A program made the position numbers and the translations under genes. From NCBI GenBank assembly GCA_963665295.1, contig OY762209.1:3456001-3520000 (forward strand): DNA of 64,000 nucleotides, written 5' to 3'. The notes beneath the pieces are model-generated. The model had not been told where the DNA came from. It ran no database searches and worked only from the letters and a program-made list of their open reading frames with translations. The stretch comes from Syntrophorhabdaceae bacterium. Lineage in GTDB: Bacteria > Desulfobacterota > Syntrophorhabdia > Syntrophorhabdales > Syntrophorhabdaceae. How positions within the stretch are numbered: the first letter of the stretch is position 1; the number at the start of each line of letters is the position of its first letter. Shown in pieces: positions 1-64,000 of this stretch.

Positions 1-2217
1 GTCCTCCTCGCAATAAACTATCTCCATGGCTCTTCCGCCAAGTACATAGGACGGACGGACCACTACGGGGTAACCGATGATGTTGGCCGCGTCCCTTGCT
101 TCTTCGAAGGATACGGCTATGCCGTTTTCAGGCTGGGTGAGATTCAGTTTCTTGAGGAGTGTCTTAAACTTATCCCTGTCTTCGGCGATGTCTATGCTCT
201 CTGGAGTGGTGCCGATAATGGGAGCCCCGGCTTTCTTCAGGGAGACCGCGAGGTTGAGGGGGGTCTGACCTCCGAATTGGACAATGACGCCTATGGGCTT
301 TTCCCTTTCAATGATATCGAGAACGTTTTCCAGGGTGAGGGGCTCGAAGTAAAGTTTATCTGAGGTGTCGTAGTCCGTGCTGACCGTCTCGGGGTTGCTG
401 TTTACCATTATGGTTTCATAGCCGAGGTCTTTCAAAGCAAAGGCGGCGTGAACACAGCAATAGTCAAATTCTATCCCTTGTCCGATCCTGTTCGGGCCTC
501 CTCCCAGTATCATGACTTTCGGCCTGTCCGATTCCCGGGATTCATCCTCTGTTTCGTAGGTTGAATAGTAATACGGTGTATATGCCTCGAATTCCGCGGC
601 GCACGTGTCAACGAGCTTGAAGACGCTCCGTATGCCTTTGCCCAACCTCCAGGACCTTATCTCGTCTTCCGAATGGCCCGTGATGCTTCCCAACTGTTTG
701 TCCGAAAAGCCGTACTTCTTGGCCTTGAGCATGACTTCTTCCGGGAGACCCTGGACAGTGTCGGAGAATATGGGCAGTTCCTTCTTGTAGAGTTCGAGCT
801 CCCTTTCGAACTCGACGATGTCCTCGATGTTCTTCAGGAACCACCTGTCTATGCCGGATATGGCATATATCTCGTCGATATCGAAGCCCGCCCTCAACGC
901 GTGGCGTATGTAGAAAACCCTGTCCTTATTGGGTCTTATCAGTTTCTGTTTGATCCACTCGTGATCATTGATTCCGGGCAGCCGTTCATCATTGATGCCG
1001 TATACCCCCGTTTCAAGAGACCTGAAGCCCTTTTGCAGCGCCTCCTTGAAGGTTCTTCCGATTGCCATGGCTTCGCCCACCGATTTCATGGAAACCGTGA
1101 GGGTCTCATCGGCGCCTCTGAATTTTTCAAAGGTGAATCGAGGTATCTTCACCACGCAGTAATCAATAGTCGGCTCAAAGCAAGCCGGAGTCATTTTTGT
1201 GATGTCATTCGGTATCTCGTCGAGAGTGTAGCCTATGGCGAGCTTGGCGGCTATCTTGGCGATGGGAAACCCCGTTGCCTTTGACGCGAGGGCGGAGCTT
1301 CTCGATACCCTCGGGTTCATCTCTATGACGACCATCCTTCCCGTATCCGGGTTGACGGCAAACTGTATATTGGACCCGCCTGTCTCAACGCCTATTTCCC
1401 TGATGATGCGGACGGACGCATCCCGCATGTTCTGATATTCCTTGTCGGTCAGGGTCTGGGCCGGAGCCACGGTGATGCTGTCTCCCGTATGAACGCCCAT
1501 GGGGTCAAAGTTCTCGATGGAACATATGATTACCACGTTGTCGTTCTTGTCCCGCATGACTTCGAGTTCGTACTCCTTCCATCCTATAACCGACTCTTCT
1601 ATAAGTATTTCGCTGATCATGCTGCTTTCGAGCCCTCGCTGGGCAAGGGATTCGAATTCTTCTATATTGTAGGCGACAGAGGCTCCCGTCCCGCCAAGAG
1701 TGTAACTCGGTCTTATAATCAGAGGAAAACTGATCTCTTTTGCCACCTTCTTCGCGTCCTTCATGTTGTGGGCAAGTCCGCTTTTCGGCACCTCAAGGTT
1801 GATCCTCTCCATGGCAGCCTTGAACTCTTCCCGGTCCTCCGCTTTTTTGATGGCCGCGTAGTCCGCCCCTATGAGTTCCACGTTGTAGCGACCGAGGATG
1901 CCCCGCTCGGAGAGAACGGTGGCGAGGTTGAGACCTGTCTGGCCTCCTATGGTGGGCAGAAGCGTGTCCGGTCTCTCCTTTCTTATTATTTCTTCCAATA
2001 TTTCCGGGATGAGAGGCTCCACGTATATCCTGTCGGCCATATCGGGGTCCGTCATGATCGTCGCAGGGTTGCTGTTCACGAGGATTACCCTGTAGCCTTC
2101 TTCTCTCAGGGCCTTGCATGCCTGACTCCCCGAATAGTCGAATTCACATGCCTGACCGATTACAATCGGTCCGGAACCTATGATAAGGACGCTTTTTATA
2201 TCTGTTCTTTTAGGCAT
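1..2217 (-). CDS. carB: Carbamoyl-phosphate synthase large subunit (5' part; runs off window start)
   Basis: Reverse strand from ATG at 2217 reads [30 protein letters not shown]; later [20 protein letters not shown] and [22 protein letters not shown]. Overlaps the carA stop. Absent from the ORF track because it is truncated. Confidence 0.97.
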
Positions 2218-3307
2218 ACTTCTCCTTCTTGAATGATTCCATCATGTCTCTGAATTTTCTGAATAGTCCGTAGGAGTCGTGGGGACCGGGAGAGGCTTCC
2301 GGATGGAACTGGACCGAGAAAGCGGGATAGACTTCATGTTCCATGCCTTCCACCGTGTTGTCGTTCAGGTTCACATGGGTAACTTTGACCGGCTCCGCCT
2401 TAATCGAATTCATGTCAACTGCAAACCCGTGGTTTTCCGATGTAATATGGACGCGGCCGGTCCGAAGGTTCTTAATGGGCTGATTTGCTCCCCTGTGGCC
2501 GAATTTCAGTTTGTACGTATTGCCGCCGTATGCGAGGCCGAGAAGCTGCTGTCCCAGACAGATACCGAAGATGGGCAGTTTCCCGAGAAGCTTCCTGATT
2601 TCCTGGATGGCATAAGTAACCGCCTCGGGGTCTCCCGGGCCGTTGGAGAGGAGCACACCGTCAGGCGCCATGGCCAGAACATCTTCGGCCTTCATGTCGG
2701 CGGGAACTACGGTTACATGGCATCCTTCCTTCTTGAGCATCCTCGGGATATTGACCTTTACGCCATAATCCATGACTACGCATCTGAAGTCGCCGCTGTC
2801 TTCGCCGAACACATAAGGCGCTTTGCATGTAACCTCGCGCACGAGGTCCCTGCCTACGATGCCTTTTGAGTTACGCGCCTTCTCCACAAGGCTTTCACGG
2901 TTAAGATCTGTGGTGGAGATAATGCCCTTCATTGCACCTCGAACTCTCAGGTGCTTGGTGAGGGCCCTCGTATCCACTTCTTCGATAGCAACTATGCCAT
3001 ATTTTTTGAAGTAATTGGAAAGGTCGCCGGTGGACCTGTAGTTGCTGGTAATCCTGCTGAATTCCCTGACGATGAAACCTTCGACTTTAGGGGCATCCGA
3101 TTCCACGTCTTCGTCATTTATCCCGTAATTACCGATGAGAGGGTAGGTCATGGTCACGATCTGTCCTTTGTAGGAGGGGTCGGTCATGATTTCCTGATAG
3201 CCCGTCATGCTCGTATTAAATACGATTTCTCCTTCCTTTTCGCCTTCCGCTCCATAGGCCTTGCCTTCGAACACGGTCCCATCTTCAAGTGCGATGAGCG
3301 CCTTCAT
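2210..3307 (-). CDS. carA: Carbamoyl-phosphate synthase small subunit
   Basis: [10 protein letters not shown] start, [23 protein letters not shown] nucleophile and [10 protein letters not shown]. Start moved from 3397 to ATG 3307, which overlaps the upstream stop. Confidence 0.96.
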
Positions 3308-3975
3308 CTTACCCCCTTGCAGGCCTCTACACATATCCCGCAGATATGATGGCCGATATTTCGTTTGTTTTTTAATTGGGTGATCATATTGTAACACTCC
3401 AGGTGGTTAAACTTTGAGGCGTCATCCTTGATCGCCTGTGCCGGGCAGACTGTGGCGCATGCTTCGCACATGCCGCAATCCATATTAAGTGGTTTTCCCG
3501 CCTCAAGAGGCATATCGGTCAAAACCGTATTGTATCGCACATGGGCTCCGAAGGACGGGTGGACCAGGAGGTTATTCCTTCCTATCCAGCCGATGCCGGC
3601 CAATTCCGCCACATGCTTATGGGAAATATGCGCCTTCTGATTTCGCCAGTCAACAACTTGAGAGGCCCCGAAGGGCAGGCTGTTGAAACCTCTCCTCTCA
3701 ATCTCTCTCGAGAGGAGATAGGCGATCGTGTCGAGGCGGTTATTCAGTTGTCTGTAATGATGAAGATAGAGTGGATTCGGGCCGTTCCTGACCGTATCGA
3801 GTACTCCTGTGGACAGTACAACGCCGAAGCAAATGGCAAAAGGAAAGCGAGTGCGCGTATCAGCGCTCAGATCCACCATTTCCCTTCCATAAGAGGAAAA
3901 GTCGGCTATTCCGTACACATCCACGTCAAATTGCGTGAGGTACGATATGATGTCGTTCTTTTTCTCTTCAGTCAT
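3304..3975 (-). CDS. QueG/reductive-dehalogenase-like 4Fe-4S dicluster protein
   Basis: SHKHVAELAGIGWIGRNNLL, VLTDMPL, CGMCEACATVCP and CGICVEAC motifs. Confidence 0.7.
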   Translation of the reverse strand: MTEEKKNDIISYLTQFDVDVYGIADFSSYGREMVDLSADTRTRFPFAICFGVVLSTGVLDTVRNGPNPLYLHHYRQLNNRLDTIAYLLSREIERRGFNSLPFGASQVVDWRNQKAHISHKHVAELAGIGWIGRNNLLVHPSFGAHVRYNTVLTDMPLEAGKPLNMDCGMCEACATVCPAQAIKDDASKFNHLECYNMITQLKNKRNIGHHICGICVEACKGVR

Positions 3976-3977
3976 CT

Positions 3978-5840
3978 CTATAGTATGCCCTTCTTCTTGA
4001 AATGAATGAGCAGCGCCGTAATCGAAGCAGGGGTCACCCCAGGGATTCTTGACGCCTGGCCGAGGGAAAAAGGTCTGATCCGCGAAAACTTCTCCACCAT
4101 TTCCCTGGAAAGCCCCGAAACTTCTTCGTATTCTATACCGGAAGGAATCCGCTGGTCCGCAAGCTTCTTTGTCCTTCTCACCATGTCGAGCTGTCTGTCC
4201 GTATAGCCACGGTATTTTACATTCAACTCCACCTGATAAGCAATATGTTCTTCCACGTCATGCAGCCTTTTTTCGAACCCCTTTATGCCTTCCATGGTGC
4301 ACTCCGGCTTCCTGAGCAACTCTTCCAGCGTTGTAGGGTTTCTGATACCTTCCAGCCCGAACTCCCGGAGTCTCTCGTTGGTCTCCTTTGTAGGGGTAAG
4401 CTTCACGGATTTGAGGAGAGAATGGGTATTGTCTATGCCGAGTTTCTTTTTCGTGACCTTCACGTATCTTTCCCGGCCCACCAGGCCTATGCGGTACCCT
4501 TTCTCGGTGAGTCTCAGGTCCGCGTTGTCCTCCCTGAGAAGCAGCCTGTGCTCCGCCCTTGATGTGAACATCCTGTATGGCTCGTCCACCCCCTTGGTGA
4601 CGAGGTCGTCAATCAACACGCCTATGTATGCCTCGTCTCTACCGAGGATGAACTCGCCTTCGCCCCTGGCCTTGAGAGCGGCATTGACCCCTGCCATCAA
4701 GCCGAGGGCGGCGGCTTCCTCGTATCCGGTAGTACCGTTTATCTGGCCTGCAAGGAACAGATTCCCTACGACCTTTGTTTCCATGGTGGGGTAAAGCTGG
4801 GTAGGAGGGACGAAATCGTATTCGATGGCGTAGCCCGGTCTTGTTATCTCCACCTGTTCCAAACCGGTAATGGTCCTGAGCATGGCGATCTGGATGTCGA
4901 GGGGAAGGCTCGTGGAAAGGCCGTTAGGGTAATACTCGATAGTGTCGAGACCTTCGGGTTCGACAAAGATCCGGTGCCTGTCCCTGTCCTTGAACCGGAC
5001 GATCTTGTCTTCTATGGAAGGGCAGTACCGCACCCCCGTGCCCTTTATCTTGCCCGTATAAAGAGGGGATCTGTCGAGTCCGGACCTTATGGCCTCATGG
5101 GTGGATTCGTTTGTGTACCCTATATAGCAGGGCACGCGTCTGCCGGGGAGAGAGACGGTGAGAAAGGAGAAAGGCTTGGGAGGGTCGTCGCTGTGCTGCG
5201 GTTCGAGTCTTGAAAAATCTATGGTTCTTCCGTCAAGACGAGGACACGTTCCCGTCTTGAGCCGTCCCATCTCAAAACCGAGATCTCTGAGGCATTCGGA
5301 AAGCCCCACCGACGGAAAATCACCCATCCTTCCCGCCTCGAAGTGATTGAGTCCCACGTGGATAAGACCCTTCAGGAACGTACCCGTGGTGATGACCACC
5401 GTATTTCCATGGAATTGTTCTCCCCACTTTGTCTCGACCCCTGTGACCGCACCTCCGTCCACAAGAAGCCGTTCCACCACCCCTTGTCTGATGGAGAGGT
5501 TCGCCTGTTCTTCGAGCCGGTTCTTCATTCTTAGGGCATATCGCGCTTTGTCCGCCTGGATCCTTGTGGAACGGACGGCAGGGCCCTTTTTCATATTCAG
5601 TATTCTGAACTGTATGCCGGTAGCGTCAATATTCCTCGCCATCTCACCGTCCAGGGCATCGATCTCCTTTACGAGATGGCCTTTGCCGAGCCCCCCGATA
5701 GCCGGGTTGCAGGACATGAAGGCGATATGGTCCAGGTTCATGGTGAGAAGCAGCGTGCGTGCTCCCAACCGGGCCGCAGCCAGCGCGGCCTCGCAACCTG
5801 CGTGACCGGCTCCTATGACAATCACATTGTATGTATGCAT
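3978..5840 (-). CDS. mnmG: tRNA uridine-5-carboxymethylaminomethyl(34) synthesis enzyme MnmG (GidA)
   Basis: VIGAGHAGCEAA, MSCNPAIGG, RYCPSIEDK, AGQINGTTGYEEAA, YRMFTSRAE. Confidence 0.98.
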   Translation of the reverse strand: MHTYNVIVIGAGHAGCEAALAAARLGARTLLLTMNLDHIAFMSCNPAIGGLGKGHLVKEIDALDGEMARNIDATGIQFRILNMKKGPAVRSTRIQADKARYALRMKNRLEEQANLSIRQGVVERLLVDGGAVTGVETKWGEQFHGNTVVITTGTFLKGLIHVGLNHFEAGRMGDFPSVGLSECLRDLGFEMGRLKTGTCPRLDGRTIDFSRLEPQHSDDPPKPFSFLTVSLPGRRVPCYIGYTNESTHEAIRSGLDRSPLYTGKIKGTGVRYCPSIEDKIVRFKDRDRHRIFVEPEGLDTIEYYPNGLSTSLPLDIQIAMLRTITGLEQVEITRPGYAIEYDFVPPTQLYPTMETKVVGNLFLAGQINGTTGYEEAAALGLMAGVNAALKARGEGEFILGRDEAYIGVLIDDLVTKGVDEPYRMFTSRAEHRLLLREDNADLRLTEKGYRIGLVGRERYVKVTKKKLGIDNTHSLLKSVKLTPTKETNERLREFGLEGIRNPTTLEELLRKPECTMEGIKGFEKRLHDVEEHIAYQVELNVKYRGYTDRQLDMVRRTKKLADQRIPSGIEYEEVSGLSREMVEKFSRIRPFSLGQASRIPGVTPASITALLIHFKKKGIL

Positions 5841-6041
5841 ATTTTGCCCCGAATTTTCGTGAATATTCTAGCAGGAATTGGGTGTAATTACCATACTTTA
5901 TTGCAGGAGGGGCCGGGCCATCCCGGAGGCCCGGCCCCAAAGGCCGTCTACTCCACGAAAAGTATTTACAAGAGTACGAAAGGGAATTATAATCTATACG
6001 CCCTTATAAGAGAGTTGAAACGTAGTGTTCCGGCCAAATCC

Positions 6042-8462
6042 ATGAAAGGCGAGGATAGACCTAAAGAGCAACTTATCGAAGAGATTGCCCGTCTTCGCGG
6101 GCAGTTGAGCCGGTTTGAGAAGGCAGAAGCCGCTCGGAAAAACGAAAACGAGGGGTCGGAGCGCTCTGCGCCGGGGCTTTCCCTCCAACAGGACATCCAT
6201 TTACTCCAGACCCTTATCGACGCGGTTCCTACACCCATATTTTGCAAAGAGCCCGGCCTCACTTATCTTGCGGCGAACCGGGCGTTCGCGGAATATGTCC
6301 GCTTTCCGCAAGAGCGCCTGGCGGGTCGTACCGTCCACGATGTGTTGCCGAAAGACGAAGCGGACAGGCACCACAGCAGAGATGTGGCGCTCCTTGAAGA
6401 AGGAGGGAACGTCTCTTACGAGTTCCACATCCTCCATGCCGATGGCACCCTCCATAATGTGATCACCAACAAGGGTTTGTTCAGGACGCCCGACGGAACT
6501 ACGGGCGGGATCTTCGGTGTGATCACCGACGTTACCGAGAAGAAGAATACGCAGGAGGAACTTGAGCGCCAGGGTCATATCCTCGACATTATGACCAATC
6601 AGATGGAGGATATGGTCTACTATAAGGACAAGGATTTCCGGTACGTCTTCAGCAGCAAGCCTCATTGTGAGCGGGTGTTGAGGTGCTCTCAGGAAGAATG
6701 TATAGGCCGTACCGACCGGGAGATCGTGCTGCTGGGCAGACATGGAGGAGAGAAAGGCCCCGAAGAAGTCTACGGAAGGAGCGACACGGAGACGCAAGGG
6801 GCAGGCAGACCCTCCAAATTTGAGGAACTTGTCGTATTGGGCGATGAGAAGATGTGGCTTGAGATCTATAATACGCCCCTCTATGGCGAGGACGGGGAGT
6901 TTGCGGGAATCGTGGGTTCTTCGAGAGACATTACGGAGCGAAAACGAAGCGAACAGAGGTTGAAGGAGTCGGAAGAACGCCTGAGACTGGTTATAGAGGG
7001 TACGGATGATGTGATCACCCTGCAGGATAGAGAGGGCAGGTTCTTGTATTACAACGGGACGCACAGGTACGGGCAGGAGGGCGGAGACTTTGTGGGAAAG
7101 ACTCCCCATGACGTATTCCAACCCGCCGAAGCATTGAGACTGATGGAACACGTGAACCATGTATTTAATACAGGGCGAAGCCTGACCACCGAGGAAGAGG
7201 TCATGGGCGATGGAGAACGGCTCTGGTTCAACGTGAACTGCTATCCCATAAAAGATGACAAATTGAACGTGGTTTCCGTGGCCACTATCTCCCGCAACAT
7301 TACGGATCGTAAAGGAATGGAAGAAAACCTGATAAAGTCCCAGAAACTCGAGTCGGTAGGGACTCTGGCAGGGGGTATCGCACATGATTTCAACAACATC
7401 CTCACAGTTATCCTGGGGAATATTACCCTTGCGAAGATGTCGATCGATCCGGATAATAAGGCCGTCAAGAGGTTGAGGGATGCGGAGAAGGCAACCATGA
7501 GAGCGAAAGACCTTACGCAACAACTGCTGACCTTTGCGAAGGGGGGAGAGCCTTTCAAAAGGACAGTCTCTATCGACCGTTTGATTGAAGATTCTGTCAA
7601 CTTATCTTTGAGCGGGTCGAATCTGAAATGCGACTACGAGGTTGCGGACAACCTCTACCCGGTGTTGATTGATGAAGGTCAGATACGCCAGGTAATCCAT
7701 AATGTCATGATCAACGCGAAAGAGGCCATGCCTTCCGGGGGCGTCGTTACCATCCGTGCGAAGAATGTGGTCCTCGGCGCAGAGAACGACCTTGCCCTGG
7801 AACGGGGCTATTACGTACGCATAGATATTGTAGACAGAGGCCCGGGAATTCCGGGTTCCTATCTTCCGAAGATATTCGACCCCTATTTCACAACAAAGGA
7901 AATGGGGAGTACAAAGGGTACGGGTCTGGGACTGGCGATCTGTTATTCCATTGTGAGAAAACACAAAGGGCACATCAAGGTGGAATCCAATGTCGGCGTG
8001 GGGACAACCTTTGCCATCTACCTGCCGGCATCCGAGAGGGATTCGGCGGGCGATGAAGAGACGGAGGATCGTCGCGTGCAGAACAAGGGCAGGGTCCTGC
8101 TCATGGACGATGAGGAGATGATAAGGGAGATTACCGCCGAGATACTGAGCGCCCTCGGGTACGATGCGGAGTTTGCGAAGAACGGAGACGAAGCCATCTG
8201 TATATATGAAGATGCCGCGAAGTCGGGCCGGCGGTTCGACGTGGTGATACTCGATCTCACCATTCCCGGGGGGATGGGGGGGAAAGAGGCAATACAGCGG
8301 CTCATTGACATCGACCCCGAGGTCAAGGGGATCGTGTCGAGCGGATACTCGAACGACCCTGTCATGGCGGAGTTCCGGCAGTTCGGCTTCTCGGGGATCA
8401 TTACAAAACCTTTCAAAATAGAAGAATTGAGTGAGGTTCTGCGAAGCATCATAGCGAGGTGA
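6042..8462 (+). CDS. Hybrid PAS-PAS-PAS sensor histidine kinase with receiver domain
   Basis: Three PAS/PAC repeats, H-box AGGIAHDFNNIL, FDPYFTTK, GTGLGL and C-terminal REC (LLMDDE...ILDLTIPGG...TKPF). Start estimated at ATG 6042; the longer ORF overlaps mnmG. Confidence 0.9.
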   Translation: MKGEDRPKEQLIEEIARLRGQLSRFEKAEAARKNENEGSERSAPGLSLQQDIHLLQTLIDAVPTPIFCKEPGLTYLAANRAFAEYVRFPQERLAGRTVHDVLPKDEADRHHSRDVALLEEGGNVSYEFHILHADGTLHNVITNKGLFRTPDGTTGGIFGVITDVTEKKNTQEELERQGHILDIMTNQMEDMVYYKDKDFRYVFSSKPHCERVLRCSQEECIGRTDREIVLLGRHGGEKGPEEVYGRSDTETQGAGRPSKFEELVVLGDEKMWLEIYNTPLYGEDGEFAGIVGSSRDITERKRSEQRLKESEERLRLVIEGTDDVITLQDREGRFLYYNGTHRYGQEGGDFVGKTPHDVFQPAEALRLMEHVNHVFNTGRSLTTEEEVMGDGERLWFNVNCYPIKDDKLNVVSVATISRNITDRKGMEENLIKSQKLESVGTLAGGIAHDFNNILTVILGNITLAKMSIDPDNKAVKRLRDAEKATMRAKDLTQQLLTFAKGGEPFKRTVSIDRLIEDSVNLSLSGSNLKCDYEVADNLYPVLIDEGQIRQVIHNVMINAKEAMPSGGVVTIRAKNVVLGAENDLALERGYYVRIDIVDRGPGIPGSYLPKIFDPYFTTKEMGSTKGTGLGLAICYSIVRKHKGHIKVESNVGVGTTFAIYLPASERDSAGDEETEDRRVQNKGRVLLMDDEEMIREITAEILSALGYDAEFAKNGDEAICIYEDAAKSGRRFDVVILDLTIPGGMGGKEAIQRLIDIDPEVKGIVSSGYSNDPVMAEFRQFGFSGIITKPFKIEELSEVLRSIIAR

Positions 8463-8570
8463 TTCAGGTCCCGGAGAAGTGTCCTGCAGGATTACTGATT
8501 TCCGGCCGCGTGTGTGTTATATAGATTACGCAAAATGGAGAAGCTAAGGCCATCATTCCGAGGAGGGAGC

Positions 8571-9155
8571 ATGGAAGAGAGGGAAATGACCCAGAGGTTC
8601 TGCGATCTGTTCGGCGATATTCTGTTAATCGTGAAAGATGTGGAGAAAGGTTTTTTCACGCTGAACACAAGGCTGGTAAAAGAGGGCCACGAGAAATTCA
8701 GGGGTCTCCTTAAGTCCAGACTTCCGTACGCGGAGAAGGTTGTGGAAGAAAAGGAGAAGACCGGGATACAGATGAAATACGTGAATCTCATCATCCCTTT
8801 TCAGACCATAGCGTTGGGGCTGGAAAACCTTATGGACAGGATGGAAGTGAAACTGGACGCAAATATCCTGTTCAGCGAAAAGGCTACGAAGGAGATAAAG
8901 GAACTCTTCTCCCTTATGGAGAGCCAGATGCGGGATCTGAAGGATTACATACTCACAAGGAACCCCCATCTTCTGCAACTTGTCGGACAGGACGTGGAAG
9001 AGATGAGAAGCCTTATCGACGAGTACACAATCGTCCATCAGAACAGGTTGATCGCAGGCGTATGCATGCCCAAGGCATCGTATCTGTATATTGATATTAC
9101 TGATTCCATGAAGAGGGTGGCCAAAGGCCTCGCGGAATTCTCGGAAAGGGTGTGA
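8571..9155 (+). CDS. PhoU-like helical protein resembling the cytoplasmic tail of Na/Pi cotransporters
   Basis: AGGAGG RBS; ILFSEKA and HQNRLIAGVCMPKASYLYIDITDSMKRV resemble that domain. Confidence 0.6.
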   Translation: MEEREMTQRFCDLFGDILLIVKDVEKGFFTLNTRLVKEGHEKFRGLLKSRLPYAEKVVEEKEKTGIQMKYVNLIIPFQTIALGLENLMDRMEVKLDANILFSEKATKEIKELFSLMESQMRDLKDYILTRNPHLLQLVGQDVEEMRSLIDEYTIVHQNRLIAGVCMPKASYLYIDITDSMKRVAKGLAEFSERV

Positions 9156-9252
9156 CGTCCTGCTATCGGGAACGCTTCCGGGCGACCTCGCAGAGAGGAT
9201 AAGGAAACGGGCCGTTGTACAAAGAGTCAGGGGAGGGCGGTTTCGGGGGGAA

Positions 9253-10521
9253 GTGTATCTCGTCGGCGGCGCCATTAGGGAGATTGCTCTCGGCGGTGCC
9301 CCCAGGGATTATGACTTTGTCGTCAACCGCGAAGAAGACTTTCGGGAGTTCGAGGCCATTTTTTCCGCATCAGCCTTCATTCTTGGAAAGAAGGCCCTCC
9401 AGACCCACAGAATGGTTTTTGGCGACCTGTCCCTTGACATCGGCCTGTTCCACGGGACCATCGAGGAGGACTGCAGGCGAAGGGATTTTACCATCAACGC
9501 CATCGCCTTCGACGTGATGAGAAACAAATTGATCGATCCCCTGGGAGGACTCCGGGACCTCGACAAGAGGATCATCAGGTATCCCCACAGGCAGGTGCTT
9601 GCGGATGATCCGTTGAGAATGCTCAAAGCCGTCCGTCATTTCTGCACTCTCGACGGTTTTTCCTTAGACCCGGAGCTTGTGACAACCATCCGTGAATTGA
9701 AATCTCTTGTCCATGAGACAGCGCCGGAAAGGGTCAAATACGAACTGGATCAGATCATAGTCTCAGCCAGGGCCTTCGAAGGACTGAAAGCGCTGGAGGC
9801 GACAGACCTCCTTTTCGAGCTTTTCCCTGACCTCGGCGCTCTCAGACGGATGGATTTCGAGAAAGGTTTCGTTCTCGAGACACTGGGCCACATGGTAGAC
9901 GGGTTCAAGTACCTTAAGAAGTATGGCGACCTCTACGGTCTCGACGAGAAGATGCTCAGGCAAGTGGGTTATGCCTTTCTTTTCCACGACCTCGGGAAGG
10001 CCTTCACATTTTCATATGACGAGGAGAAAGAGGCCGTCCACTTCTTCTATCATGAACGGTATTCCCGGGATCTTGCGTCAACCATTATGGAAAGACTCCG
10101 TTTCAGCGTTCAGGAGACAAGGGCCGTCCTCGCCCTGATAGAGAACCACATGAGAATTTTCCTCATAAGCGGCAGCGAATCGACGGAGAGAGCGGTAAGA
10201 AGGCTCGTGTATAAGATGGGGGATTTGACCCCCCATCTTATTGTCCATTCTATGTGTGACATGTACGGCAGTTCGGGCGGCACAGAGAACGACTCCACGA
10301 GACGCGTGGAGGAGAGATGCACCGGCATACTTCGCACCTACCATGAATGGAAGGAGGAGCCTTTGCCGAGACTCATCGGCGGGAACGATCTCCTCTCCCT
10401 CGGTTTCCGGCCGGGCCCCCTTGTTGGAACGATTCTTGCGGATATACGGGACAAACAAATATTGGGAGAGATCAAGGAAAAGGATGAGGCCCTGCAATAC
10501 GCCCGGTCTTTTCTGAAGTAA
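9253..10521 (+). CDS. CCA-adding / poly(A) polymerase family nucleotidyltransferase with HD domain
   Basis: YLVGGAIRE...DYD, RRDFTINAIA, DDPLRML, FHDLGK. Confidence 0.9.
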   Translation: MYLVGGAIREIALGGAPRDYDFVVNREEDFREFEAIFSASAFILGKKALQTHRMVFGDLSLDIGLFHGTIEEDCRRRDFTINAIAFDVMRNKLIDPLGGLRDLDKRIIRYPHRQVLADDPLRMLKAVRHFCTLDGFSLDPELVTTIRELKSLVHETAPERVKYELDQIIVSARAFEGLKALEATDLLFELFPDLGALRRMDFEKGFVLETLGHMVDGFKYLKKYGDLYGLDEKMLRQVGYAFLFHDLGKAFTFSYDEEKEAVHFFYHERYSRDLASTIMERLRFSVQETRAVLALIENHMRIFLISGSESTERAVRRLVYKMGDLTPHLIVHSMCDMYGSSGGTENDSTRRVEERCTGILRTYHEWKEEPLPRLIGGNDLLSLGFRPGPLVGTILADIRDKQILGEIKEKDEALQYARSFLK

Positions 10522-10731
10522 GTCGTGCCTTGATGTGATCCGACGGCGCAGCGGCGGCCTTTTCGGTCCCGATGGCTCCGTGACTCGGGTCCCCTCAACC
10601 ATGACTTTGCAATAAGGGGCCGGTTTCTTCCTGACTTAATCGTCGCTCTATATAATGATCTTAAATAACAATGGCTTGTTGGAATAGGTAGACCGATAGT
10701 AAGACCTTCTACGGAGTCGCAAGGAGGAAAC

Positions 10732-10916
10732 ATGAACTCAGTACTGGTCCTTGGTTTTATCTGAAGAACAGACTTACCATACAGGAACACTATCTGAAGG
10801 TAATACGCGAGGCATTCAAGGGACAGATACTGGCGTCCGTCGCGGAGATGGAGAGGGACGTGACCGGGCTCGTGATGATCGAAAAGGTCGCGAAGAGTAT
10901 GTTCGGCTATTTTTAA
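10732..10916 (+). pseudogene. Fused remnant: cstA-like start (MNSVLVLGF) joined out of frame to the C-terminal 52 codons of an ArsA paralogue
   Basis: AAGGAGG RBS then a 10-codon ORF at 10732-10764. Frame 10758-10916 reads YLKNRLTIQEHYLKVIREAFKGQILASVAEMERDVTGLVMIEKVAKSMFGYF*, which aligns by eye to the C-terminus of the downstream ArsA. Confidence 0.7.
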
Positions 10917-10941
10917 AAGAGGGCCGATAAGGAGTCTTACG

Positions 10942-11928
10942 ATGAATCAGATCAGTATCAGCATGACGAGGTACATGAATGACCACCCTAAACTGAAATA
11001 CATCTTTTTTGGGGGCAAAGGAGGCGTAGGGAAGACCGTCATGGCGGGTGCCGCCGCGTTGTGGGCCGCGAGAGAGGGGAAGAAGACCCTTCTTGCTTCT
11101 ACGAACCCTGTGCATAGTCTTTCCAATCTTCTTGAAAAGGACGTTTTCGGTAAGGTCGCCGTTGTCTGTGACGAGGAGAAATGCTTTGCCTTCGAGATCG
11201 ATACCAAAGACACCATCGAACGGTCAAAGCAGGAAATACGTGAAAAGATAAACTGGTTTCTGAAATTTGCCGACCTTACCACTAAAGCGGACGAGTTCAT
11301 TGAATCGGCGACCATGAATCCGGCCTTTGAGGAGTCCGCCACGTTTGAGAACATGACTGATCTCATGTTCAAAGATGAGTACGATTTTTATGTCTTCGAC
11401 ACGGCTCCTACAGCAAACGCGCGACGGCTCCTGGGCATGTCCAAGGTATATTCCCTATGGGTGGACAAGATGCTCAAGAGCAGGGAGGAAGCGAAATCCT
11501 TGAGGGAATTACTCTCCTTCTCGAAGAAGAAGAAGGAGGAGGACCCTCTCATGGATTACCTCCTCGGGTTCAAGGACCGTATGGCCAGGGCACAGAGTCT
11601 GCTCACCGACGACAACCTCACGGCCTTCTTCTTTGCCACGTTGCCGAAAAGCCTCCCTATAGCGGTTATCACGCGATTTATAAACTGGTTCTACGAGTTC
11701 GGCATTCCGGTAGGAGGTGTTTTGGTCAATGGGGTAATCCAGAAGGAGCTTGTCCGGGAGGACGTTGCGGAATTCGTCAAACACCGCGTCGAGATGCAGG
11801 ATGAGCATATGGCGGAGATATGGGAGATATTCGGAGACAAAGTGAGGGCTGTCGTACCCCTCTTTGAGACGGAGGTGCGGGGCACACCCATGCTCAACTG
11901 CCTGGTGGATCATATGTTCCGCGGATAA
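10942..11928 (+). CDS. ArsA/Get3 family ATPase (single domain)
   Basis: GGKGGVGKT P-loop, STNPVHSL, FDTAPT. Confidence 0.92.
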   Translation: MNQISISMTRYMNDHPKLKYIFFGGKGGVGKTVMAGAAALWAAREGKKTLLASTNPVHSLSNLLEKDVFGKVAVVCDEEKCFAFEIDTKDTIERSKQEIREKINWFLKFADLTTKADEFIESATMNPAFEESATFENMTDLMFKDEYDFYVFDTAPTANARRLLGMSKVYSLWVDKMLKSREEAKSLRELLSFSKKKKEEDPLMDYLLGFKDRMARAQSLLTDDNLTAFFFATLPKSLPIAVITRFINWFYEFGIPVGGVLVNGVIQKELVREDVAEFVKHRVEMQDEHMAEIWEIFGDKVRAVVPLFETEVRGTPMLNCLVDHMFRG

Positions 11929-12055
11929 GGCCGGAAGGCTGAAACCTGTTCCGCGTACTTGTGTTTGTGCCGGTCCCCGGCCGATATTGTATCGGACCGG
12001 GGATTTCGCTATAATACGACCAGGGTTTGCACCTATGGGGACTCACGTCGCACAG

Positions 12056-12149
12056 TTATGATGCTTCGCGTAGCGCCCTCCACCGGCAGAAGCCCGGCGC
12101 AGGCGGGTACCTGGTCTTGCCCTCTCGTCACTGTGTGAGGCCGGGGGAC
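12056..12149 (-). repeat. Degenerate inverted copy of the 86-nt structured repeat found at 29356-29648
   Basis: Shares CCCTCCACCGGCAGAAGCC exactly, plus TTAT..GCTT.GCGT.GC, TCTCG.CAC and GGGGGAC, with the reverse complement of that repeat. Confidence 0.7.
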
Positions 12150-12232
12150 GGTTGGACTTACTTGTCGGGGCACGCTGTACCGAGCGGGTGCGGAACCCGG
12201 CGGGAATATGGTTGTCATTGTGCGGATGGGGT

Positions 12233-13021
12233 ATGAACAGACGGGAAATTGCCGCAAAAACGATCCTCACCAAAACGGGCATCAGCGGGTTTGACTACTG
12301 TGTCAATCCGTACGTGGGCTGTGAGCATGGCTGCGCCTATTGCTATGCAGGCTTTATGAAACGTTTCACGGGGCATGGGGAGCCGTGGGGCCAATTCGTC
12401 GACATCAAGGTGAACGCCCCCGAGGTCTTGAGAAGACAGGTGAAAAAGAAGCGGGGCGGAAGGTTGCTGGTGGGGACGGTTACGGATCCGTATCAACCTG
12501 CCGAAAGGGAATACCAGGTAACCAGACGGTGTCTGGAAGTGCTGGGAGACGGGACACTCGACGTGACACTGCTGACCCGGTCCCCTCTTTGCCTCAGGGA
12601 CGTGGATATTATCACGCGCATCGAGGGTATGGAAGTAGGTGTTACGGTGACCACCGACAGGGACGAAATGAGGAGGCTCTTTGAACCTTTTGCCCCTCCC
12701 ATAGAGAGCAGGATAGAGGCTCTGAGGACCCTCCATGGGGAACGGGTGAGGACTTACGCCTTCGTCGGACCCATGCTGCCCCTTGACCCTCTTCGACTCA
12801 TAGAGGCATTGAGTGGGGCCGTCGATGAGGTTCTCGTTGACAGATTGAATTACTCGAACAAGGTGAAAGCACTTTACCGGAAGGCGGATTTGACCCGCTT
12901 CCTCGATGATGCTTATTTTGTGGATACGGCTTGTGCGCTCAGGGAGGGCTTTAGGAAGGAAGGCGTCCCGGTTTCAGTCCTTTTCGGCCTGGAAGAAGGC
13001 CGGGAAGATCAGACTCTGTGA
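12233..13021 (+). CDS. Radical SAM protein, SplB/Rv2578c-like
   Basis: NPYVGCEHGCAYCYA (CxxxCxxC), GTVTDPYQPAE. Start estimated at ATG 12233. Confidence 0.85.
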   Translation: MNRREIAAKTILTKTGISGFDYCVNPYVGCEHGCAYCYAGFMKRFTGHGEPWGQFVDIKVNAPEVLRRQVKKKRGGRLLVGTVTDPYQPAEREYQVTRRCLEVLGDGTLDVTLLTRSPLCLRDVDIITRIEGMEVGVTVTTDRDEMRRLFEPFAPPIESRIEALRTLHGERVRTYAFVGPMLPLDPLRLIEALSGAVDEVLVDRLNYSNKVKALYRKADLTRFLDDAYFVDTACALREGFRKEGVPVSVLFGLEEGREDQTL

Positions 13022-13047
13022 CGAAAACGATCCCAGGGAGGTAATAC

Positions 13048-13902
13048 ATGAAGACAGGTTTTATCGGGCTGGGAATGCTCGGGAAGACGATTGCGAAGAG
13101 ACTGCTTTCCCGGGGCGTGGACCTGATCGTGTGGAACCGAACCGCAGAAAAGGCGTCCGATCTCGGGGTAGAGGTGGCAGCGACACCTTATGAACTCATG
13201 AAAGAGACTGATACCGTAATTCTCAATCTCTTTGACAGCCATGCAGTCAAATCGGTAATGTCCGGAGAAAACGGCGTTTTTGCGGGTGACCTTGCGGGGA
13301 AGACCATTATCGATACCACTACGAACCACTTCACGGAGGTTGCCTTTTTTCACGAGACCGTGGCCGAGAAGGGGGGAGTCTACCTTGAGGCGCCGGTGCT
13401 CGGCAGCGTAATCCCTGCGTCCGAGGGGAATCTGACCATCCTCGTAAGCGGGAAAAGGGAGGCTTACGAACAGAAGAAGCCCCTTCTGGAACTTATGGGA
13501 AAAGAGATATTCTACCTTGAGGAACCTTCGCTCGCGACGAAGATGAAACTCATAAATAACCTTCTCCTGGGTGTTTTTATGGCCGCCATCTCAGAGGCAA
13601 CCGTTTTCGGTGAGGCTGTGGGCGTGGAAAGGGAACGGGTCCTCGACATATTTTCCAAAGGGGCGGGCAATTCCGGGGTCCTGAATGCGAAAAGGAACAA
13701 GCTTCTCACGGGGGATTTCTCGGCCCACTTCACCTCCGCCCTGATTTACAAGGACTTGCACTACCTGCAGGATCTGGCGAAGGTCCTTGGAAGGCCCTTA
13801 TTTATGGGGAGCGCGGTGAAAGAGCTTTTCGCCATGACTTTCAGGGAAAAGAAGGAAGGCCTCGATTTCTCGGCCCTGTATGAGATATTGAAGGCTCTTT
13901 AA
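13048..13902 (+). CDS. NAD(P)-dependent beta-hydroxyacid dehydrogenase (3-hydroxyisobutyrate dehydrogenase family)
   Basis: GFIGLGMLG, EAPVLGS, KLINN, KDL. Confidence 0.9.
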   Translation: MKTGFIGLGMLGKTIAKRLLSRGVDLIVWNRTAEKASDLGVEVAATPYELMKETDTVILNLFDSHAVKSVMSGENGVFAGDLAGKTIIDTTTNHFTEVAFFHETVAEKGGVYLEAPVLGSVIPASEGNLTILVSGKREAYEQKKPLLELMGKEIFYLEEPSLATKMKLINNLLLGVFMAAISEATVFGEAVGVERERVLDIFSKGAGNSGVLNAKRNKLLTGDFSAHFTSALIYKDLHYLQDLAKVLGRPLFMGSAVKELFAMTFREKKEGLDFSALYEILKAL

Positions 13903-14134
13903 AGGGGGAGCGCTTTCGCAGGTGAGGGCCGGAATCGCCGGAAGGCCGTTTCAGGCCGTCAAGAGCCGGTCTTCCGACCCCTATTGACAAATCATGGGGG
14001 AATGGTAAAAGCTATTGTCGGCAGGAGGGTTTGTCCACTGGCGGACCGGTTTTGTCCGGAGGAAGAGGAGCCGGTTAGACGGGTTCGAAAGGGTAATGGC
14101 CTGTTGCTGCTCATGTAAAGAGAGGTGTGGTATT

Positions 14135-15013
14135 ATGAAAAGGCGCGATTTTTTAAAACTTGCCGTCTCATCACTCGTGTTAAACGGTATGGCCGCACGG
14201 GTGTTTGCGAAGGACCCGTCCGTTGTCGCCGTTTCGGAGGGGACGGATTATGCTGCAATTACGAGGAGTGTGATAGCCTCCCTCGGAGGGATCCAGAGAT
14301 TTGTGAAGCAGGGGGATGTGGTTGTGGTGAAGCCTAATATCGGGTGGGACAGAAAACCCGAATTCGGGGCGTGCACCCACCCTCTCGTGGTGCGCACCAT
14401 TGCCGAGGAATGCGTTCGCGCAGGGGCGAAGAGGGTGAAGGTCTTCGACAACCCCTGTAATGACCCCAGGAGATGTTACGAGAACAGCGGCATTCAGGCT
14501 GCATTGAAGGGACTCAAGAACGTGGAGATGAAGCATATCGAGAACGAGCGTTACAAAAACGTGAAAATGAACGGAGTATTCCTGAAGGAATGGGAGCTTT
14601 ACGACGAAGCCCTGTCCGCGAACGTTTTCATCAATGTACCGGTTGCAAAGCACCACAATCTCACCAGACTGACCTTAGGCCTCAAGAATATGATGGGGAT
14701 CATGGGAGGGAACAGGGGTTACCTGCATAGGGGCATGGATGACGCCCTTGTTGATGTGAACAGTGTGGTAAAAAGTCACCTCGTCATAATCGATGCTACC
14801 AGGATTCTCCTGAATCACGGCCCTCAGGGAGGGAGCCTCAAGGACGTGAAGGTACTCAACAAGGTGGTGGCTTCCACGGATATCGTTGCAGCCGATGCCT
14901 ATGCGACGACCTTTTTCAACCTTGTTCCCCAGGACATCTCGACCACCGTGGCTGCCTACAAGAGGGGTCTGGGAGAGATGAATCTCGGCAAGGTGAAAGT
15001 GCTGAAGGCCTGA
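14135..15013 (+). CDS. DUF362 family protein with Tat signal peptide
   Basis: MKRRDFLK twin-arginine motif, VVVKPNIGW, NVPVAKHH, LGLKNMMG, DIVAAD. Confidence 0.85.
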   Translation: MKRRDFLKLAVSSLVLNGMAARVFAKDPSVVAVSEGTDYAAITRSVIASLGGIQRFVKQGDVVVVKPNIGWDRKPEFGACTHPLVVRTIAEECVRAGAKRVKVFDNPCNDPRRCYENSGIQAALKGLKNVEMKHIENERYKNVKMNGVFLKEWELYDEALSANVFINVPVAKHHNLTRLTLGLKNMMGIMGGNRGYLHRGMDDALVDVNSVVKSHLVIIDATRILLNHGPQGGSLKDVKVLNKVVASTDIVAADAYATTFFNLVPQDISTTVAAYKRGLGEMNLGKVKVLKA

Positions 15014-15025
15014 AACGGGTGGTAA

Positions 15026-16564
15026 TTGGATAACGAACAGTCAAAGGCCGTGAAGATGAGAATCTCATGGTCACGAATTTCCCAGATCGTCTTTCTCGTA
15101 GCATTCCTCATCCTTTTCGTCACCACGGAATACAGGGGAAAGGATGAGATATCCGTAGCCATGAACAGTTTTTTCAGGGCCGACCCTCTTGTCGCGATGA
15201 GTTATATACTCGCGGAAAAGACGGTGACATGGCTTCTTGTCCCCGGTGTCCTGATGATCGTTTTTTCGGCGGCCCTGGGAAGGTTTTTTTGTGGCTGGAT
15301 TTGTCCTCTCGGGACAACCCTGGACCTCATCACGAAGAGGATAAATAAAAGGGGTCCCATCAGATTCATCAAAGGGAGGTTCAAATACTGGCTGCTCCTG
15401 CCCCTTCTCTCGGCGGCGTTTTTTAACGTCAATCTGACGGGTATCCTCGATCCTATCGCCATACTTGTCAGGGCTCTGACCTTCTTCCTTTACCCCGTTT
15501 TCGGCTACACCGTGAGGTCGGGTTGGACGGGGCTTTACGCGGTGATAGGCGAGAGAAGGGACTACGCTGAACCGGTGTATGCCTTTTTCAAAGACTACAT
15601 TCTCCCTTTCCGTGAAACCTTCTATCCCCTTGCATTCATATCTTTCATGTTCTTTCTCCTTATCGTTTTTCTTGAGAGATATGAACGGAGAAACTGGTGC
15701 AGGAACCTCTGTCCCCTTGGGACGCTTCTTGGTCTCGTAGGGAGGTTTTCCCCTTTCAGGAGGCTGCCCGGAAGGCTTTGCTCCGATTGTCAGGGATGCA
15801 GGGACGTCTGCCCCACGGCGTTTGACCGGGAAGTCTTCCAGAAAGAGGATTGCATCCTTTGTATGGAGTGTGAACTGAAGTGCAGGTTTAAGCGAGTCGG
15901 TTTTTCGCTGAGATCCGTCAAGGCCCGTAGCGGAAAACCCCGGCAGCCCGTAATGGAAAGGCGGGTTCTTGTGGGTGGGCTTCTTTCGGGTTTTTTCCTC
16001 AGCCATGCTTTTTCGTTCAAGTCTCCTTATTCCCAGGAACGGATGCTCCGGCCGCCGGGAGTGGATGATGAGCCCGCATTTCTGAAAAAGTGTGTGAGGT
16101 GCGGGGAGTGCATGAAGGTCTGTCTTAAGAATGCCCTTTACCCGGACTACTTCAGGGCGGGTTTTTACGGGGTGTTCATGCCTGTTATGATCCCGAGGCT
16201 CGGGTATTGCGAATATAATTGCAATCTTTGCGGCCAGGTGTGCCCCACGGGCGCCATACCGAATCAGCCGCTGGAACAGAAGAAAAAGAGCGTTATAGGC
16301 CTTGCCGCGGTGGACAAGAACCACTGCCTCCCCTATGCGAAGAAGATCAACTGCATCGTGTGCGAAGAGCATTGCCCCATCCCCGAGAAGGCAATTCGCC
16401 TGGAAGCCATAGAAGAGCGGGGCTATGACGGGCGGACTGTCACCCTCAAGCGGCCCTACGTGGTGGATGAATTGTGCACCGGTTGCGGGATCTGTGAATA
16501 TGTGTGCCCTCTCGAAGGCAAGGCGGCGATCGAGGTTTACTCGAAGAAGAAAAGGAAACTGTAG
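15026..16564 (+). CDS. Membrane polyferredoxin (NapH/MauN-like N-terminus, NapG/MauM-like C-terminus)
   Basis: Several TM segments, GRFFCGWICPLG, WCRNLCPLG, LRPPG and multiple CxxCxxCxxxCP motifs. Confidence 0.85.
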   Translation: MDNEQSKAVKMRISWSRISQIVFLVAFLILFVTTEYRGKDEISVAMNSFFRADPLVAMSYILAEKTVTWLLVPGVLMIVFSAALGRFFCGWICPLGTTLDLITKRINKRGPIRFIKGRFKYWLLLPLLSAAFFNVNLTGILDPIAILVRALTFFLYPVFGYTVRSGWTGLYAVIGERRDYAEPVYAFFKDYILPFRETFYPLAFISFMFFLLIVFLERYERRNWCRNLCPLGTLLGLVGRFSPFRRLPGRLCSDCQGCRDVCPTAFDREVFQKEDCILCMECELKCRFKRVGFSLRSVKARSGKPRQPVMERRVLVGGLLSGFFLSHAFSFKSPYSQERMLRPPGVDDEPAFLKKCVRCGECMKVCLKNALYPDYFRAGFYGVFMPVMIPRLGYCEYNCNLCGQVCPTGAIPNQPLEQKKKSVIGLAAVDKNHCLPYAKKINCIVCEEHCPIPEKAIRLEAIEERGYDGRTVTLKRPYVVDELCTGCGICEYVCPLEGKAAIEVYSKKKRKL

Positions 16565-16648
16565 TAAAAGTAACTCCTTGACTAGGCATTTGGGCCTGTG
16601 TTAAATCGTTTATGCACTTAGTGGAAAAAATAACTGCAAGGACGTGAC

Positions 16649-18580
16649 ATGGAAAAATATCCCCATATCTTTGCCCCCGGCCGAATCGGCACCCTCACCA
16701 CGAAGAACAGAGTCAAGTATGCGGCCACCGAAACTAATTTCCCCTTCAGGGACGGTTTTGTAAGCGACAGGGAAGTAGCGTACATGGAAGCCCAGGCAAG
16801 GGGAGGCGCGGGGATAGTGACGACCCAGGGCGCCTATCCCGACCCCAGGGGAGAAGGAAAAGGTTTCAGGGGTATGATGGGCATATACGATGACGTTTTT
16901 GTGCCGGGCCTTGCCCGGATCTCTGAAGTGATAAGGAAACATGGTGCCCTTTCATGTCTGCAGATCCTCCATTGCGGCAGGGAAGGGGGCGTGGAGCTCG
17001 ATTACAGCCTTATGGCTTCCGCCGTTCCGCAGAAGCTGTCTTATTTCAAGAAGCCGAGAGAGATTACTGCGGAGGAGATAAAGCAGTCCGTCAAGGACCA
17101 CGTGAAGGCCGCGAGGCGGGCAGTCGACGCGGGGTTTGATATGATAGAGATATCGGGCATTGTGGGTTATCTGATTTCTACCTTCATTTCCCGCTACAGC
17201 AACAAGAGAACTGATGAGTATGGGGGCGACATTCGGGATCGCTGCCGCGTCATGAAGGAGATCCTCGGGGGCATCAAATCCGAGGTAGGAATCACCTACC
17301 CGGTAGGCATACGGCTCTGCGGCCTCGAACTCCTTGACGACAGAGGAGGAAACACCTTTGAGGAGAGCCTTGAAAGCTTCCGGATAGCGGAAGAAGCAGG
17401 CGCGGATTACGTGAGTGTGACCATCGGATGGCATGAGTCTTCTCAGTCGGTGATTACACGGGATGTGCCCATGGGCCACTGGCTCTATGTGGCCGATGCG
17501 GTGAAGAAAGCCGTAGACATTCCCGTGATGATGGCATTCCGGCAGTTCTTGCCCGCCATACCCGAGAAGGCCCTTGCCGACAAGAACATAGACTTCTGGG
17601 AGGTGTGCCGGCCCATGATTGCGGACCCTGATCTTCCAAGAAAAGCGAAAGAGGGGAAAGAGGACGAGATCATCCCTTGCATTGCGTGCAACCTTTGTTT
17701 CTCACGGCTTTACTATCACCAGCCCATCATGTGTTCCGTGCGGCCGAGCCTGGGAAAGGAGGCCGACCCTGAGTGGGGCTATTATGGTTTCGCAAAGGCC
17801 GGGGAGGTGAAAAAGGTTATAGTAGTGGGTGGTGGTCCCGCGGGCCTTCAATGCGCATCGGTGGCCGCACAACGGGGACACAGGGTAATCCTCTTCGAAA
17901 AGGGGAACACGTTGGGAGGCGCGGTCCTCCTTGCGTCGAGGGTGGACGAAGGAGCGGCAGAGTTGCTCCGCCCTATCGCCATGCTCGACGGGGAGTGCAG
18001 GCGGAATAACGTGGACCTTCGTCTCGGGGTGGAATGTACCCCGGACATCATAGCAGCGGAAGGGCCGGACGTAGTGATAATGGCCACGGGCGCGGTGCTC
18101 CGGGAAACTCCTTCGCAGCCCGGAGTCACAGTCCTTACCCCGGAAGACGTGATGCTGAGGGACGTGAAGCCCCCCCGCAAGGTGGTTATTATCGGAGGTA
18201 AAGGTGTGGGACTTGGCGTCGCTGTTTTTCTCGTGAGGAACGGAGATTACGAGATGACGGTCATCGAGGAAGGTGCGAGGCTCGGGAGGGATGTGAACCC
18301 CTTCTACCTGTGGCAGTATGTGCGGCTCCTTAAGGGAAAGAAGGTCAACCTTACCGCGGGTGTGGGCGTCGTCGGGATAGAGGAAGGCGGCGTAAGAATC
18401 TCCGGGCCGACCGGCGAGAAACTGATCCCGTGCGAAGGGGTGATATTGGCCGATCAGGTCCCCTGGAAGGGGTGGGATGCTTCCTTCCAAGGGGAGATTC
18501 ACTACATCGGAGATGCGAAGAAACCGAGGCGAATAAACAATGCGATACATGACGGTTATCGTGTGGGGATGAATATCTGA
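16649..18580 (+). CDS. Old Yellow Enzyme family FMN/FAD/[4Fe-4S] oxidoreductase (2,4-dienoyl-CoA reductase-like architecture)
   Basis: TIM-barrel motifs (ARGGAG, NKRTDEYGG), CIACNLC-x11-C, VVGGGPAG, IGDA. Confidence 0.88.
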   Translation: MEKYPHIFAPGRIGTLTTKNRVKYAATETNFPFRDGFVSDREVAYMEAQARGGAGIVTTQGAYPDPRGEGKGFRGMMGIYDDVFVPGLARISEVIRKHGALSCLQILHCGREGGVELDYSLMASAVPQKLSYFKKPREITAEEIKQSVKDHVKAARRAVDAGFDMIEISGIVGYLISTFISRYSNKRTDEYGGDIRDRCRVMKEILGGIKSEVGITYPVGIRLCGLELLDDRGGNTFEESLESFRIAEEAGADYVSVTIGWHESSQSVITRDVPMGHWLYVADAVKKAVDIPVMMAFRQFLPAIPEKALADKNIDFWEVCRPMIADPDLPRKAKEGKEDEIIPCIACNLCFSRLYYHQPIMCSVRPSLGKEADPEWGYYGFAKAGEVKKVIVVGGGPAGLQCASVAAQRGHRVILFEKGNTLGGAVLLASRVDEGAAELLRPIAMLDGECRRNNVDLRLGVECTPDIIAAEGPDVVIMATGAVLRETPSQPGVTVLTPEDVMLRDVKPPRKVVIIGGKGVGLGVAVFLVRNGDYEMTVIEEGARLGRDVNPFYLWQYVRLLKGKKVNLTAGVGVVGIEEGGVRISGPTGEKLIPCEGVILADQVPWKGWDASFQGEIHYIGDAKKPRRINNAIHDGYRVGMNI

Positions 18581-18774
18581 TGATACCTATCGTAGATTTG
18601 GACGAGTGCACGGGATGCGCAAACTGCACGGAGGTCTGCCCTCCGGGAGCGCTATCAATGGAAGAGGGAAAAGTGCTTCTCACCGAGGACCTTTGCGAAG
18701 AATGCGGGTTCTGCGCGGCCGAGTGTCCTGTGGGGGCGATCACCGTCCCTTTCCCGTACTCTGCCGACAAATGA
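18580..18774 (+). CDS. 2[4Fe-4S] ferredoxin
   Basis: CTGCANCTEVCP and CEECGFCAAECP; TGATG overlap with the upstream gene. Confidence 0.92.
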   Translation: MIPIVDLDECTGCANCTEVCPPGALSMEEGKVLLTEDLCEECGFCAAECPVGAITVPFPYSADK

Positions 18775-18931
18775 CGTCAGGCAGGGAAGCGTTCCGGGCC
18801 ACCCGTGCCGAGAGACCGGGCGACGTATCGGCAGGGATGGAACTGCCTACGGGCGGTGTTATCGGGGAAACGCATAGCGGGAGAGACAAACGCGCCGCGT
18901 GGGCGGCGCCGAGGCTGCGAAGTGACTTCCG

Positions 18932-19390
18932 TTATATCTTTCTGCTGTTCTTGATGAGTAGCTTAAGATTTTCCAGGAGCGTGTGTTTTTCGTGCTCCGC
19001 AAAGCCCTTGAGCATCGAGTGCATGTAGTCGTCCCGTTCTTTCTCGATATAGGTAAGGGTTCTCTTGCCTTTGGCCGTGATCTCGAGAATCGTGACGCGC
19101 TCATCGGTAGGGTCCGATTTTCTCACGATGAAGCCGTTCTTCTCGAGCCGCCTTGCTATGCCGGTCATGTTAGCAACTGGTACAAGCATGATGCGGCTTA
19201 CATGGGTGATCCTGCTCTGCCCGTCCTTTGACGCGTCAAGAACCCTTAACATATTGTACTGAGGAAACGAAAGTCCATGTTTCCTGAAAATATTGGATAC
19301 AACCCTTTTGAATGTCTCGGCCGCTCTAACGAGGGCCATCAACACATTTTCATCGGCGCTCAAATCGCTCCTATAGCTAATTCCCATCAT
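18932..19390 (-). CDS. MarR family transcriptional regulator
   Basis: GLSFPQYNMLRVL, RRLEKNGFIVR, DERVTILEITAKG. Confidence 0.93.
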   Translation of the reverse strand: MMGISYRSDLSADENVLMALVRAAETFKRVVSNIFRKHGLSFPQYNMLRVLDASKDGQSRITHVSRIMLVPVANMTGIARRLEKNGFIVRKSDPTDERVTILEITAKGKRTLTYIEKERDDYMHSMLKGFAEHEKHTLLENLKLLIKNSRKI

Positions 19391-19749
19391 TTCACCTCAA
19401 CAGACCGTGGATTCAAAATCGAACGAATTTAAATTATACCAGCTTGTGGACCGATACTCCAGAAAATAAACGCATTGAAATTAAATATATTGATAGTAAA
19501 CATGTTGACTTTCTATATCTCCTTATGGTATTTGATTTTTATATGGAGACAGGAGCTTTTCCGACTCTCCTGACCGGGTCGTGTGACCGCGTAGTTCGCA
19601 GGATAAACGGCCACCTGAGGAGGGTAAAAGATGTGCCGGATATACTCTCCGAAGGGTCGGCGGTTTCAATCTCCGGTAAGAGGCAGCGGCAGTGCGGACG
19701 AAGTGTAAGGAGCATCAGCAGAAAAAACGGTTAAGAACAAGGAGGTACA

Positions 19750-21207
19750 ATGCAAATCAAGAATGAGCTTGCAAAGATTGTGGGCAAGGACTACGTAAGT
19801 GAAAGCATGAAGGATCGCGAGAAATACTCGCGGGATTACAGCCTCCTTCCTGCCGGACTTCCCGACGCCGTAGTGTGGCCGGGTAGCTCGGAAGAGGTAG
19901 GTAAGGTTGTGACGTGGGCTAACGAGAAGAACATACCTATAGTTCCGGTAAGTTCGAAAGTCCATTTCTACGGATGCAGCATACCGAAGCAGGGCGGCGT
20001 CGTTGTCGACCTTTCGAGGATGAACAAGATCTTTGAAATTGACACGGACAACCGTCTGGTAAGGTTTGAGGCCGGCGTAACGTGGGAACAGCTTACCACG
20101 GAACTGGCGAAGAAGGGTCACAGGGTCATTATGCCGTTACTGCCCCCGGGAGATCGCTCGGTACTGACCGACACCCTGGAGAGGGAGACACCGACAAACA
20201 TCGTGTACGACTACGGAGAGCCGATGCAGTCGGTTGAAGTTGTATGGCCGACCGGCGAGCTTTTCAGGTGCGGTTCCGCCAGCGTAAACGGTTTCCCTGA
20301 TTCAAAGTCAAGAGGCGCAAACCCATCAGGACCGGGCCTTGACTTCTACCGGTTTTTCCAGCTTGCCCAGGGTACCATGGGTATCGTCACATGGATGAGC
20401 TTGAAGATGGAGACAGTTCCCAAGATAGACAAGATATTCTTCGCACCTGTATATGATCTGGAATATGCTATGAATTTCCTGTACAGGATACTGCCGAGGA
20501 GAATCGGCCAGGAGTGTCTGTTGCTGAACAACACGGACCTCGCCGCCCTCGCCGCAGATTCAATGCCCGATGATTTCGACGAACTGCGGGCCAAATTGCC
20601 GCCTTGGACTCTTATTCTCACCATAAGCGGGCTCGTAAGAAGACCCGAAGAGAAGATCGCCTACGAAGAGAAGTTCCTTGCGGAAGTACTGAAAAACGAA
20701 TTCCCGAAGATGGGCCTTACGGACAACCTCCCTGGTTTCCCCGGGCTTGGCCGGAAACTCATGCCTATGTTGAGAGCCCCGTGGCCGTCTGACCTTCCGT
20801 ACTGGAAGAACCGTATAAAAGGTGGAGTACAGAATCTGTTCTTCATCACAAAGCCGAATCGCGCTTCTATGTTCATCGAGGTTATGGAACTCGTAGCAGC
20901 CAAGTACGACTATCCGTTCGGCGACATCGGAAGCCATATCCAGCCGATAGAGCACAACAGAGCCTGCGAGATCGAATTCAGCTTCTTCTACAATCCTGAT
21001 GATGCCGCTGAGAAAGAACTTGTGGCTGCGATGTACCGGGATGCCGCAACGGCACTGTTCAACGAAGGTGCGTTCTTTACGAGACCTTACGGAGAACTCG
21101 CCCCGATGATATATGACAAGGCCGCAGGATATCAGGCAGCCTTGAAACGGGTGAAAAATGTCCTCGATCCGAAGAACATTATGAATCCCGGAAATCTGTG
21201 CTTCTAA
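19750..21207 (+). CDS. FAD-linked oxidoreductase (VAO/PCMH/D-lactate dehydrogenase superfamily)
   Basis: PDAVVWPGS, VVVDLSRMNKI, GTMGIVT, LDPKNIMNPG; AAGGAGG RBS. Confidence 0.88.
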   Translation: MQIKNELAKIVGKDYVSESMKDREKYSRDYSLLPAGLPDAVVWPGSSEEVGKVVTWANEKNIPIVPVSSKVHFYGCSIPKQGGVVVDLSRMNKIFEIDTDNRLVRFEAGVTWEQLTTELAKKGHRVIMPLLPPGDRSVLTDTLERETPTNIVYDYGEPMQSVEVVWPTGELFRCGSASVNGFPDSKSRGANPSGPGLDFYRFFQLAQGTMGIVTWMSLKMETVPKIDKIFFAPVYDLEYAMNFLYRILPRRIGQECLLLNNTDLAALAADSMPDDFDELRAKLPPWTLILTISGLVRRPEEKIAYEEKFLAEVLKNEFPKMGLTDNLPGFPGLGRKLMPMLRAPWPSDLPYWKNRIKGGVQNLFFITKPNRASMFIEVMELVAAKYDYPFGDIGSHIQPIEHNRACEIEFSFFYNPDDAAEKELVAAMYRDAATALFNEGAFFTRPYGELAPMIYDKAAGYQAALKRVKNVLDPKNIMNPGNLCF

Positions 21208-21218
21208 GGAGGAAAAAC

Positions 21219-22535
21219 ATGCCAAATGATCGTTACGATACGCCAAAAACACCAGTTGCCCTGGATATAACAAAACTGGAAAATTTTAAGTATGATATGG
21301 ACCATTGCATTAAATGCAAGGGTTGCTATTGGGTTGAGCACAGCTACATGCCGGGCGTGAACTTCTCGGTAAGATGCCCCAGCAACTACTGGAACGATTT
21401 CGACTCTTACGGCGCCTTCGGTAAGATGAGGATAGGTCTTGGTATCATCGACAAGAAACTGGAGTGGACCGACAAGCTTCTGGAAATCATCTATGCCGAT
21501 CCGCTTTGCGGCGCTTGCGACGTAGGCTGCAAACGTAATCTGGACCTGGAAATAGGACTGACACTTGAGGCCCTGAGAGTCAAAGCGGTGCAGGAAGGGG
21601 CAGGCCCCATGCCGGCACACAAGAAGATTGCGAAGAATATAGACACGAAGCACAACCAGTTCGGCGCCCCCCACGAAAACAGAAAGAAATGGGTAACGAA
21701 GGACATCAAAGTGGCCGACAAGGCCGACACCCTGTATTTTGCGGGATGTTCTTCATCTTACAGAAACCCCGACATCGCGAAAGCGACAGCGAAGATCCTG
21801 AACGCCGCCGGGACGCCTTTCATGATGCTGAAAGACGAGTGGTGCTGCGGAAATACGGTTGTCTCGACGGGTATGATGGATGAAGCAAAGAAGATTGCGG
21901 AGCGGAACATTGCGGCGATCAAGGAGTCGGGAGCAAAGAGAGTCATCACGAGCTGCGCCGAGTGTTACAGGACGTTGAAAGTCGACTATCCGAAGCTTCT
22001 CGATATCGCAACGGCGGACCTCGGATTTGAGGTTATCCACCTTATCGAGTTTGCCGACGCTGCCATCAAAGACGGCTCGCTGAAGCTGACCCAGCCGGTG
22101 GACGTGCGGTTTGCGTACCAGGATTCATGTGGCGTGAGCAGACTTGCCGACCCGTGGACCCCGTGGAGCGGTACCCGTGGCTGGATGGGTTGCGTGGAGC
22201 CGGAACTGAAGAGGAGACGCGGCACAAAAGGACTTTACATGCAAGCCAGGGATATATTCAAGGCCATTCCGGGCGCCAAATTCGTTGAAATGCCGAGAAC
22301 GAGAGAGAACGCATTCTGTTGCGGAGCGGGAAGAGGCACAAAGGAAGCCTTCCCGGATCTCGCATCGGTATCCGCAAAACATCGGATCGAAGAGGTGAAG
22401 CATGTGAGTGCTGAGGCTCTCGTGGCTGCATGTCCGTGGTGCAAAAGCAATTTCTCCCAGGCAGTCAAAGAGAATGGCGACAACGTGAAAGTAATGGATA
22501 TTGCGGAACTTATCCTTGCCGCAGTTGAATCATAA
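21219..22535 (+). CDS. HdrD/GlpC-like Fe-S protein (ferredoxin domain plus two CCG domains)
   Basis: CIKCKGC...CP, LCGACDVGC, YFAGC, WCCG, SCAEC, YQDSC, FCCGAG, ACPWC. ATG 21219 follows AAGGAGG. Confidence 0.88.
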   Translation: MPNDRYDTPKTPVALDITKLENFKYDMDHCIKCKGCYWVEHSYMPGVNFSVRCPSNYWNDFDSYGAFGKMRIGLGIIDKKLEWTDKLLEIIYADPLCGACDVGCKRNLDLEIGLTLEALRVKAVQEGAGPMPAHKKIAKNIDTKHNQFGAPHENRKKWVTKDIKVADKADTLYFAGCSSSYRNPDIAKATAKILNAAGTPFMMLKDEWCCGNTVVSTGMMDEAKKIAERNIAAIKESGAKRVITSCAECYRTLKVDYPKLLDIATADLGFEVIHLIEFADAAIKDGSLKLTQPVDVRFAYQDSCGVSRLADPWTPWSGTRGWMGCVEPELKRRRGTKGLYMQARDIFKAIPGAKFVEMPRTRENAFCCGAGRGTKEAFPDLASVSAKHRIEEVKHVSAEALVAACPWCKSNFSQAVKENGDNVKVMDIAELILAAVES

Positions 22536-22546
22536 GGAGGTTGGCT

Positions 22547-24157
22547 ATGAGTATAGTGAAAGCTGCATATAATGCAATAGAGTCGATAGTTGGTCCCAAG
22601 TTTATCTCCGACGATCCGGCCATCTGCGAAGGCTACCGGTCGGGACCTGGTGGATACGAGAGCGGCCTCGGATACGAGCGTGTAATGACGACAATACCGC
22701 ACGCCGTAGTCATGCCGAAAACCACCGAAGATGTTCAGAAGATCGTAAAAATATGTAACCGTTATAAAGTACCTTACGTTCCCTACGCAACAGGGTTCTA
22801 TGGCCCCCGTTCACACTGCCATGTGGAGAACGAGCTTCTTATCGACATGAAGAGGATGAACTCCTTTGAAATCGACGAGAAACATTTTTGCATCAACGTA
22901 GGCCCGGGCGTCATCTATTCCCCGATCCAGCAGGAGTGCCTTAACAAAGGCGCGTATGTGGTTATCGGCGGCGGCGGCGCGCAGGCATCGGCTATCGCAA
23001 ACCTGATCGGCGACGGCTGGTCACCTCTGAGTCACAGGATTGGTCTGCCTCACAGACGTATCCTTGGTACCGAGTTGGTCCTTCCCGACGGCGAACTGGT
23101 GAAGATGGGTTCCCTTGCGAACGGCGACGACCCGTTCTGGGGTGACGGACCCGGTCCGGACCTGAGAGGTCTTCTCCGTGGTTTCACCGGTCTTCGCGGT
23201 TGCCTCGGCATCGTAACAAAGATGGCAATCAAGACCCTTCCTTTCCAGCCTGAGCCCCTTGTTCCCACAGGCATTTCACCCAACACGGGACTTGCCCTTC
23301 CCACGAACCGCGTAAAATGGATCAACTATCAGGTGCCGAGCAAGGCAGCCCAGATAAAGGCCATGTTCGAAGTAGGAAAGGCTGAGGTCGCCGGCGCAAT
23401 AACAAAGGTGCCCCTGTTCTGGCGTGCAATTAACAAGGCGGAGAGCAAAGAGGAGTTCTGGCAGTTGTGGGGTAAGGAAAACGAAGAGACAATCAAAAAC
23501 TTCTTCATCGTCCGTGTGCTGCTGATCGGCTACACCTCCGAAGAGCAGATGCAGTACGACGAGAACGTATTGAACGACATCATGGCCGAGTGCGGCGCGG
23601 TGCCCAGAGCAACGAGGCCTCTCGACGAATCTTGGATCAAGAATGCGGACTCGGCAGGTATGTGGCTCATGTGCGGTTCCTACGTCTCGGTTGATTACAT
23701 CATCGAGTCGCTGACTCAGGCCACCGTGCACGGAGAAAGCTACGCCGACACCAAGAAGAAATATACGCCACCCCTTATGCCCGATTACGGCGATCCGGGT
23801 TGGTTCCAGAGTTTTGAGTGCGGTCACCAGGGTTACTCCGAATTCCTCGTTTATTGGGACCAGGATGAGGACACTACCGGTGTCGATCATTTCTACGTAG
23901 AGACATCAAAGATGAACATCAAAGAGCGTTTCTATACCTCGCTCTTAGGCCCTCACCAGCCGATGTACCTTACAGGGCCGATGTACGGACCGAACTACCA
24001 TGAGTGGATGCTGAAGATCAAAGATGAATTTGATCCTCTCTGGGTATGTCACCCGCCGGTACCTCTGGCACACGATGAGTTCGTGGAACGTGCGGAGTGG
24101 ATGAGACCGCTGAAGGATTGGGAAAGCCCGAAAGAACTGCCCATGCCCAAGTGGTAA
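22547..24157 (+). CDS. Second FAD-linked oxidoreductase (VAO/PCMH superfamily)
   Basis: PHAVVMPKTTEDVQKIVKICN, LIDMKRMN, ELVLPDGELV, GPGPDLRGL, GCLGIVTKMA. Confidence 0.85.
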   Translation: MSIVKAAYNAIESIVGPKFISDDPAICEGYRSGPGGYESGLGYERVMTTIPHAVVMPKTTEDVQKIVKICNRYKVPYVPYATGFYGPRSHCHVENELLIDMKRMNSFEIDEKHFCINVGPGVIYSPIQQECLNKGAYVVIGGGGAQASAIANLIGDGWSPLSHRIGLPHRRILGTELVLPDGELVKMGSLANGDDPFWGDGPGPDLRGLLRGFTGLRGCLGIVTKMAIKTLPFQPEPLVPTGISPNTGLALPTNRVKWINYQVPSKAAQIKAMFEVGKAEVAGAITKVPLFWRAINKAESKEEFWQLWGKENEETIKNFFIVRVLLIGYTSEEQMQYDENVLNDIMAECGAVPRATRPLDESWIKNADSAGMWLMCGSYVSVDYIIESLTQATVHGESYADTKKKYTPPLMPDYGDPGWFQSFECGHQGYSEFLVYWDQDEDTTGVDHFYVETSKMNIKERFYTSLLGPHQPMYLTGPMYGPNYHEWMLKIKDEFDPLWVCHPPVPLAHDEFVERAEWMRPLKDWESPKELPMPKW

Positions 24158-24209
24158 GTATGAGTTGAGGGCGACCTCAGGATAAGCAAAAGAGTATCGG
24201 AAATACAGA

Positions 24210-24245
24210 GACTGGGCAGGCAATCAGCAGGATGCCTGCCCAGTC
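24210..24245. other. Perfect 13-bp inverted repeat after the FAD/CCG genes (terminator or mRNA stabiliser)
   Basis: GACTGGGCAGGCA-10 nt-TGCCTGCCCAGTC; no strong U-tract. Confidence 0.55.
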
Positions 24246-24322
24246 ATTCTGAATAGGGCAGGATAAAAGCAGGATGTTTGTAAATGTGAACATAAAGTGG
24301 CCCATAAGGGCTACGAAATAAC

Positions 24323-24352
24323 TTGATATGAATACATAAGTTGTTGTATACT
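24323..24352 (+). promoter_or_regulatory. Putative sigma70 promoter of the molybdoenzyme operon
   Basis: TTGATA-18 nt-TATACT in AT-rich intergenic DNA. Confidence 0.4.
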
Positions 24353-24473
24353 CGAAAAGGCCAATCGTTTGGCCCGGTGATATAGCTACGGAAATAGCGG
24401 CCCGCATGAAGCCGATTTTATAGATTAGATGTAAATTTTGTGGTTAAAGAAAGATACCAAAGGAGGTGAAAAA

Positions 24474-24734
24474 ATGGCAAAAGTTTCAAATGCCTGCCCG
24501 TTCTCAAGCAGGTCTTGCAGGGAGTGCGCCATTTACATCGGCAGGCATTCGCAGATTTGCATAGCGGCGAGGTACAAGAACGGAGTCAAACCTAAGCCGA
24601 CATACGGATGTACCCATCTGAAGTTCGAGTTTCCCACGGAACTTGTGGAGAGCGACGTTCGGCTTAAAGATCTGGAAGAACGAGAAGAAAATCTTCAGGA
24701 AGCGAAAATAGTCTGGAAAAGTGAAACAAGGTGA
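24474..24734 (+). CDS. Small Cys/His-rich hypothetical protein (86 aa)
   Basis: AAGGAGGT RBS; C-x6-C-x2-C-x6-H-x3-C motif. Confidence 0.7.
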   Translation: MAKVSNACPFSSRSCRECAIYIGRHSQICIAARYKNGVKPKPTYGCTHLKFEFPTELVESDVRLKDLEEREENLQEAKIVWKSETR

Positions 24735-24842
24735 GTTACGGGTTGGAGTCTTAAGGACATTCCGGATTGTCCGAAACGACTACTGGAAGCGGCTAATTAA
24801 AGTTGGAGACAGCGAAGAAAGTATTATGGAAAGGAGATAAGC

Positions 24843-25718
24843 ATGATACATGATTTTACGTACCTTAAACCCGGCACGGTCCAGGAAGCCCTGGCCATGC
24901 TCTCCGATCACGTGGATGAGTGTAAGATTATCTGCGGCGGTCAGTCACTACTTATCGTCATGCGGCAGGGCCTCATCACGGTAGACTACCTGGTCGACAT
25001 CAAGGGGCTCAAAGAGTTGAGCTACATCAAGTATGACGACAAAGAAGGCCTCAAGATCGGCGCCACCACGATTCACAGAATGATCGAAAAATCGGCGCTC
25101 CTCAAAGAGAAGTATCCTATTCTTTCGAAAATGGAAGAAAGACTTGCGTCAACGGCTGTCCGTAACTGGGGAACCATCGGCGGCAACCTGGCACACGCCG
25201 ACGCAGCGGGCGACCCTGCACCGGTACTCATCAGTCTCAACGCCAAGATTAAAGTAGGCTCGAAGAAGGGTGAGAGAGTAATGGCACTCGAAGAGTTCTA
25301 CACCGACCTGTTTGAAACAGCCATGGAGCACGACGAGATGGTCCTCGAGGTTCAGGTTCCTCCTCTGCCTCCCAAGACCGCGTGTGCATACAAGAAGTTC
25401 AACCTCCTTCAGAACGACATGGGCGTAGTCGGCGTTGCAGCGAAGATAACGGTAGACGCGAGCGGCACCATCACGGATGCAGCGATCGTCCTTGGCAACT
25501 CCGGTGTAACCCCCATCCGGGCAAAGAGCGCGGAGCAGGCCTTGATCGGCAAGAAGCCGGATGAGGCAGCTTTTGCGGCAGCGGGCGAGGGCGCCGGCAG
25601 CGATGCGGACCCTGTGTCCGATATCCACGCCTCCGATGAATTCAGAAGACACCTGGTGAAAGTCCTGACAAAGCGTATGGCAAGGCAGGCCTGGGAACAG
25701 GCTGTTAAATTAGGGTGA
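24843..25718 (+). CDS. Xanthine dehydrogenase family FAD-binding subunit (CoxM-type)
   Basis: GGQSL, RNWGTIGGNLAHADAAGD, DIHASDEFRRHL. Confidence 0.92.
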   Translation: MIHDFTYLKPGTVQEALAMLSDHVDECKIICGGQSLLIVMRQGLITVDYLVDIKGLKELSYIKYDDKEGLKIGATTIHRMIEKSALLKEKYPILSKMEERLASTAVRNWGTIGGNLAHADAAGDPAPVLISLNAKIKVGSKKGERVMALEEFYTDLFETAMEHDEMVLEVQVPPLPPKTACAYKKFNLLQNDMGVVGVAAKITVDASGTITDAAIVLGNSGVTPIRAKSAEQALIGKKPDEAAFAAAGEGAGSDADPVSDIHASDEFRRHLVKVLTKRMARQAWEQAVKLG

Positions 25719-25734
25719 GGGAGGCTTATACGAT

Positions 25735-26220
25735 ATGGAAAAGAAAGAGATAAAACTTATAGTCAATAAAGTGGAGTACGAGCTTTACATAAACCCCAAA
25801 ACCCTTCTTGTCGAGGCCATCAGGGACCACATCGGCCTGACGGGAACGAAAAGGGGTTGTGAGACGGTATCGTGCGGCGCATGCACGGTGCTGGTAGACG
25901 GCGCTGCCGTGAAGGGATGTTCTATCCTTGCCATTCAGTGCCAGGGACTGCCTATCACCACGTCCGAAGGCCTCGAGACCGACGGCAAGCTGGCTCCCAT
26001 CCAGAAAGCCTTCCTCGACGAAGGTTCCTACCAGTGCGGCTTCTGTACATCGGGGATGCTTATGGCTACCTCGGGACTTCTGATCGAAAGCCCGAACCCC
26101 ACCGTTGAAGAGATTAAGGATTCTATAGAAGGGAATATCTGCCGCTGCACAGGTTACAACAGTATCGTTCGGGCTGTCGAGCGAGTGGCAAAAGGTATGT
26201 ACAAGGAGGAGTCACTATGA
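25735..26220 (+). CDS. Xanthine dehydrogenase family 2x[2Fe-2S] subunit
   Basis: GTKRGCETVSCGACTV, QCGFC, NICRCTGY. Confidence 0.95.
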   Translation: MEKKEIKLIVNKVEYELYINPKTLLVEAIRDHIGLTGTKRGCETVSCGACTVLVDGAAVKGCSILAIQCQGLPITTSEGLETDGKLAPIQKAFLDEGSYQCGFCTSGMLMATSGLLIESPNPTVEEIKDSIEGNICRCTGYNSIVRAVERVAKGMYKEESL

Positions 26221-28526
26221 CGACAACGAGTCTAGCGAAAGAAAAATTACATGTTATCAATACCCATGTGCACAATATCGATGGTATTGCGAAGGTAACA
26301 GGCCGCGCAACCTACAGTTTCGACGTGAAACTGCCCGGGATGCTGTATGGCAGAATCCTCCGCAGCCCCCATCCGCACGCGAGAATAATAAACATAGATG
26401 CGAGCAAAGCCCTGGCCATGAATGGCGTAAAAGCCGTAGTGACAGGAAAAGACACCCTTGGCGTAAAACAGGGTATCTGGAGACGTTTTAACGAGCTTTG
26501 CGACGAGCAGATCCTCCCCGTTGAGAAGGTCCGCTATATCGGCGAGCCGGTTGCAGCAGTCGCCGCAGTGACGGATGAGATCGCAGAGAAGGCCCTCGAC
26601 CTGATCGAAGTCGAGTACGAGGTTCTGGAAGGCGTATACGAGCCGTATGAGGCCATGAAGAAAGGCGCCCCCGAGCTTCACGAGGGCGTAGAAAGAAACA
26701 TCAACGTCACCCGTCACATTGAGTGGGGCGATGTGGAAGAAGGTTTTGAGAAAGCGGACTATATCAGGGAAGACCACTTCTTCTGCGGCGGCCAGGCACA
26801 TATGTGCATGGAGACCAGAGCGGCAGTAGCGAGCTACACCCCGGAAAAGAAGCTGACCATCTGGCATTCAAACCAGTCTGCGTATTATATGCAGGGCCTT
26901 ATGGCCGGCGTACTTGGTATGAGAGAAGGCGACATCCGCGTGATCGCACAGTACGTGGGCGGTGGGTTCGGTGGTAAGTTCGAGCTCGACGGCGCCATCT
27001 TCTGCTCGTCGATTCTCAGCATGAAGACCTTCAGGCCCGTAAAAGTAGTATTCACAAGGGAAGAGGACTTCATCGCATCAAAGCGCCGCACCCCGATGCA
27101 CTATTGGGTAAGAACAGGCGTATCGAAAGACGGTAAGTTCCTTGCTCGCGAGTCGAGGGTTGTCAGCAACGGCGGCGCCTATACAGGCATGGGCGCAACA
27201 GCGCTCTACCTTACGGGTTTCTTCCACTCTTTCCCCTACAGATGGGGTGGATACCGTTATGACGGCTACAGGGTTTATACAAACACCCTTCCGTCGACTT
27301 CAATGCGTGGATTCGGCGCTCCCCAGGCGCTCTTCTGCTCCGAGCAGCAGCTCGAGTGGATCGCCAAGGACCTCAAACTCGATCCTATCGAGATGAGGCG
27401 GCAGAACGGCCATTATGCCGGTTACGAAGTCCCGGGCCAGGCTTTTATCGCAAGCTGCGGTCTGGATGAAGCATTCACGATCATGCAGGAATGGATGGAC
27501 AAGAAGAAAGCAGGCGGACTTCCCCCGAACAGAGGCATCGGTTTCTCGGCTGCCGGTTTTATGTCGGGTGGTATCTTCAACTGGTTCGATACACCTTATT
27601 CATTCTCTTCAGCAGTAGTCACCATCAACCAGGATGCAACCGTAGAGCTTCACATCGGCGCAACTGAGATCGGCCAGGGCTCCAACACTACAATGGCCAT
27701 TATCGCTGCCGAGACTCTCGGAGTAAAGGTTGAGGACATAAAAGTACATTCAGGCGATACAGACCATTGCCCGGCTGACCTCGGCGCATGGGGTTCAAGA
27801 CAGACCCTTATGACCGGTAACGCCACGAAGAGGGCTTGTGAAGACGCCAAAGCACAGCTTCTCGAATTCGCCCTTGCGAAAATGGGTCTTAACATCGTAT
27901 ACGACCTTGACATCGCAGATCGCTGGGTACACATCGTAGCTCGTCCGGAAAGGGGTATGCCCTTCGAAGAACTGGTGAAGATCGCCCTCCGCGGTAAAGA
28001 CGGACAGAGAATCATCGGTAGAGGTTTCTATACTCCTCACAGAAAGGGCATGATCTCCCCCGCATACAGCTATATGCTGCAGGGCGTGGAGATTGACGTT
28101 GATCCCGAGACAGGCAAAATCGAACTCCTTGACAGCCTTACCGCACACGACTGCGGTCAGCCTATCAACCACCTGGGACTTATTGGTCAGCTCGAAGGCG
28201 CATTTTCGATGGCAGCCGGTTATGGCTACCTCGAGTACATGCCTTACGAAGACGGCAAGCTCATGAACCCGAACCTGGTGGACTACAAGATGATCAGGGC
28301 GACAGAAATGCCTCCCACCCCGATCGCCGAGATCGATACCTACGAGCCGGAAGGACCGTACGGTGCGAAGGAAGCAGGCGAAGGTCTGACGAACCCGACG
28401 GCAGCAGCCATCGGCAACGCCATTTTCAACGCCTTCGGCATTCAGATGAAAGAGTGCCCGATCAGGCCGCATATGATCGTTGAGGCGTTAAAAGAAAAGG
28501 AAGCAAAAGAGAAGGCAGGCAAGTAA
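26217..28526 (+). CDS. Xanthine dehydrogenase family molybdopterin subunit, resembling 4-hydroxybenzoyl-CoA reductase alpha (HcrA)
   Basis: ILRSPHPHA, GGGFGGK, MRGFG, EIGQGSNT, GAWGSR, GPYGAKEAGEG. Confidence 0.9.
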   Translation: MTTTSLAKEKLHVINTHVHNIDGIAKVTGRATYSFDVKLPGMLYGRILRSPHPHARIINIDASKALAMNGVKAVVTGKDTLGVKQGIWRRFNELCDEQILPVEKVRYIGEPVAAVAAVTDEIAEKALDLIEVEYEVLEGVYEPYEAMKKGAPELHEGVERNINVTRHIEWGDVEEGFEKADYIREDHFFCGGQAHMCMETRAAVASYTPEKKLTIWHSNQSAYYMQGLMAGVLGMREGDIRVIAQYVGGGFGGKFELDGAIFCSSILSMKTFRPVKVVFTREEDFIASKRRTPMHYWVRTGVSKDGKFLARESRVVSNGGAYTGMGATALYLTGFFHSFPYRWGGYRYDGYRVYTNTLPSTSMRGFGAPQALFCSEQQLEWIAKDLKLDPIEMRRQNGHYAGYEVPGQAFIASCGLDEAFTIMQEWMDKKKAGGLPPNRGIGFSAAGFMSGGIFNWFDTPYSFSSAVVTINQDATVELHIGATEIGQGSNTTMAIIAAETLGVKVEDIKVHSGDTDHCPADLGAWGSRQTLMTGNATKRACEDAKAQLLEFALAKMGLNIVYDLDIADRWVHIVARPERGMPFEELVKIALRGKDGQRIIGRGFYTPHRKGMISPAYSYMLQGVEIDVDPETGKIELLDSLTAHDCGQPINHLGLIGQLEGAFSMAAGYGYLEYMPYEDGKLMNPNLVDYKMIRATEMPPTPIAEIDTYEPEGPYGAKEAGEGLTNPTAAAIGNAIFNAFGIQMKECPIRPHMIVEALKEKEAKEKAGK

Positions 28527-28557
28527 GAAATTCAGCCAATTGTGAAGGAGGTAATCC

Positions 28558-28791
28558 ATGGCAGTAGAATTGAAATTTAAATGCCCCGTGTGCGGAAAAC
28601 AGTATGAAGTGAGCCTGCAGGCGGCTCGGCACATATTTGGAACCGGTGACAAGAAACACCGTGACTGGGTTGATTCACAGGGAGTAAACTTTAAGGATCT
28701 GCTTGTTGAGCAGGCCTTGAATCCCGGAAACGCGAGTTATCAGACCGTAGCCGAGCTTGTTGAAAAGGCGCAGGCTGGTCTTAAGAAGTAG
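28558..28791 (+). CDS. Small protein with C2H2-like motif (77 aa)
   Basis: AAGGAGGT RBS; C-x2-C-x12-H-x8-H; lies inside the operon. Confidence 0.75.
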   Translation: MAVELKFKCPVCGKQYEVSLQAARHIFGTGDKKHRDWVDSQGVNFKDLLVEQALNPGNASYQTVAELVEKAQAGLKK

Positions 28792-28815
28792 GATTCTTAA
28801 ATTTAGGAGGCGTCC

Positions 28816-29268
28816 ATGATTATTGAAGGTGGTTTTACGGTCAAGGCACCGATTCAGAAGCTGTTTGACTTCCTGATGAAGCCGGAGACCGTCATGATGT
28901 GCATACCAGGCACAGAGTCGGTGAAGATTATCGACGACACGAGCTTTGAGAGCGTGCTGAAACAGCGCGTGGGCATTATCTCGGTAAGGCTTAAGTTCGT
29001 AACGAAGACGGTAAAGGTCGAGGCACCGACCCACGCCGAGTTCGAAGGCGAAGGCGAAGACATGACGAAGCTCGGTCATTTCAAGCAGAAAACCGTGTTG
29101 AACCTTAAGGAAGTTGCACCGGGCGAAGTTGAGTTCACCTATGCGGTAGACGTTGCAATCGTAGGGAAACTTGCTATGTTCGGCGACAGGGTTATGAAAC
29201 AGAAAGCAAAAGACACGGAAAAGGCATTTACGAAGAATCTCCAGGAGAAGCTGGCGGCTTTAGGTTAG
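28816..29268 (+). CDS. CoxG/SRPBCC domain protein
   Basis: MIIEGGFTVKAP...CIPG...VGKLAMFGDRVM; typical position after molybdo-hydroxylase genes. Confidence 0.85.
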   Translation: MIIEGGFTVKAPIQKLFDFLMKPETVMMCIPGTESVKIIDDTSFESVLKQRVGIISVRLKFVTKTVKVEAPTHAEFEGEGEDMTKLGHFKQKTVLNLKEVAPGEVEFTYAVDVAIVGKLAMFGDRVMKQKAKDTEKAFTKNLQEKLAALG

Positions 29269-29296
29269 TAAGCCAGAATTCCGGATCAAGTTGCAA

Positions 29297-29332
29297 GGAG
29301 AGGGTCTCTCGAAAGAGAGACCCTCTTTGTTT
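29297..29332 (+). terminator. Rho-independent terminator
   Basis: AGAGGGTCTCTC-GAAA-GAGAGACCCTCT followed by TTGTTT. Confidence 0.85.
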
Positions 29333-29355
29333 AGGCGAGTGGGAAATCACGTCCC

Positions 29356-29648
29356 AAGTGTCCCCCAGCACGCACCGCGTGCGAGAAGGGGAGGCTCTAC
29401 CGGCTTCTGCCGGTGGAGGGGGCGACGCAAGCCCCAATAACAGTGCAAGCATAAGTCGAAGTGTCCCCCCAGCACGCACCGCGTGCGAGAAGGGGAGGCT
29501 CTACCGGCTTCTGCCGGTGGAGGGGGCGACGCAAGCCCCAATAACAGTGCAAGCATAAGTCGAAGTGTCCCCCCAGCACGCACCGCGTGCGAGAAGGGGA
29601 GGCTCTACCGGCTTCTGCCGGTGGAGGGGGCGACGCAAGCCCCAATAA
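29356..29648. repeat. Tandem repeat: three copies of an 85-86 nt palindromic core with identical 18-nt linkers (period 103-104 bp)
   Basis: Cores at 29356-29440, 29459-29544 and 29563-29648; linker CAGTGCAAGCATAAGTCG occurs twice; cores differ only by one C in a C-run. Confidence 0.97.
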
Positions 29649-29786
29649 TTGGTTGAAAAGACCCAACCAGTTGTAAGATAATAGGTACTGCGCGCCGGTT
29701 AACCTTGAAACGAGGTATGTGCAGGAGAGCGGGAGTTACCTGCGGGGCAGTATCCGGAGGTTGGATGTGGGGGCAGAGGAGGGGAT

Positions 29787-31547
29787 ATGGCGTATGATGC
29801 GACGAAGATGGCGGACTGGGAGATCTCTGAAATTGCAGAAGGCAACATGAAATCCCTTTGGCAGCTTCAGGAGGAGCTTGGCCTGGAAAAAGACGAAGTC
29901 ATCCCCTACGGAAGGATAGGAAGGGTAAGTTTTCCCAGGATAATGGAAAGGTTTCGTGACCGGCCGGACGGGAAGTATATCGAGGTGACGGCCATTACAC
30001 CTACTCCGCTGGGGGAGGGTAAGACGACTACTTCGATAGGGCTTATCGAAGGTCTTGGTAAGAGAGGAAGGATTGCGGGAGGAGCTATCCGCCAGCCGTC
30101 GGGTGGACCGACCATGAATGTGAAGGGGAGCGCCGCAGGCGGGGGGAACGCACAGGCGATCCCGCTCACTGAGTTTTCACTCGGGCTTACAGGGGACATC
30201 AACAATATTATGAATGCCCATAACCTCGCTATGGTTGCCCTCACGTCGCGGATGCAGCACGAAAGAAACTATAATGATGACGAGCTTTCGCGCAGAAGGC
30301 TGCGCCGGCTCAATATCGATCCCAGCAACGTTCCCATGGGGTGGGTGGTCGATTTTTGCGCACAGGCCCTGAGAAGCATCGTGATAGGTCTTGGCGGGCG
30401 CATGAACGGGTTTACCATGCAGTCCCATTTCGATATAGCGGTCAGTTCGGAGGTAATGGCGATCCTTTCTATCGCGAGAGACCTGAAGGACCTGAGAGAA
30501 AAGATCGGCAAAATCACCGTTGCCTACGACACAAAGGGAAACGCCATCACCGCGGAGGATCTGGAGGTTGCCGGTGCGATGACGGCTTTCATGAGGGAAA
30601 GCATCAACCCCACCCTCCTTCAGACGATAGAGGGTCAGCCGTTGCTGGTTCATGCAGGTCCTTTCGCGAATATTGCCATCGGGCAGTCATCGATCATCGC
30701 AGACCGGGTTGGTCTCAAACTCTTCGACTATCATGTGACGGAGAGCGGATTCGCTGCTGATATCGGTTTTGAGAAGTTCTGGAACGTGAAATGCCGGATC
30801 AGTGGCCTCAAGCCGAATGTATCGGTCATTACCGCCACCATCCGCGCCTTGAAGATGCACGGAGGCGGGCCGAGAGTGACACCGGGGTTCCCTCTTTCCT
30901 CTGAGTACAGGGAAGAGAACCTCCCGCTTCTTGAAAAGGGCATTTCGAACCTTGTCCATCATATCCGCACCGTGAAATTGTCCGGGGCGCACCCGGTGGT
31001 CTGCGTCAACAGTTTCTCCACGGACACAAGAGACGAGGTTGCTCTGGTCAGGCGGTACGCCGAGGCGGAGGGGGCGCGGGTTGCAGTTTCGGAACATTGG
31101 CTGAGAGGAGGAGAAGGGGGATTGGAGCTTGCCGACGCGGTTATCGATGCGTGTGAGGAGGAATCCGACTTCCGCTTCCTGTACCCCCTGGAGATGCCCT
31201 TGAAGGAGAGGGTGGAACTGATCGCGAAAACCATTTATGGCGCCGATGGCGTCTTGTGGATTCCCGAAGCGGAGGAAAAGGTCGAGAGGTTGCAGGCGGA
31301 TCCGGAAAAGAGAGATTACTTTACCATGATGGTGAAAACCCATCTGAGTCTGACCCACGACCCGGAATTGAAAGGCGTGCCGAAGGGATGGAGGTTGCCT
31401 GTGAGGGACATCCTTGTATTCACGGGGGCGAAATTTCTGTGCCCTGTTACGGGTGCTATCAGCCTGATGCCCGGCACTGGCTCGGACCCCGCATTTAGGA
31501 GAATAGATGTGGATACGGAGACGGGTGGAGTTACGGGACTGTTTTAG
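29787..31547 (+). CDS. fhs: Formate--tetrahydrofolate ligase
   Basis: [51 protein letters not shown]. Confidence 0.97.
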
Positions 31548-31650
31548 CCTCCGGGGTTGGTTAAGCTGCAAACCCGCGTGGTTTTTCGGTATGTTCATTT
31601 GTATGATTAACCCGGATATGTCCCGAAAGGGCAAAAGAAAGGAGCGATGA

Positions 31651-32526
31651 ATGGCAGCCAGGATAATAAGCGGTACAGAGATAGCAGCGGAGATAAGGGA
31701 AGAGATCAGAGACGAGGTGGCGCGGGTCAAAAAGGAACGTGGTATCGTGCCGGGACTGGTGACGATCCTTGTGGGCAGCAATCCTGCATCTTTAAGCTAT
31801 GTGGCGGGAAAGCAGAGGACTGCGAAAGATCTGGGTTTCTATTCCGTGCAGGAAGATATACCAGGCGATGCGGGCGAGAAGAGCCTTCTCGGATTGATCG
31901 CCAAATACAACGCGGACCCCGCAATCCACGGCATACTCGTTCAGTTGCCCGTACCCGCGCATATCAACGAGACGAAGGTGCTCTATGCGATAGATCCCGA
32001 CAAGGACGTGGATGGGTTTCACCCTGTCAATGTGGGGAAGGTAATGATAGGGGAGGCGAAATTCTATCCATGTACTCCATACGGGATACAACAAATGCTG
32101 ATCCGGTCCGGGGTAATGGTCGACGGCGCTGAGGTTGTGGTCGTGGGCCGAAGCAACCTTGTGGGCAAGCCCATAGCAATGATGCTCGTTCAGAAAGGTA
32201 AAGGCGCAAATGCAACGGTTACCGTGTGCCACACCGGCACGAGGGACCTTGCGTCCCACACGAGAAGGGCGGATATCCTGATCGTGGCAGCAGGGAAGCC
32301 GAAGGCAATAACTGCTGATATGGTAAAGGAGGGCGCGGTGGTGATCGACGTGGGAGTAAACCGTGTCGGGATGACGCCCGAAGGGAAAGCGAAGCTTTGC
32401 GGGGACGTCGATTTTGAGGCCGTGAGGGAAAAAGCATCGGCAATCACCCCAGTTCCTGGTGGTGTCGGCCCCATGACCATTACCATGCTGATGTTGAACA
32501 CCCTAAAAGCGGCGCAATCCGCATAG
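31651..32526 (+). CDS. folD: Methylenetetrahydrofolate dehydrogenase/cyclohydrolase
   Basis: HGILVQLP, KDVDGFHP, PCTP, GRSNLVGKP, TPVPGGVGPMT. Confidence 0.97.
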   Translation: MAARIISGTEIAAEIREEIRDEVARVKKERGIVPGLVTILVGSNPASLSYVAGKQRTAKDLGFYSVQEDIPGDAGEKSLLGLIAKYNADPAIHGILVQLPVPAHINETKVLYAIDPDKDVDGFHPVNVGKVMIGEAKFYPCTPYGIQQMLIRSGVMVDGAEVVVVGRSNLVGKPIAMMLVQKGKGANATVTVCHTGTRDLASHTRRADILIVAAGKPKAITADMVKEGAVVIDVGVNRVGMTPEGKAKLCGDVDFEAVREKASAITPVPGGVGPMTITMLMLNTLKAAQSA

Positions 32527-32683
32527 GGCTCCATGCTGCCGGGGGTCGCCAAACGAACAAGATAGCGCAGCCCGTTCCACGGAAACCCTGGGTGGCGGAC
32601 CTTGGGTCCGACGGTTCCCGCCGTCCTGTTTTGTTGTTTTTTCCCCGGTTCCGAACCTGTGATCAGATGTTCATTTTTTGATA

Positions 32684-32712
32684 TTGACAGGGGCTTTGCC
32701 ACGTTGTATCCT
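32684..32712 (+). promoter_or_regulatory. Putative sigma70 promoter of the TAXI operon
   Basis: TTGACA-17 nt-TATCCT. Confidence 0.6.
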
Positions 32713-32927
32713 CTGCGTAGGCTGCTCTGTAGCAGTGCCCATAGCGTCCGGTTGCAAAAGGTTACCGAAAGGGAAACCTGCGTAATTCAACAAAGTTGGT
32801 CCGGGTCTTCCGGAAAGCCGCTGTCCTTTTTTTCATACGTATGGGTATGCCCCGACGGAGACGGGCGCGGCGTCTGAGGTAAGGGCAAAAAGGGCGGCAC
32901 ATAATGTCGGGTACGGGAGGATAATCT

Positions 32928-33884
32928 ATGAAGCGTTTTGTTGTCCTGGTAGTGGCGGTCTGTCTTGTCATTGGTTTTTCGTCTGCATGGGCCCAGAAGA
33001 AAGTCCGGTTATCTATCGCAACCGGAGGCACGGGAGGCGTCTACTATCCCTATGGAGGCGCCATAGCGAACGTCATTTCCAAGTACGTTCCCGGTGTGGA
33101 GGCAACGGCCGAGGTGACTGCCGCCGCGGTTGACAACCTGAAGCTCGTGGGGAGCGGAGACGCGGACCTTGGTTATGCTTACCCCGACCTTGCCTACGAT
33201 GCGATGCAGGCAAAGGGGCTGTTCAAAAGCAAGCTTCCTGTAAGGATGGTGGCTCAGCTGTACGTAAGCTATTTTCATCTTGTTACTCTGTCGAACAGCA
33301 ACATCAAAACCGTTGCCGACCTTAAGGGGAAGAGAGTCTCCACGGGGGCCCCGGGTAGTGGGACCGAGGTGGTGGCTTTTCGAGTCCTTGAAGCTTACGG
33401 CATAAATCCTGACAAGGATGTGAAACGGGACCGCCTGAGCGTAGTGGAATCGGCCAATGCCCTTAAGGATGGGAAGATAGACGCCTTTTTCTGGGTAGGA
33501 GGCCTCCCCACTGCGGCAATCCTCGATCTCGCCGCTACTCCCAATACATCGATGAAACTGGTGCCTACCGATGGCGCTCTTCCCAAGATATTTCAGAAAT
33601 ATGGCCAGATTTATGTGAAGGCCAATATTCCAAAAACGACTTATCCCAAGATGACCGGTGATATCGGTGTGGTAGGTATTCCTAACGTCTTGGTCTGTAA
33701 CGCGAACGCAGACACGGATCTGATATATAAAGTTGTAAAAGCCTTGTTTGATCATAAGGCGGATCTCGTAGCCGTTCATTCACAGGCCAAGGAATTGACG
33801 GTCCAGGGAGCGGTTATCAAGACGGTAGTCCCTTATCACCCCGGCGCCATAAAGTTTTTTAAGGAGAAGGGCATCAAAATGTAA
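32928..33884 (+). CDS. TAXI family TRAP transporter solute-binding protein
   Basis: Signal peptide, IATGGTGGVYYPYG, DLKGKRVSTGAPGSGT, PYHPGAIKFFKE. Confidence 0.93.
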   Translation: MKRFVVLVVAVCLVIGFSSAWAQKKVRLSIATGGTGGVYYPYGGAIANVISKYVPGVEATAEVTAAAVDNLKLVGSGDADLGYAYPDLAYDAMQAKGLFKSKLPVRMVAQLYVSYFHLVTLSNSNIKTVADLKGKRVSTGAPGSGTEVVAFRVLEAYGINPDKDVKRDRLSVVESANALKDGKIDAFFWVGGLPTAAILDLAATPNTSMKLVPTDGALPKIFQKYGQIYVKANIPKTTYPKMTGDIGVVGIPNVLVCNANADTDLIYKVVKALFDHKADLVAVHSQAKELTVQGAVIKTVVPYHPGAIKFFKEKGIKM

Positions 33885-33896
33885 GGACCGGTATCT

Positions 33897-34364
33897 ATGG
33901 GGAACGTCCGTACGGGTATACTCTTTGCGGCGCTCATCTGGGCACAGGCATCCTATGTGGCAGGTTCGCCGGCGTTACAGTTGGTTGTCCTGAGCGACGA
34001 ACCCCGAAAGGTCCTGGCCTGTATGCCTCTTGAAGCGGGCGCCCCCTTTGACCTTGAGTTTATCAACTCCATATACCTGGCGCCCGTAAAGGAAACGCTG
34101 GTCTATACGGAGGGCAAGGGCATTGCCATAGTGAAGGTCGAAAGCCCCTCTGCCGGCGTGTTCGAGTATTACGGACTGGAGTCCGATCATACGGGCGTGG
34201 TCCGGCTGCACCGCAGTGTAGGAGAAATAAGGATCAGAAGTCACAGCTACGAAAACCATCGCCTGACCTCCGGAGGGAGGACCCTCCTTTTTAAGGAGAT
34301 CGCCGACGGTGGCCGCCTGTTGGTCGTTGAGGTTTGGGCGCATGACAGGAGTTGTGGGCCATGA
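33897..34364 (+). CDS. DUF1850-like protein (TAXI-associated)
   Basis: FDLEFINSIYLAPVKE motif; typical position between TAXI receptor and fused permease. Confidence 0.65.
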   Translation: MGNVRTGILFAALIWAQASYVAGSPALQLVVLSDEPRKVLACMPLEAGAPFDLEFINSIYLAPVKETLVYTEGKGIAIVKVESPSAGVFEYYGLESDHTGVVRLHRSVGEIRIRSHSYENHRLTSGGRTLLFKEIADGGRLLVVEVWAHDRSCGP

Positions 34365-34387
34365 GGATCGATTAACAGGAGGCATTT

Positions 34388-36349
34388 GTGACGGATTTGA
34401 AAGAACCCACGGAACATGTATCGGAAGAGCGCCTCAAGGAGGCTCAGAAGTTCATAGAGGAAGAGGAAGGAGTCACAAGACGGCTTGCGGGCTGGAAGCA
34501 AGAGGCAGTTACCTATTTTGCGGTAGTGATGAGCCTCTTCCATCTCTATGCAGCGGTGGCAACAATCACTACACAGGTGCTCAGGGGCATTCACGTCGCC
34601 ATGGTACTTTTTCTGAGCTATCTTGTCTTTCCTCCTAGTAAAAAGCGCCTTCGCTCCATTGCGTGGTATGACGTCTGCCTTGCCTTGATCGGCGTGGCGA
34701 CCATAGTCTACATGCTGGTGGACTTTGAGGATTTCATATACAGGGCCGTAACGCCCAACCTTCTGGATCTTATTTTCGGTTCAATTCTCATCGTTCTTAT
34801 TCTTGAAGCTACGCGACGGGGCACCGGATGGATCATGCCTTTCGTGGTGATCCTGTTCCTCATCTACGCATATGTGGGCCCCTGGCTTCCCGCTCCCTGG
34901 ACCCACCGGGGTTACAGCATAAAACGCATAGTCGGTCACATGTATATGACCCTGGAGGGTATCTTCGGAGTGCCCATTGACGTGTCATCCACGTTCATCA
35001 TTCTTTTTACCATCTACGGTGCTATTCTGGAACACACGGGGGCGGGCAAGTTTTTCATAGATTTCTCATTCAGGCTTATGGGAGGAAAGCCCTCGTCCGC
35101 GGGCAGGACAGTGACGCTCGCATCCTTTTTGCTCGGCGGGCCTTCGGGGAGTGGTGTGGCAACCACCGTTACCCTGGGCTCGGTTGCGTACCCCATGCTG
35201 AAACGGGCCGGGTACGACAAGGACTCTGCGGGAGGACTTCTCTCAGCCGGCGGCATAGGAGCCATTATTTCTCCTCCGGTCCTCGGGGCGGCCGCCTTTC
35301 TCATCGCCGAAATACTGAAGGTTTCATACCTGCAGGTGATTAAAATGGCGATGGTGCCGACTATCCTCTATTACTGGTCTATCTTCCTGATGGTGGAATT
35401 CGACGCCAAACGCTTTGGGGCCAAAATGATTGACGCGGGATCGGGAGAATCAGTCTGGGTCCTCACACGCCGCTACTGGTATCACTTCTCATCCCTTATT
35501 GCTATTGTTGTGTTGATGGTAATAGGATTCAGTCCCATATGGGCCGTATTCTGGGCAAGCGTACTTGCTTTTTTTGCCAGCTACCTGCGCCGGGACACCG
35601 CTCTGGGTTACAAGAAGGCCATTGCGACTCTGAGCGGAGGGTCGTTGGGGGTCCTTTCCGTGGCCTGTACCTGCGCAAGTGCGGGTATCATTGTGGGAGT
35701 CGTCACCCTCACCGGGCTTGGCCTCAAATTCTCGAGTATCATAATCGGCTATGCCGGAGGAAATCTCTTCTTGACTGCCGTCTTTACGGGCCTTCTCATG
35801 TGGGTTATAGGGCTCGCCGTTCCGGTAACGGCCACGTACATAATCGGGGCGGTTATCGCGGCCCCGGCATTGGTCCAGCTCAAGGTGCCCGAATTTGCCG
35901 CGCATATGTTTATCTTTTACTATGCGGTGTTATCGGAAGTATCGCCTCCCACCGCCCTCTCTCCTTTTGCGGCCGCCGCCCTTACGGGTGGAAGTCCCTT
36001 CAAGACGATGATGATGGCCTGGAAGTATACTATTCCTGCATTTATCGTCCCTTTCATGTTTGTTCTTACCCCTGACGGGATAGGTTTGCTCCTCGAGGGG
36101 CCTGTGCCTTCCATAGTCTGGACATTCGTGACCGCTATGATCGGCGTTGGAGGAATCGCAGGAGGCGCAAGTTCCTGGCTCCTCAGACGGACGGCGCTGT
36201 GGGAAAGAATTGCACTTATCGTGGGAGGACTCCTCATGGTTTATTCGTCGGTGATTCTCGACGTAATCGGCATGGGCTTGATCGGATTCGTGGTGCTCTG
36301 GCAGAAGGTTACATTGAAGAGGGAAGCGGCTGCTCTGACCAGGGGATGA
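34388..36349 (+). CDS. TRAP transporter fused 4TM/12TM permease
   Basis: Polytopic; EGIFGVP, SGSGVA, PPVLGAAAFL, HMFIFYYAVLSEVSPP. Confidence 0.93.
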   Translation: MTDLKEPTEHVSEERLKEAQKFIEEEEGVTRRLAGWKQEAVTYFAVVMSLFHLYAAVATITTQVLRGIHVAMVLFLSYLVFPPSKKRLRSIAWYDVCLALIGVATIVYMLVDFEDFIYRAVTPNLLDLIFGSILIVLILEATRRGTGWIMPFVVILFLIYAYVGPWLPAPWTHRGYSIKRIVGHMYMTLEGIFGVPIDVSSTFIILFTIYGAILEHTGAGKFFIDFSFRLMGGKPSSAGRTVTLASFLLGGPSGSGVATTVTLGSVAYPMLKRAGYDKDSAGGLLSAGGIGAIISPPVLGAAAFLIAEILKVSYLQVIKMAMVPTILYYWSIFLMVEFDAKRFGAKMIDAGSGESVWVLTRRYWYHFSSLIAIVVLMVIGFSPIWAVFWASVLAFFASYLRRDTALGYKKAIATLSGGSLGVLSVACTCASAGIIVGVVTLTGLGLKFSSIIIGYAGGNLFLTAVFTGLLMWVIGLAVPVTATYIIGAVIAAPALVQLKVPEFAAHMFIFYYAVLSEVSPPTALSPFAAAALTGGSPFKTMMMAWKYTIPAFIVPFMFVLTPDGIGLLLEGPVPSIVWTFVTAMIGVGGIAGGASSWLLRRTALWERIALIVGGLLMVYSSVILDVIGMGLIGFVVLWQKVTLKREAAALTRG

Positions 36350-36376
36350 TCGGGGGGAGCGCCCCATTCCTCCGCT

Positions 36377-37690
36377 TTATTTTCTCTTGCCTTGTACCCA
36401 CACATAGACCCCCGTGTCGGGCGGATCGAGCCTGTAGTATCTGATGATGACGTCGATCTTTCGGGGGCTCAAGGTCTGTCCGCGAGGCAACAGCAGGACG
36501 CCTGTACCGCTCCTCACGTCTCTGGAGACGATCATACCTGAAAGAAGTTCATCCGGATGGATCTCCGATTCGACCGCACCGTCGAGGGGCTGCACAAGGT
36601 TTGTTTTTTCCCGGGCAATTTCCGCCAGAATCTGATATAGGGCGGGATCAAACTGCGTACCGGACAAGAGGCTCATCCTCTCCAAAGCTGCCTTTACAGG
36701 GTGGGTAACGAGTAATCTGTCGTATTTGTCCGCAACGGCAATAATACGGGAACCCAGGGGTATCTCCTCTCCTCTCAGTCCTTCGGGAAATCCCTGTCCG
36801 TCGCAGGATTCATGGTGATACCGGATAAGAATGCCCGCTTCATGCAATAGCTCGTTGGAGTCCAGGACGGCCTGGCCGCGTATGGAATGAGTCTGGTACT
36901 CGCGGACTTCGAAAGGCGCCATGGATTCGACGTCTTTGAGAAGTACCTTGTCGGAGATACCTATTTTCCCTATGTCATGAAGTTGTGCCGCGATCGCTAT
37001 GTCCTGAGTCAGGTTGCCGTCCAGCTTCATTTTTTGCGCGATCTTGCGGGAGATTATAGCCACGTTGTTGGAGTGGTTTGCGACGGTCCTGTCTCTCAGT
37101 TCGATAAGATTTGAAATGGTGATGATAAAACCCTTGAAGTCATTCTCCAACCTTTTGTTTAGTTCGTGAAGCTCCACGTTTTTCCGTGTGAGATCTATGC
37201 TTTGTTGCTGCACATCGATTTCGAGTTCCGAGGTCCATTTTCGGAGTTCTTCATTCTGTTTTCCCGTCAATTCGTTGAGGTACTTGTTTTCTCTCACCAG
37301 CCTGAATCTTTCCGCCGCGGCCCGGACTGAGAGTATGAGGTCGTCATTGCGCCATGGTTTGGCGATGTACTGGTATACACCCCCTCTGTTGATGGCGTCT
37401 ACTGCGGCGTTGACGTCGGCGTACCCGGTCAGTACCAGCCTCACCGCATCGGGAGCCAGCCTTCTCACATGCTCGAGGAACTCGGTGCCTCTCATTCCGG
37501 GCATCCGTTGATCTGACATGACGACGGCGATGTCGTTTTCGCTGATGATCTCAAGCCCCTCTCTTCCGGAATCAGCCGTAAGGACCTCGAAGTCTTCATC
37601 CATCAATAGCCTTCTAAGGGAGCGCAGGACATTCTCCTCATCGTCGACAAAAAGGACCTTGAGCCTCTTCGGAGGCGGTAGGGTATCCAT
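36377..37690 (-). CDS. Response regulator with HD-GYP domain (GFP variant)
   Basis: REC (LFVDDE, SDQRMP, AKPW), HDIGK, HHESCDGQGFP. Confidence 0.9.
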   Translation of the reverse strand: MDTLPPPKRLKVLFVDDEENVLRSLRRLLMDEDFEVLTADSGREGLEIISENDIAVVMSDQRMPGMRGTEFLEHVRRLAPDAVRLVLTGYADVNAAVDAINRGGVYQYIAKPWRNDDLILSVRAAAERFRLVRENKYLNELTGKQNEELRKWTSELEIDVQQQSIDLTRKNVELHELNKRLENDFKGFIITISNLIELRDRTVANHSNNVAIISRKIAQKMKLDGNLTQDIAIAAQLHDIGKIGISDKVLLKDVESMAPFEVREYQTHSIRGQAVLDSNELLHEAGILIRYHHESCDGQGFPEGLRGEEIPLGSRIIAVADKYDRLLVTHPVKAALERMSLLSGTQFDPALYQILAEIAREKTNLVQPLDGAVESEIHPDELLSGMIVSRDVRSGTGVLLLPRGQTLSPRKIDVIIRYYRLDPPDTGVYVWVQGKRK

Positions 37691-37691
37691 A

Positions 37692-38642
37692 TTAGTCCTC
37701 CTCCAGAAGTCTGATGAAAATATCGACGATATGAGGGTCGGAGTGTGTCGCTTTGTTGGCCCTCAGGATCTCTATTGCCTCCTCCTTGGGAAGTTGATCC
37801 CGGTAAGGTCTTTCGGAAGTCAGGGAATCGTAGATATCCGCCACATTGACGATGCGTGCCTCCAGGGGGATGTCTTCTCCCTTGAGGCCGAGAGGGTAAC
37901 CCGTCCCGTCATACCGTTCGTGATGATACAGGACGATATTCACTACAGCTTGAGGAAGGTGAGCCGATCGTGCCACGTCGGCGCCCCAACATGGATGTTT
38001 CTTCAACACCACCATCTGTTCGGGAGTGAGGGGCCCCTTGAAATTGAGTAGGGCTTCCGGAACGCCTATCTTTCCACAGTCATGCAGCCAGCCACCGCGC
38101 CTGATGTCCTTCTTTAATTCCTCGTCAAGCCCCAGGGCTTCCGCCACGGTGGTGGCATATTTGGCTACCCGGTCGCAATGGCCTTTTGTGTAGGGGTCCT
38201 TGAGTTCTATTGTCTGAGCCAGGGAGTACAGGGTATATTCGTCGGCTTTTCTCAGGGACTGCACCACGTTGTGCCTGCCGACCGCGTCGAAAATAATGCT
38301 CCTGAACTCATCTATTTCCCATGGCTTGGTTATGAATTTGTACACCTCCCCTTTATTGATCGCGTCGATTGCCGCCTGCGTGTCCGCATAGCCGGTAAGC
38401 ATCACACGCACGCTATCAGGTGAAAGGGCCTTTGCCTTCTGAAGAAATTCGATTCCCGACATGCCGGGCATGCGATGGTCGGAGACGATCACGGCGATAT
38501 CGTTGCTTTTGATCAACTCAATCGCTTCGGCGCCGCTGGTGCTCGTGAGTATCCTGACATTATCGTCAATGAAAAGCCTTCTTAACGAATTCAATATGCC
38601 CTGTTCGTCGTCTACAAAGAGCAGTGTTCCGATTTCTCCCAT
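37692..38642 (-). CDS. Response regulator with canonical HD-GYP phosphodiesterase domain
   Basis: REC, KDPYTKGH, HDCGK, HHERYDGTGYP, RPYR. Confidence 0.92.
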   Translation of the reverse strand: MGEIGTLLFVDDEQGILNSLRRLFIDDNVRILTSTSGAEAIELIKSNDIAVIVSDHRMPGMSGIEFLQKAKALSPDSVRVMLTGYADTQAAIDAINKGEVYKFITKPWEIDEFRSIIFDAVGRHNVVQSLRKADEYTLYSLAQTIELKDPYTKGHCDRVAKYATTVAEALGLDEELKKDIRRGGWLHDCGKIGVPEALLNFKGPLTPEQMVVLKKHPCWGADVARSAHLPQAVVNIVLYHHERYDGTGYPLGLKGEDIPLEARIVNVADIYDSLTSERPYRDQLPKEEAIEILRANKATHSDPHIVDIFIRLLEED

Positions 38643-38643
38643 G

Positions 38644-41616
38644 TCAGCATTCCTTTATCGGGACTTTTATGATAAATGTGGTGCCCTTGCCCGGCTCGCT
38701 TGTTACTTCGATGTCGCCCTCATGCTTCTTTACGATATCGTAAACAATACTCAGTCCAAGCCCGGTCCCCTTGCCGATTTCCTTGGTCGTATAGAAGGGT
38801 TCGAATATTCGGCCCAACTGGTCTTCCGGTATTCCACATCCCGTGTCCGATATGGTCACACAGGCATCTTTGCCGTCGCGAAAGGTCCTGACCGCGATTT
38901 CGCCGAACTCTTCTATGGACTGCGCAGCGTTAAGCAAAATATTCATGAAGACCTGACCCAACTGGCCCGCGTTGCACAAGGTCATTGGCATATCGCCGTA
39001 TTCCTTCTTGACCGCAGCCTTGTACTTCAATTCATTCCATACGATGTTGAGGGTGCTTTCCATGGTCTTGTTCAGGTCTGCGAGGGAATACTCGGGTTCA
39101 TCTATGCGGGAGAAATTCTTGAGGTCCTGTACTATCCGTTTTACCCTGTCCGCGCCGTCAAGGGACTCTTTTATCAGACTTTGTGAATCTTCAACTATGT
39201 AATCGATCTTCAGGGCCCTCCTGCTTTCCGCTGCGCCATTCACCGCAGTCTGTCTGTGTTCGTCTGCATTCCGGCTCAGTTGGTCTATAACCTCGGACTG
39301 TATTTTGATAAATTCGGGTATCCTTGCCAGGTACTTGTTGAGTGAATTGAGGTTGCTTATGATAAATCCCATGGGGTTGTTGATCTCGTGGGCGACGCCG
39401 GCCGCGAGTTGGCCGATGGATGCCATCTTTTCCTGCTGGATAATCTTCTTCTGGGACTCTTTTTGCTCCCTGTACGCGCTTTCCAACTCCTGGTTTTTGC
39501 CCTCGAGTTCCGTAAGCGCGTTCCTGAGCGAAACCTCTGCCTCCCTGCGATGGGTGATATTCTCGACCATGCCCTCGTAATGGAGTATTTCGCCCGAGGA
39601 GCCCTTTATGGCGTGTGCGCTTATGGAGACCCAGATGATATTACCGTCCTTCTGGTACATCCGGGTCTCCCATCTTTCGATAAAACCCTGCGTCTCGATG
39701 ATCTTGCGGTATTTGACGCGATCCTCCGGATCCACGTACAGTTGGTGTCCAATGCTGTTGATGGCCGACACCATCTCTTCGGGTGATTGGTAACCGTGCA
39801 TTCGGGCCAGCGATGGGTTGATATTTATGAGCTTGCCCGTCGGCGTTGCCTGGAAGATTCCCTCAAAAGCCTGTTCGTAAATATGACGAAACTTTGCCTC
39901 GCTTGTGGAAACCCTTTTTTCGGCCTCCTTTCGGGAAAGGGCAATGCCGATGCTCGCTGCAATACCTTCGAAATACTCGATAAGACTAAGGTCAAATGAA
40001 TCCCGGCGTCTGTCATTAAGCTGGAGGACGCCTATAATTTCTTCCCCTGATTTCAGGGGGATGATAGCGAGAGACTCATAGTTCTCTCGAATGCAACGAC
40101 CTCTGAGCGGCCCTTGAAAGGCTTCCGGAGAGACAGACGCCGAAAATGCGGAAGCGTCGTTTGTCCAGAAGCTGCCCCCGTCCGTAAAGAAAGGAAGAGA
40201 TGGGTCCGTCTTTCTGCTGATGACAGCCCCGCATATGCACGCCATGACCGGCTTGCCGGTACGGTCACGAAGTATCTTACCCTTGTCGTCGTGGGTAAGC
40301 AGGGATTGTTCGGGCTGGAGAAATTGTTCAGAGAAGCCCTCTGACTCCAGATAAGGGAAATCCTCTCCCACTCTCAAACGGACCCCTACTGCTTCGATTT
40401 CCATGTATTCCCTCATTAAAGCAGGGATCCGGCGCACTACGCCGGAGATCTCATCGCCGCTATTAAGAGTCTTGAGCAGCCTGTTTTCCAGTTCCTGCCG
40501 TTTCTCCGCGTCTACGTGCTCCTTATTCCGCTTCTCCAAGAGGGAAGCCATATCATCAAAGGATTCAGCGAGTCGGCCCAGTTCATCGGTGGTGCGGGAT
40601 AGTCCGGTTCGTGTGTACATTTTACCTTGCCCGAACATGCGTGTGGCGGTGACCAGTCTGTCAACCGGCTCAATGAGAAAGAAGTTGCCGAAGACCCATG
40701 CCAGGCACATGGCAATCAAGGCTGCAAGCCCGAGAATGGAGAGATTTCTGGCCATCTGGACATTTGCATTGTGAAGGACCTTGTCTTTCGGCATTCCTAC
40801 CACCATGAACATGTAAGGGGGAGAATCGGCGCGAAGACGCAGTTGACGGAAGGCATATATGCGATCCATACCGTCATGGCTGGTCCATTCACGTAACCCA
40901 TGATCACTATTACCCGATATGTCCGCGAATGCCTTACGAGAAACAGGCGTTCCGTGAGGGGCCCCACGACTTTCCGGCAGGCGGAAGAGGCGGACACCTT
41001 TCCAGTCGAGAATTGCCACGGCGTACCCTTCCGGCGGATTTATTTCTGCTACGAGATGGGCATATTCGTTCAGGTTAATACCTGCTATTACCACAGCCGC
41101 AACTTTCCTGTCCGCGCCGAAGACGGGATAACTGAAATTTATGGACCTCATGTTGCTGATCCTTCCGACAATGTGTTCGCCTGCGGAAAAGTCGCGGGTT
41201 CTGATAGCGTCCCTCACATGTTTTCTGTCCGCCAGGTTGACGCCGGATTGGAACGGAGTGGACGCGGCGAAGACATTCCCGTCCGGTGTTGCGGCGAGTA
41301 TTACGGAATAGAAGGGATACTGATGGTGCAACTCCCGGAAAAGCCGGCTGCAGGCTTTTGCGTCGAGGCTTTGCACCACGGGCAACTGAGCCAGCATGCT
41401 GAGCATGGTTTTTGTGGCGATAACAACCTGATCCTGGTGGGCTGCAAGACTCTGGGCGAGGAGGGACGCGCTGTTTTCCGCCTTCTCGATCTCGGCTTTT
41501 CGTTGTTGGAGGCCGGTCGTCACGATGATCCCGAAAGCAGGAAGGAAGACGATGAATAGCAGGAGAAGGAGTTTCCTGCGAATCGTCCACCAGCTCGGAT
41601 TCTTCTTGTTATCCAT
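38644..41616 (-). CDS. Membrane sensor histidine kinase (Cache-HAMP-GAF-PAS-HisKA-HATPase)
   Basis: Two TM segments, DELGRLAESF HAMP motif, AGVAHEINNP, FEPFYTTK, GTGLGL. Start estimated at ATG 41616. Confidence 0.9.
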   Translation of the reverse strand: MDNKKNPSWWTIRRKLLLLLFIVFLPAFGIIVTTGLQQRKAEIEKAENSASLLAQSLAAHQDQVVIATKTMLSMLAQLPVVQSLDAKACSRLFRELHHQYPFYSVILAATPDGNVFAASTPFQSGVNLADRKHVRDAIRTRDFSAGEHIVGRISNMRSINFSYPVFGADRKVAAVVIAGINLNEYAHLVAEINPPEGYAVAILDWKGVRLFRLPESRGAPHGTPVSRKAFADISGNSDHGLREWTSHDGMDRIYAFRQLRLRADSPPYMFMVVGMPKDKVLHNANVQMARNLSILGLAALIAMCLAWVFGNFFLIEPVDRLVTATRMFGQGKMYTRTGLSRTTDELGRLAESFDDMASLLEKRNKEHVDAEKRQELENRLLKTLNSGDEISGVVRRIPALMREYMEIEAVGVRLRVGEDFPYLESEGFSEQFLQPEQSLLTHDDKGKILRDRTGKPVMACICGAVISRKTDPSLPFFTDGGSFWTNDASAFSASVSPEAFQGPLRGRCIRENYESLAIIPLKSGEEIIGVLQLNDRRRDSFDLSLIEYFEGIAASIGIALSRKEAEKRVSTSEAKFRHIYEQAFEGIFQATPTGKLININPSLARMHGYQSPEEMVSAINSIGHQLYVDPEDRVKYRKIIETQGFIERWETRMYQKDGNIIWVSISAHAIKGSSGEILHYEGMVENITHRREAEVSLRNALTELEGKNQELESAYREQKESQKKIIQQEKMASIGQLAAGVAHEINNPMGFIISNLNSLNKYLARIPEFIKIQSEVIDQLSRNADEHRQTAVNGAAESRRALKIDYIVEDSQSLIKESLDGADRVKRIVQDLKNFSRIDEPEYSLADLNKTMESTLNIVWNELKYKAAVKKEYGDMPMTLCNAGQLGQVFMNILLNAAQSIEEFGEIAVRTFRDGKDACVTISDTGCGIPEDQLGRIFEPFYTTKEIGKGTGLGLSIVYDIVKKHEGDIEVTSEPGKGTTFIIKVPIKEC

Positions 41617-41880
41617 CTTCTGTCTCTTCCGGAGTGATGCCGGGCGCAACAGCGGCTATCTCCGCTTCCCCCTCCGGAACTGTCGGTGGGGCCTGACAAG
41701 CGGATTGACCCCGAATATGTTTTCGGTTAAGAAGCAATAATCTTAACTTAGATGGTAAAGTATATTTACATTCGTGTCAAGAATCGCCCGTTCTTTAGCT
41801 CCCCCTTCAAGGTGAGTTGGTTCTTCCCGGGACTGCCGGCACCAGGGAGCACATATCCGGAATGAATTGCGGCGGCTTGT

Positions 41881-42618
41881 CTAAATATTCCATCCGCCCG
41901 AGACAGGTATAGCGGCACCCGTGATGAAGGATGCATCTTCCGAAGCAAGAAAAGCTATCACCGCGGCCACGTCTCTCGGCTCACCGATTCTTCCCAGGAG
42001 GGTTTCGGAAAGGATAGGCGCCTTGTACTTGTCGGACATGGCGATAATCGGGGGCGTTCGAATGAGTCCGGGCACGACCGCATTCACGGTCACGCCGTCG
42101 GGACCTCCTTCTCTGGCGGTGGTCTTTGTAAGACCCACCACCGCAGCTTTTGCGGTTGCGTAGGCGGCTTCGCCTTTTGCCCCCAAGAGCCCATAAATGG
42201 AACTGATATTGATGATACGGCCCCACTTCTGAGCCCGCATGCCAGGCAGCAGCGTTTTGGTAAGGAAGAAAGGAACGAGTACATGGATACCCATGACTGC
42301 GTTGAAATCTTTGGTATCCGTCTTCGCGGTGATGCCCGGACGGTCGAAGCCCGCGTTATTGACAAGAATATCGATATGGGTTTCCATCGTGATTTCTTCC
42401 AAAAGCCTGCGAAGTGGTTCCGTGCGGGTGAGGTCGATGATGCGGGCGGTGACTTTCCCGCCATCCCCTGCAATCCGTTTTGCTACCTCCGGCAGGGTTT
42501 TCCTGTTCTTGTCGAGGAGTACCAGGGTTGCTCCCTTTTTCGCGAATATCTCTGCACAGGCCCGGCCGATACCCTGACCCGCTCCCGTGATAAGTGCCGT
42601 GCGACCGGAAAAAGTCAT
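41881..42618 (-). CDS. Short-chain dehydrogenase/reductase (FabG-like)
   Basis: TGAGQGIG, NNAG, YATAK. Confidence 0.92.
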   Translation of the reverse strand: MTFSGRTALITGAGQGIGRACAEIFAKKGATLVLLDKNRKTLPEVAKRIAGDGGKVTARIIDLTRTEPLRRLLEEITMETHIDILVNNAGFDRPGITAKTDTKDFNAVMGIHVLVPFFLTKTLLPGMRAQKWGRIINISSIYGLLGAKGEAAYATAKAAVVGLTKTTAREGGPDGVTVNAVVPGLIRTPPIIAMSDKYKAPILSETLLGRIGEPRDVAAVIAFLASEDASFITGAAIPVSGGWNI

Positions 42619-42929
42619 ACATATCCTCCTTTATTATACTTCCCGGGTCCCTTTTGCTGCTTTAGGGATGGGGACGACAATTTGTTCCGTCAGGTAGTCT
42701 ACCACGACGGTAATTTGTGTACATTTTAAAGGAAACTGCCCATACTTACAAGTCATTTGCTCAAAGATACCCTTCCTGCCCGACAGGCCTGAAGGATTGG
42801 TCTTTGTCGGAATATTTCAGGGGAGACACGGTGAGGAAAGGAATAATTTCGTTTAAGGAGAGGCCGTCTTGTGGTACTCTTAAGAATAATGGAAACAATG
42901 CAGGTCCTGATTTTAAGGAGGTTAAGGCC

Positions 42930-44681
42930 ATGGCGTCACCGGTAGTCCTCAGGAAACAAAAGCTGTCCGCCCGGTTCATGAAAGACTTTCTCGCATATTA
43001 CAAACGGATCGGCGCGGAGGGTTATTCAGTGGCAAAACGGGAACAATGGGCTCACAACCCGGCTATCGCGGTCTTGAGGGCCGTAGACGATGGGAAGGGG
43101 GTCGGATGGGTTGTCTACAACCAGGAAAGGAGCACCATCGAGGAGATATGTCTTGAGAGAACAGCGGGGGATACGGGGTTTGGCCGTCTTCTGGATGCCC
43201 TTATCAGGCGTGAGAACCTCGTTGCCGCCGAATTGCTCGTTACGGATGAGGAGAAGTACCGCTCCCTGGTAAAATATGGCTTCCGTCCCACACACGCCTT
43301 CGAGGCAGAGGGATTTTCCGTGGTGAAAATGGATATGAGCACCTGTGTACTCCGGGAAAAGCTTGACGGGTGCACGCCTGCCAGGGCGTATCGGAAGAAG
43401 GAAAGGGTAGCTTTAATCAAGGTGCCCGAAACCGGAACCGATAAGGAGATCAGGAAGGGACTTCAAGAGCTTTTACGGAGACTGGGCGGCGTGGCGAAAT
43501 TCGTCAAACCCGGGCAGACCGTAGTCATAAAACCCAACCTCGTGAGCGACCACGGCCTGAGGGACGGTAAGTACGTAGGCGGTATCGTTACCGACATAAG
43601 GGTCGTAAAGGCTCTCGCCGAGATTCTTCTTCCTGTGGCGGGGAAAGTAATCATTGCAGAAGGGTCGTCGATAAACCGCAGTGAAACGTCGAAGATGTTT
43701 TCTCTCTATGGGTATGATCGCCTCATCGACCTGGACCCCGGCAAGATGGAACTTGTAGATCTTAACAGGGACGAGGTAGTGGAGAAGGCCATTCCCGGGG
43801 GGAAGCGAATGGCTTCGAGAAAGATACCTCTGACTCTGGAAAAGGCGGACGTGATCATCAGCGTTCCGGTCCTGAAGATACATTTTGCCGCCGTGGCTTC
43901 GCTTGGAGTCAAACATCTCCAGGGGGCGGTACCTCCTCTTGAAAAGTACATGACCCATTTTTTCGGACTCTGGCAGAACCTCGTGAACATCCATCACGTC
44001 ATCAAGCCGAAGTTGACTATTATAGACGGACTCGTCGGCCAGGAAGATTTCGGACCCGTATCGGGGGTTCCCAAGAAGATGGACGTTCTTATCGGAGGAA
44101 CCAACCCGGTGGCCGTGGATGCCGTGGCCATGAGGGTTATGGGCCTTGACCCTGCTTCGTCGCCCCCTGTGTGGATGGCATATATGCAAGGGCTGGGTCC
44201 GATCGAAGAAGAGAGAATCACCGTGGTCGGCCGCCGTGTCGAAGAGGTGTCAAAGCCGTTCAAACAACCGGTGATCGATCTGACCGGAGGTGCGGATATT
44301 TCCGTCCATGGGGAGAGTGCGTGCCCTGGTTGCCGGGGATACCTCCATTTCGTGCTGAGCAAATTGAGAAGACCGGATCCGTTGGACCCGGGTCGCGCGC
44401 TCATCGACCGGCCCTTCAACAAAAGAGTCGCTATCTTTCTCGGACCTGAATGTGATGATGCCATCGACGCAGAAGGGACGAATATCTTCATGGGGATTTG
44501 TCAGAAACATCATGAGGGGGTGGGAGCCTTTCTCCCCGGTTGCCCGCCTCATGCGGAAGTAATCACGAACGGCATATTTGCCTTATTCCCGGATATAGAA
44601 CGGCCTCAGTACGCGGACAAGAGCGAGGAGGCGAAGCTGGGAGAGATGCTTACGGAAATCATGAACATGGATAAGAACTGA
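42930..44681 (+). CDS. DUF362 Fe-S protein with an extra N-terminal, possibly GNAT-like, domain
   Basis: AAGGAGG RBS before ATG 42930; VVIKPNL, SVPVLKIH, PVAVDAVA; C-terminal CPGC...GIC...GCPP. Confidence 0.8.
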   Translation: MASPVVLRKQKLSARFMKDFLAYYKRIGAEGYSVAKREQWAHNPAIAVLRAVDDGKGVGWVVYNQERSTIEEICLERTAGDTGFGRLLDALIRRENLVAAELLVTDEEKYRSLVKYGFRPTHAFEAEGFSVVKMDMSTCVLREKLDGCTPARAYRKKERVALIKVPETGTDKEIRKGLQELLRRLGGVAKFVKPGQTVVIKPNLVSDHGLRDGKYVGGIVTDIRVVKALAEILLPVAGKVIIAEGSSINRSETSKMFSLYGYDRLIDLDPGKMELVDLNRDEVVEKAIPGGKRMASRKIPLTLEKADVIISVPVLKIHFAAVASLGVKHLQGAVPPLEKYMTHFFGLWQNLVNIHHVIKPKLTIIDGLVGQEDFGPVSGVPKKMDVLIGGTNPVAVDAVAMRVMGLDPASSPPVWMAYMQGLGPIEEERITVVGRRVEEVSKPFKQPVIDLTGGADISVHGESACPGCRGYLHFVLSKLRRPDPLDPGRALIDRPFNKRVAIFLGPECDDAIDAEGTNIFMGICQKHHEGVGAFLPGCPPHAEVITNGIFALFPDIERPQYADKSEEAKLGEMLTEIMNMDKN

Positions 44682-44682
44682 C

Positions 44683-45957
44683 ATGCGTTTTATCGGGGAC
44701 CTTCACATACACTCGAAGTACTCACGAGCCACCAGCGCCGGCATGGTGCCGGAAGACTTATGGAAGTGGGCGCAGCTCAAAGGGATTACGGTAATAGGCA
44801 CCGGTGATTTTACCCATCCCAGATGGTTCGGAGAGTTGTCGGACAAACTCGAGCCTGCGGGCAACGGCCTTTTCGCCCTGAAGAAAGAGTTTCAGTCTGC
44901 GAGCGTGCCCGAGTCGTGCAAAGGAAACCCTTCTTTCCTCCTTTCGGTGGAGATAAGTTGTATCTACCGCAAGAACGAGAAGACGCGAAAGGTCCACTGC
45001 GTTTTGTTTGCCCCCGATTTCGAGACGGCTGCCAAGATAGGGCTCGCCTTATCGAAGATCGGGAACATCAGCTCGGACGGGAGACCCATCCTGGGGCTTG
45101 ACGCGAAGGAGTTGCTAAAGATTACCCTTGATGCGTCGCCTGATGCCATGCTGATTCCTGCCCACCTTTGGACACCCCATTTCTCGGTGCTCGGCGCTGC
45201 TTCGGGCTTTGATTCCGTAGAGGAGTGTTTTGAAGAACTTACTTCCCACATCTTCGCCGTGGAGACGGGCCTCTCCTCGGACCCGGCCATGAATCGGCGT
45301 CTTTCGGCTCTGGACAAGTTCACTCTTATATCGAATTCGGATGCCCATTCTCCTCCCAAGATCGGAAGGGAGGCGAACGTTTTCGACACGGACGTCTCGT
45401 ATAAGGCAATTACTGAAGCGATTAAGACGAAGCAGGGCTTTACGGGGACACTGGAATTTTTCCCCGAGGAGGGAAAATATCACCACGATGGCCACAGAGT
45501 GTGCGGGGTCAGTTTTTCTCCCGAGGAGACCATCCGTCACGGCTATCTTTGCCCGGTGTGCGGCAAGCGCCTGACGGTGGGGGTCATGCACAGGGTCGAA
45601 AAGCTTGCGGACAGGAGACCCGGCTTTGTACCGGACAATTCGCCGGATTTTCATTCCCTTATTCCTTTGCCCGAGATCATTTCCGAGGCCATGAAGGTAG
45701 GGGTGAACAGCAAGGCGGTAAACGGTGAATATCTGAGGTTACTTTCGAGATTGGGTAATGAATTTACCATATTGTTTGAAACCCCCCTTGAGGAGATCGG
45801 GAAAGCGAGTGGAGTGCCTCTTGTAAGGGAGGCAATTGCCAGGATGCGTGAGGGAAAAGTTTATATTGCCCCGGGTTACGATGGGGAATATGGGAAAATA
45901 AGGATCTTTGAAGAATTTGAGCGGAAAGAGAACAAAGGGCAGATGGTGCTGCTCTGA
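44683..45957 (+). CDS. Endonuclease Q family protein (PHP domain with Zn finger)
   Basis: DLHIHSKYSRATS, GTGDFTHP, ETGLSSDP, SNSDAHS, GKYHHDGHRVC, CPVCG, PGYDGEYG. Confidence 0.92.
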   Translation: MRFIGDLHIHSKYSRATSAGMVPEDLWKWAQLKGITVIGTGDFTHPRWFGELSDKLEPAGNGLFALKKEFQSASVPESCKGNPSFLLSVEISCIYRKNEKTRKVHCVLFAPDFETAAKIGLALSKIGNISSDGRPILGLDAKELLKITLDASPDAMLIPAHLWTPHFSVLGAASGFDSVEECFEELTSHIFAVETGLSSDPAMNRRLSALDKFTLISNSDAHSPPKIGREANVFDTDVSYKAITEAIKTKQGFTGTLEFFPEEGKYHHDGHRVCGVSFSPEETIRHGYLCPVCGKRLTVGVMHRVEKLADRRPGFVPDNSPDFHSLIPLPEIISEAMKVGVNSKAVNGEYLRLLSRLGNEFTILFETPLEEIGKASGVPLVREAIARMREGKVYIAPGYDGEYGKIRIFEEFERKENKGQMVLL

Positions 45958-46014
45958 TTCAAAACCCGGGTTGCCCCGAAAAGCGCTTGTAGCGGCGTCC
46001 GGCGGAGAGGTCTG

Positions 46015-47730
46015 ATGTCCGCGGAAAACAGAGTCATATCCCAGGTGTTCGAAGGGCTGAACGAGGAGCAGCAGAGGGCGGTGGTGACTACCGAAGGGCC
46101 TCTGCTCGTGGTGGCCGGCCCGGGAACAGGCAAAACCCTGACGATCGTTCGCAGGCTGGCCTATCTGGTGGGACGGGGGGTGCCGCCGGAAAGGATACTT
46201 GCCGTAACGTTTACCAACAGGGCGGCACGAGAGATGCGCGAGAGAACGGACACGTTGCTGGGGTCCCGCGGAGGGAAAGTGTTCATCGGCACCTTTCATC
46301 TTCTTGGTCTCCGGATTATCATGGAGAGTCTTCAGCGAGGGTTTTCAGTCATAGACAGGGAGAGGCAAACCGATATCCTCAAGGGTCTCACAGGAGGGGC
46401 GAAGAAGGCGGACCTCATGGCCGAGAGGATATCGAGAATAAAAGGCTTTATCGAAGAAATTGACGAAGAGACGAGAGATGTCTTCGAAGCCTACGAGAAC
46501 ACTCTAAGGAACGATCACCTGTATGATTTTGACGACCTTATCCGCGTTCCCCTTGCGGCGATGGAAGACGGAACTGACGCGGAGTCGTTCAAAAGAACCT
46601 TCAGTTACATCATGGTGGACGAGTATCAGGATATCAATCTCGCCCAGTACCGACTTTTGAGGTGCCTTGTCTCCGACGAGGGCAATATTTGCGCGGTGGG
46701 CGACCCGGATCAGGCAATCTATGCCTTCCGGGGCGCGGATGTTGGAAATTTTCTCAATTTTGAGAAGGATTTCCCCGGTGGTCTGAAGGTTACGTTGAGA
46801 CAGAACTATCGCTCATCGAAGGTAATACTCGGCGCATCATCCGACCTCATAGGGCATAACACCAGAAGAATGGATAAAGAGCTTGAGGCAGTAGGTTCAA
46901 AGGGCGCCAGGATTACCGTTATATCGGCTCCGGATGAGAAGGCAGAGGCAGAGGCGATCGTGCGGGAAATAGAGGCGAGGGTGGGTGGGACCAGTCACTA
47001 TGGCCTATTGACAGGGGCGCCCGGGATGGATTTTGCCGATTGTCCGGGTGGTTTCCGCGATTTTGCCGTTATATACAGAACCAACGCCCAGGCAAAGGCC
47101 CTGGAAGAGGTTCTTCATAGATCGGGGATACCCTTTCAGGTGGTCGGGGGAAAAGGCGCGGCAGGCATCAGGATGATAGCCGACCATGTCCGGCGGCATA
47201 TAGAGGAGGGCCAGGACGCCGCCGACGTTCTGGGCGCGGCGGAGTGCCTATGCGGGGAACCCTCCATCTCCGAAGACGACCGGGCGTCGCTCTACCAGAT
47301 CATTTCGGCATACAGAAGTCTGCCTCCTCATGAGGCGCTGACCGGCGTCATGAACGAGCTATCCCTGCTGTCGTCGGGGGACTCGTTTGACCCGAGGGCA
47401 GAGGCTTTGACCCTTATGACGCTTCATACGGCAAAAGGGCTGGAATTCAAGGTTGTTTTTATCGCAGGTGTGGAGGATGGGCTTGTCCCTTTCACTCTGG
47501 GAAGAGGCGAGACGGATATGGAGGAGGAGAGGAGACTCCTGTATGTGGGCATGACACGGGCAAGAGACGATCTTATCCTTACTTGCGCCCGAAACAGGTC
47601 TCTCTATGGGAGGATTTCTCAGTCACGGCCATCGCCGTTTCTTGATGAGATTTCCGAAAGGTTCGTGGAGAAGAGGGTGGTCCGGGATAGGGTGAAGAGT
47701 CCAAAGCAAAGGCAGATGAAACTGTTCTAG
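46015..47730 (+). CDS. UvrD/Rep/PcrA family helicase (short; 2B domain appears reduced)
   Basis: AGPGTGKT, VTFTNRAA, VDEYQD, GDPDQAIYAFRGA, NYRS, TLHTAKGLEF, EERRLLYVGMTRA. Confidence 0.93.
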   Translation: MSAENRVISQVFEGLNEEQQRAVVTTEGPLLVVAGPGTGKTLTIVRRLAYLVGRGVPPERILAVTFTNRAAREMRERTDTLLGSRGGKVFIGTFHLLGLRIIMESLQRGFSVIDRERQTDILKGLTGGAKKADLMAERISRIKGFIEEIDEETRDVFEAYENTLRNDHLYDFDDLIRVPLAAMEDGTDAESFKRTFSYIMVDEYQDINLAQYRLLRCLVSDEGNICAVGDPDQAIYAFRGADVGNFLNFEKDFPGGLKVTLRQNYRSSKVILGASSDLIGHNTRRMDKELEAVGSKGARITVISAPDEKAEAEAIVREIEARVGGTSHYGLLTGAPGMDFADCPGGFRDFAVIYRTNAQAKALEEVLHRSGIPFQVVGGKGAAGIRMIADHVRRHIEEGQDAADVLGAAECLCGEPSISEDDRASLYQIISAYRSLPPHEALTGVMNELSLLSSGDSFDPRAEALTLMTLHTAKGLEFKVVFIAGVEDGLVPFTLGRGETDMEEERRLLYVGMTRARDDLILTCARNRSLYGRISQSRPSPFLDEISERFVEKRVVRDRVKSPKQRQMKLF

Positions 47731-47927
47731 GGAAGGTGGGTTGAGTTACGGCGTGCATTACTAGATGAGAAACTACTTTGTGACATGGTTATAACATGGT
47801 GTAATTGTGTTGTATCTGTGTTTGGCGAAACCGTATTTTTGTAAAGTATAATGAAGAAAAGGGACATGTCCCTACAGCAGATTCGAGGTATGGTGGATTG
47901 ACCCCGGAAGGGAAGGAGGTGTGGTGT

Positions 47928-48350
47928 ATGAAGAGGACCCTCGTGTTGGTCATCGCCTTGTTTATGGGCATTGTATTTGTGACTGGTGCGTCTGCCCAGG
48001 TGGACCCCGCGGAGAAATCAGACGCAACGCCGGCAAAACGGATCAAGGTGACTGAGCCGGTCAGGAGGTTCATGGGCGAGGTGGTCAGCGTGGATTCAGG
48101 AGCGAAGACATTTGTTGCCAGGGGCAGAAAGGGCGAACTGACCTTCGATGCGACCCGTGCGCACATCTCTCCCGCCGTCAGGCTGGGAGAGATGAAAGCA
48201 GGTGACAGGGTCGCGGTGATCTACATAGAGAAAGACGGGAAGAACATGGCGAAGGCTGTGGGGAAACCGGCGGCCCGAGCGAAACGCCCGAGGCCGGGCG
48301 AGGACACATCCGCTGCAGGGAAACCGGCAGCAAATCCTGAGAGCAGGTAA
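47928..48350 (+). CDS. Exported hypothetical protein (OB-fold-like)
   Basis: AAGGAGG RBS, signal peptide ending ASA-Q, GEVVSVD...KAGDRVAVIY. Confidence 0.7.
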   Translation: MKRTLVLVIALFMGIVFVTGASAQVDPAEKSDATPAKRIKVTEPVRRFMGEVVSVDSGAKTFVARGRKGELTFDATRAHISPAVRLGEMKAGDRVAVIYIEKDGKNMAKAVGKPAARAKRPRPGEDTSAAGKPAANPESR

Positions 48351-48639
48351 CAAGGGGGCGGCATCCAGGGGGACTGTTCTCCCCTGCGTGAATTCAAAAG
48401 ACGGGACCCGCAATGCCCCCCCCTGATGCCCAACCGGGATCGAGGTCCGTGAGGGGGCCCTGGTTCGGGCCGGGGTTCTTTGAAAGACGGTGGGCTGCCT
48501 TGATTCCGGAGGAGCAATGGGACTGTTCCCTTTCCGTTGCGGGGCAGGACCTTTCGTGATAAGCTACTTTCATAATGAGCCGGTTGCGCCTCGGTGTCAA
48601 CGGTTCCTCAATGAGTAAACCCACAGTACAGGAGGTCGG

Positions 48640-49989
48640 ATGGAAGGCGACGGCAAGCTCAAGGAATGGGACAAAAAATATATTTGGCATCCTTTTACGC
48701 AGATGCAGGAATACATGGAGACGGACCCCCTGGTGATCGAAAAGGGTGAAGGGTTTTACCTCATCGATTCCGAGGGAAGACGGTATATTGACGGTGTATC
48801 CTCACTCTGGGTACTGGTTCACGGGCACGGGAAGAAAGAGCTTATCGATGTCATCAGGGAGCAATCAGGGAGACTTTGTCACTCCACGCTACTCGGCCTC
48901 GCGAACGCGCCCGCGGTTTTACTTGCCAAGAAACTCGTAGAGATAACACCCCGCGGTTTGGAAAAGGTTTTTTATTCCGATAACGGGTCTACGTCGGTGG
49001 AGATTGCCCTGAAAATGGCATACCAGTACTGGCAGCAGAGGGGTGAGAAGACGAGGAAGCGTTTTATCTGTTTCAGTAACGGATATCACGGCGATACTAT
49101 CGGCGCGGTGAGCGTGGGTGGGATCGACCTGTTTCATAAGGTATACAGGCCACTTCTGTTTAAGACGTATAAGTCGCCGTCCCCGTATTGCTATCGTTGT
49201 CCCTTGAAGCTGGAGAAGGAGAGCTGCGGCATGGCGTGCGTGGCGGAATTCGAGAAGATTGTGGCTGCGCATAAGAATGAACTGTGTGGAGTGATAATCG
49301 AGCCGGTGGTTCAAGGGGCGGGGGGCATGATCGTGCAACCCGAGGGTTTTCTCTCATCGATCCGAAGGATCACAAGAGAACACGGTCTCTTCCTCATCAC
49401 GGACGAGGTGGCTACCGGTTTTGGTAGAACAGGGTCCATGTTCGCGTGCGGGAGAGAAGGGGTCGAGCCCGATTTCCTCTGTGTGGCAAAGGGCATCACG
49501 GGCGGATACATGCCGCTCGCGGCGACGATGACCACGGAAGAGGTGTTCGAAGGCTTTCTCGGAAGGTTCGACGAATTCAGGACGTTCTTCCATGGTCACA
49601 CGTACACGGGAAACCCCCTGGCATGCAGTGTGGCCGTCAGGAACCTTGAGCTCTTCGATAGTGAGAGCCTCATGGAGAAGATGCAGCCCCGGATCGAGAT
49701 GCTCGAGAAGGGTCTGGCGAGGTTCAGGGACCTGGCCCACGTGGGAGAGGTGAGACAGGCGGGCTTCATGGTGGGCATTGAGATCGTGAAGAATAAAAAG
49801 ACGAAAAGACTTTACGCTCCTGGAGAAAAGATAGGTCACAGAATAATAACGGAGGCACGAAACCGCGGTGTGGTGATACGGCCGCTCGGCGACGTGATAG
49901 TCCTTATGCCCCCCATTGCGATTGGGGCCGACATCCTTCAAGAACTGCTCGATGTGACGTACGAGAGCATAAAATTGGTGACAGGATGA
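48640..49989 (+). CDS. bioA: Adenosylmethionine-8-amino-7-oxononanoate transaminase
   Basis: IWHPFTQM, DGVSSLW, SDNGSTSVEIALK, YHGDT, DEVATGFGRTG, AKGITGG, HGHTYTGNP. Confidence 0.96.
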   Translation: MEGDGKLKEWDKKYIWHPFTQMQEYMETDPLVIEKGEGFYLIDSEGRRYIDGVSSLWVLVHGHGKKELIDVIREQSGRLCHSTLLGLANAPAVLLAKKLVEITPRGLEKVFYSDNGSTSVEIALKMAYQYWQQRGEKTRKRFICFSNGYHGDTIGAVSVGGIDLFHKVYRPLLFKTYKSPSPYCYRCPLKLEKESCGMACVAEFEKIVAAHKNELCGVIIEPVVQGAGGMIVQPEGFLSSIRRITREHGLFLITDEVATGFGRTGSMFACGREGVEPDFLCVAKGITGGYMPLAATMTTEEVFEGFLGRFDEFRTFFHGHTYTGNPLACSVAVRNLELFDSESLMEKMQPRIEMLEKGLARFRDLAHVGEVRQAGFMVGIEIVKNKKTKRLYAPGEKIGHRIITEARNRGVVIRPLGDVIVLMPPIAIGADILQELLDVTYESIKLVTG

Positions 49990-50398
49990 TGCGGGATGTC
50001 GTCTATCCGTATGCAATCGCCTCTTCCGAGGGGAAAATATTCCCTGAGGCAAGAGTGAGTTTTTCTCTGTGCTTTCAGTGTCTTCCGCTCGTAAAAGACC
50101 GACTGGGGCGGAACGGCGACAGGGTAGGGCCAAAAAAGTTCTGGATATAAGAGATGAGTTGTGCTAATATGAACCCATGTTAACGCTACTGCAAAACAAC
50201 AAAGCCGGAGATAGAACAAACGATTTCCGGAATAGTGGTTGTGTACTTGGAAGTGAAGCAGGATGCTTGCCGATGCCCACCAGTTGTGCTCTTAATAAGA
50301 TGCATGTCTCTAAGGTTCTTGGTTACAGCCTCGTTTTAACTTCAGTAGTCGGGACCGAAACGGGAAAATGTTTTTGCGAAAGTATTTCTCGGAAGTCC

Positions 50399-50426
50399 TT
50401 GACAACGTCTGAAAAATAAGTATACT
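50399..50426 (+). promoter_or_regulatory. rRNA operon promoter
   Basis: TTGACA-16 nt-TATACT; boxA-like TGTTCTTTGAAA at about 50459-50470. Confidence 0.8.
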
Positions 50427-50523
50427 TAATACTGCTTCAAGGTTGAGCATTTAGCAATTGTTCTTTGAAAAGAAAATAGTAGGTCCTCGTTCAAGTATGA
50501 AATTTGAACAATTTTTGACAGTT

Positions 50524-52088
<1,565 letters not shown>

Positions 52089-52136
52089 AGAACTTAGAAC
52101 GAGGGCCTACTATTTGAATATTTTGAAATTAACCTG

Positions 52137-52213
52137 GGGCCTATAGCTCAGGTGGCTAGAGCGCACGCCTGATAAGCGTGAGGTCGATAGTTCAAGTCTA
52201 TCTAGGCCCACCA
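52137..52213 (+). tRNA. tRNA-Ile (GAT)
   Basis: GGGCCTA...TAGGCCC-ACCA cloverleaf; anticodon loop CTGATAA. Confidence 0.97.
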
Positions 52214-52288
52214 TGAGTAGTCATGAGTCCCCGGCTGAAGGCCTTAAGGGTCCTGCCGAGGGCGTACACTATTTCTGGAGAGATAGTT

Positions 52289-52364
52289 GGGGGTGTAGCT
52301 CAGATGGGAGAGCGCCTGCCTTGCACGCAGGAGGTCATCGGTTCAATCCCGTTCACCTCCACCA
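52289..52364 (+). tRNA. tRNA-Ala (TGC)
   Basis: GGGGGTG...CACCTCC-ACCA with G3:U70; anticodon loop TTTGCAC. Confidence 0.97.
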
Positions 52365-52417
52365 GCACGTTTCGAATGTTCTTTGACAACTATATATGTT
52401 TAAGATTTTTGATTTAT

Positions 52418-55427
<3,010 letters not shown>

Positions 55428-55481
55428 TAAATCAAAAAATTAAACATATATGGTTGTCAAAAAAGTTTGGGAATATAAGTT

Positions 55482-55599
55482 TCCCGGTGACCATAGCACA
55501 GAGGCAACACCCGTTCCCATCCCGAACACGGTAGTTAAGCTCTGTTACGCCGATGATACTGCAGGGGGGACTCTGTGGGAAAGTAGGTAGTTGCCGGGA
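55482..55599 (+). rRNA. rrf: 5S rRNA
   Basis: CACCCGTTCCCATCCCGAACACGG...AGTAGGT; termini TCCCGGTGAC/GTTGCCGGGA pair. Confidence 0.97.
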
Positions 55600-55607
55600 T
55601 TAAATTG

Positions 55608-55645
55608 TAAAGACCCAAGGAAGAAATTCCTTGGGTCTTTTGTTG
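55608..55645 (+). terminator. rRNA operon terminator
   Basis: AAAGACCCAAGGAA-GAAA-TTCCTTGGGTCTTT followed by TGTT. Confidence 0.9.
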
Positions 55646-55802
55646 TGTGCGCCCGGGAGGGTGCACTGGAGGTGAAAGTAGGCTGCTGTGTCGGCCCGTG
55701 CTTCACGGGGGGGCAACCTGAGGGAGACGATCGAAGGATTCCCGGGAGGGGCGCTGCGGCGGTGGTGGCGGAAAGGGGGCGTACCGGTGCAGACCGTGGA
55801 GC

Positions 55803-56420
55803 CTACCGGGTGAGTTGAAGGAGCGTCTTCCCCATGCCGGGGGCAATGGGGAGGGTATAGGTTGATTGCGCGCCGGGATCGATGAATATGATGTATCCCT
55901 CGTCAAATATGCAGACCACCTCTTTCCCTGTCCTATTGTGGGCCTTGATGAGGTTCGAGAGCTTTCCCACGTCGGTCCCTCCTTCGACAAAGAGTTCCCT
56001 GACCCTTCGGGCGAGGGGTGGTTGAAAGAATATGCGGGCGAACTCGCGAGAATCAAAACGCAGGCATTCAGAGGCTATTACAGGCACTCCTTCTCCCTGC
56101 CCGGTCGAAGCGCCCCAACGGACAACACGGAGGCCGTCGGGCAGGGCCGGGTCTTCTGCCTTTTTGCTTTTGTGGTAGTAAGCTGCGATTGTGAAAGGCT
56201 TTGGGTGAGGAACTGCTGGTTTGTTCAGGTCTCCGGCGTAAGCATTCCCCGACAGGCTCAGCCCGTTCAGCCACGACTCGACGGAAATAAAGGACCTGTC
56301 CTGAGAATTTATCGCTTTATCAGCGAAAGGCGGTCCCGCGACTGGGGGCGAGAGGAGCTTCATGGCCCCCGGCCATAACGTTGCGCCAAGAATGGTTATG
56401 AGGATGAGATTGAGCCGCAT
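55803..56420 (-). CDS. Hypothetical exported or membrane-anchored protein
   Basis: 205-aa ORF with hydrophobic N-terminus; no recognised motif. Confidence 0.5.
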   Translation of the reverse strand: MRLNLILITILGATLWPGAMKLLSPPVAGPPFADKAINSQDRSFISVESWLNGLSLSGNAYAGDLNKPAVPHPKPFTIAAYYHKSKKAEDPALPDGLRVVRWGASTGQGEGVPVIASECLRFDSREFARIFFQPPLARRVRELFVEGGTDVGKLSNLIKAHNRTGKEVVCIFDEGYIIFIDPGAQSTYTLPIAPGMGKTLLQLTR

Positions 56421-56541
56421 AGGACTTTCTTTGGAGTTAAGCCGTATAATGCCGTCTGTCTATAGTAAACCGGTTTTGATGACTTTGCAAGGAAACTATC
56501 ACGGTCCGGAGCGGGCCGGCAAAGGGCCTGCATGGAGGCAA

Positions 56542-59178
56542 TCAAGGGTGGTCACGGTTTGTGTTGGAATCCTGGGCTTCGTCGAATCTGAACCCGTCCG
56601 CGCGGAAGAGTCTGATACATACGTCCACAACCCGGCGGTCGTAGAGGATGTCTCTGTTTTTCGCGATTTCTTCAAGAGCGGTCTCTATGCCGAGTCCGGG
56701 CCGGTAGGGGCGGTGTGAGGCTATGGCCTCCACTACATCGGCCACGGCAAGGACACGTGCTTCGAGAAGAATCTGGTCGCCTCGAAGTCCCTGGGGGTAG
56801 CCCGAGCCATCGATACGCTCGTGGTGCTGCAGAACGGTTTCGGCGATGGGGTAGGGTAACCCCGCCTCCTTAAGGATGTTGTATCCCGATTGTGCATGTA
56901 GTTTTATGAGCCCGTACTCTACGTCCCTCAATTTTGTGGGTTTGCTCAATATCTCGGCAGGCACCGATATCTTGCCGATGTCGTGGACGATGCCCGCCAT
57001 CCGTATGTTGTCCAAGGTATCCTTAGGGGTCCCCAATTCGCGGGCAATGGCATAAGCGAGACTCGAGACTCTCTTCTGATGGCCCGAGGTGTAGGGGTCC
57101 CTCGTCTCCACGGTGAGTGACATGGCGCGGATGGTGCCCGCGAGACTATCGCTCAGTTTCCCCATAGTCCGTTTGAGTTCTTCGTCAGCGGCCCTGCGGG
57201 AGGTGATGTCTTCGGCTGTCCCTTCGTAGTAAAGAATCCTTCCGTTGATATTCCGTACTGCATGGAAGTTTAGGGAGCACCAGAAGGTTGAACCATCTTT
57301 CCTATAAAGTTGCGCTTCGAACCCCTTCACAACCCCGCGTTGTTCGAGAAGTTCTACACATTGTGCTCTGTCCTCGGGATTTACATAGAGACGTTGCCCG
57401 AGGTCGGTAACACTGGCAAGCATTTCCTCCGGACTCCGGTAACCGTGTATATGAGCCATGGCCGGATTGACACTTAACATGTGTCCTTCGGGAGTGGTCT
57501 GGAAGATTCCCTGCGCGGCGTTCATAAAAATGTTGCGATATTTTTCCTCAGCCTCCCGGAGAGAGTCCTCCGTCTTTTTTCGGTTCGTTATGTTCAGACC
57601 CGCCCCGCGGCAACCGGCAAACCTTCCGTTCAAATCAAAGATCGGGATACCACTTACCTCTTCCCAAAGAACGTCGCCGGTTCTTGTGATATCACGATGG
57701 ACAAGTCTGAACGGCCGTCTTTGCATGATGGCCTCGCCAAGCGCCTTTTTCACCCTTACTGCATCTTCCGCCGGCATGTACTCGAATGCGGTGTGTCCCA
57801 GGAGTTCCTCCGGCATGTAGCCCTTGACTGAGGAGACTTTATCGGAGACGTAGGTATGAATTCCGAAACGGTCTGTTTCCCATATATACTCACCTGCTGC
57901 CTCACTGATGTCACGGAAACGTTGCTCGCTTTCCCTGAGCCTTTTTTCTGCCTCTTTTTGCTCTGTAATTTCTTCGAAAGTCGTGTACACCATGTAAGGT
58001 TTCTTTTCCTGTTCCCGAAACCAGGGTACTGCATGGACCTTTACCCAACGATGCCTCCCAGTGGCGGGGTTCATTATTCCCAGGACCACATTGCTCACTT
58101 CTTTTCCAGTCTTCAGGGCGATCGCGCCAGGTCGTTCATCCAAGGGACAGTCCCTGCCGTCTTCGTGGACGATCTTCAGTTTCGGGTTGAAGGACGTGCA
58201 TTCGCCGATTGAATCGGGAGCGAGGCCAAGTATCCTTTCTGCCGCAGGGTTGACCGATATTATTGTCCCTCTTTCATTGCGGTATATGACGCCCTGAGCC
58301 ATGGTTTCGAAGAGGGTCCTGTACTTTTCTTCGGCCCGCTTTCTCTCGGTGATATCGATTACCACCGATCTTAACCCCACAACTCTGTTCCCGCGGACAA
58401 TCGGACTGCTGTATGTGAGGGCAGGGAATCGGCTGCCGTCCTTCTTCACAAGGATATACTCATTTCCCTCGACCCGTTCGCCTTGTAAGGCCTTCGCGAT
58501 GTTCTTCCGGGCCCTGTCGTGCTCTTCCGGGGCAAGTATCTGAAAGACGTTCACGCCTCTCTGAAAGTCCTCCCGCGTATAGCCTGTAGTAGTATAGCTA
58601 TTCATGTTTACGAAGGTGAAGTTGCCTTCCTCATCCAGTTCCGAGATCATTTGTGGAAGGAGGTCGGCGAGTTCCCGGAACCGTTTCTCGTTGTCCTTCA
58701 AAACATGTTCCGTCTTTGCACGTTCGGTGATATCGCGGAGGAGACCCTGAATGACCATTTCACCTTCCAGGACGATGAGGGTCAGGCCCATCTCGGCTTC
58801 GAAGGGTGTTCCATTGCAGCGGAGGTGCGTCCAGCGGAAGAACTGAGGTTCGCCACGAAGGGCAGCGTCCATCTTCATGCGGAAGGCGCGGGTCGAGTGG
58901 GTACCGTCAGGCTGATGGTTCGGAAAAAATCGAAACAGGTTCTCTCCGATGACCTGCCGGTCCGCGCCTCCAAGTATCTTCAGAGCCTTTGAATTGCAGG
59001 CAACCAGGGTCTCCTTCTTCAGAAGGAAAAACGCTTCCCGTGAGTTCGCAAAAACCCTTTCGAAGTTGGACTCGAAGTGAGCCAACGGATCCCCTTCCGC
59101 CATCTTATCCCGCTGGAAGGCGGAAAGGGCACTCTTTTGGTCACGGTCCTTGCGGTCCATCAAGACAGTATCCCCCAT
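56542..59178 (-). CDS. Multi-PAS HD-GYP phosphodiesterase
   Basis: About five PAS domains; RDPYTSGHQ, HDIGK, HHERIDGSGYP, HRPYRP; GAGGAGG RBS. Confidence 0.92.
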   Translation of the reverse strand: MGDTVLMDRKDRDQKSALSAFQRDKMAEGDPLAHFESNFERVFANSREAFFLLKKETLVACNSKALKILGGADRQVIGENLFRFFPNHQPDGTHSTRAFRMKMDAALRGEPQFFRWTHLRCNGTPFEAEMGLTLIVLEGEMVIQGLLRDITERAKTEHVLKDNEKRFRELADLLPQMISELDEEGNFTFVNMNSYTTTGYTREDFQRGVNVFQILAPEEHDRARKNIAKALQGERVEGNEYILVKKDGSRFPALTYSSPIVRGNRVVGLRSVVIDITERKRAEEKYRTLFETMAQGVIYRNERGTIISVNPAAERILGLAPDSIGECTSFNPKLKIVHEDGRDCPLDERPGAIALKTGKEVSNVVLGIMNPATGRHRWVKVHAVPWFREQEKKPYMVYTTFEEITEQKEAEKRLRESEQRFRDISEAAGEYIWETDRFGIHTYVSDKVSSVKGYMPEELLGHTAFEYMPAEDAVRVKKALGEAIMQRRPFRLVHRDITRTGDVLWEEVSGIPIFDLNGRFAGCRGAGLNITNRKKTEDSLREAEEKYRNIFMNAAQGIFQTTPEGHMLSVNPAMAHIHGYRSPEEMLASVTDLGQRLYVNPEDRAQCVELLEQRGVVKGFEAQLYRKDGSTFWCSLNFHAVRNINGRILYYEGTAEDITSRRAADEELKRTMGKLSDSLAGTIRAMSLTVETRDPYTSGHQKRVSSLAYAIARELGTPKDTLDNIRMAGIVHDIGKISVPAEILSKPTKLRDVEYGLIKLHAQSGYNILKEAGLPYPIAETVLQHHERIDGSGYPQGLRGDQILLEARVLAVADVVEAIASHRPYRPGLGIETALEEIAKNRDILYDRRVVDVCIRLFRADGFRFDEAQDSNTNRDHP

Positions 59179-59413
59179 GTCCGGAATCCCTCCTCAGGTA
59201 CGGTACCACAATGTACCTGTATAATGTTGATTAAAGTACTATGAATTGTAACATGAGAAAAACACAGTGTAAAGGCCCTGCGTTTCGGGAGAAGAAAATG
59301 TCTGCGGCCATGGGGCATGCCTGTCGTGCGATGACCGTAAAGAGCACGCTTCCGGAGTCCCCTTCCAATGGATTGGCCCACAGGCACCTCCGGGACGGGG
59401 TGTAAAGCCTTCC

Positions 59414-59442
59414 TTGACAAAGGCCGGGGGGGCCTTTAAAAT
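59414..59442 (+). promoter_or_regulatory. Putative sigma70 promoter with palindromic spacer
   Basis: TTGACA-17 nt-TAAAAT; spans AAAGGCC-GGGGG-GGCCTTT. Confidence 0.6.
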
Positions 59443-59509
59443 ATACCATCCTTCGTTCCGGCACCCGATATGAAGGACAGCGCTGAATCACACGCCAGGG
59501 AGGGAAAAG

Positions 59510-59869
59510 TTGATCAAGTATCTTTTGTACGTGTTGCGCTGGACCGTCCTTGCAGTGCCCGGCGCCTTATTCTTTAACAAGGTAAGGCAGATCTTCGGTA
59601 TAGAGGATGTATATGTAGCCATGGTAGTGAGTCAGGCTATTATGGGCGCCATGGTCTATTTTGTGGATAAACTGATCTTCACTTCAGGCAGAGTACCGGC
59701 TCCCTGGGAGGTGAAGCCGCGGGCTGTCTGCGCTGACTGTGGCCGTGTCGGAAGATGCTACAGGGTTGCCGGCTCGAAGTGTTGCGAAAGACAGGAAACG
59801 GCTGAGGGCAGCCAAGGCTTCAGATGTGAACAGTGCGCGGTCAAACGAATGAAAGAGACCTGCCAATAG
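59510..59869 (+). CDS. Small membrane protein with C-terminal Zn-ribbon-like motif
   Basis: GGAGG RBS with TTG start; two hydrophobic segments; CADC...CEQC. Confidence 0.65.
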   Translation: MIKYLLYVLRWTVLAVPGALFFNKVRQIFGIEDVYVAMVVSQAIMGAMVYFVDKLIFTSGRVPAPWEVKPRAVCADCGRVGRCYRVAGSKCCERQETAEGSQGFRCEQCAVKRMKETCQ

Positions 59870-59913
59870 CGCCCCGCCGTCCTGTACGTCGTCCGATATT
59901 ACCCCTTTGAATA

Positions 59914-60171
59914 TCAGGCTTCGAAGAGCATTTTTTGGACCTGGAGCCCTTTTATCGCCTTCAGTTTGCCTTCGATCTCCGCGTAGGTGCCTTCGTCTCC
60001 GAACAGCTCAAGGAGGATCAGACCGGCGGGAGCACAAAGGTTTTCGGTAACCTCGTGGAGACCGATCCTTGTCTTGATATTGCACCCACATTCGGTGAGC
60101 ACTTTTTGTACCTGCGGGGCGTTTTCAACGCGGTTAGTCACCAGTAGACCGAGGACGCATCTTTTTGCCAT
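59914..60171 (-). CDS. TM1266-like (ACT-fold) putative hydrogenase-system regulator
   Basis: VQKVLTECGCNIKTRIGLHE motif; AAGGAGG RBS. Confidence 0.7.
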   Translation of the reverse strand: MAKRCVLGLLVTNRVENAPQVQKVLTECGCNIKTRIGLHEVTENLCAPAGLILLELFGDEGTYAEIEGKLKAIKGLQVQKMLFEA

Positions 60172-60320
60172 GAATACCTCCTTTAGCGGAATTTTGTCAA
60201 CTCATTGTATCATACACAAAACGGATTCGCCCGGCAATACTATTCGAGCCCGCTTCTGTGGTTCTGGGCCGTTTGCCATAGTCCCGGGATCCAATATGCC
60301 GTGAAAGCCAAGGATGAAGG

Positions 60321-61265
60321 CTATTTGTCTCCGTAGCGTCTACTGTCGTACCGGCCGCCAAGGTCTCGTATCGTTGGACTCTCCCCGCAAAGAGGACAGG
60401 AGGGGTTCCGCTCGACTGTAAAGACCCTTAAATCCGTTTCAAGGCAGTCGTAGATAAGAAACCGGCCCATAAGAGACCGGCCTTTTTTAAGGAGGAGTTT
60501 TACCGCTTCTGCCGCCTGGAGTAAACCTATCTGTCCCGGCACCACGCCAAAAACGCCTGCTTCGCGGCATGTCGGTCCCGGCGGTGGAATCTCAGGCATG
60601 ATGCAGCGAAGACACGGCCCTCCCGCCTTGGGGTGGAACACGCTTACCTGGCCGTCAAAACGCACGGCACCGCCGAAGATATAGGGCTTATTTCTGAAAA
60701 AAGAAGCATCGTTGAGGAGAAACTTCGTGGCGAAATTATCTGAGCCGTCCATTACGATGTCGTACTCTTCGATGATCTCGAGGGCGTTGTCCTGTGTAAG
60801 GCGTTTCTGATGACTGATTACGTTGACCTCTGGATTTGTGCGGAGAATAGTATCCCTTGCCGACTCGACCTTGGGTCTGCCCACGTCCGTGGTTCCGTGC
60901 AGAATCTGGCGGTGAATGTTGCTCAGGTCCACGTCGTCCGAATCTACTATCCCTATGGTGCCTACACCTGCCGCAGCGAGGTAGAGCGCAGCGGGGGACG
61001 CGAGACCGCCCGCGCCGACGAGGAGTATTTTCGACCGGAGCAGGGCTAGTTGGCCTTCCTCTCCGATTTCGGCGAGCAGAATCTGGCGGCTATAGCGCCG
61101 GACCTGTTCCTCCGTCAGGCCGCCACGAGTCTTGACGGAATGACCTGTCTCCAGCGATGCGGCGAACCCGCCTGCCATGGAACGAACATTTTTATATTCC
61201 ACGCGTTCAGGTAACTCCCGCGCCTTTTCTTTACTTTCCCCGGGCGTCCGATCATTTTTGGCCAT
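60321..61265 (-). CDS. moeB: ThiF/MoeB/HesA family adenylyltransferase
   Basis: RYSRQ, VGAGGL, SNIHRQ, DGSDNF, CLRC, TCREAGV, CPLCG; start uncertain. Confidence 0.88.
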   Translation of the reverse strand: MAKNDRTPGESKEKARELPERVEYKNVRSMAGGFAASLETGHSVKTRGGLTEEQVRRYSRQILLAEIGEEGQLALLRSKILLVGAGGLASPAALYLAAAGVGTIGIVDSDDVDLSNIHRQILHGTTDVGRPKVESARDTILRTNPEVNVISHQKRLTQDNALEIIEEYDIVMDGSDNFATKFLLNDASFFRNKPYIFGGAVRFDGQVSVFHPKAGGPCLRCIMPEIPPPGPTCREAGVFGVVPGQIGLLQAAEAVKLLLKKGRSLMGRFLIYDCLETDLRVFTVERNPSCPLCGESPTIRDLGGRYDSRRYGDK

Positions 61266-61515
61266 GCTGCTTCACCCCGTTGCCTTTGGCTGACGCTGCT
61301 GCGTGCGCCGGTCGGATCGATATTGCGTGACCTACATTCTTATTTTCTTTTAATTTGAGGACAAGGGCAAGGCTTATTTTATTCGATATCTTCGCCGGGA
61401 CCTGTTGTTTGTGTGTTTTTGAGCGTATAATTATTAATGGGGCGTGGGTTTGACCAAATCCGGCGCAGTATTGCGGATATGCTTCAGACGGCTTATCATT
61501 CCTTTTGTGAAACGC

Positions 61516-61544
61516 TTGACAAAAGTTTTTTGGAAAAGTATACT
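61516..61544 (+). promoter_or_regulatory. Putative sigma70 promoter of cysK-rrf2-metY
   Basis: TTGACA-17 nt-TATACT. Confidence 0.75.
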
Positions 61545-61626
61545 ATAGCCATATAATTAGTAGACATTTTAGTATGCAAAGAGGGCTTCGGTTTACGCGG
61601 AGTCAATTAAAGGAAGGAGGACGTAT

Positions 61627-62622
61627 ATGGGCAGAATTTTTCAGGATAATTCTTATTCCATAGGCAATACGCCCCTGGTTCGCCTGAACAAGGTGACCGA
61701 CGGTGCAAAAGCGACGGTACTCGGCAAGATTGAGGGCAGGAATCCGGCATACTCCGTGAAGTGCCGCATCGGCGCAGCAATGGTGTGGGACGCGGAGAAG
61801 AGGGGGATATTGAAGCCCGGGATGGAGATCATCGAACCCACTTCAGGCAATACAGGCATCGCCCTTGCCTATGTTGCGGCGGCAAGGGGCTATGGCCTGA
61901 CCCTTACCATGCCCGAGACGATGAGTATCGAGAGGAGGAAAGTACTGAAAGCCTTTGGCGCGAACCTGATCCTCACGGAGGCGGCCAAGGGCATGAAAGG
62001 AGCAGTGGAGACAGCCACCGAAGTTGCCGCGAGCGACCCCTTGCGTTATTTCCTTCCTCAGCAGTTCGAAAACCCGGCGAACCCGGCCGTTCATGAGACC
62101 ACCACTGCCGTCGAGATCTGGAATGACACTGACGGGAAGATGGATATATTTGTATCGGGTGTGGGGACGGGCGGCACCATTACAGGGGTCAGCCGTTATT
62201 TCAAGAAGACAAAAGGCAGGAAGATAATCTCGGTGGCGGTCGAACCGGTCCATTCGCCTGTGCTTACCCAGACGAGGAACGGTGAGGTGTTAAAGCCGGG
62301 TCCCCATAAAATCCAGGGCATAGGAGCGGGGTTCGTGCCCAAGGTGCTGGACCTGGCCTTGGTGGACAGGATCGAGCAGGTCAGCAACGATGAAGCTATC
62401 GAAATGGCCCGCAGGCTTGCAAAACAGGAGGGTATTCTTTCGGGTATCTCCTGCGGCGCCGCAGTGACGGCCGCGGTCCGTCTTGCAAAGGAACCTGCAA
62501 ATGCCGGAAAGACCATAGTGGTGATCCTGCCCGACTCGGGGGAACGTTACCTCTCTACCCCGCTATTTGAGGGCCTTTTCGCCGGAGTGGAAAATGCCAT
62601 GGCGTCAAGCAGCATAATATAA
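61627..62622 (+). CDS. cysK: Cysteine synthase A
   Basis: [48 protein letters not shown]. Confidence 0.97.
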
Positions 62623-62641
62623 GAAGTGAGGGACGAGGGTT

Positions 62642-63088
62642 ATGAAAATATCGACTAAAGGGAGATACGGTTTAAGAGCCCTTATCGACCTTGCCATATA
62701 CGGAAAGAGCGGTGTCCCCGTGTTTCTCTCGGATATTGCAAGGAGGCAGGAGATTTCGGACAAGTACCTCGAGCAGATAGCTACGCAATTGCAGAGGGCG
62801 GGACTGGTCCGGACCATCCGGGGAAGAAAAGGGGGATATCTTCTGAACAAACCGGCGAACCAGATCAGGTTGAGCGAGATTATCGCGGTGCTGGAAGGTC
62901 CCATTTGTCTCGTTGATTGCGTGAAGGAGCCGGGAACGTGTCTCAAGTCCAACTCGTGTTCCACGAGGGATATCTGGACGGAATTGAGCGACAGGATAGA
63001 AGAGGTGCTTGCGGGGTACACGTTGGAAGATATTGTGAACATGCAGAGCGCCAAGACCGCGATAGAAGGAACGATGTACTACATATAG
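62642..63088 (+). CDS. Rrf2 family transcriptional regulator (Cys-containing)
   Basis: MKISTKGRYGLRA, YLEQI, RGRKGGY, C-x6-C-x5-C. Confidence 0.93.
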   Translation: MKISTKGRYGLRALIDLAIYGKSGVPVFLSDIARRQEISDKYLEQIATQLQRAGLVRTIRGRKGGYLLNKPANQIRLSEIIAVLEGPICLVDCVKEPGTCLKSNSCSTRDIWTELSDRIEEVLAGYTLEDIVNMQSAKTAIEGTMYYI

Positions 63089-63093
63089 CTTGA

Positions 63094-64000
<907 letters not shown>

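Follow-up and report, generated by a model that had tools for sequence, protein, structure and literature searches.

A flavoprotein trio sister to a candidate benzene-activating system and its molybdoenzyme neighbour: two putative modules of aromatic metabolism in a Syntrophorhabdaceae genome

Introduction

The locus analysed here, part of a window of 64,000 nucleotides from a Syntrophorhabdaceae genome (G000), raises the question of whether a trio of two flavoproteins and one CCG-domain Fe-S protein and the six-gene molybdoenzyme (Mo) cassette that follows it form one pathway, and on which substrates they might act. Both parts have a wider bearing. In this order of syntrophs that degrade aromatics, almost every genome (56 of 61) carries the Mo cassette, which has no assigned function. 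The trio resembles proteins recently proposed for the anaerobic attack on benzene, a long-open question for which the 2026 candidate papers rest on slow enrichments and a protein with no characterised relative.

Results

Gene order and control of the locus

The gene order was as the earlier note had described it. Family searches placed a MarR-family regulator (18932..19390, minus strand; Pfam MarR/MarR_2) opposite nine co-oriented genes of the families named there, AGGAG-type ribosome-binding sites precede all of them (9/9), and the run is closed by a single intrinsic terminator (29299..29332, plus strand) with a perfect 12-bp stem, a 4-nt loop and a T-run, which was absent from the list of a simple terminator scan. 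The genes fall into module 1 (FAD1-CCG-FAD2) and module 2 (orf1, the Mo medium, small and large subunits, orf2 and CoxG). In contrast to the gene order, the proposed control of all nine genes by MarR is doubtful, since module 2 appears to be served by a promoter of its own and, in most relatives, by a separate operator, which differs from that of module 1. The old yellow enzyme (OYE) and ferredoxin genes, which lie tail-to-tail with marR and had been counted as part of the system, do not belong to it: of 40 relative loci, one has OYE next to the trio and none has the ferredoxin there, and neither was found beside the trio in any of 74 further loci.

Between marR and FAD1, an extended -10-like element read from the sequence (19433..19441, minus strand), likely the marR promoter, recurs at the matching place in most aligned intergenic regions. 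Tandem boxes with a 16-bp period and the core TATTGA (19468..19510, plus strand) overlap the conserved TTGAC -35 element of module 1; these are likely the MarR operator, and they could be placed in 22 of 23 regions between marR and FAD1. A MarR-box matrix, whose training genomes overlap those scored, gave a score of at least 22 in 16 of 17 loci of trio family f1 and in none of 20 other loci, and 15 of 40 relative loci, every one of them in f1, have a marR orthologue (64-91% identity) diverging from the trio.

The 316-bp gap between FAD2 and orf1 contains a perfect 13-bp hairpin without a T-run (24210..24245) and a sigma70-like promoter (24323..24352, plus strand; 10/12 match), a match that is weak on its own because 16 such sites were seen against 11.7 expected. 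Also upstream of orf1 is a degenerate copy (24275..24292, score 7.9) of an 18-bp palindrome which precedes module 2 in most relatives (46 of the 51 upstream regions score at least 10, against a mean of 0.8 after shuffling). This palindrome was found upstream of the trio in 3 of 37 loci versus 16 of 201 background tiles, and therefore no co-regulation of the modules is evident from it. Because of the hairpin and the sigma70 match in the gap, and because G000 holds a second six-gene Mo cassette without a trio (3260345-3265135, 70-92% identical), the nine genes are, on sequence grounds, two separately promoted modules and not one simple unit.

Linkage of the modules across genomes

The synteny check suggested in the earlier note came out in favour of a link far above chance and across phyla: of 39 relatives that possess both modules, 13 (in 8 genera) have them at most 10 kb apart, although these counts come from related genomes and are hence not independent. 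Same-strand adjacency in the same order was found in 7 genera, and a compact nine-gene operon occurs in the Dehalococcoidia genomes G061 and G306. In two Dehalococcoidia, FAD2 and orf1 overlap or are 80 bp apart and CoxG is relocated. The modules stand side by side in three phyla, and four lineages have the window's Mo clade (99 support) in the vicinity of the trio, including Desulfatiglans (L098-L100) and an Acidobacteriota genome (G064). Among 74 trio loci, 18 hold this Mo clade and 27 any XDH large subunit. The Mo clade is present in 39 of 41 trio genomes, and the trio is absent from 17 of 56 Mo-cassette genomes. No cassette adjoins the trio in the 16 trio genomes of family f3 (two contigs end early), and the Bacillota trios have other Mo clades beside them, or none. 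Literature searches turned up no account of the trio and Mo cassette in combination, which agrees with the earlier view that this is not a characterised pathway.

The FAD-CCG-FAD trio

FAD1 (19750..21207, plus strand; 485 aa; PF01565, PF02913) and FAD2 (22547..24157, plus strand; 536 aa) are VAO/PCMH-fold flavoproteins, the latter assigned from sequence, predicted model and fold search, and between them lies a GlcF/HdrD-like Fe-S protein (21219..22535, plus strand; 438 aa; PF02754 twice). FAD2 is the more conserved flavin subunit, with 68-95% identity among relatives and 306 of 536 positions at least 90% conserved (64 sequences; 195 of 485 in 56 sequences for FAD1), and is likely the catalytic subunit. 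The Fe-S protein has two intact CCG domains and two ferredoxin-type motifs, in one of which Asp takes the place of a Cys; with residues counted from base 21216, C368, C369, C406 and C409 are kept in 62/62 sequences of the window's clade and D95 in 55/62. Its gene is immediately 5' of FAD2 in 64/64 loci with enough sequence. The trio is present in 41 of 61 relatives, its clade spans five phylum labels, and it is carried by Desulfosporosinus (D. burensis, FAD1 69% identical; also Desulfosporosinus sp. I2). No clear transmembrane helix was found in any subunit of either module.

The composition of two VAO-fold flavoproteins and one Fe-S/CCG protein is that of E. coli GlcDEF, whereas the GlcD and GlcF matches of the trio are weak (77 and 69 bits versus a cut-off of 568). 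The EHG motif, a feature of 2-hydroxyacid dehydrogenases, is absent from the last 90 residues of both flavin subunits (0/56 and 0/63), which distinguishes them from GlcDEF and the D-lactate dehydrogenases, even though D-lactate dehydrogenase structures are the top fold matches of FAD2 (model pLDDT 88), with VAO/PCMH folds also matched. The best profile matches of the FAD2 family are p-cresol methylhydroxylase, 4-ethylphenol oxidase and vanillyl-alcohol dehydrogenase (156, 152 and 133 bits; 119-122 bits for D-lactate dehydrogenase profiles), at 15-19% identity between FAD2 and this 4-phenol subgroup. The C-terminal Tyr-Arg pair of the latter enzymes binds phenolate. In a weak profile alignment it falls on Ser-Leu in FAD2, and FAD1 retains only the Arg; in addition, the partner of the 4-phenol enzymes is a cytochrome c, whereas that of the trio flavoproteins is the CCG protein. 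The suggestion of PCMH-type action on phenolics is thus not supported, since the pair is not kept in FAD2.

Relation to the Magic/BzS1 flavoprotein

Two 2026 papers put forward the 'Magic'/BzS1 flavoprotein as a candidate for anaerobic benzene activation (Toth PMC13101534; Musat PMC13416013), with a mechanism that is proposed only. The window trio has the matching FAD-CCG-FAD order, and FAD1, the CCG protein and FAD2 are homologues of ORM2a #26, #25 and #24 and of BzS1_12970, BzS1_12980 and BzS1_12990, with 43-44%, 40-43% and 37-39% identity to the Magic-type sequences (7 full-length proteins for FAD1). Window trio and Magic form a joint clade (99 support) in which each has its own clade (100 support), and three other representatives branch nearer Magic than the window's clade does. 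In these trees the window trio is a distinct sister clade of the Magic clade. At 37-44% identity and in a separate clade, it falls outside the Magic core as drawn by at least 60% identity and core-clade membership (Toth Table 3, PMC13101534; Musat 3.5.2, PMC13416013), for which a very high protein level in growth on benzene is a further defining trait. The Magic Hdr-like subunit has degenerate Fe-S motifs, with C368, C369 and C409 in 0/7 and C406 in 3/7 sequences, so that its second CCG centre is lost, whereas these ligands are intact in the window's clade (62/62). FAD2 differs from the Magic-type at 115 fixed positions and lacks its N- and C-terminal extensions (536 versus about 580 aa). The 9 Magic-type loci yielded no XDH-family gene. 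The BzS1 trio was detected in both membrane-enriched and soluble fractions (PMC13416013 Figs S13-S14).

The molybdoenzyme core

The medium (FAD) subunit (24843..25718, plus strand; 291 aa), the small subunit carrying two [2Fe-2S] clusters (25735..26220, plus strand) and the large subunit (26217..28526, plus strand; 769 aa) show the features of the xanthine oxidase family, the large subunit with MoCoBD1/2 domains, an RGFG loop, GG(I/V)FNW and the C-terminal catalytic-type Glu motif GAKEAGE. The earlier term 'HcrA-like' is correct as a best match and not as orthology. HcrABC of Thauera aromatica (PDB 1rm6) has the same XDH-family three-subunit core and the closest solved large subunit (E 7.6e-125), while all three window subunits score below the HcrABC cut-offs, the large one at 662 bits (TIGR03194, 994.55) and the medium one at 117 bits (TIGR03195, 404.55; model positions 116-153 unmatched). 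The medium subunit lacks the [4Fe-4S] insert of HcrB, as does that of UcdCFO, and 48 of 52 homologous ORFs are 286-291 aa long; compared with HcrABC and UcdCFO, the window set has orf1, orf2 and CoxG in addition. The loop RGFGAPQ is that of nicotinate and xanthine dehydrogenases, and RGFG rather than the RGHG of HcrA was present in 55/55 Mo-clade members listed, a single-residue difference that is thin evidence of reaction direction. The large subunit forms its own clade, separate from HcrA-type sequences (FastTree only), and all seven canonical HcrA genomes also keep it. With these scores, loop, clade and coexistence, the assignment as an HcrABC orthologue was rejected. G000 has seven paralogues (592-719 bits). 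A second Mo clade (G000:2199029) is found together with the trio in 30 of 31 genomes.

Small Cys/His proteins and CoxG

The two small orphan proteins noted before proved to be real conserved genes with invariant metal-ligand residues. In orf1 (24474..24734, plus strand; 86 aa; C-P-x5-C-x2-C-x6-H-x3-C), C8/C15/C18/H25/C29 are invariant in 51/51 sequences, and although a Pfam search gave no match, it is likely a metal-binding accessory protein. In almost every locus it is the first gene of the Mo cassette; it accompanies just the trio in G381 and just the cassette in G062. The zinc-finger-like accessory protein orf2 (28558..28791, plus strand; 77 aa; C-x2-C-x12-H-x8-H) has 15 invariant residues including C9/C12/H25/H34 (40 sequences), matches DUF5810/zf-C2H2 weakly, below the cut-off, and is also located 3' of the 55% paralogues, which lack orf1 and CoxG.

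CoxG (28816..29268, plus strand; 150 aa; PF06240, SRPBCC fold) matches the CoxG of 8uds (E 1.5e-6), and 44 of 49 homologues have 149-153 aa. According to a preprint on Mo-CODH of Mycobacterium smegmatis, CoxG is a menaquinone-binding protein that docks on CoxML, and this was also modelled for other xanthine oxidase family enzymes (bioRxiv 10.1101/2024.01.09.574806). The locus shares with that system the small, medium and large subunit genes and a CoxG homologue. It differs in that its large subunit is far below the CODH cut-offs, its host is a strict anaerobe and its CoxG has neither a hydrophobic helix nor a C-terminal membrane anchor (maximum 19-residue hydropathy 1.28). By analogy, CoxG is likely a quinone or hydrophobic-ligand carrier, and it points to quinone coupling rather than the direct soluble electron exchange between the modules supposed earlier. 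G000 has MqnE- and MqnC-like genes slightly below cut-off. Two conserved small proteins together with an anchorless CoxG suggest an undescribed wiring of an enzyme in the xanthine oxidase family.

CoA chemistry and transport

A CoA ligase or transferase, acyl-CoA dehydrogenase, ECH/3HCDH or thiolase was found in 34 of 74 trio loci, and these recurrent CoA-thioester enzymes are in keeping with the earlier interpretation. Such partners narrow the candidate substrates of the trio. The MarR-box matrix has seven matches in G000, two of them at the window locus; one precedes a TRAP-DctPQM and CoA-ligase operon (3439347) and one the AAA module that comes after FAD2 in 11 of 74 loci. In 14 of 41 loci the Mo cassette has a DctP gene at its flank.

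Discussion

We give an even chance to the reading that the two modules carry out two oxidation steps, in either order, on an aromatic or heteroaromatic acid that is imported and activated with CoA, with electrons passing to menaquinone rather than directly between the modules. The acid would be imported by the TRAP transporter and activated by the acyl-CoA ligase, whose shared operon has the same predicted MarR box, and MarR would sense the acid or its CoA ester. FAD2 would oxidise its substrate by taking over a hydride, and the Fe-S clusters and CCG centres would relay the electrons to quinone in the membrane in the manner of GlcDEF, which delivers them to the quinone pool (PMC13101534 section 12). 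The Mo enzyme may add water-derived oxygen to a ring carbon or aldehyde, its FAD giving electrons to CoxG-bound menaquinone, and the side chain may be finished by beta-oxidation enzymes. The anchorless CoxG and the lack of a clear transmembrane helix in any subunit speak against this reading, and tight coupling is opposed by module 2 alone in 17 of 56 genomes, the unlinked f3, the different operators and the other Mo clades beside Bacillota trios.

These last observations, with the separate promoters and the second trio-less cassette in G000, also favour independent enzymes of a broad aromatic-acid metabolism which share catabolic islands and neither substrate nor electron path. We regard such independence as unlikely, in view of the same-order adjacency in 7 genera, the FAD2-orf1 overlap or 80-bp spacing in two Dehalococcoidia with CoxG moved away, orf1 kept with either module alone (G381, G062) and the same Mo clade near the trio in four lineages. 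The Mo enzyme might instead be a non-canonical reductase of 4-hydroxybenzoyl-CoA, or of another hydroxy- or amino-aroyl-CoA, for which the trio makes the substrate or supplies electrons, a reading that we also regard as unlikely. HcrA is its closest solved structure and best NCBIfam match, G000 has phenylphosphate carboxylase (PpcA) and no HcrA over the cut-off, and a missing HcrB insert is compatible with dehydroxylation, since UcdCFO is without it and uses NADH (PMC11760930) and an over-cut-off HcrA in G013 adjoins a 295 aa medium subunit. The Mo clade also occurs in 20 of 21 PpcA-positive genomes lacking canonical HcrA, which carries little weight because the clade is in 56 of 61 genomes and PpcA in 27. 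The RGFG loop, the separate clade, its retention in all seven canonical HcrA genomes and the seven G000 paralogues count against a reductase.

It is also conceivable, and in our judgement very improbable, that the trio joins an activated arene (phenol, methoxy- or hetero-arene) to an enoyl-CoA, after which beta-oxidation and the Mo enzyme yield benzoyl-CoA. The sister position and shared gene order, neighbour kinds in common with Magic-type loci (CoA ligase, class III CoA transferase, 3HCDH, ECH), the missing EHG motif (0/56, 0/63), the full Tyr-Arg pair in neither flavin subunit and the C3 or glutaconyl-CoA co-substrate proposed in both 2026 papers (PMC13101534, PMC13416013) are compatible with it. 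However, the Magic mechanism is itself unproven, homologues at 23-42% are expected to serve other functions (Musat et al., PMC13416013), and the distribution of the trio does not complement that of phenol carboxylation (23/27 PpcA-positive versus 18/34 PpcA-negative genomes). The 115 fixed FAD2 differences and a second CCG centre with its ligands intact point to a net export of electrons. In its boldest form, a long shot, the trio would be a widespread ancestral form of the benzene enzyme, joining an activated arene and an enoyl-CoA without ATP or oxygen, with beta-oxidation of the aryl-propanoyl-CoA, a Mo-enzyme finish and the anchorless CoxG carrying menaquinone between the complexes; if true, this would be a new aromatic entry route and would make benzene chemistry accessible in cultured Desulfosporosinus.

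The reaction of the trio, once known, would show what this flavoprotein family does, and a sister clade that is common, conserved and present in named Desulfosporosinus species would offer a way to study the benzene-enzyme family. The GlcDEF architecture of the trio and its sister relation to the 2026 candidate had both been missed in the earlier note, and close relatives of FAD1 (HEY3277892.1, OPY79294.1 and four more) are listed at 43-45% in the top-100 BLAST table of the benzene-flavoprotein paper.

Gene organization of the locus

The locus brings together two gene groups, and we conclude that their pairing is a real, conserved and uncharacterised combination of two known enzyme architectures. 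The first module, transcribed divergently from marR, is a trio of FAD1, a GlcF/HdrD-like Fe-S protein (CCG) and FAD2, and the second is a cassette in which orf1 is followed by the medium, small and large subunits of a xanthine dehydrogenase (XDH)-family Mo enzyme, orf2 and CoxG. The source genome is a single contig of 5.5 Mb, and the nearest homologues of the window carry Syntrophorhabdaceae labels. All genes named in the earlier note were present, with the RBSs and the terminator at 29299-29332, but the nine genes did not hold together as the single unit it had described, as a gap of 316 bp, containing a hairpin and a site resembling a promoter, divides the set. The OYE/ferredoxin pair, which had been placed alongside the system, was rejected as a local feature, with OYE adjoining the trio in 1/40 relative loci and ferredoxin in 0/40. 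A second copy of the downstream six genes, without the trio, lies 215 kb away in the same genome. The combination of the trio and the Mo cassette was not found in the literature searched, which covered few subscription papers; some of the neighbourhoods may appear in figures 5, 6 and S16-S19 of PMC13416013. Dvar_33700-33740 had no match in one supplement of PMC11887813.

Two further ORFs were rejected as genes, both without a family match: 19444-19734 overlies the promoter, and 29358-29558 overlies a repeat. This repeat region (29356-29673), directly 3' of the terminator, consists of three tandem 104-bp copies (100%, 100% and 81%), each with an imperfect palindrome and no Rfam match. The Rfam scan of the window returned rRNA and tRNA only and no riboswitch; the rRNA operon, at 50524-55599, is complete and has two tRNAs. 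Upstream of OYE, a DUF362 protein and a NapH/NapG-like polyferredoxin are encoded at 14015-16564; among the loci seen, these genes are common only to the window and one other genome (G001).

The trio and its relation to benzene-associated enzymes

FAD2 orthologues (at least 68%) occur in 41 of the 61 genomes of the order, a 42nd having 30-35% matches only, and also in records labelled Thermodesulfobacteriota, Bacillota, Acidobacteriota, Chloroflexota and Bacteroidota. The CCG gene is immediately 5' of FAD2 in all 64 loci with enough sequence. The same gene order is found in the benzene-associated (Magic-type) trios of ORM2a (#24-26; Toth et al., PMC13101534) and BzS1 (Musat et al., PMC13416013), and the identity of the window proteins to those of Magic type is 43-44% for FAD1, 40-43% for CCG and 37-39% for FAD2. 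Nine Magic-type loci were collected by motif scan, and locus L150 is close by eye to ORM2a #24-26, as compared with the first 400 residues in Table S14 of PMC13101534. In a FastTree phylogeny of 109 rows, the window clade and the Magic clade each had a support of 100, and they united with four other representatives at 99; both the FAD2 and the Mo large-subunit trees were made with FastTree and carry SH-like support without a clade test, and 28 of the 98 full-length representatives are absent from the former. In the window clade, 62/62 proteins have an intact second CCG centre, whereas this centre is degenerate in the seven Magic-type proteins, and FAD2 carries 115 fixed differences from the Magic-type. 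Musat et al. (PMC13416013) list six of ten accessions checked among close FAD1 relatives in their Table S4, at 43-45%, so the clade is already in print, as BLAST hits; the same authors expect other functions for their homologues at 23-42%. The system is of value as the common sister of the benzene-activation candidate, and for its informative neighbours and its carriers in culture, such as Desulfosporosinus burensis and Desulfosporosinus sp. I2.

The fold of FAD2 is that of the VAO family, and D-lactate dehydrogenases and 4-phenol oxidases are equally near. Neither the EHG motif, which is typical of 2-hydroxyacid dehydrogenases, nor the Tyr-Arg pair, which binds phenolate in VAO/PCMH 4-phenol oxidases, was found in FAD2. 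As FAD2 is the most conserved subunit of the trio, it is the likely holder of the substrate site, a role that Toth et al. (PMC13101534) predict for #24. In a further trio clade of Dehalococcoidia (L211-L215, in G269, G411, G204, G076 and G399), 42-49% identical to the window, the genes after the trio encode an acyl-CoA dehydrogenase-like protein, an amidohydrolase and a CoA-transferase-like protein.

The Mo cassette

The cassette was found in 56 of the 61 genomes (55 from one search and G011 from the locus survey), and its order is almost invariant. The enzyme had been described as HcrA-like; it is not HcrABC, the canonical 4-hydroxybenzoyl-CoA reductase: scores are below the cut-offs, the medium subunit is without the insert, and the enzyme forms a separate clade (99 support) that coexists with over-cut-off HcrA in all seven genomes having the latter. 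The Mo loop of the window clade is RGFG, the loop of nicotinate and xanthine dehydrogenases, whereas that of HcrA is RGHG. The Cys/His sets of orf1 and orf2 are invariant, and look-alike orf1/orf2 clusters occur in Chloroflexota, Acidobacteriota and Aminicenantota. The orf1 structure model is of low confidence (pLDDT 56), and complex prediction of the Mo large subunit with orf1 and orf2 gave no usable model (score 0.00). CoxG is a homologue of the CoxG that binds menaquinone (bioRxiv 10.1101/2024.01.09.574806) but has no anchor.

A third orf1 copy (G000:C1:1123651-1123911, L003), 84% identical and without Mo genes, lies about 4 kb from MqnE/MqnC-like genes. An HcrA-sister clade (L229, L230 and 13 more matches), whose scores of 873-919 bits are below the cut-off, is frequent in family f1, and most of the genomes that carry it lack phenylphosphate carboxylase.

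Linkage and regulation of the two modules

The modules lie within 10 kb of each other in 13 of the 39 relatives with both, namely 12 of 22 in f1, where five contigs end too early to tell, plus G039; such proximity was found in none of the 16 genomes of family f3. By our estimate, a cassette present once in a genome of 2-5 Mb would show such linkage by chance in about 1% of cases; kin are not independent. The orthologous trio was also found in 3 of 351 genomes of the class of G061 (Dehalococcoidia by record label). In G061 and a second Dehalococcoidia case, G306, all nine genes are present and form a compact operon, in which CoxG has moved forward; G381 has the trio and orf1 only, and in G062 the cassette and the trio are on different contigs. 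Because G061 FAD2 nests within Syntrophorhabdaceae sequences in the FAD2 tree, transfer or mis-binning is possible in that case.

Three Desulfatiglans loci also have the window Mo clade adjoining the trio, and in an Acidobacteriota genome (G064) this clade is near the trio. A second Mo clade, with RGHG, adjoins the trio in five loci, and 30 of its 31 carrier genomes have the trio; thus the trio is tied to XDH-family enzymes and not to the window Mo clade alone. Members of the second clade (G000:C1:2197588-2201341, L222, and L231-L246) occur with a 508-aa acyl-CoA dehydrogenase, CoA ligase, a ThiS-like protein and sometimes ETF genes. This clade was rejected as a better phenol-pathway reductase, being present in 13 of the 21 genomes with phenylphosphate carboxylase and without HcrA, compared with 20 of 21 for the window clade.

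A tandem box with a 16-bp period overlies the trio -35 in 22/23 marR loci and is absent from 20/20 loci outside f1, all without marR; this comparison is partly circular. The MarR-box matrix gave seven matches in the source genome: two at the window locus, one before TRAP transporter and acyl-CoA ligase genes, one before an AAA module 62% identical to that found 3' of FAD2 in relatives, and the remaining three at two loci (3278503-3279175 and 3446359-3447000) before 147-aa and 181-aa genes without NCBIfam match. The AAA module (AAA_5 ATPase, a repeat-rich 475-aa protein and a 630-aa protein whose end looks vWA-like by eye), possibly a maturation chaperone, lies 3' of FAD2 in 11/74 loci; examples of the module are L038, L039, L041, L042, L047 and L072, and the copy in the source genome (C1:1694238-1697712) has its own MarR-type box. 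Module 2 is preceded by an 18-bp palindrome in 46/51 regions (shuffled mean 0.8); the copies in the window and in its closest relatives are degenerate. The palindrome is also found where an IclR gene of the source genome begins, which suggests IclR control. Control of the trio by the same palindrome was rejected, with no enrichment upstream of the trio, and given the separate box and palindrome, the two modules are usually regulated apart. Conservation of the leader 3' of the promoter was looked for among relatives and not found.

Proposed function and alternatives

We propose that the trio and the Mo enzyme would catalyse two steps, putatively in the oxidative direction, on an aromatic or heteroaromatic acid that is imported and activated with CoA, and that electrons would pass to menaquinone via the CCG subunit and via CoxG. 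This reading, which could equally well prove right or wrong, draws on the CoA context (CoA-related genes at 34/74 trio loci), the TRAP genes, the RGFG loop, CoxG and the MqnE/MqnC-like genes. An unlikely alternative is that the Mo enzyme is a non-canonical hydroxybenzoyl-CoA reductase. The source genome has phenylphosphate carboxylase and no canonical HcrA, and the medium-subunit insert is also missing in UcdCFO (PMC11760930); however, RGFG, the separate clade and the coexistence with HcrA lower this dehydroxylase role. That the modules are independent and simply co-located is likewise improbable; their usually separate regulation and the f3 genomes agree with it, and the compact nine-gene operons argue for a connection. 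Arene coupling by the trio as proposed for a Magic-like enzyme is very improbable, with the shared gene order and common node on one side and the intact second CCG centre and fixed FAD2 differences on the other.

Genes for Fhs/FolD or for corrinoid methyltransferases (URO-D, pterin-binding, RACo) adjoin the trio at window 29787-32526, L044, L047, L069 and L210, and these neighbours, though present in just 3/74 loci in the wider set, hint at methoxylated substrates.
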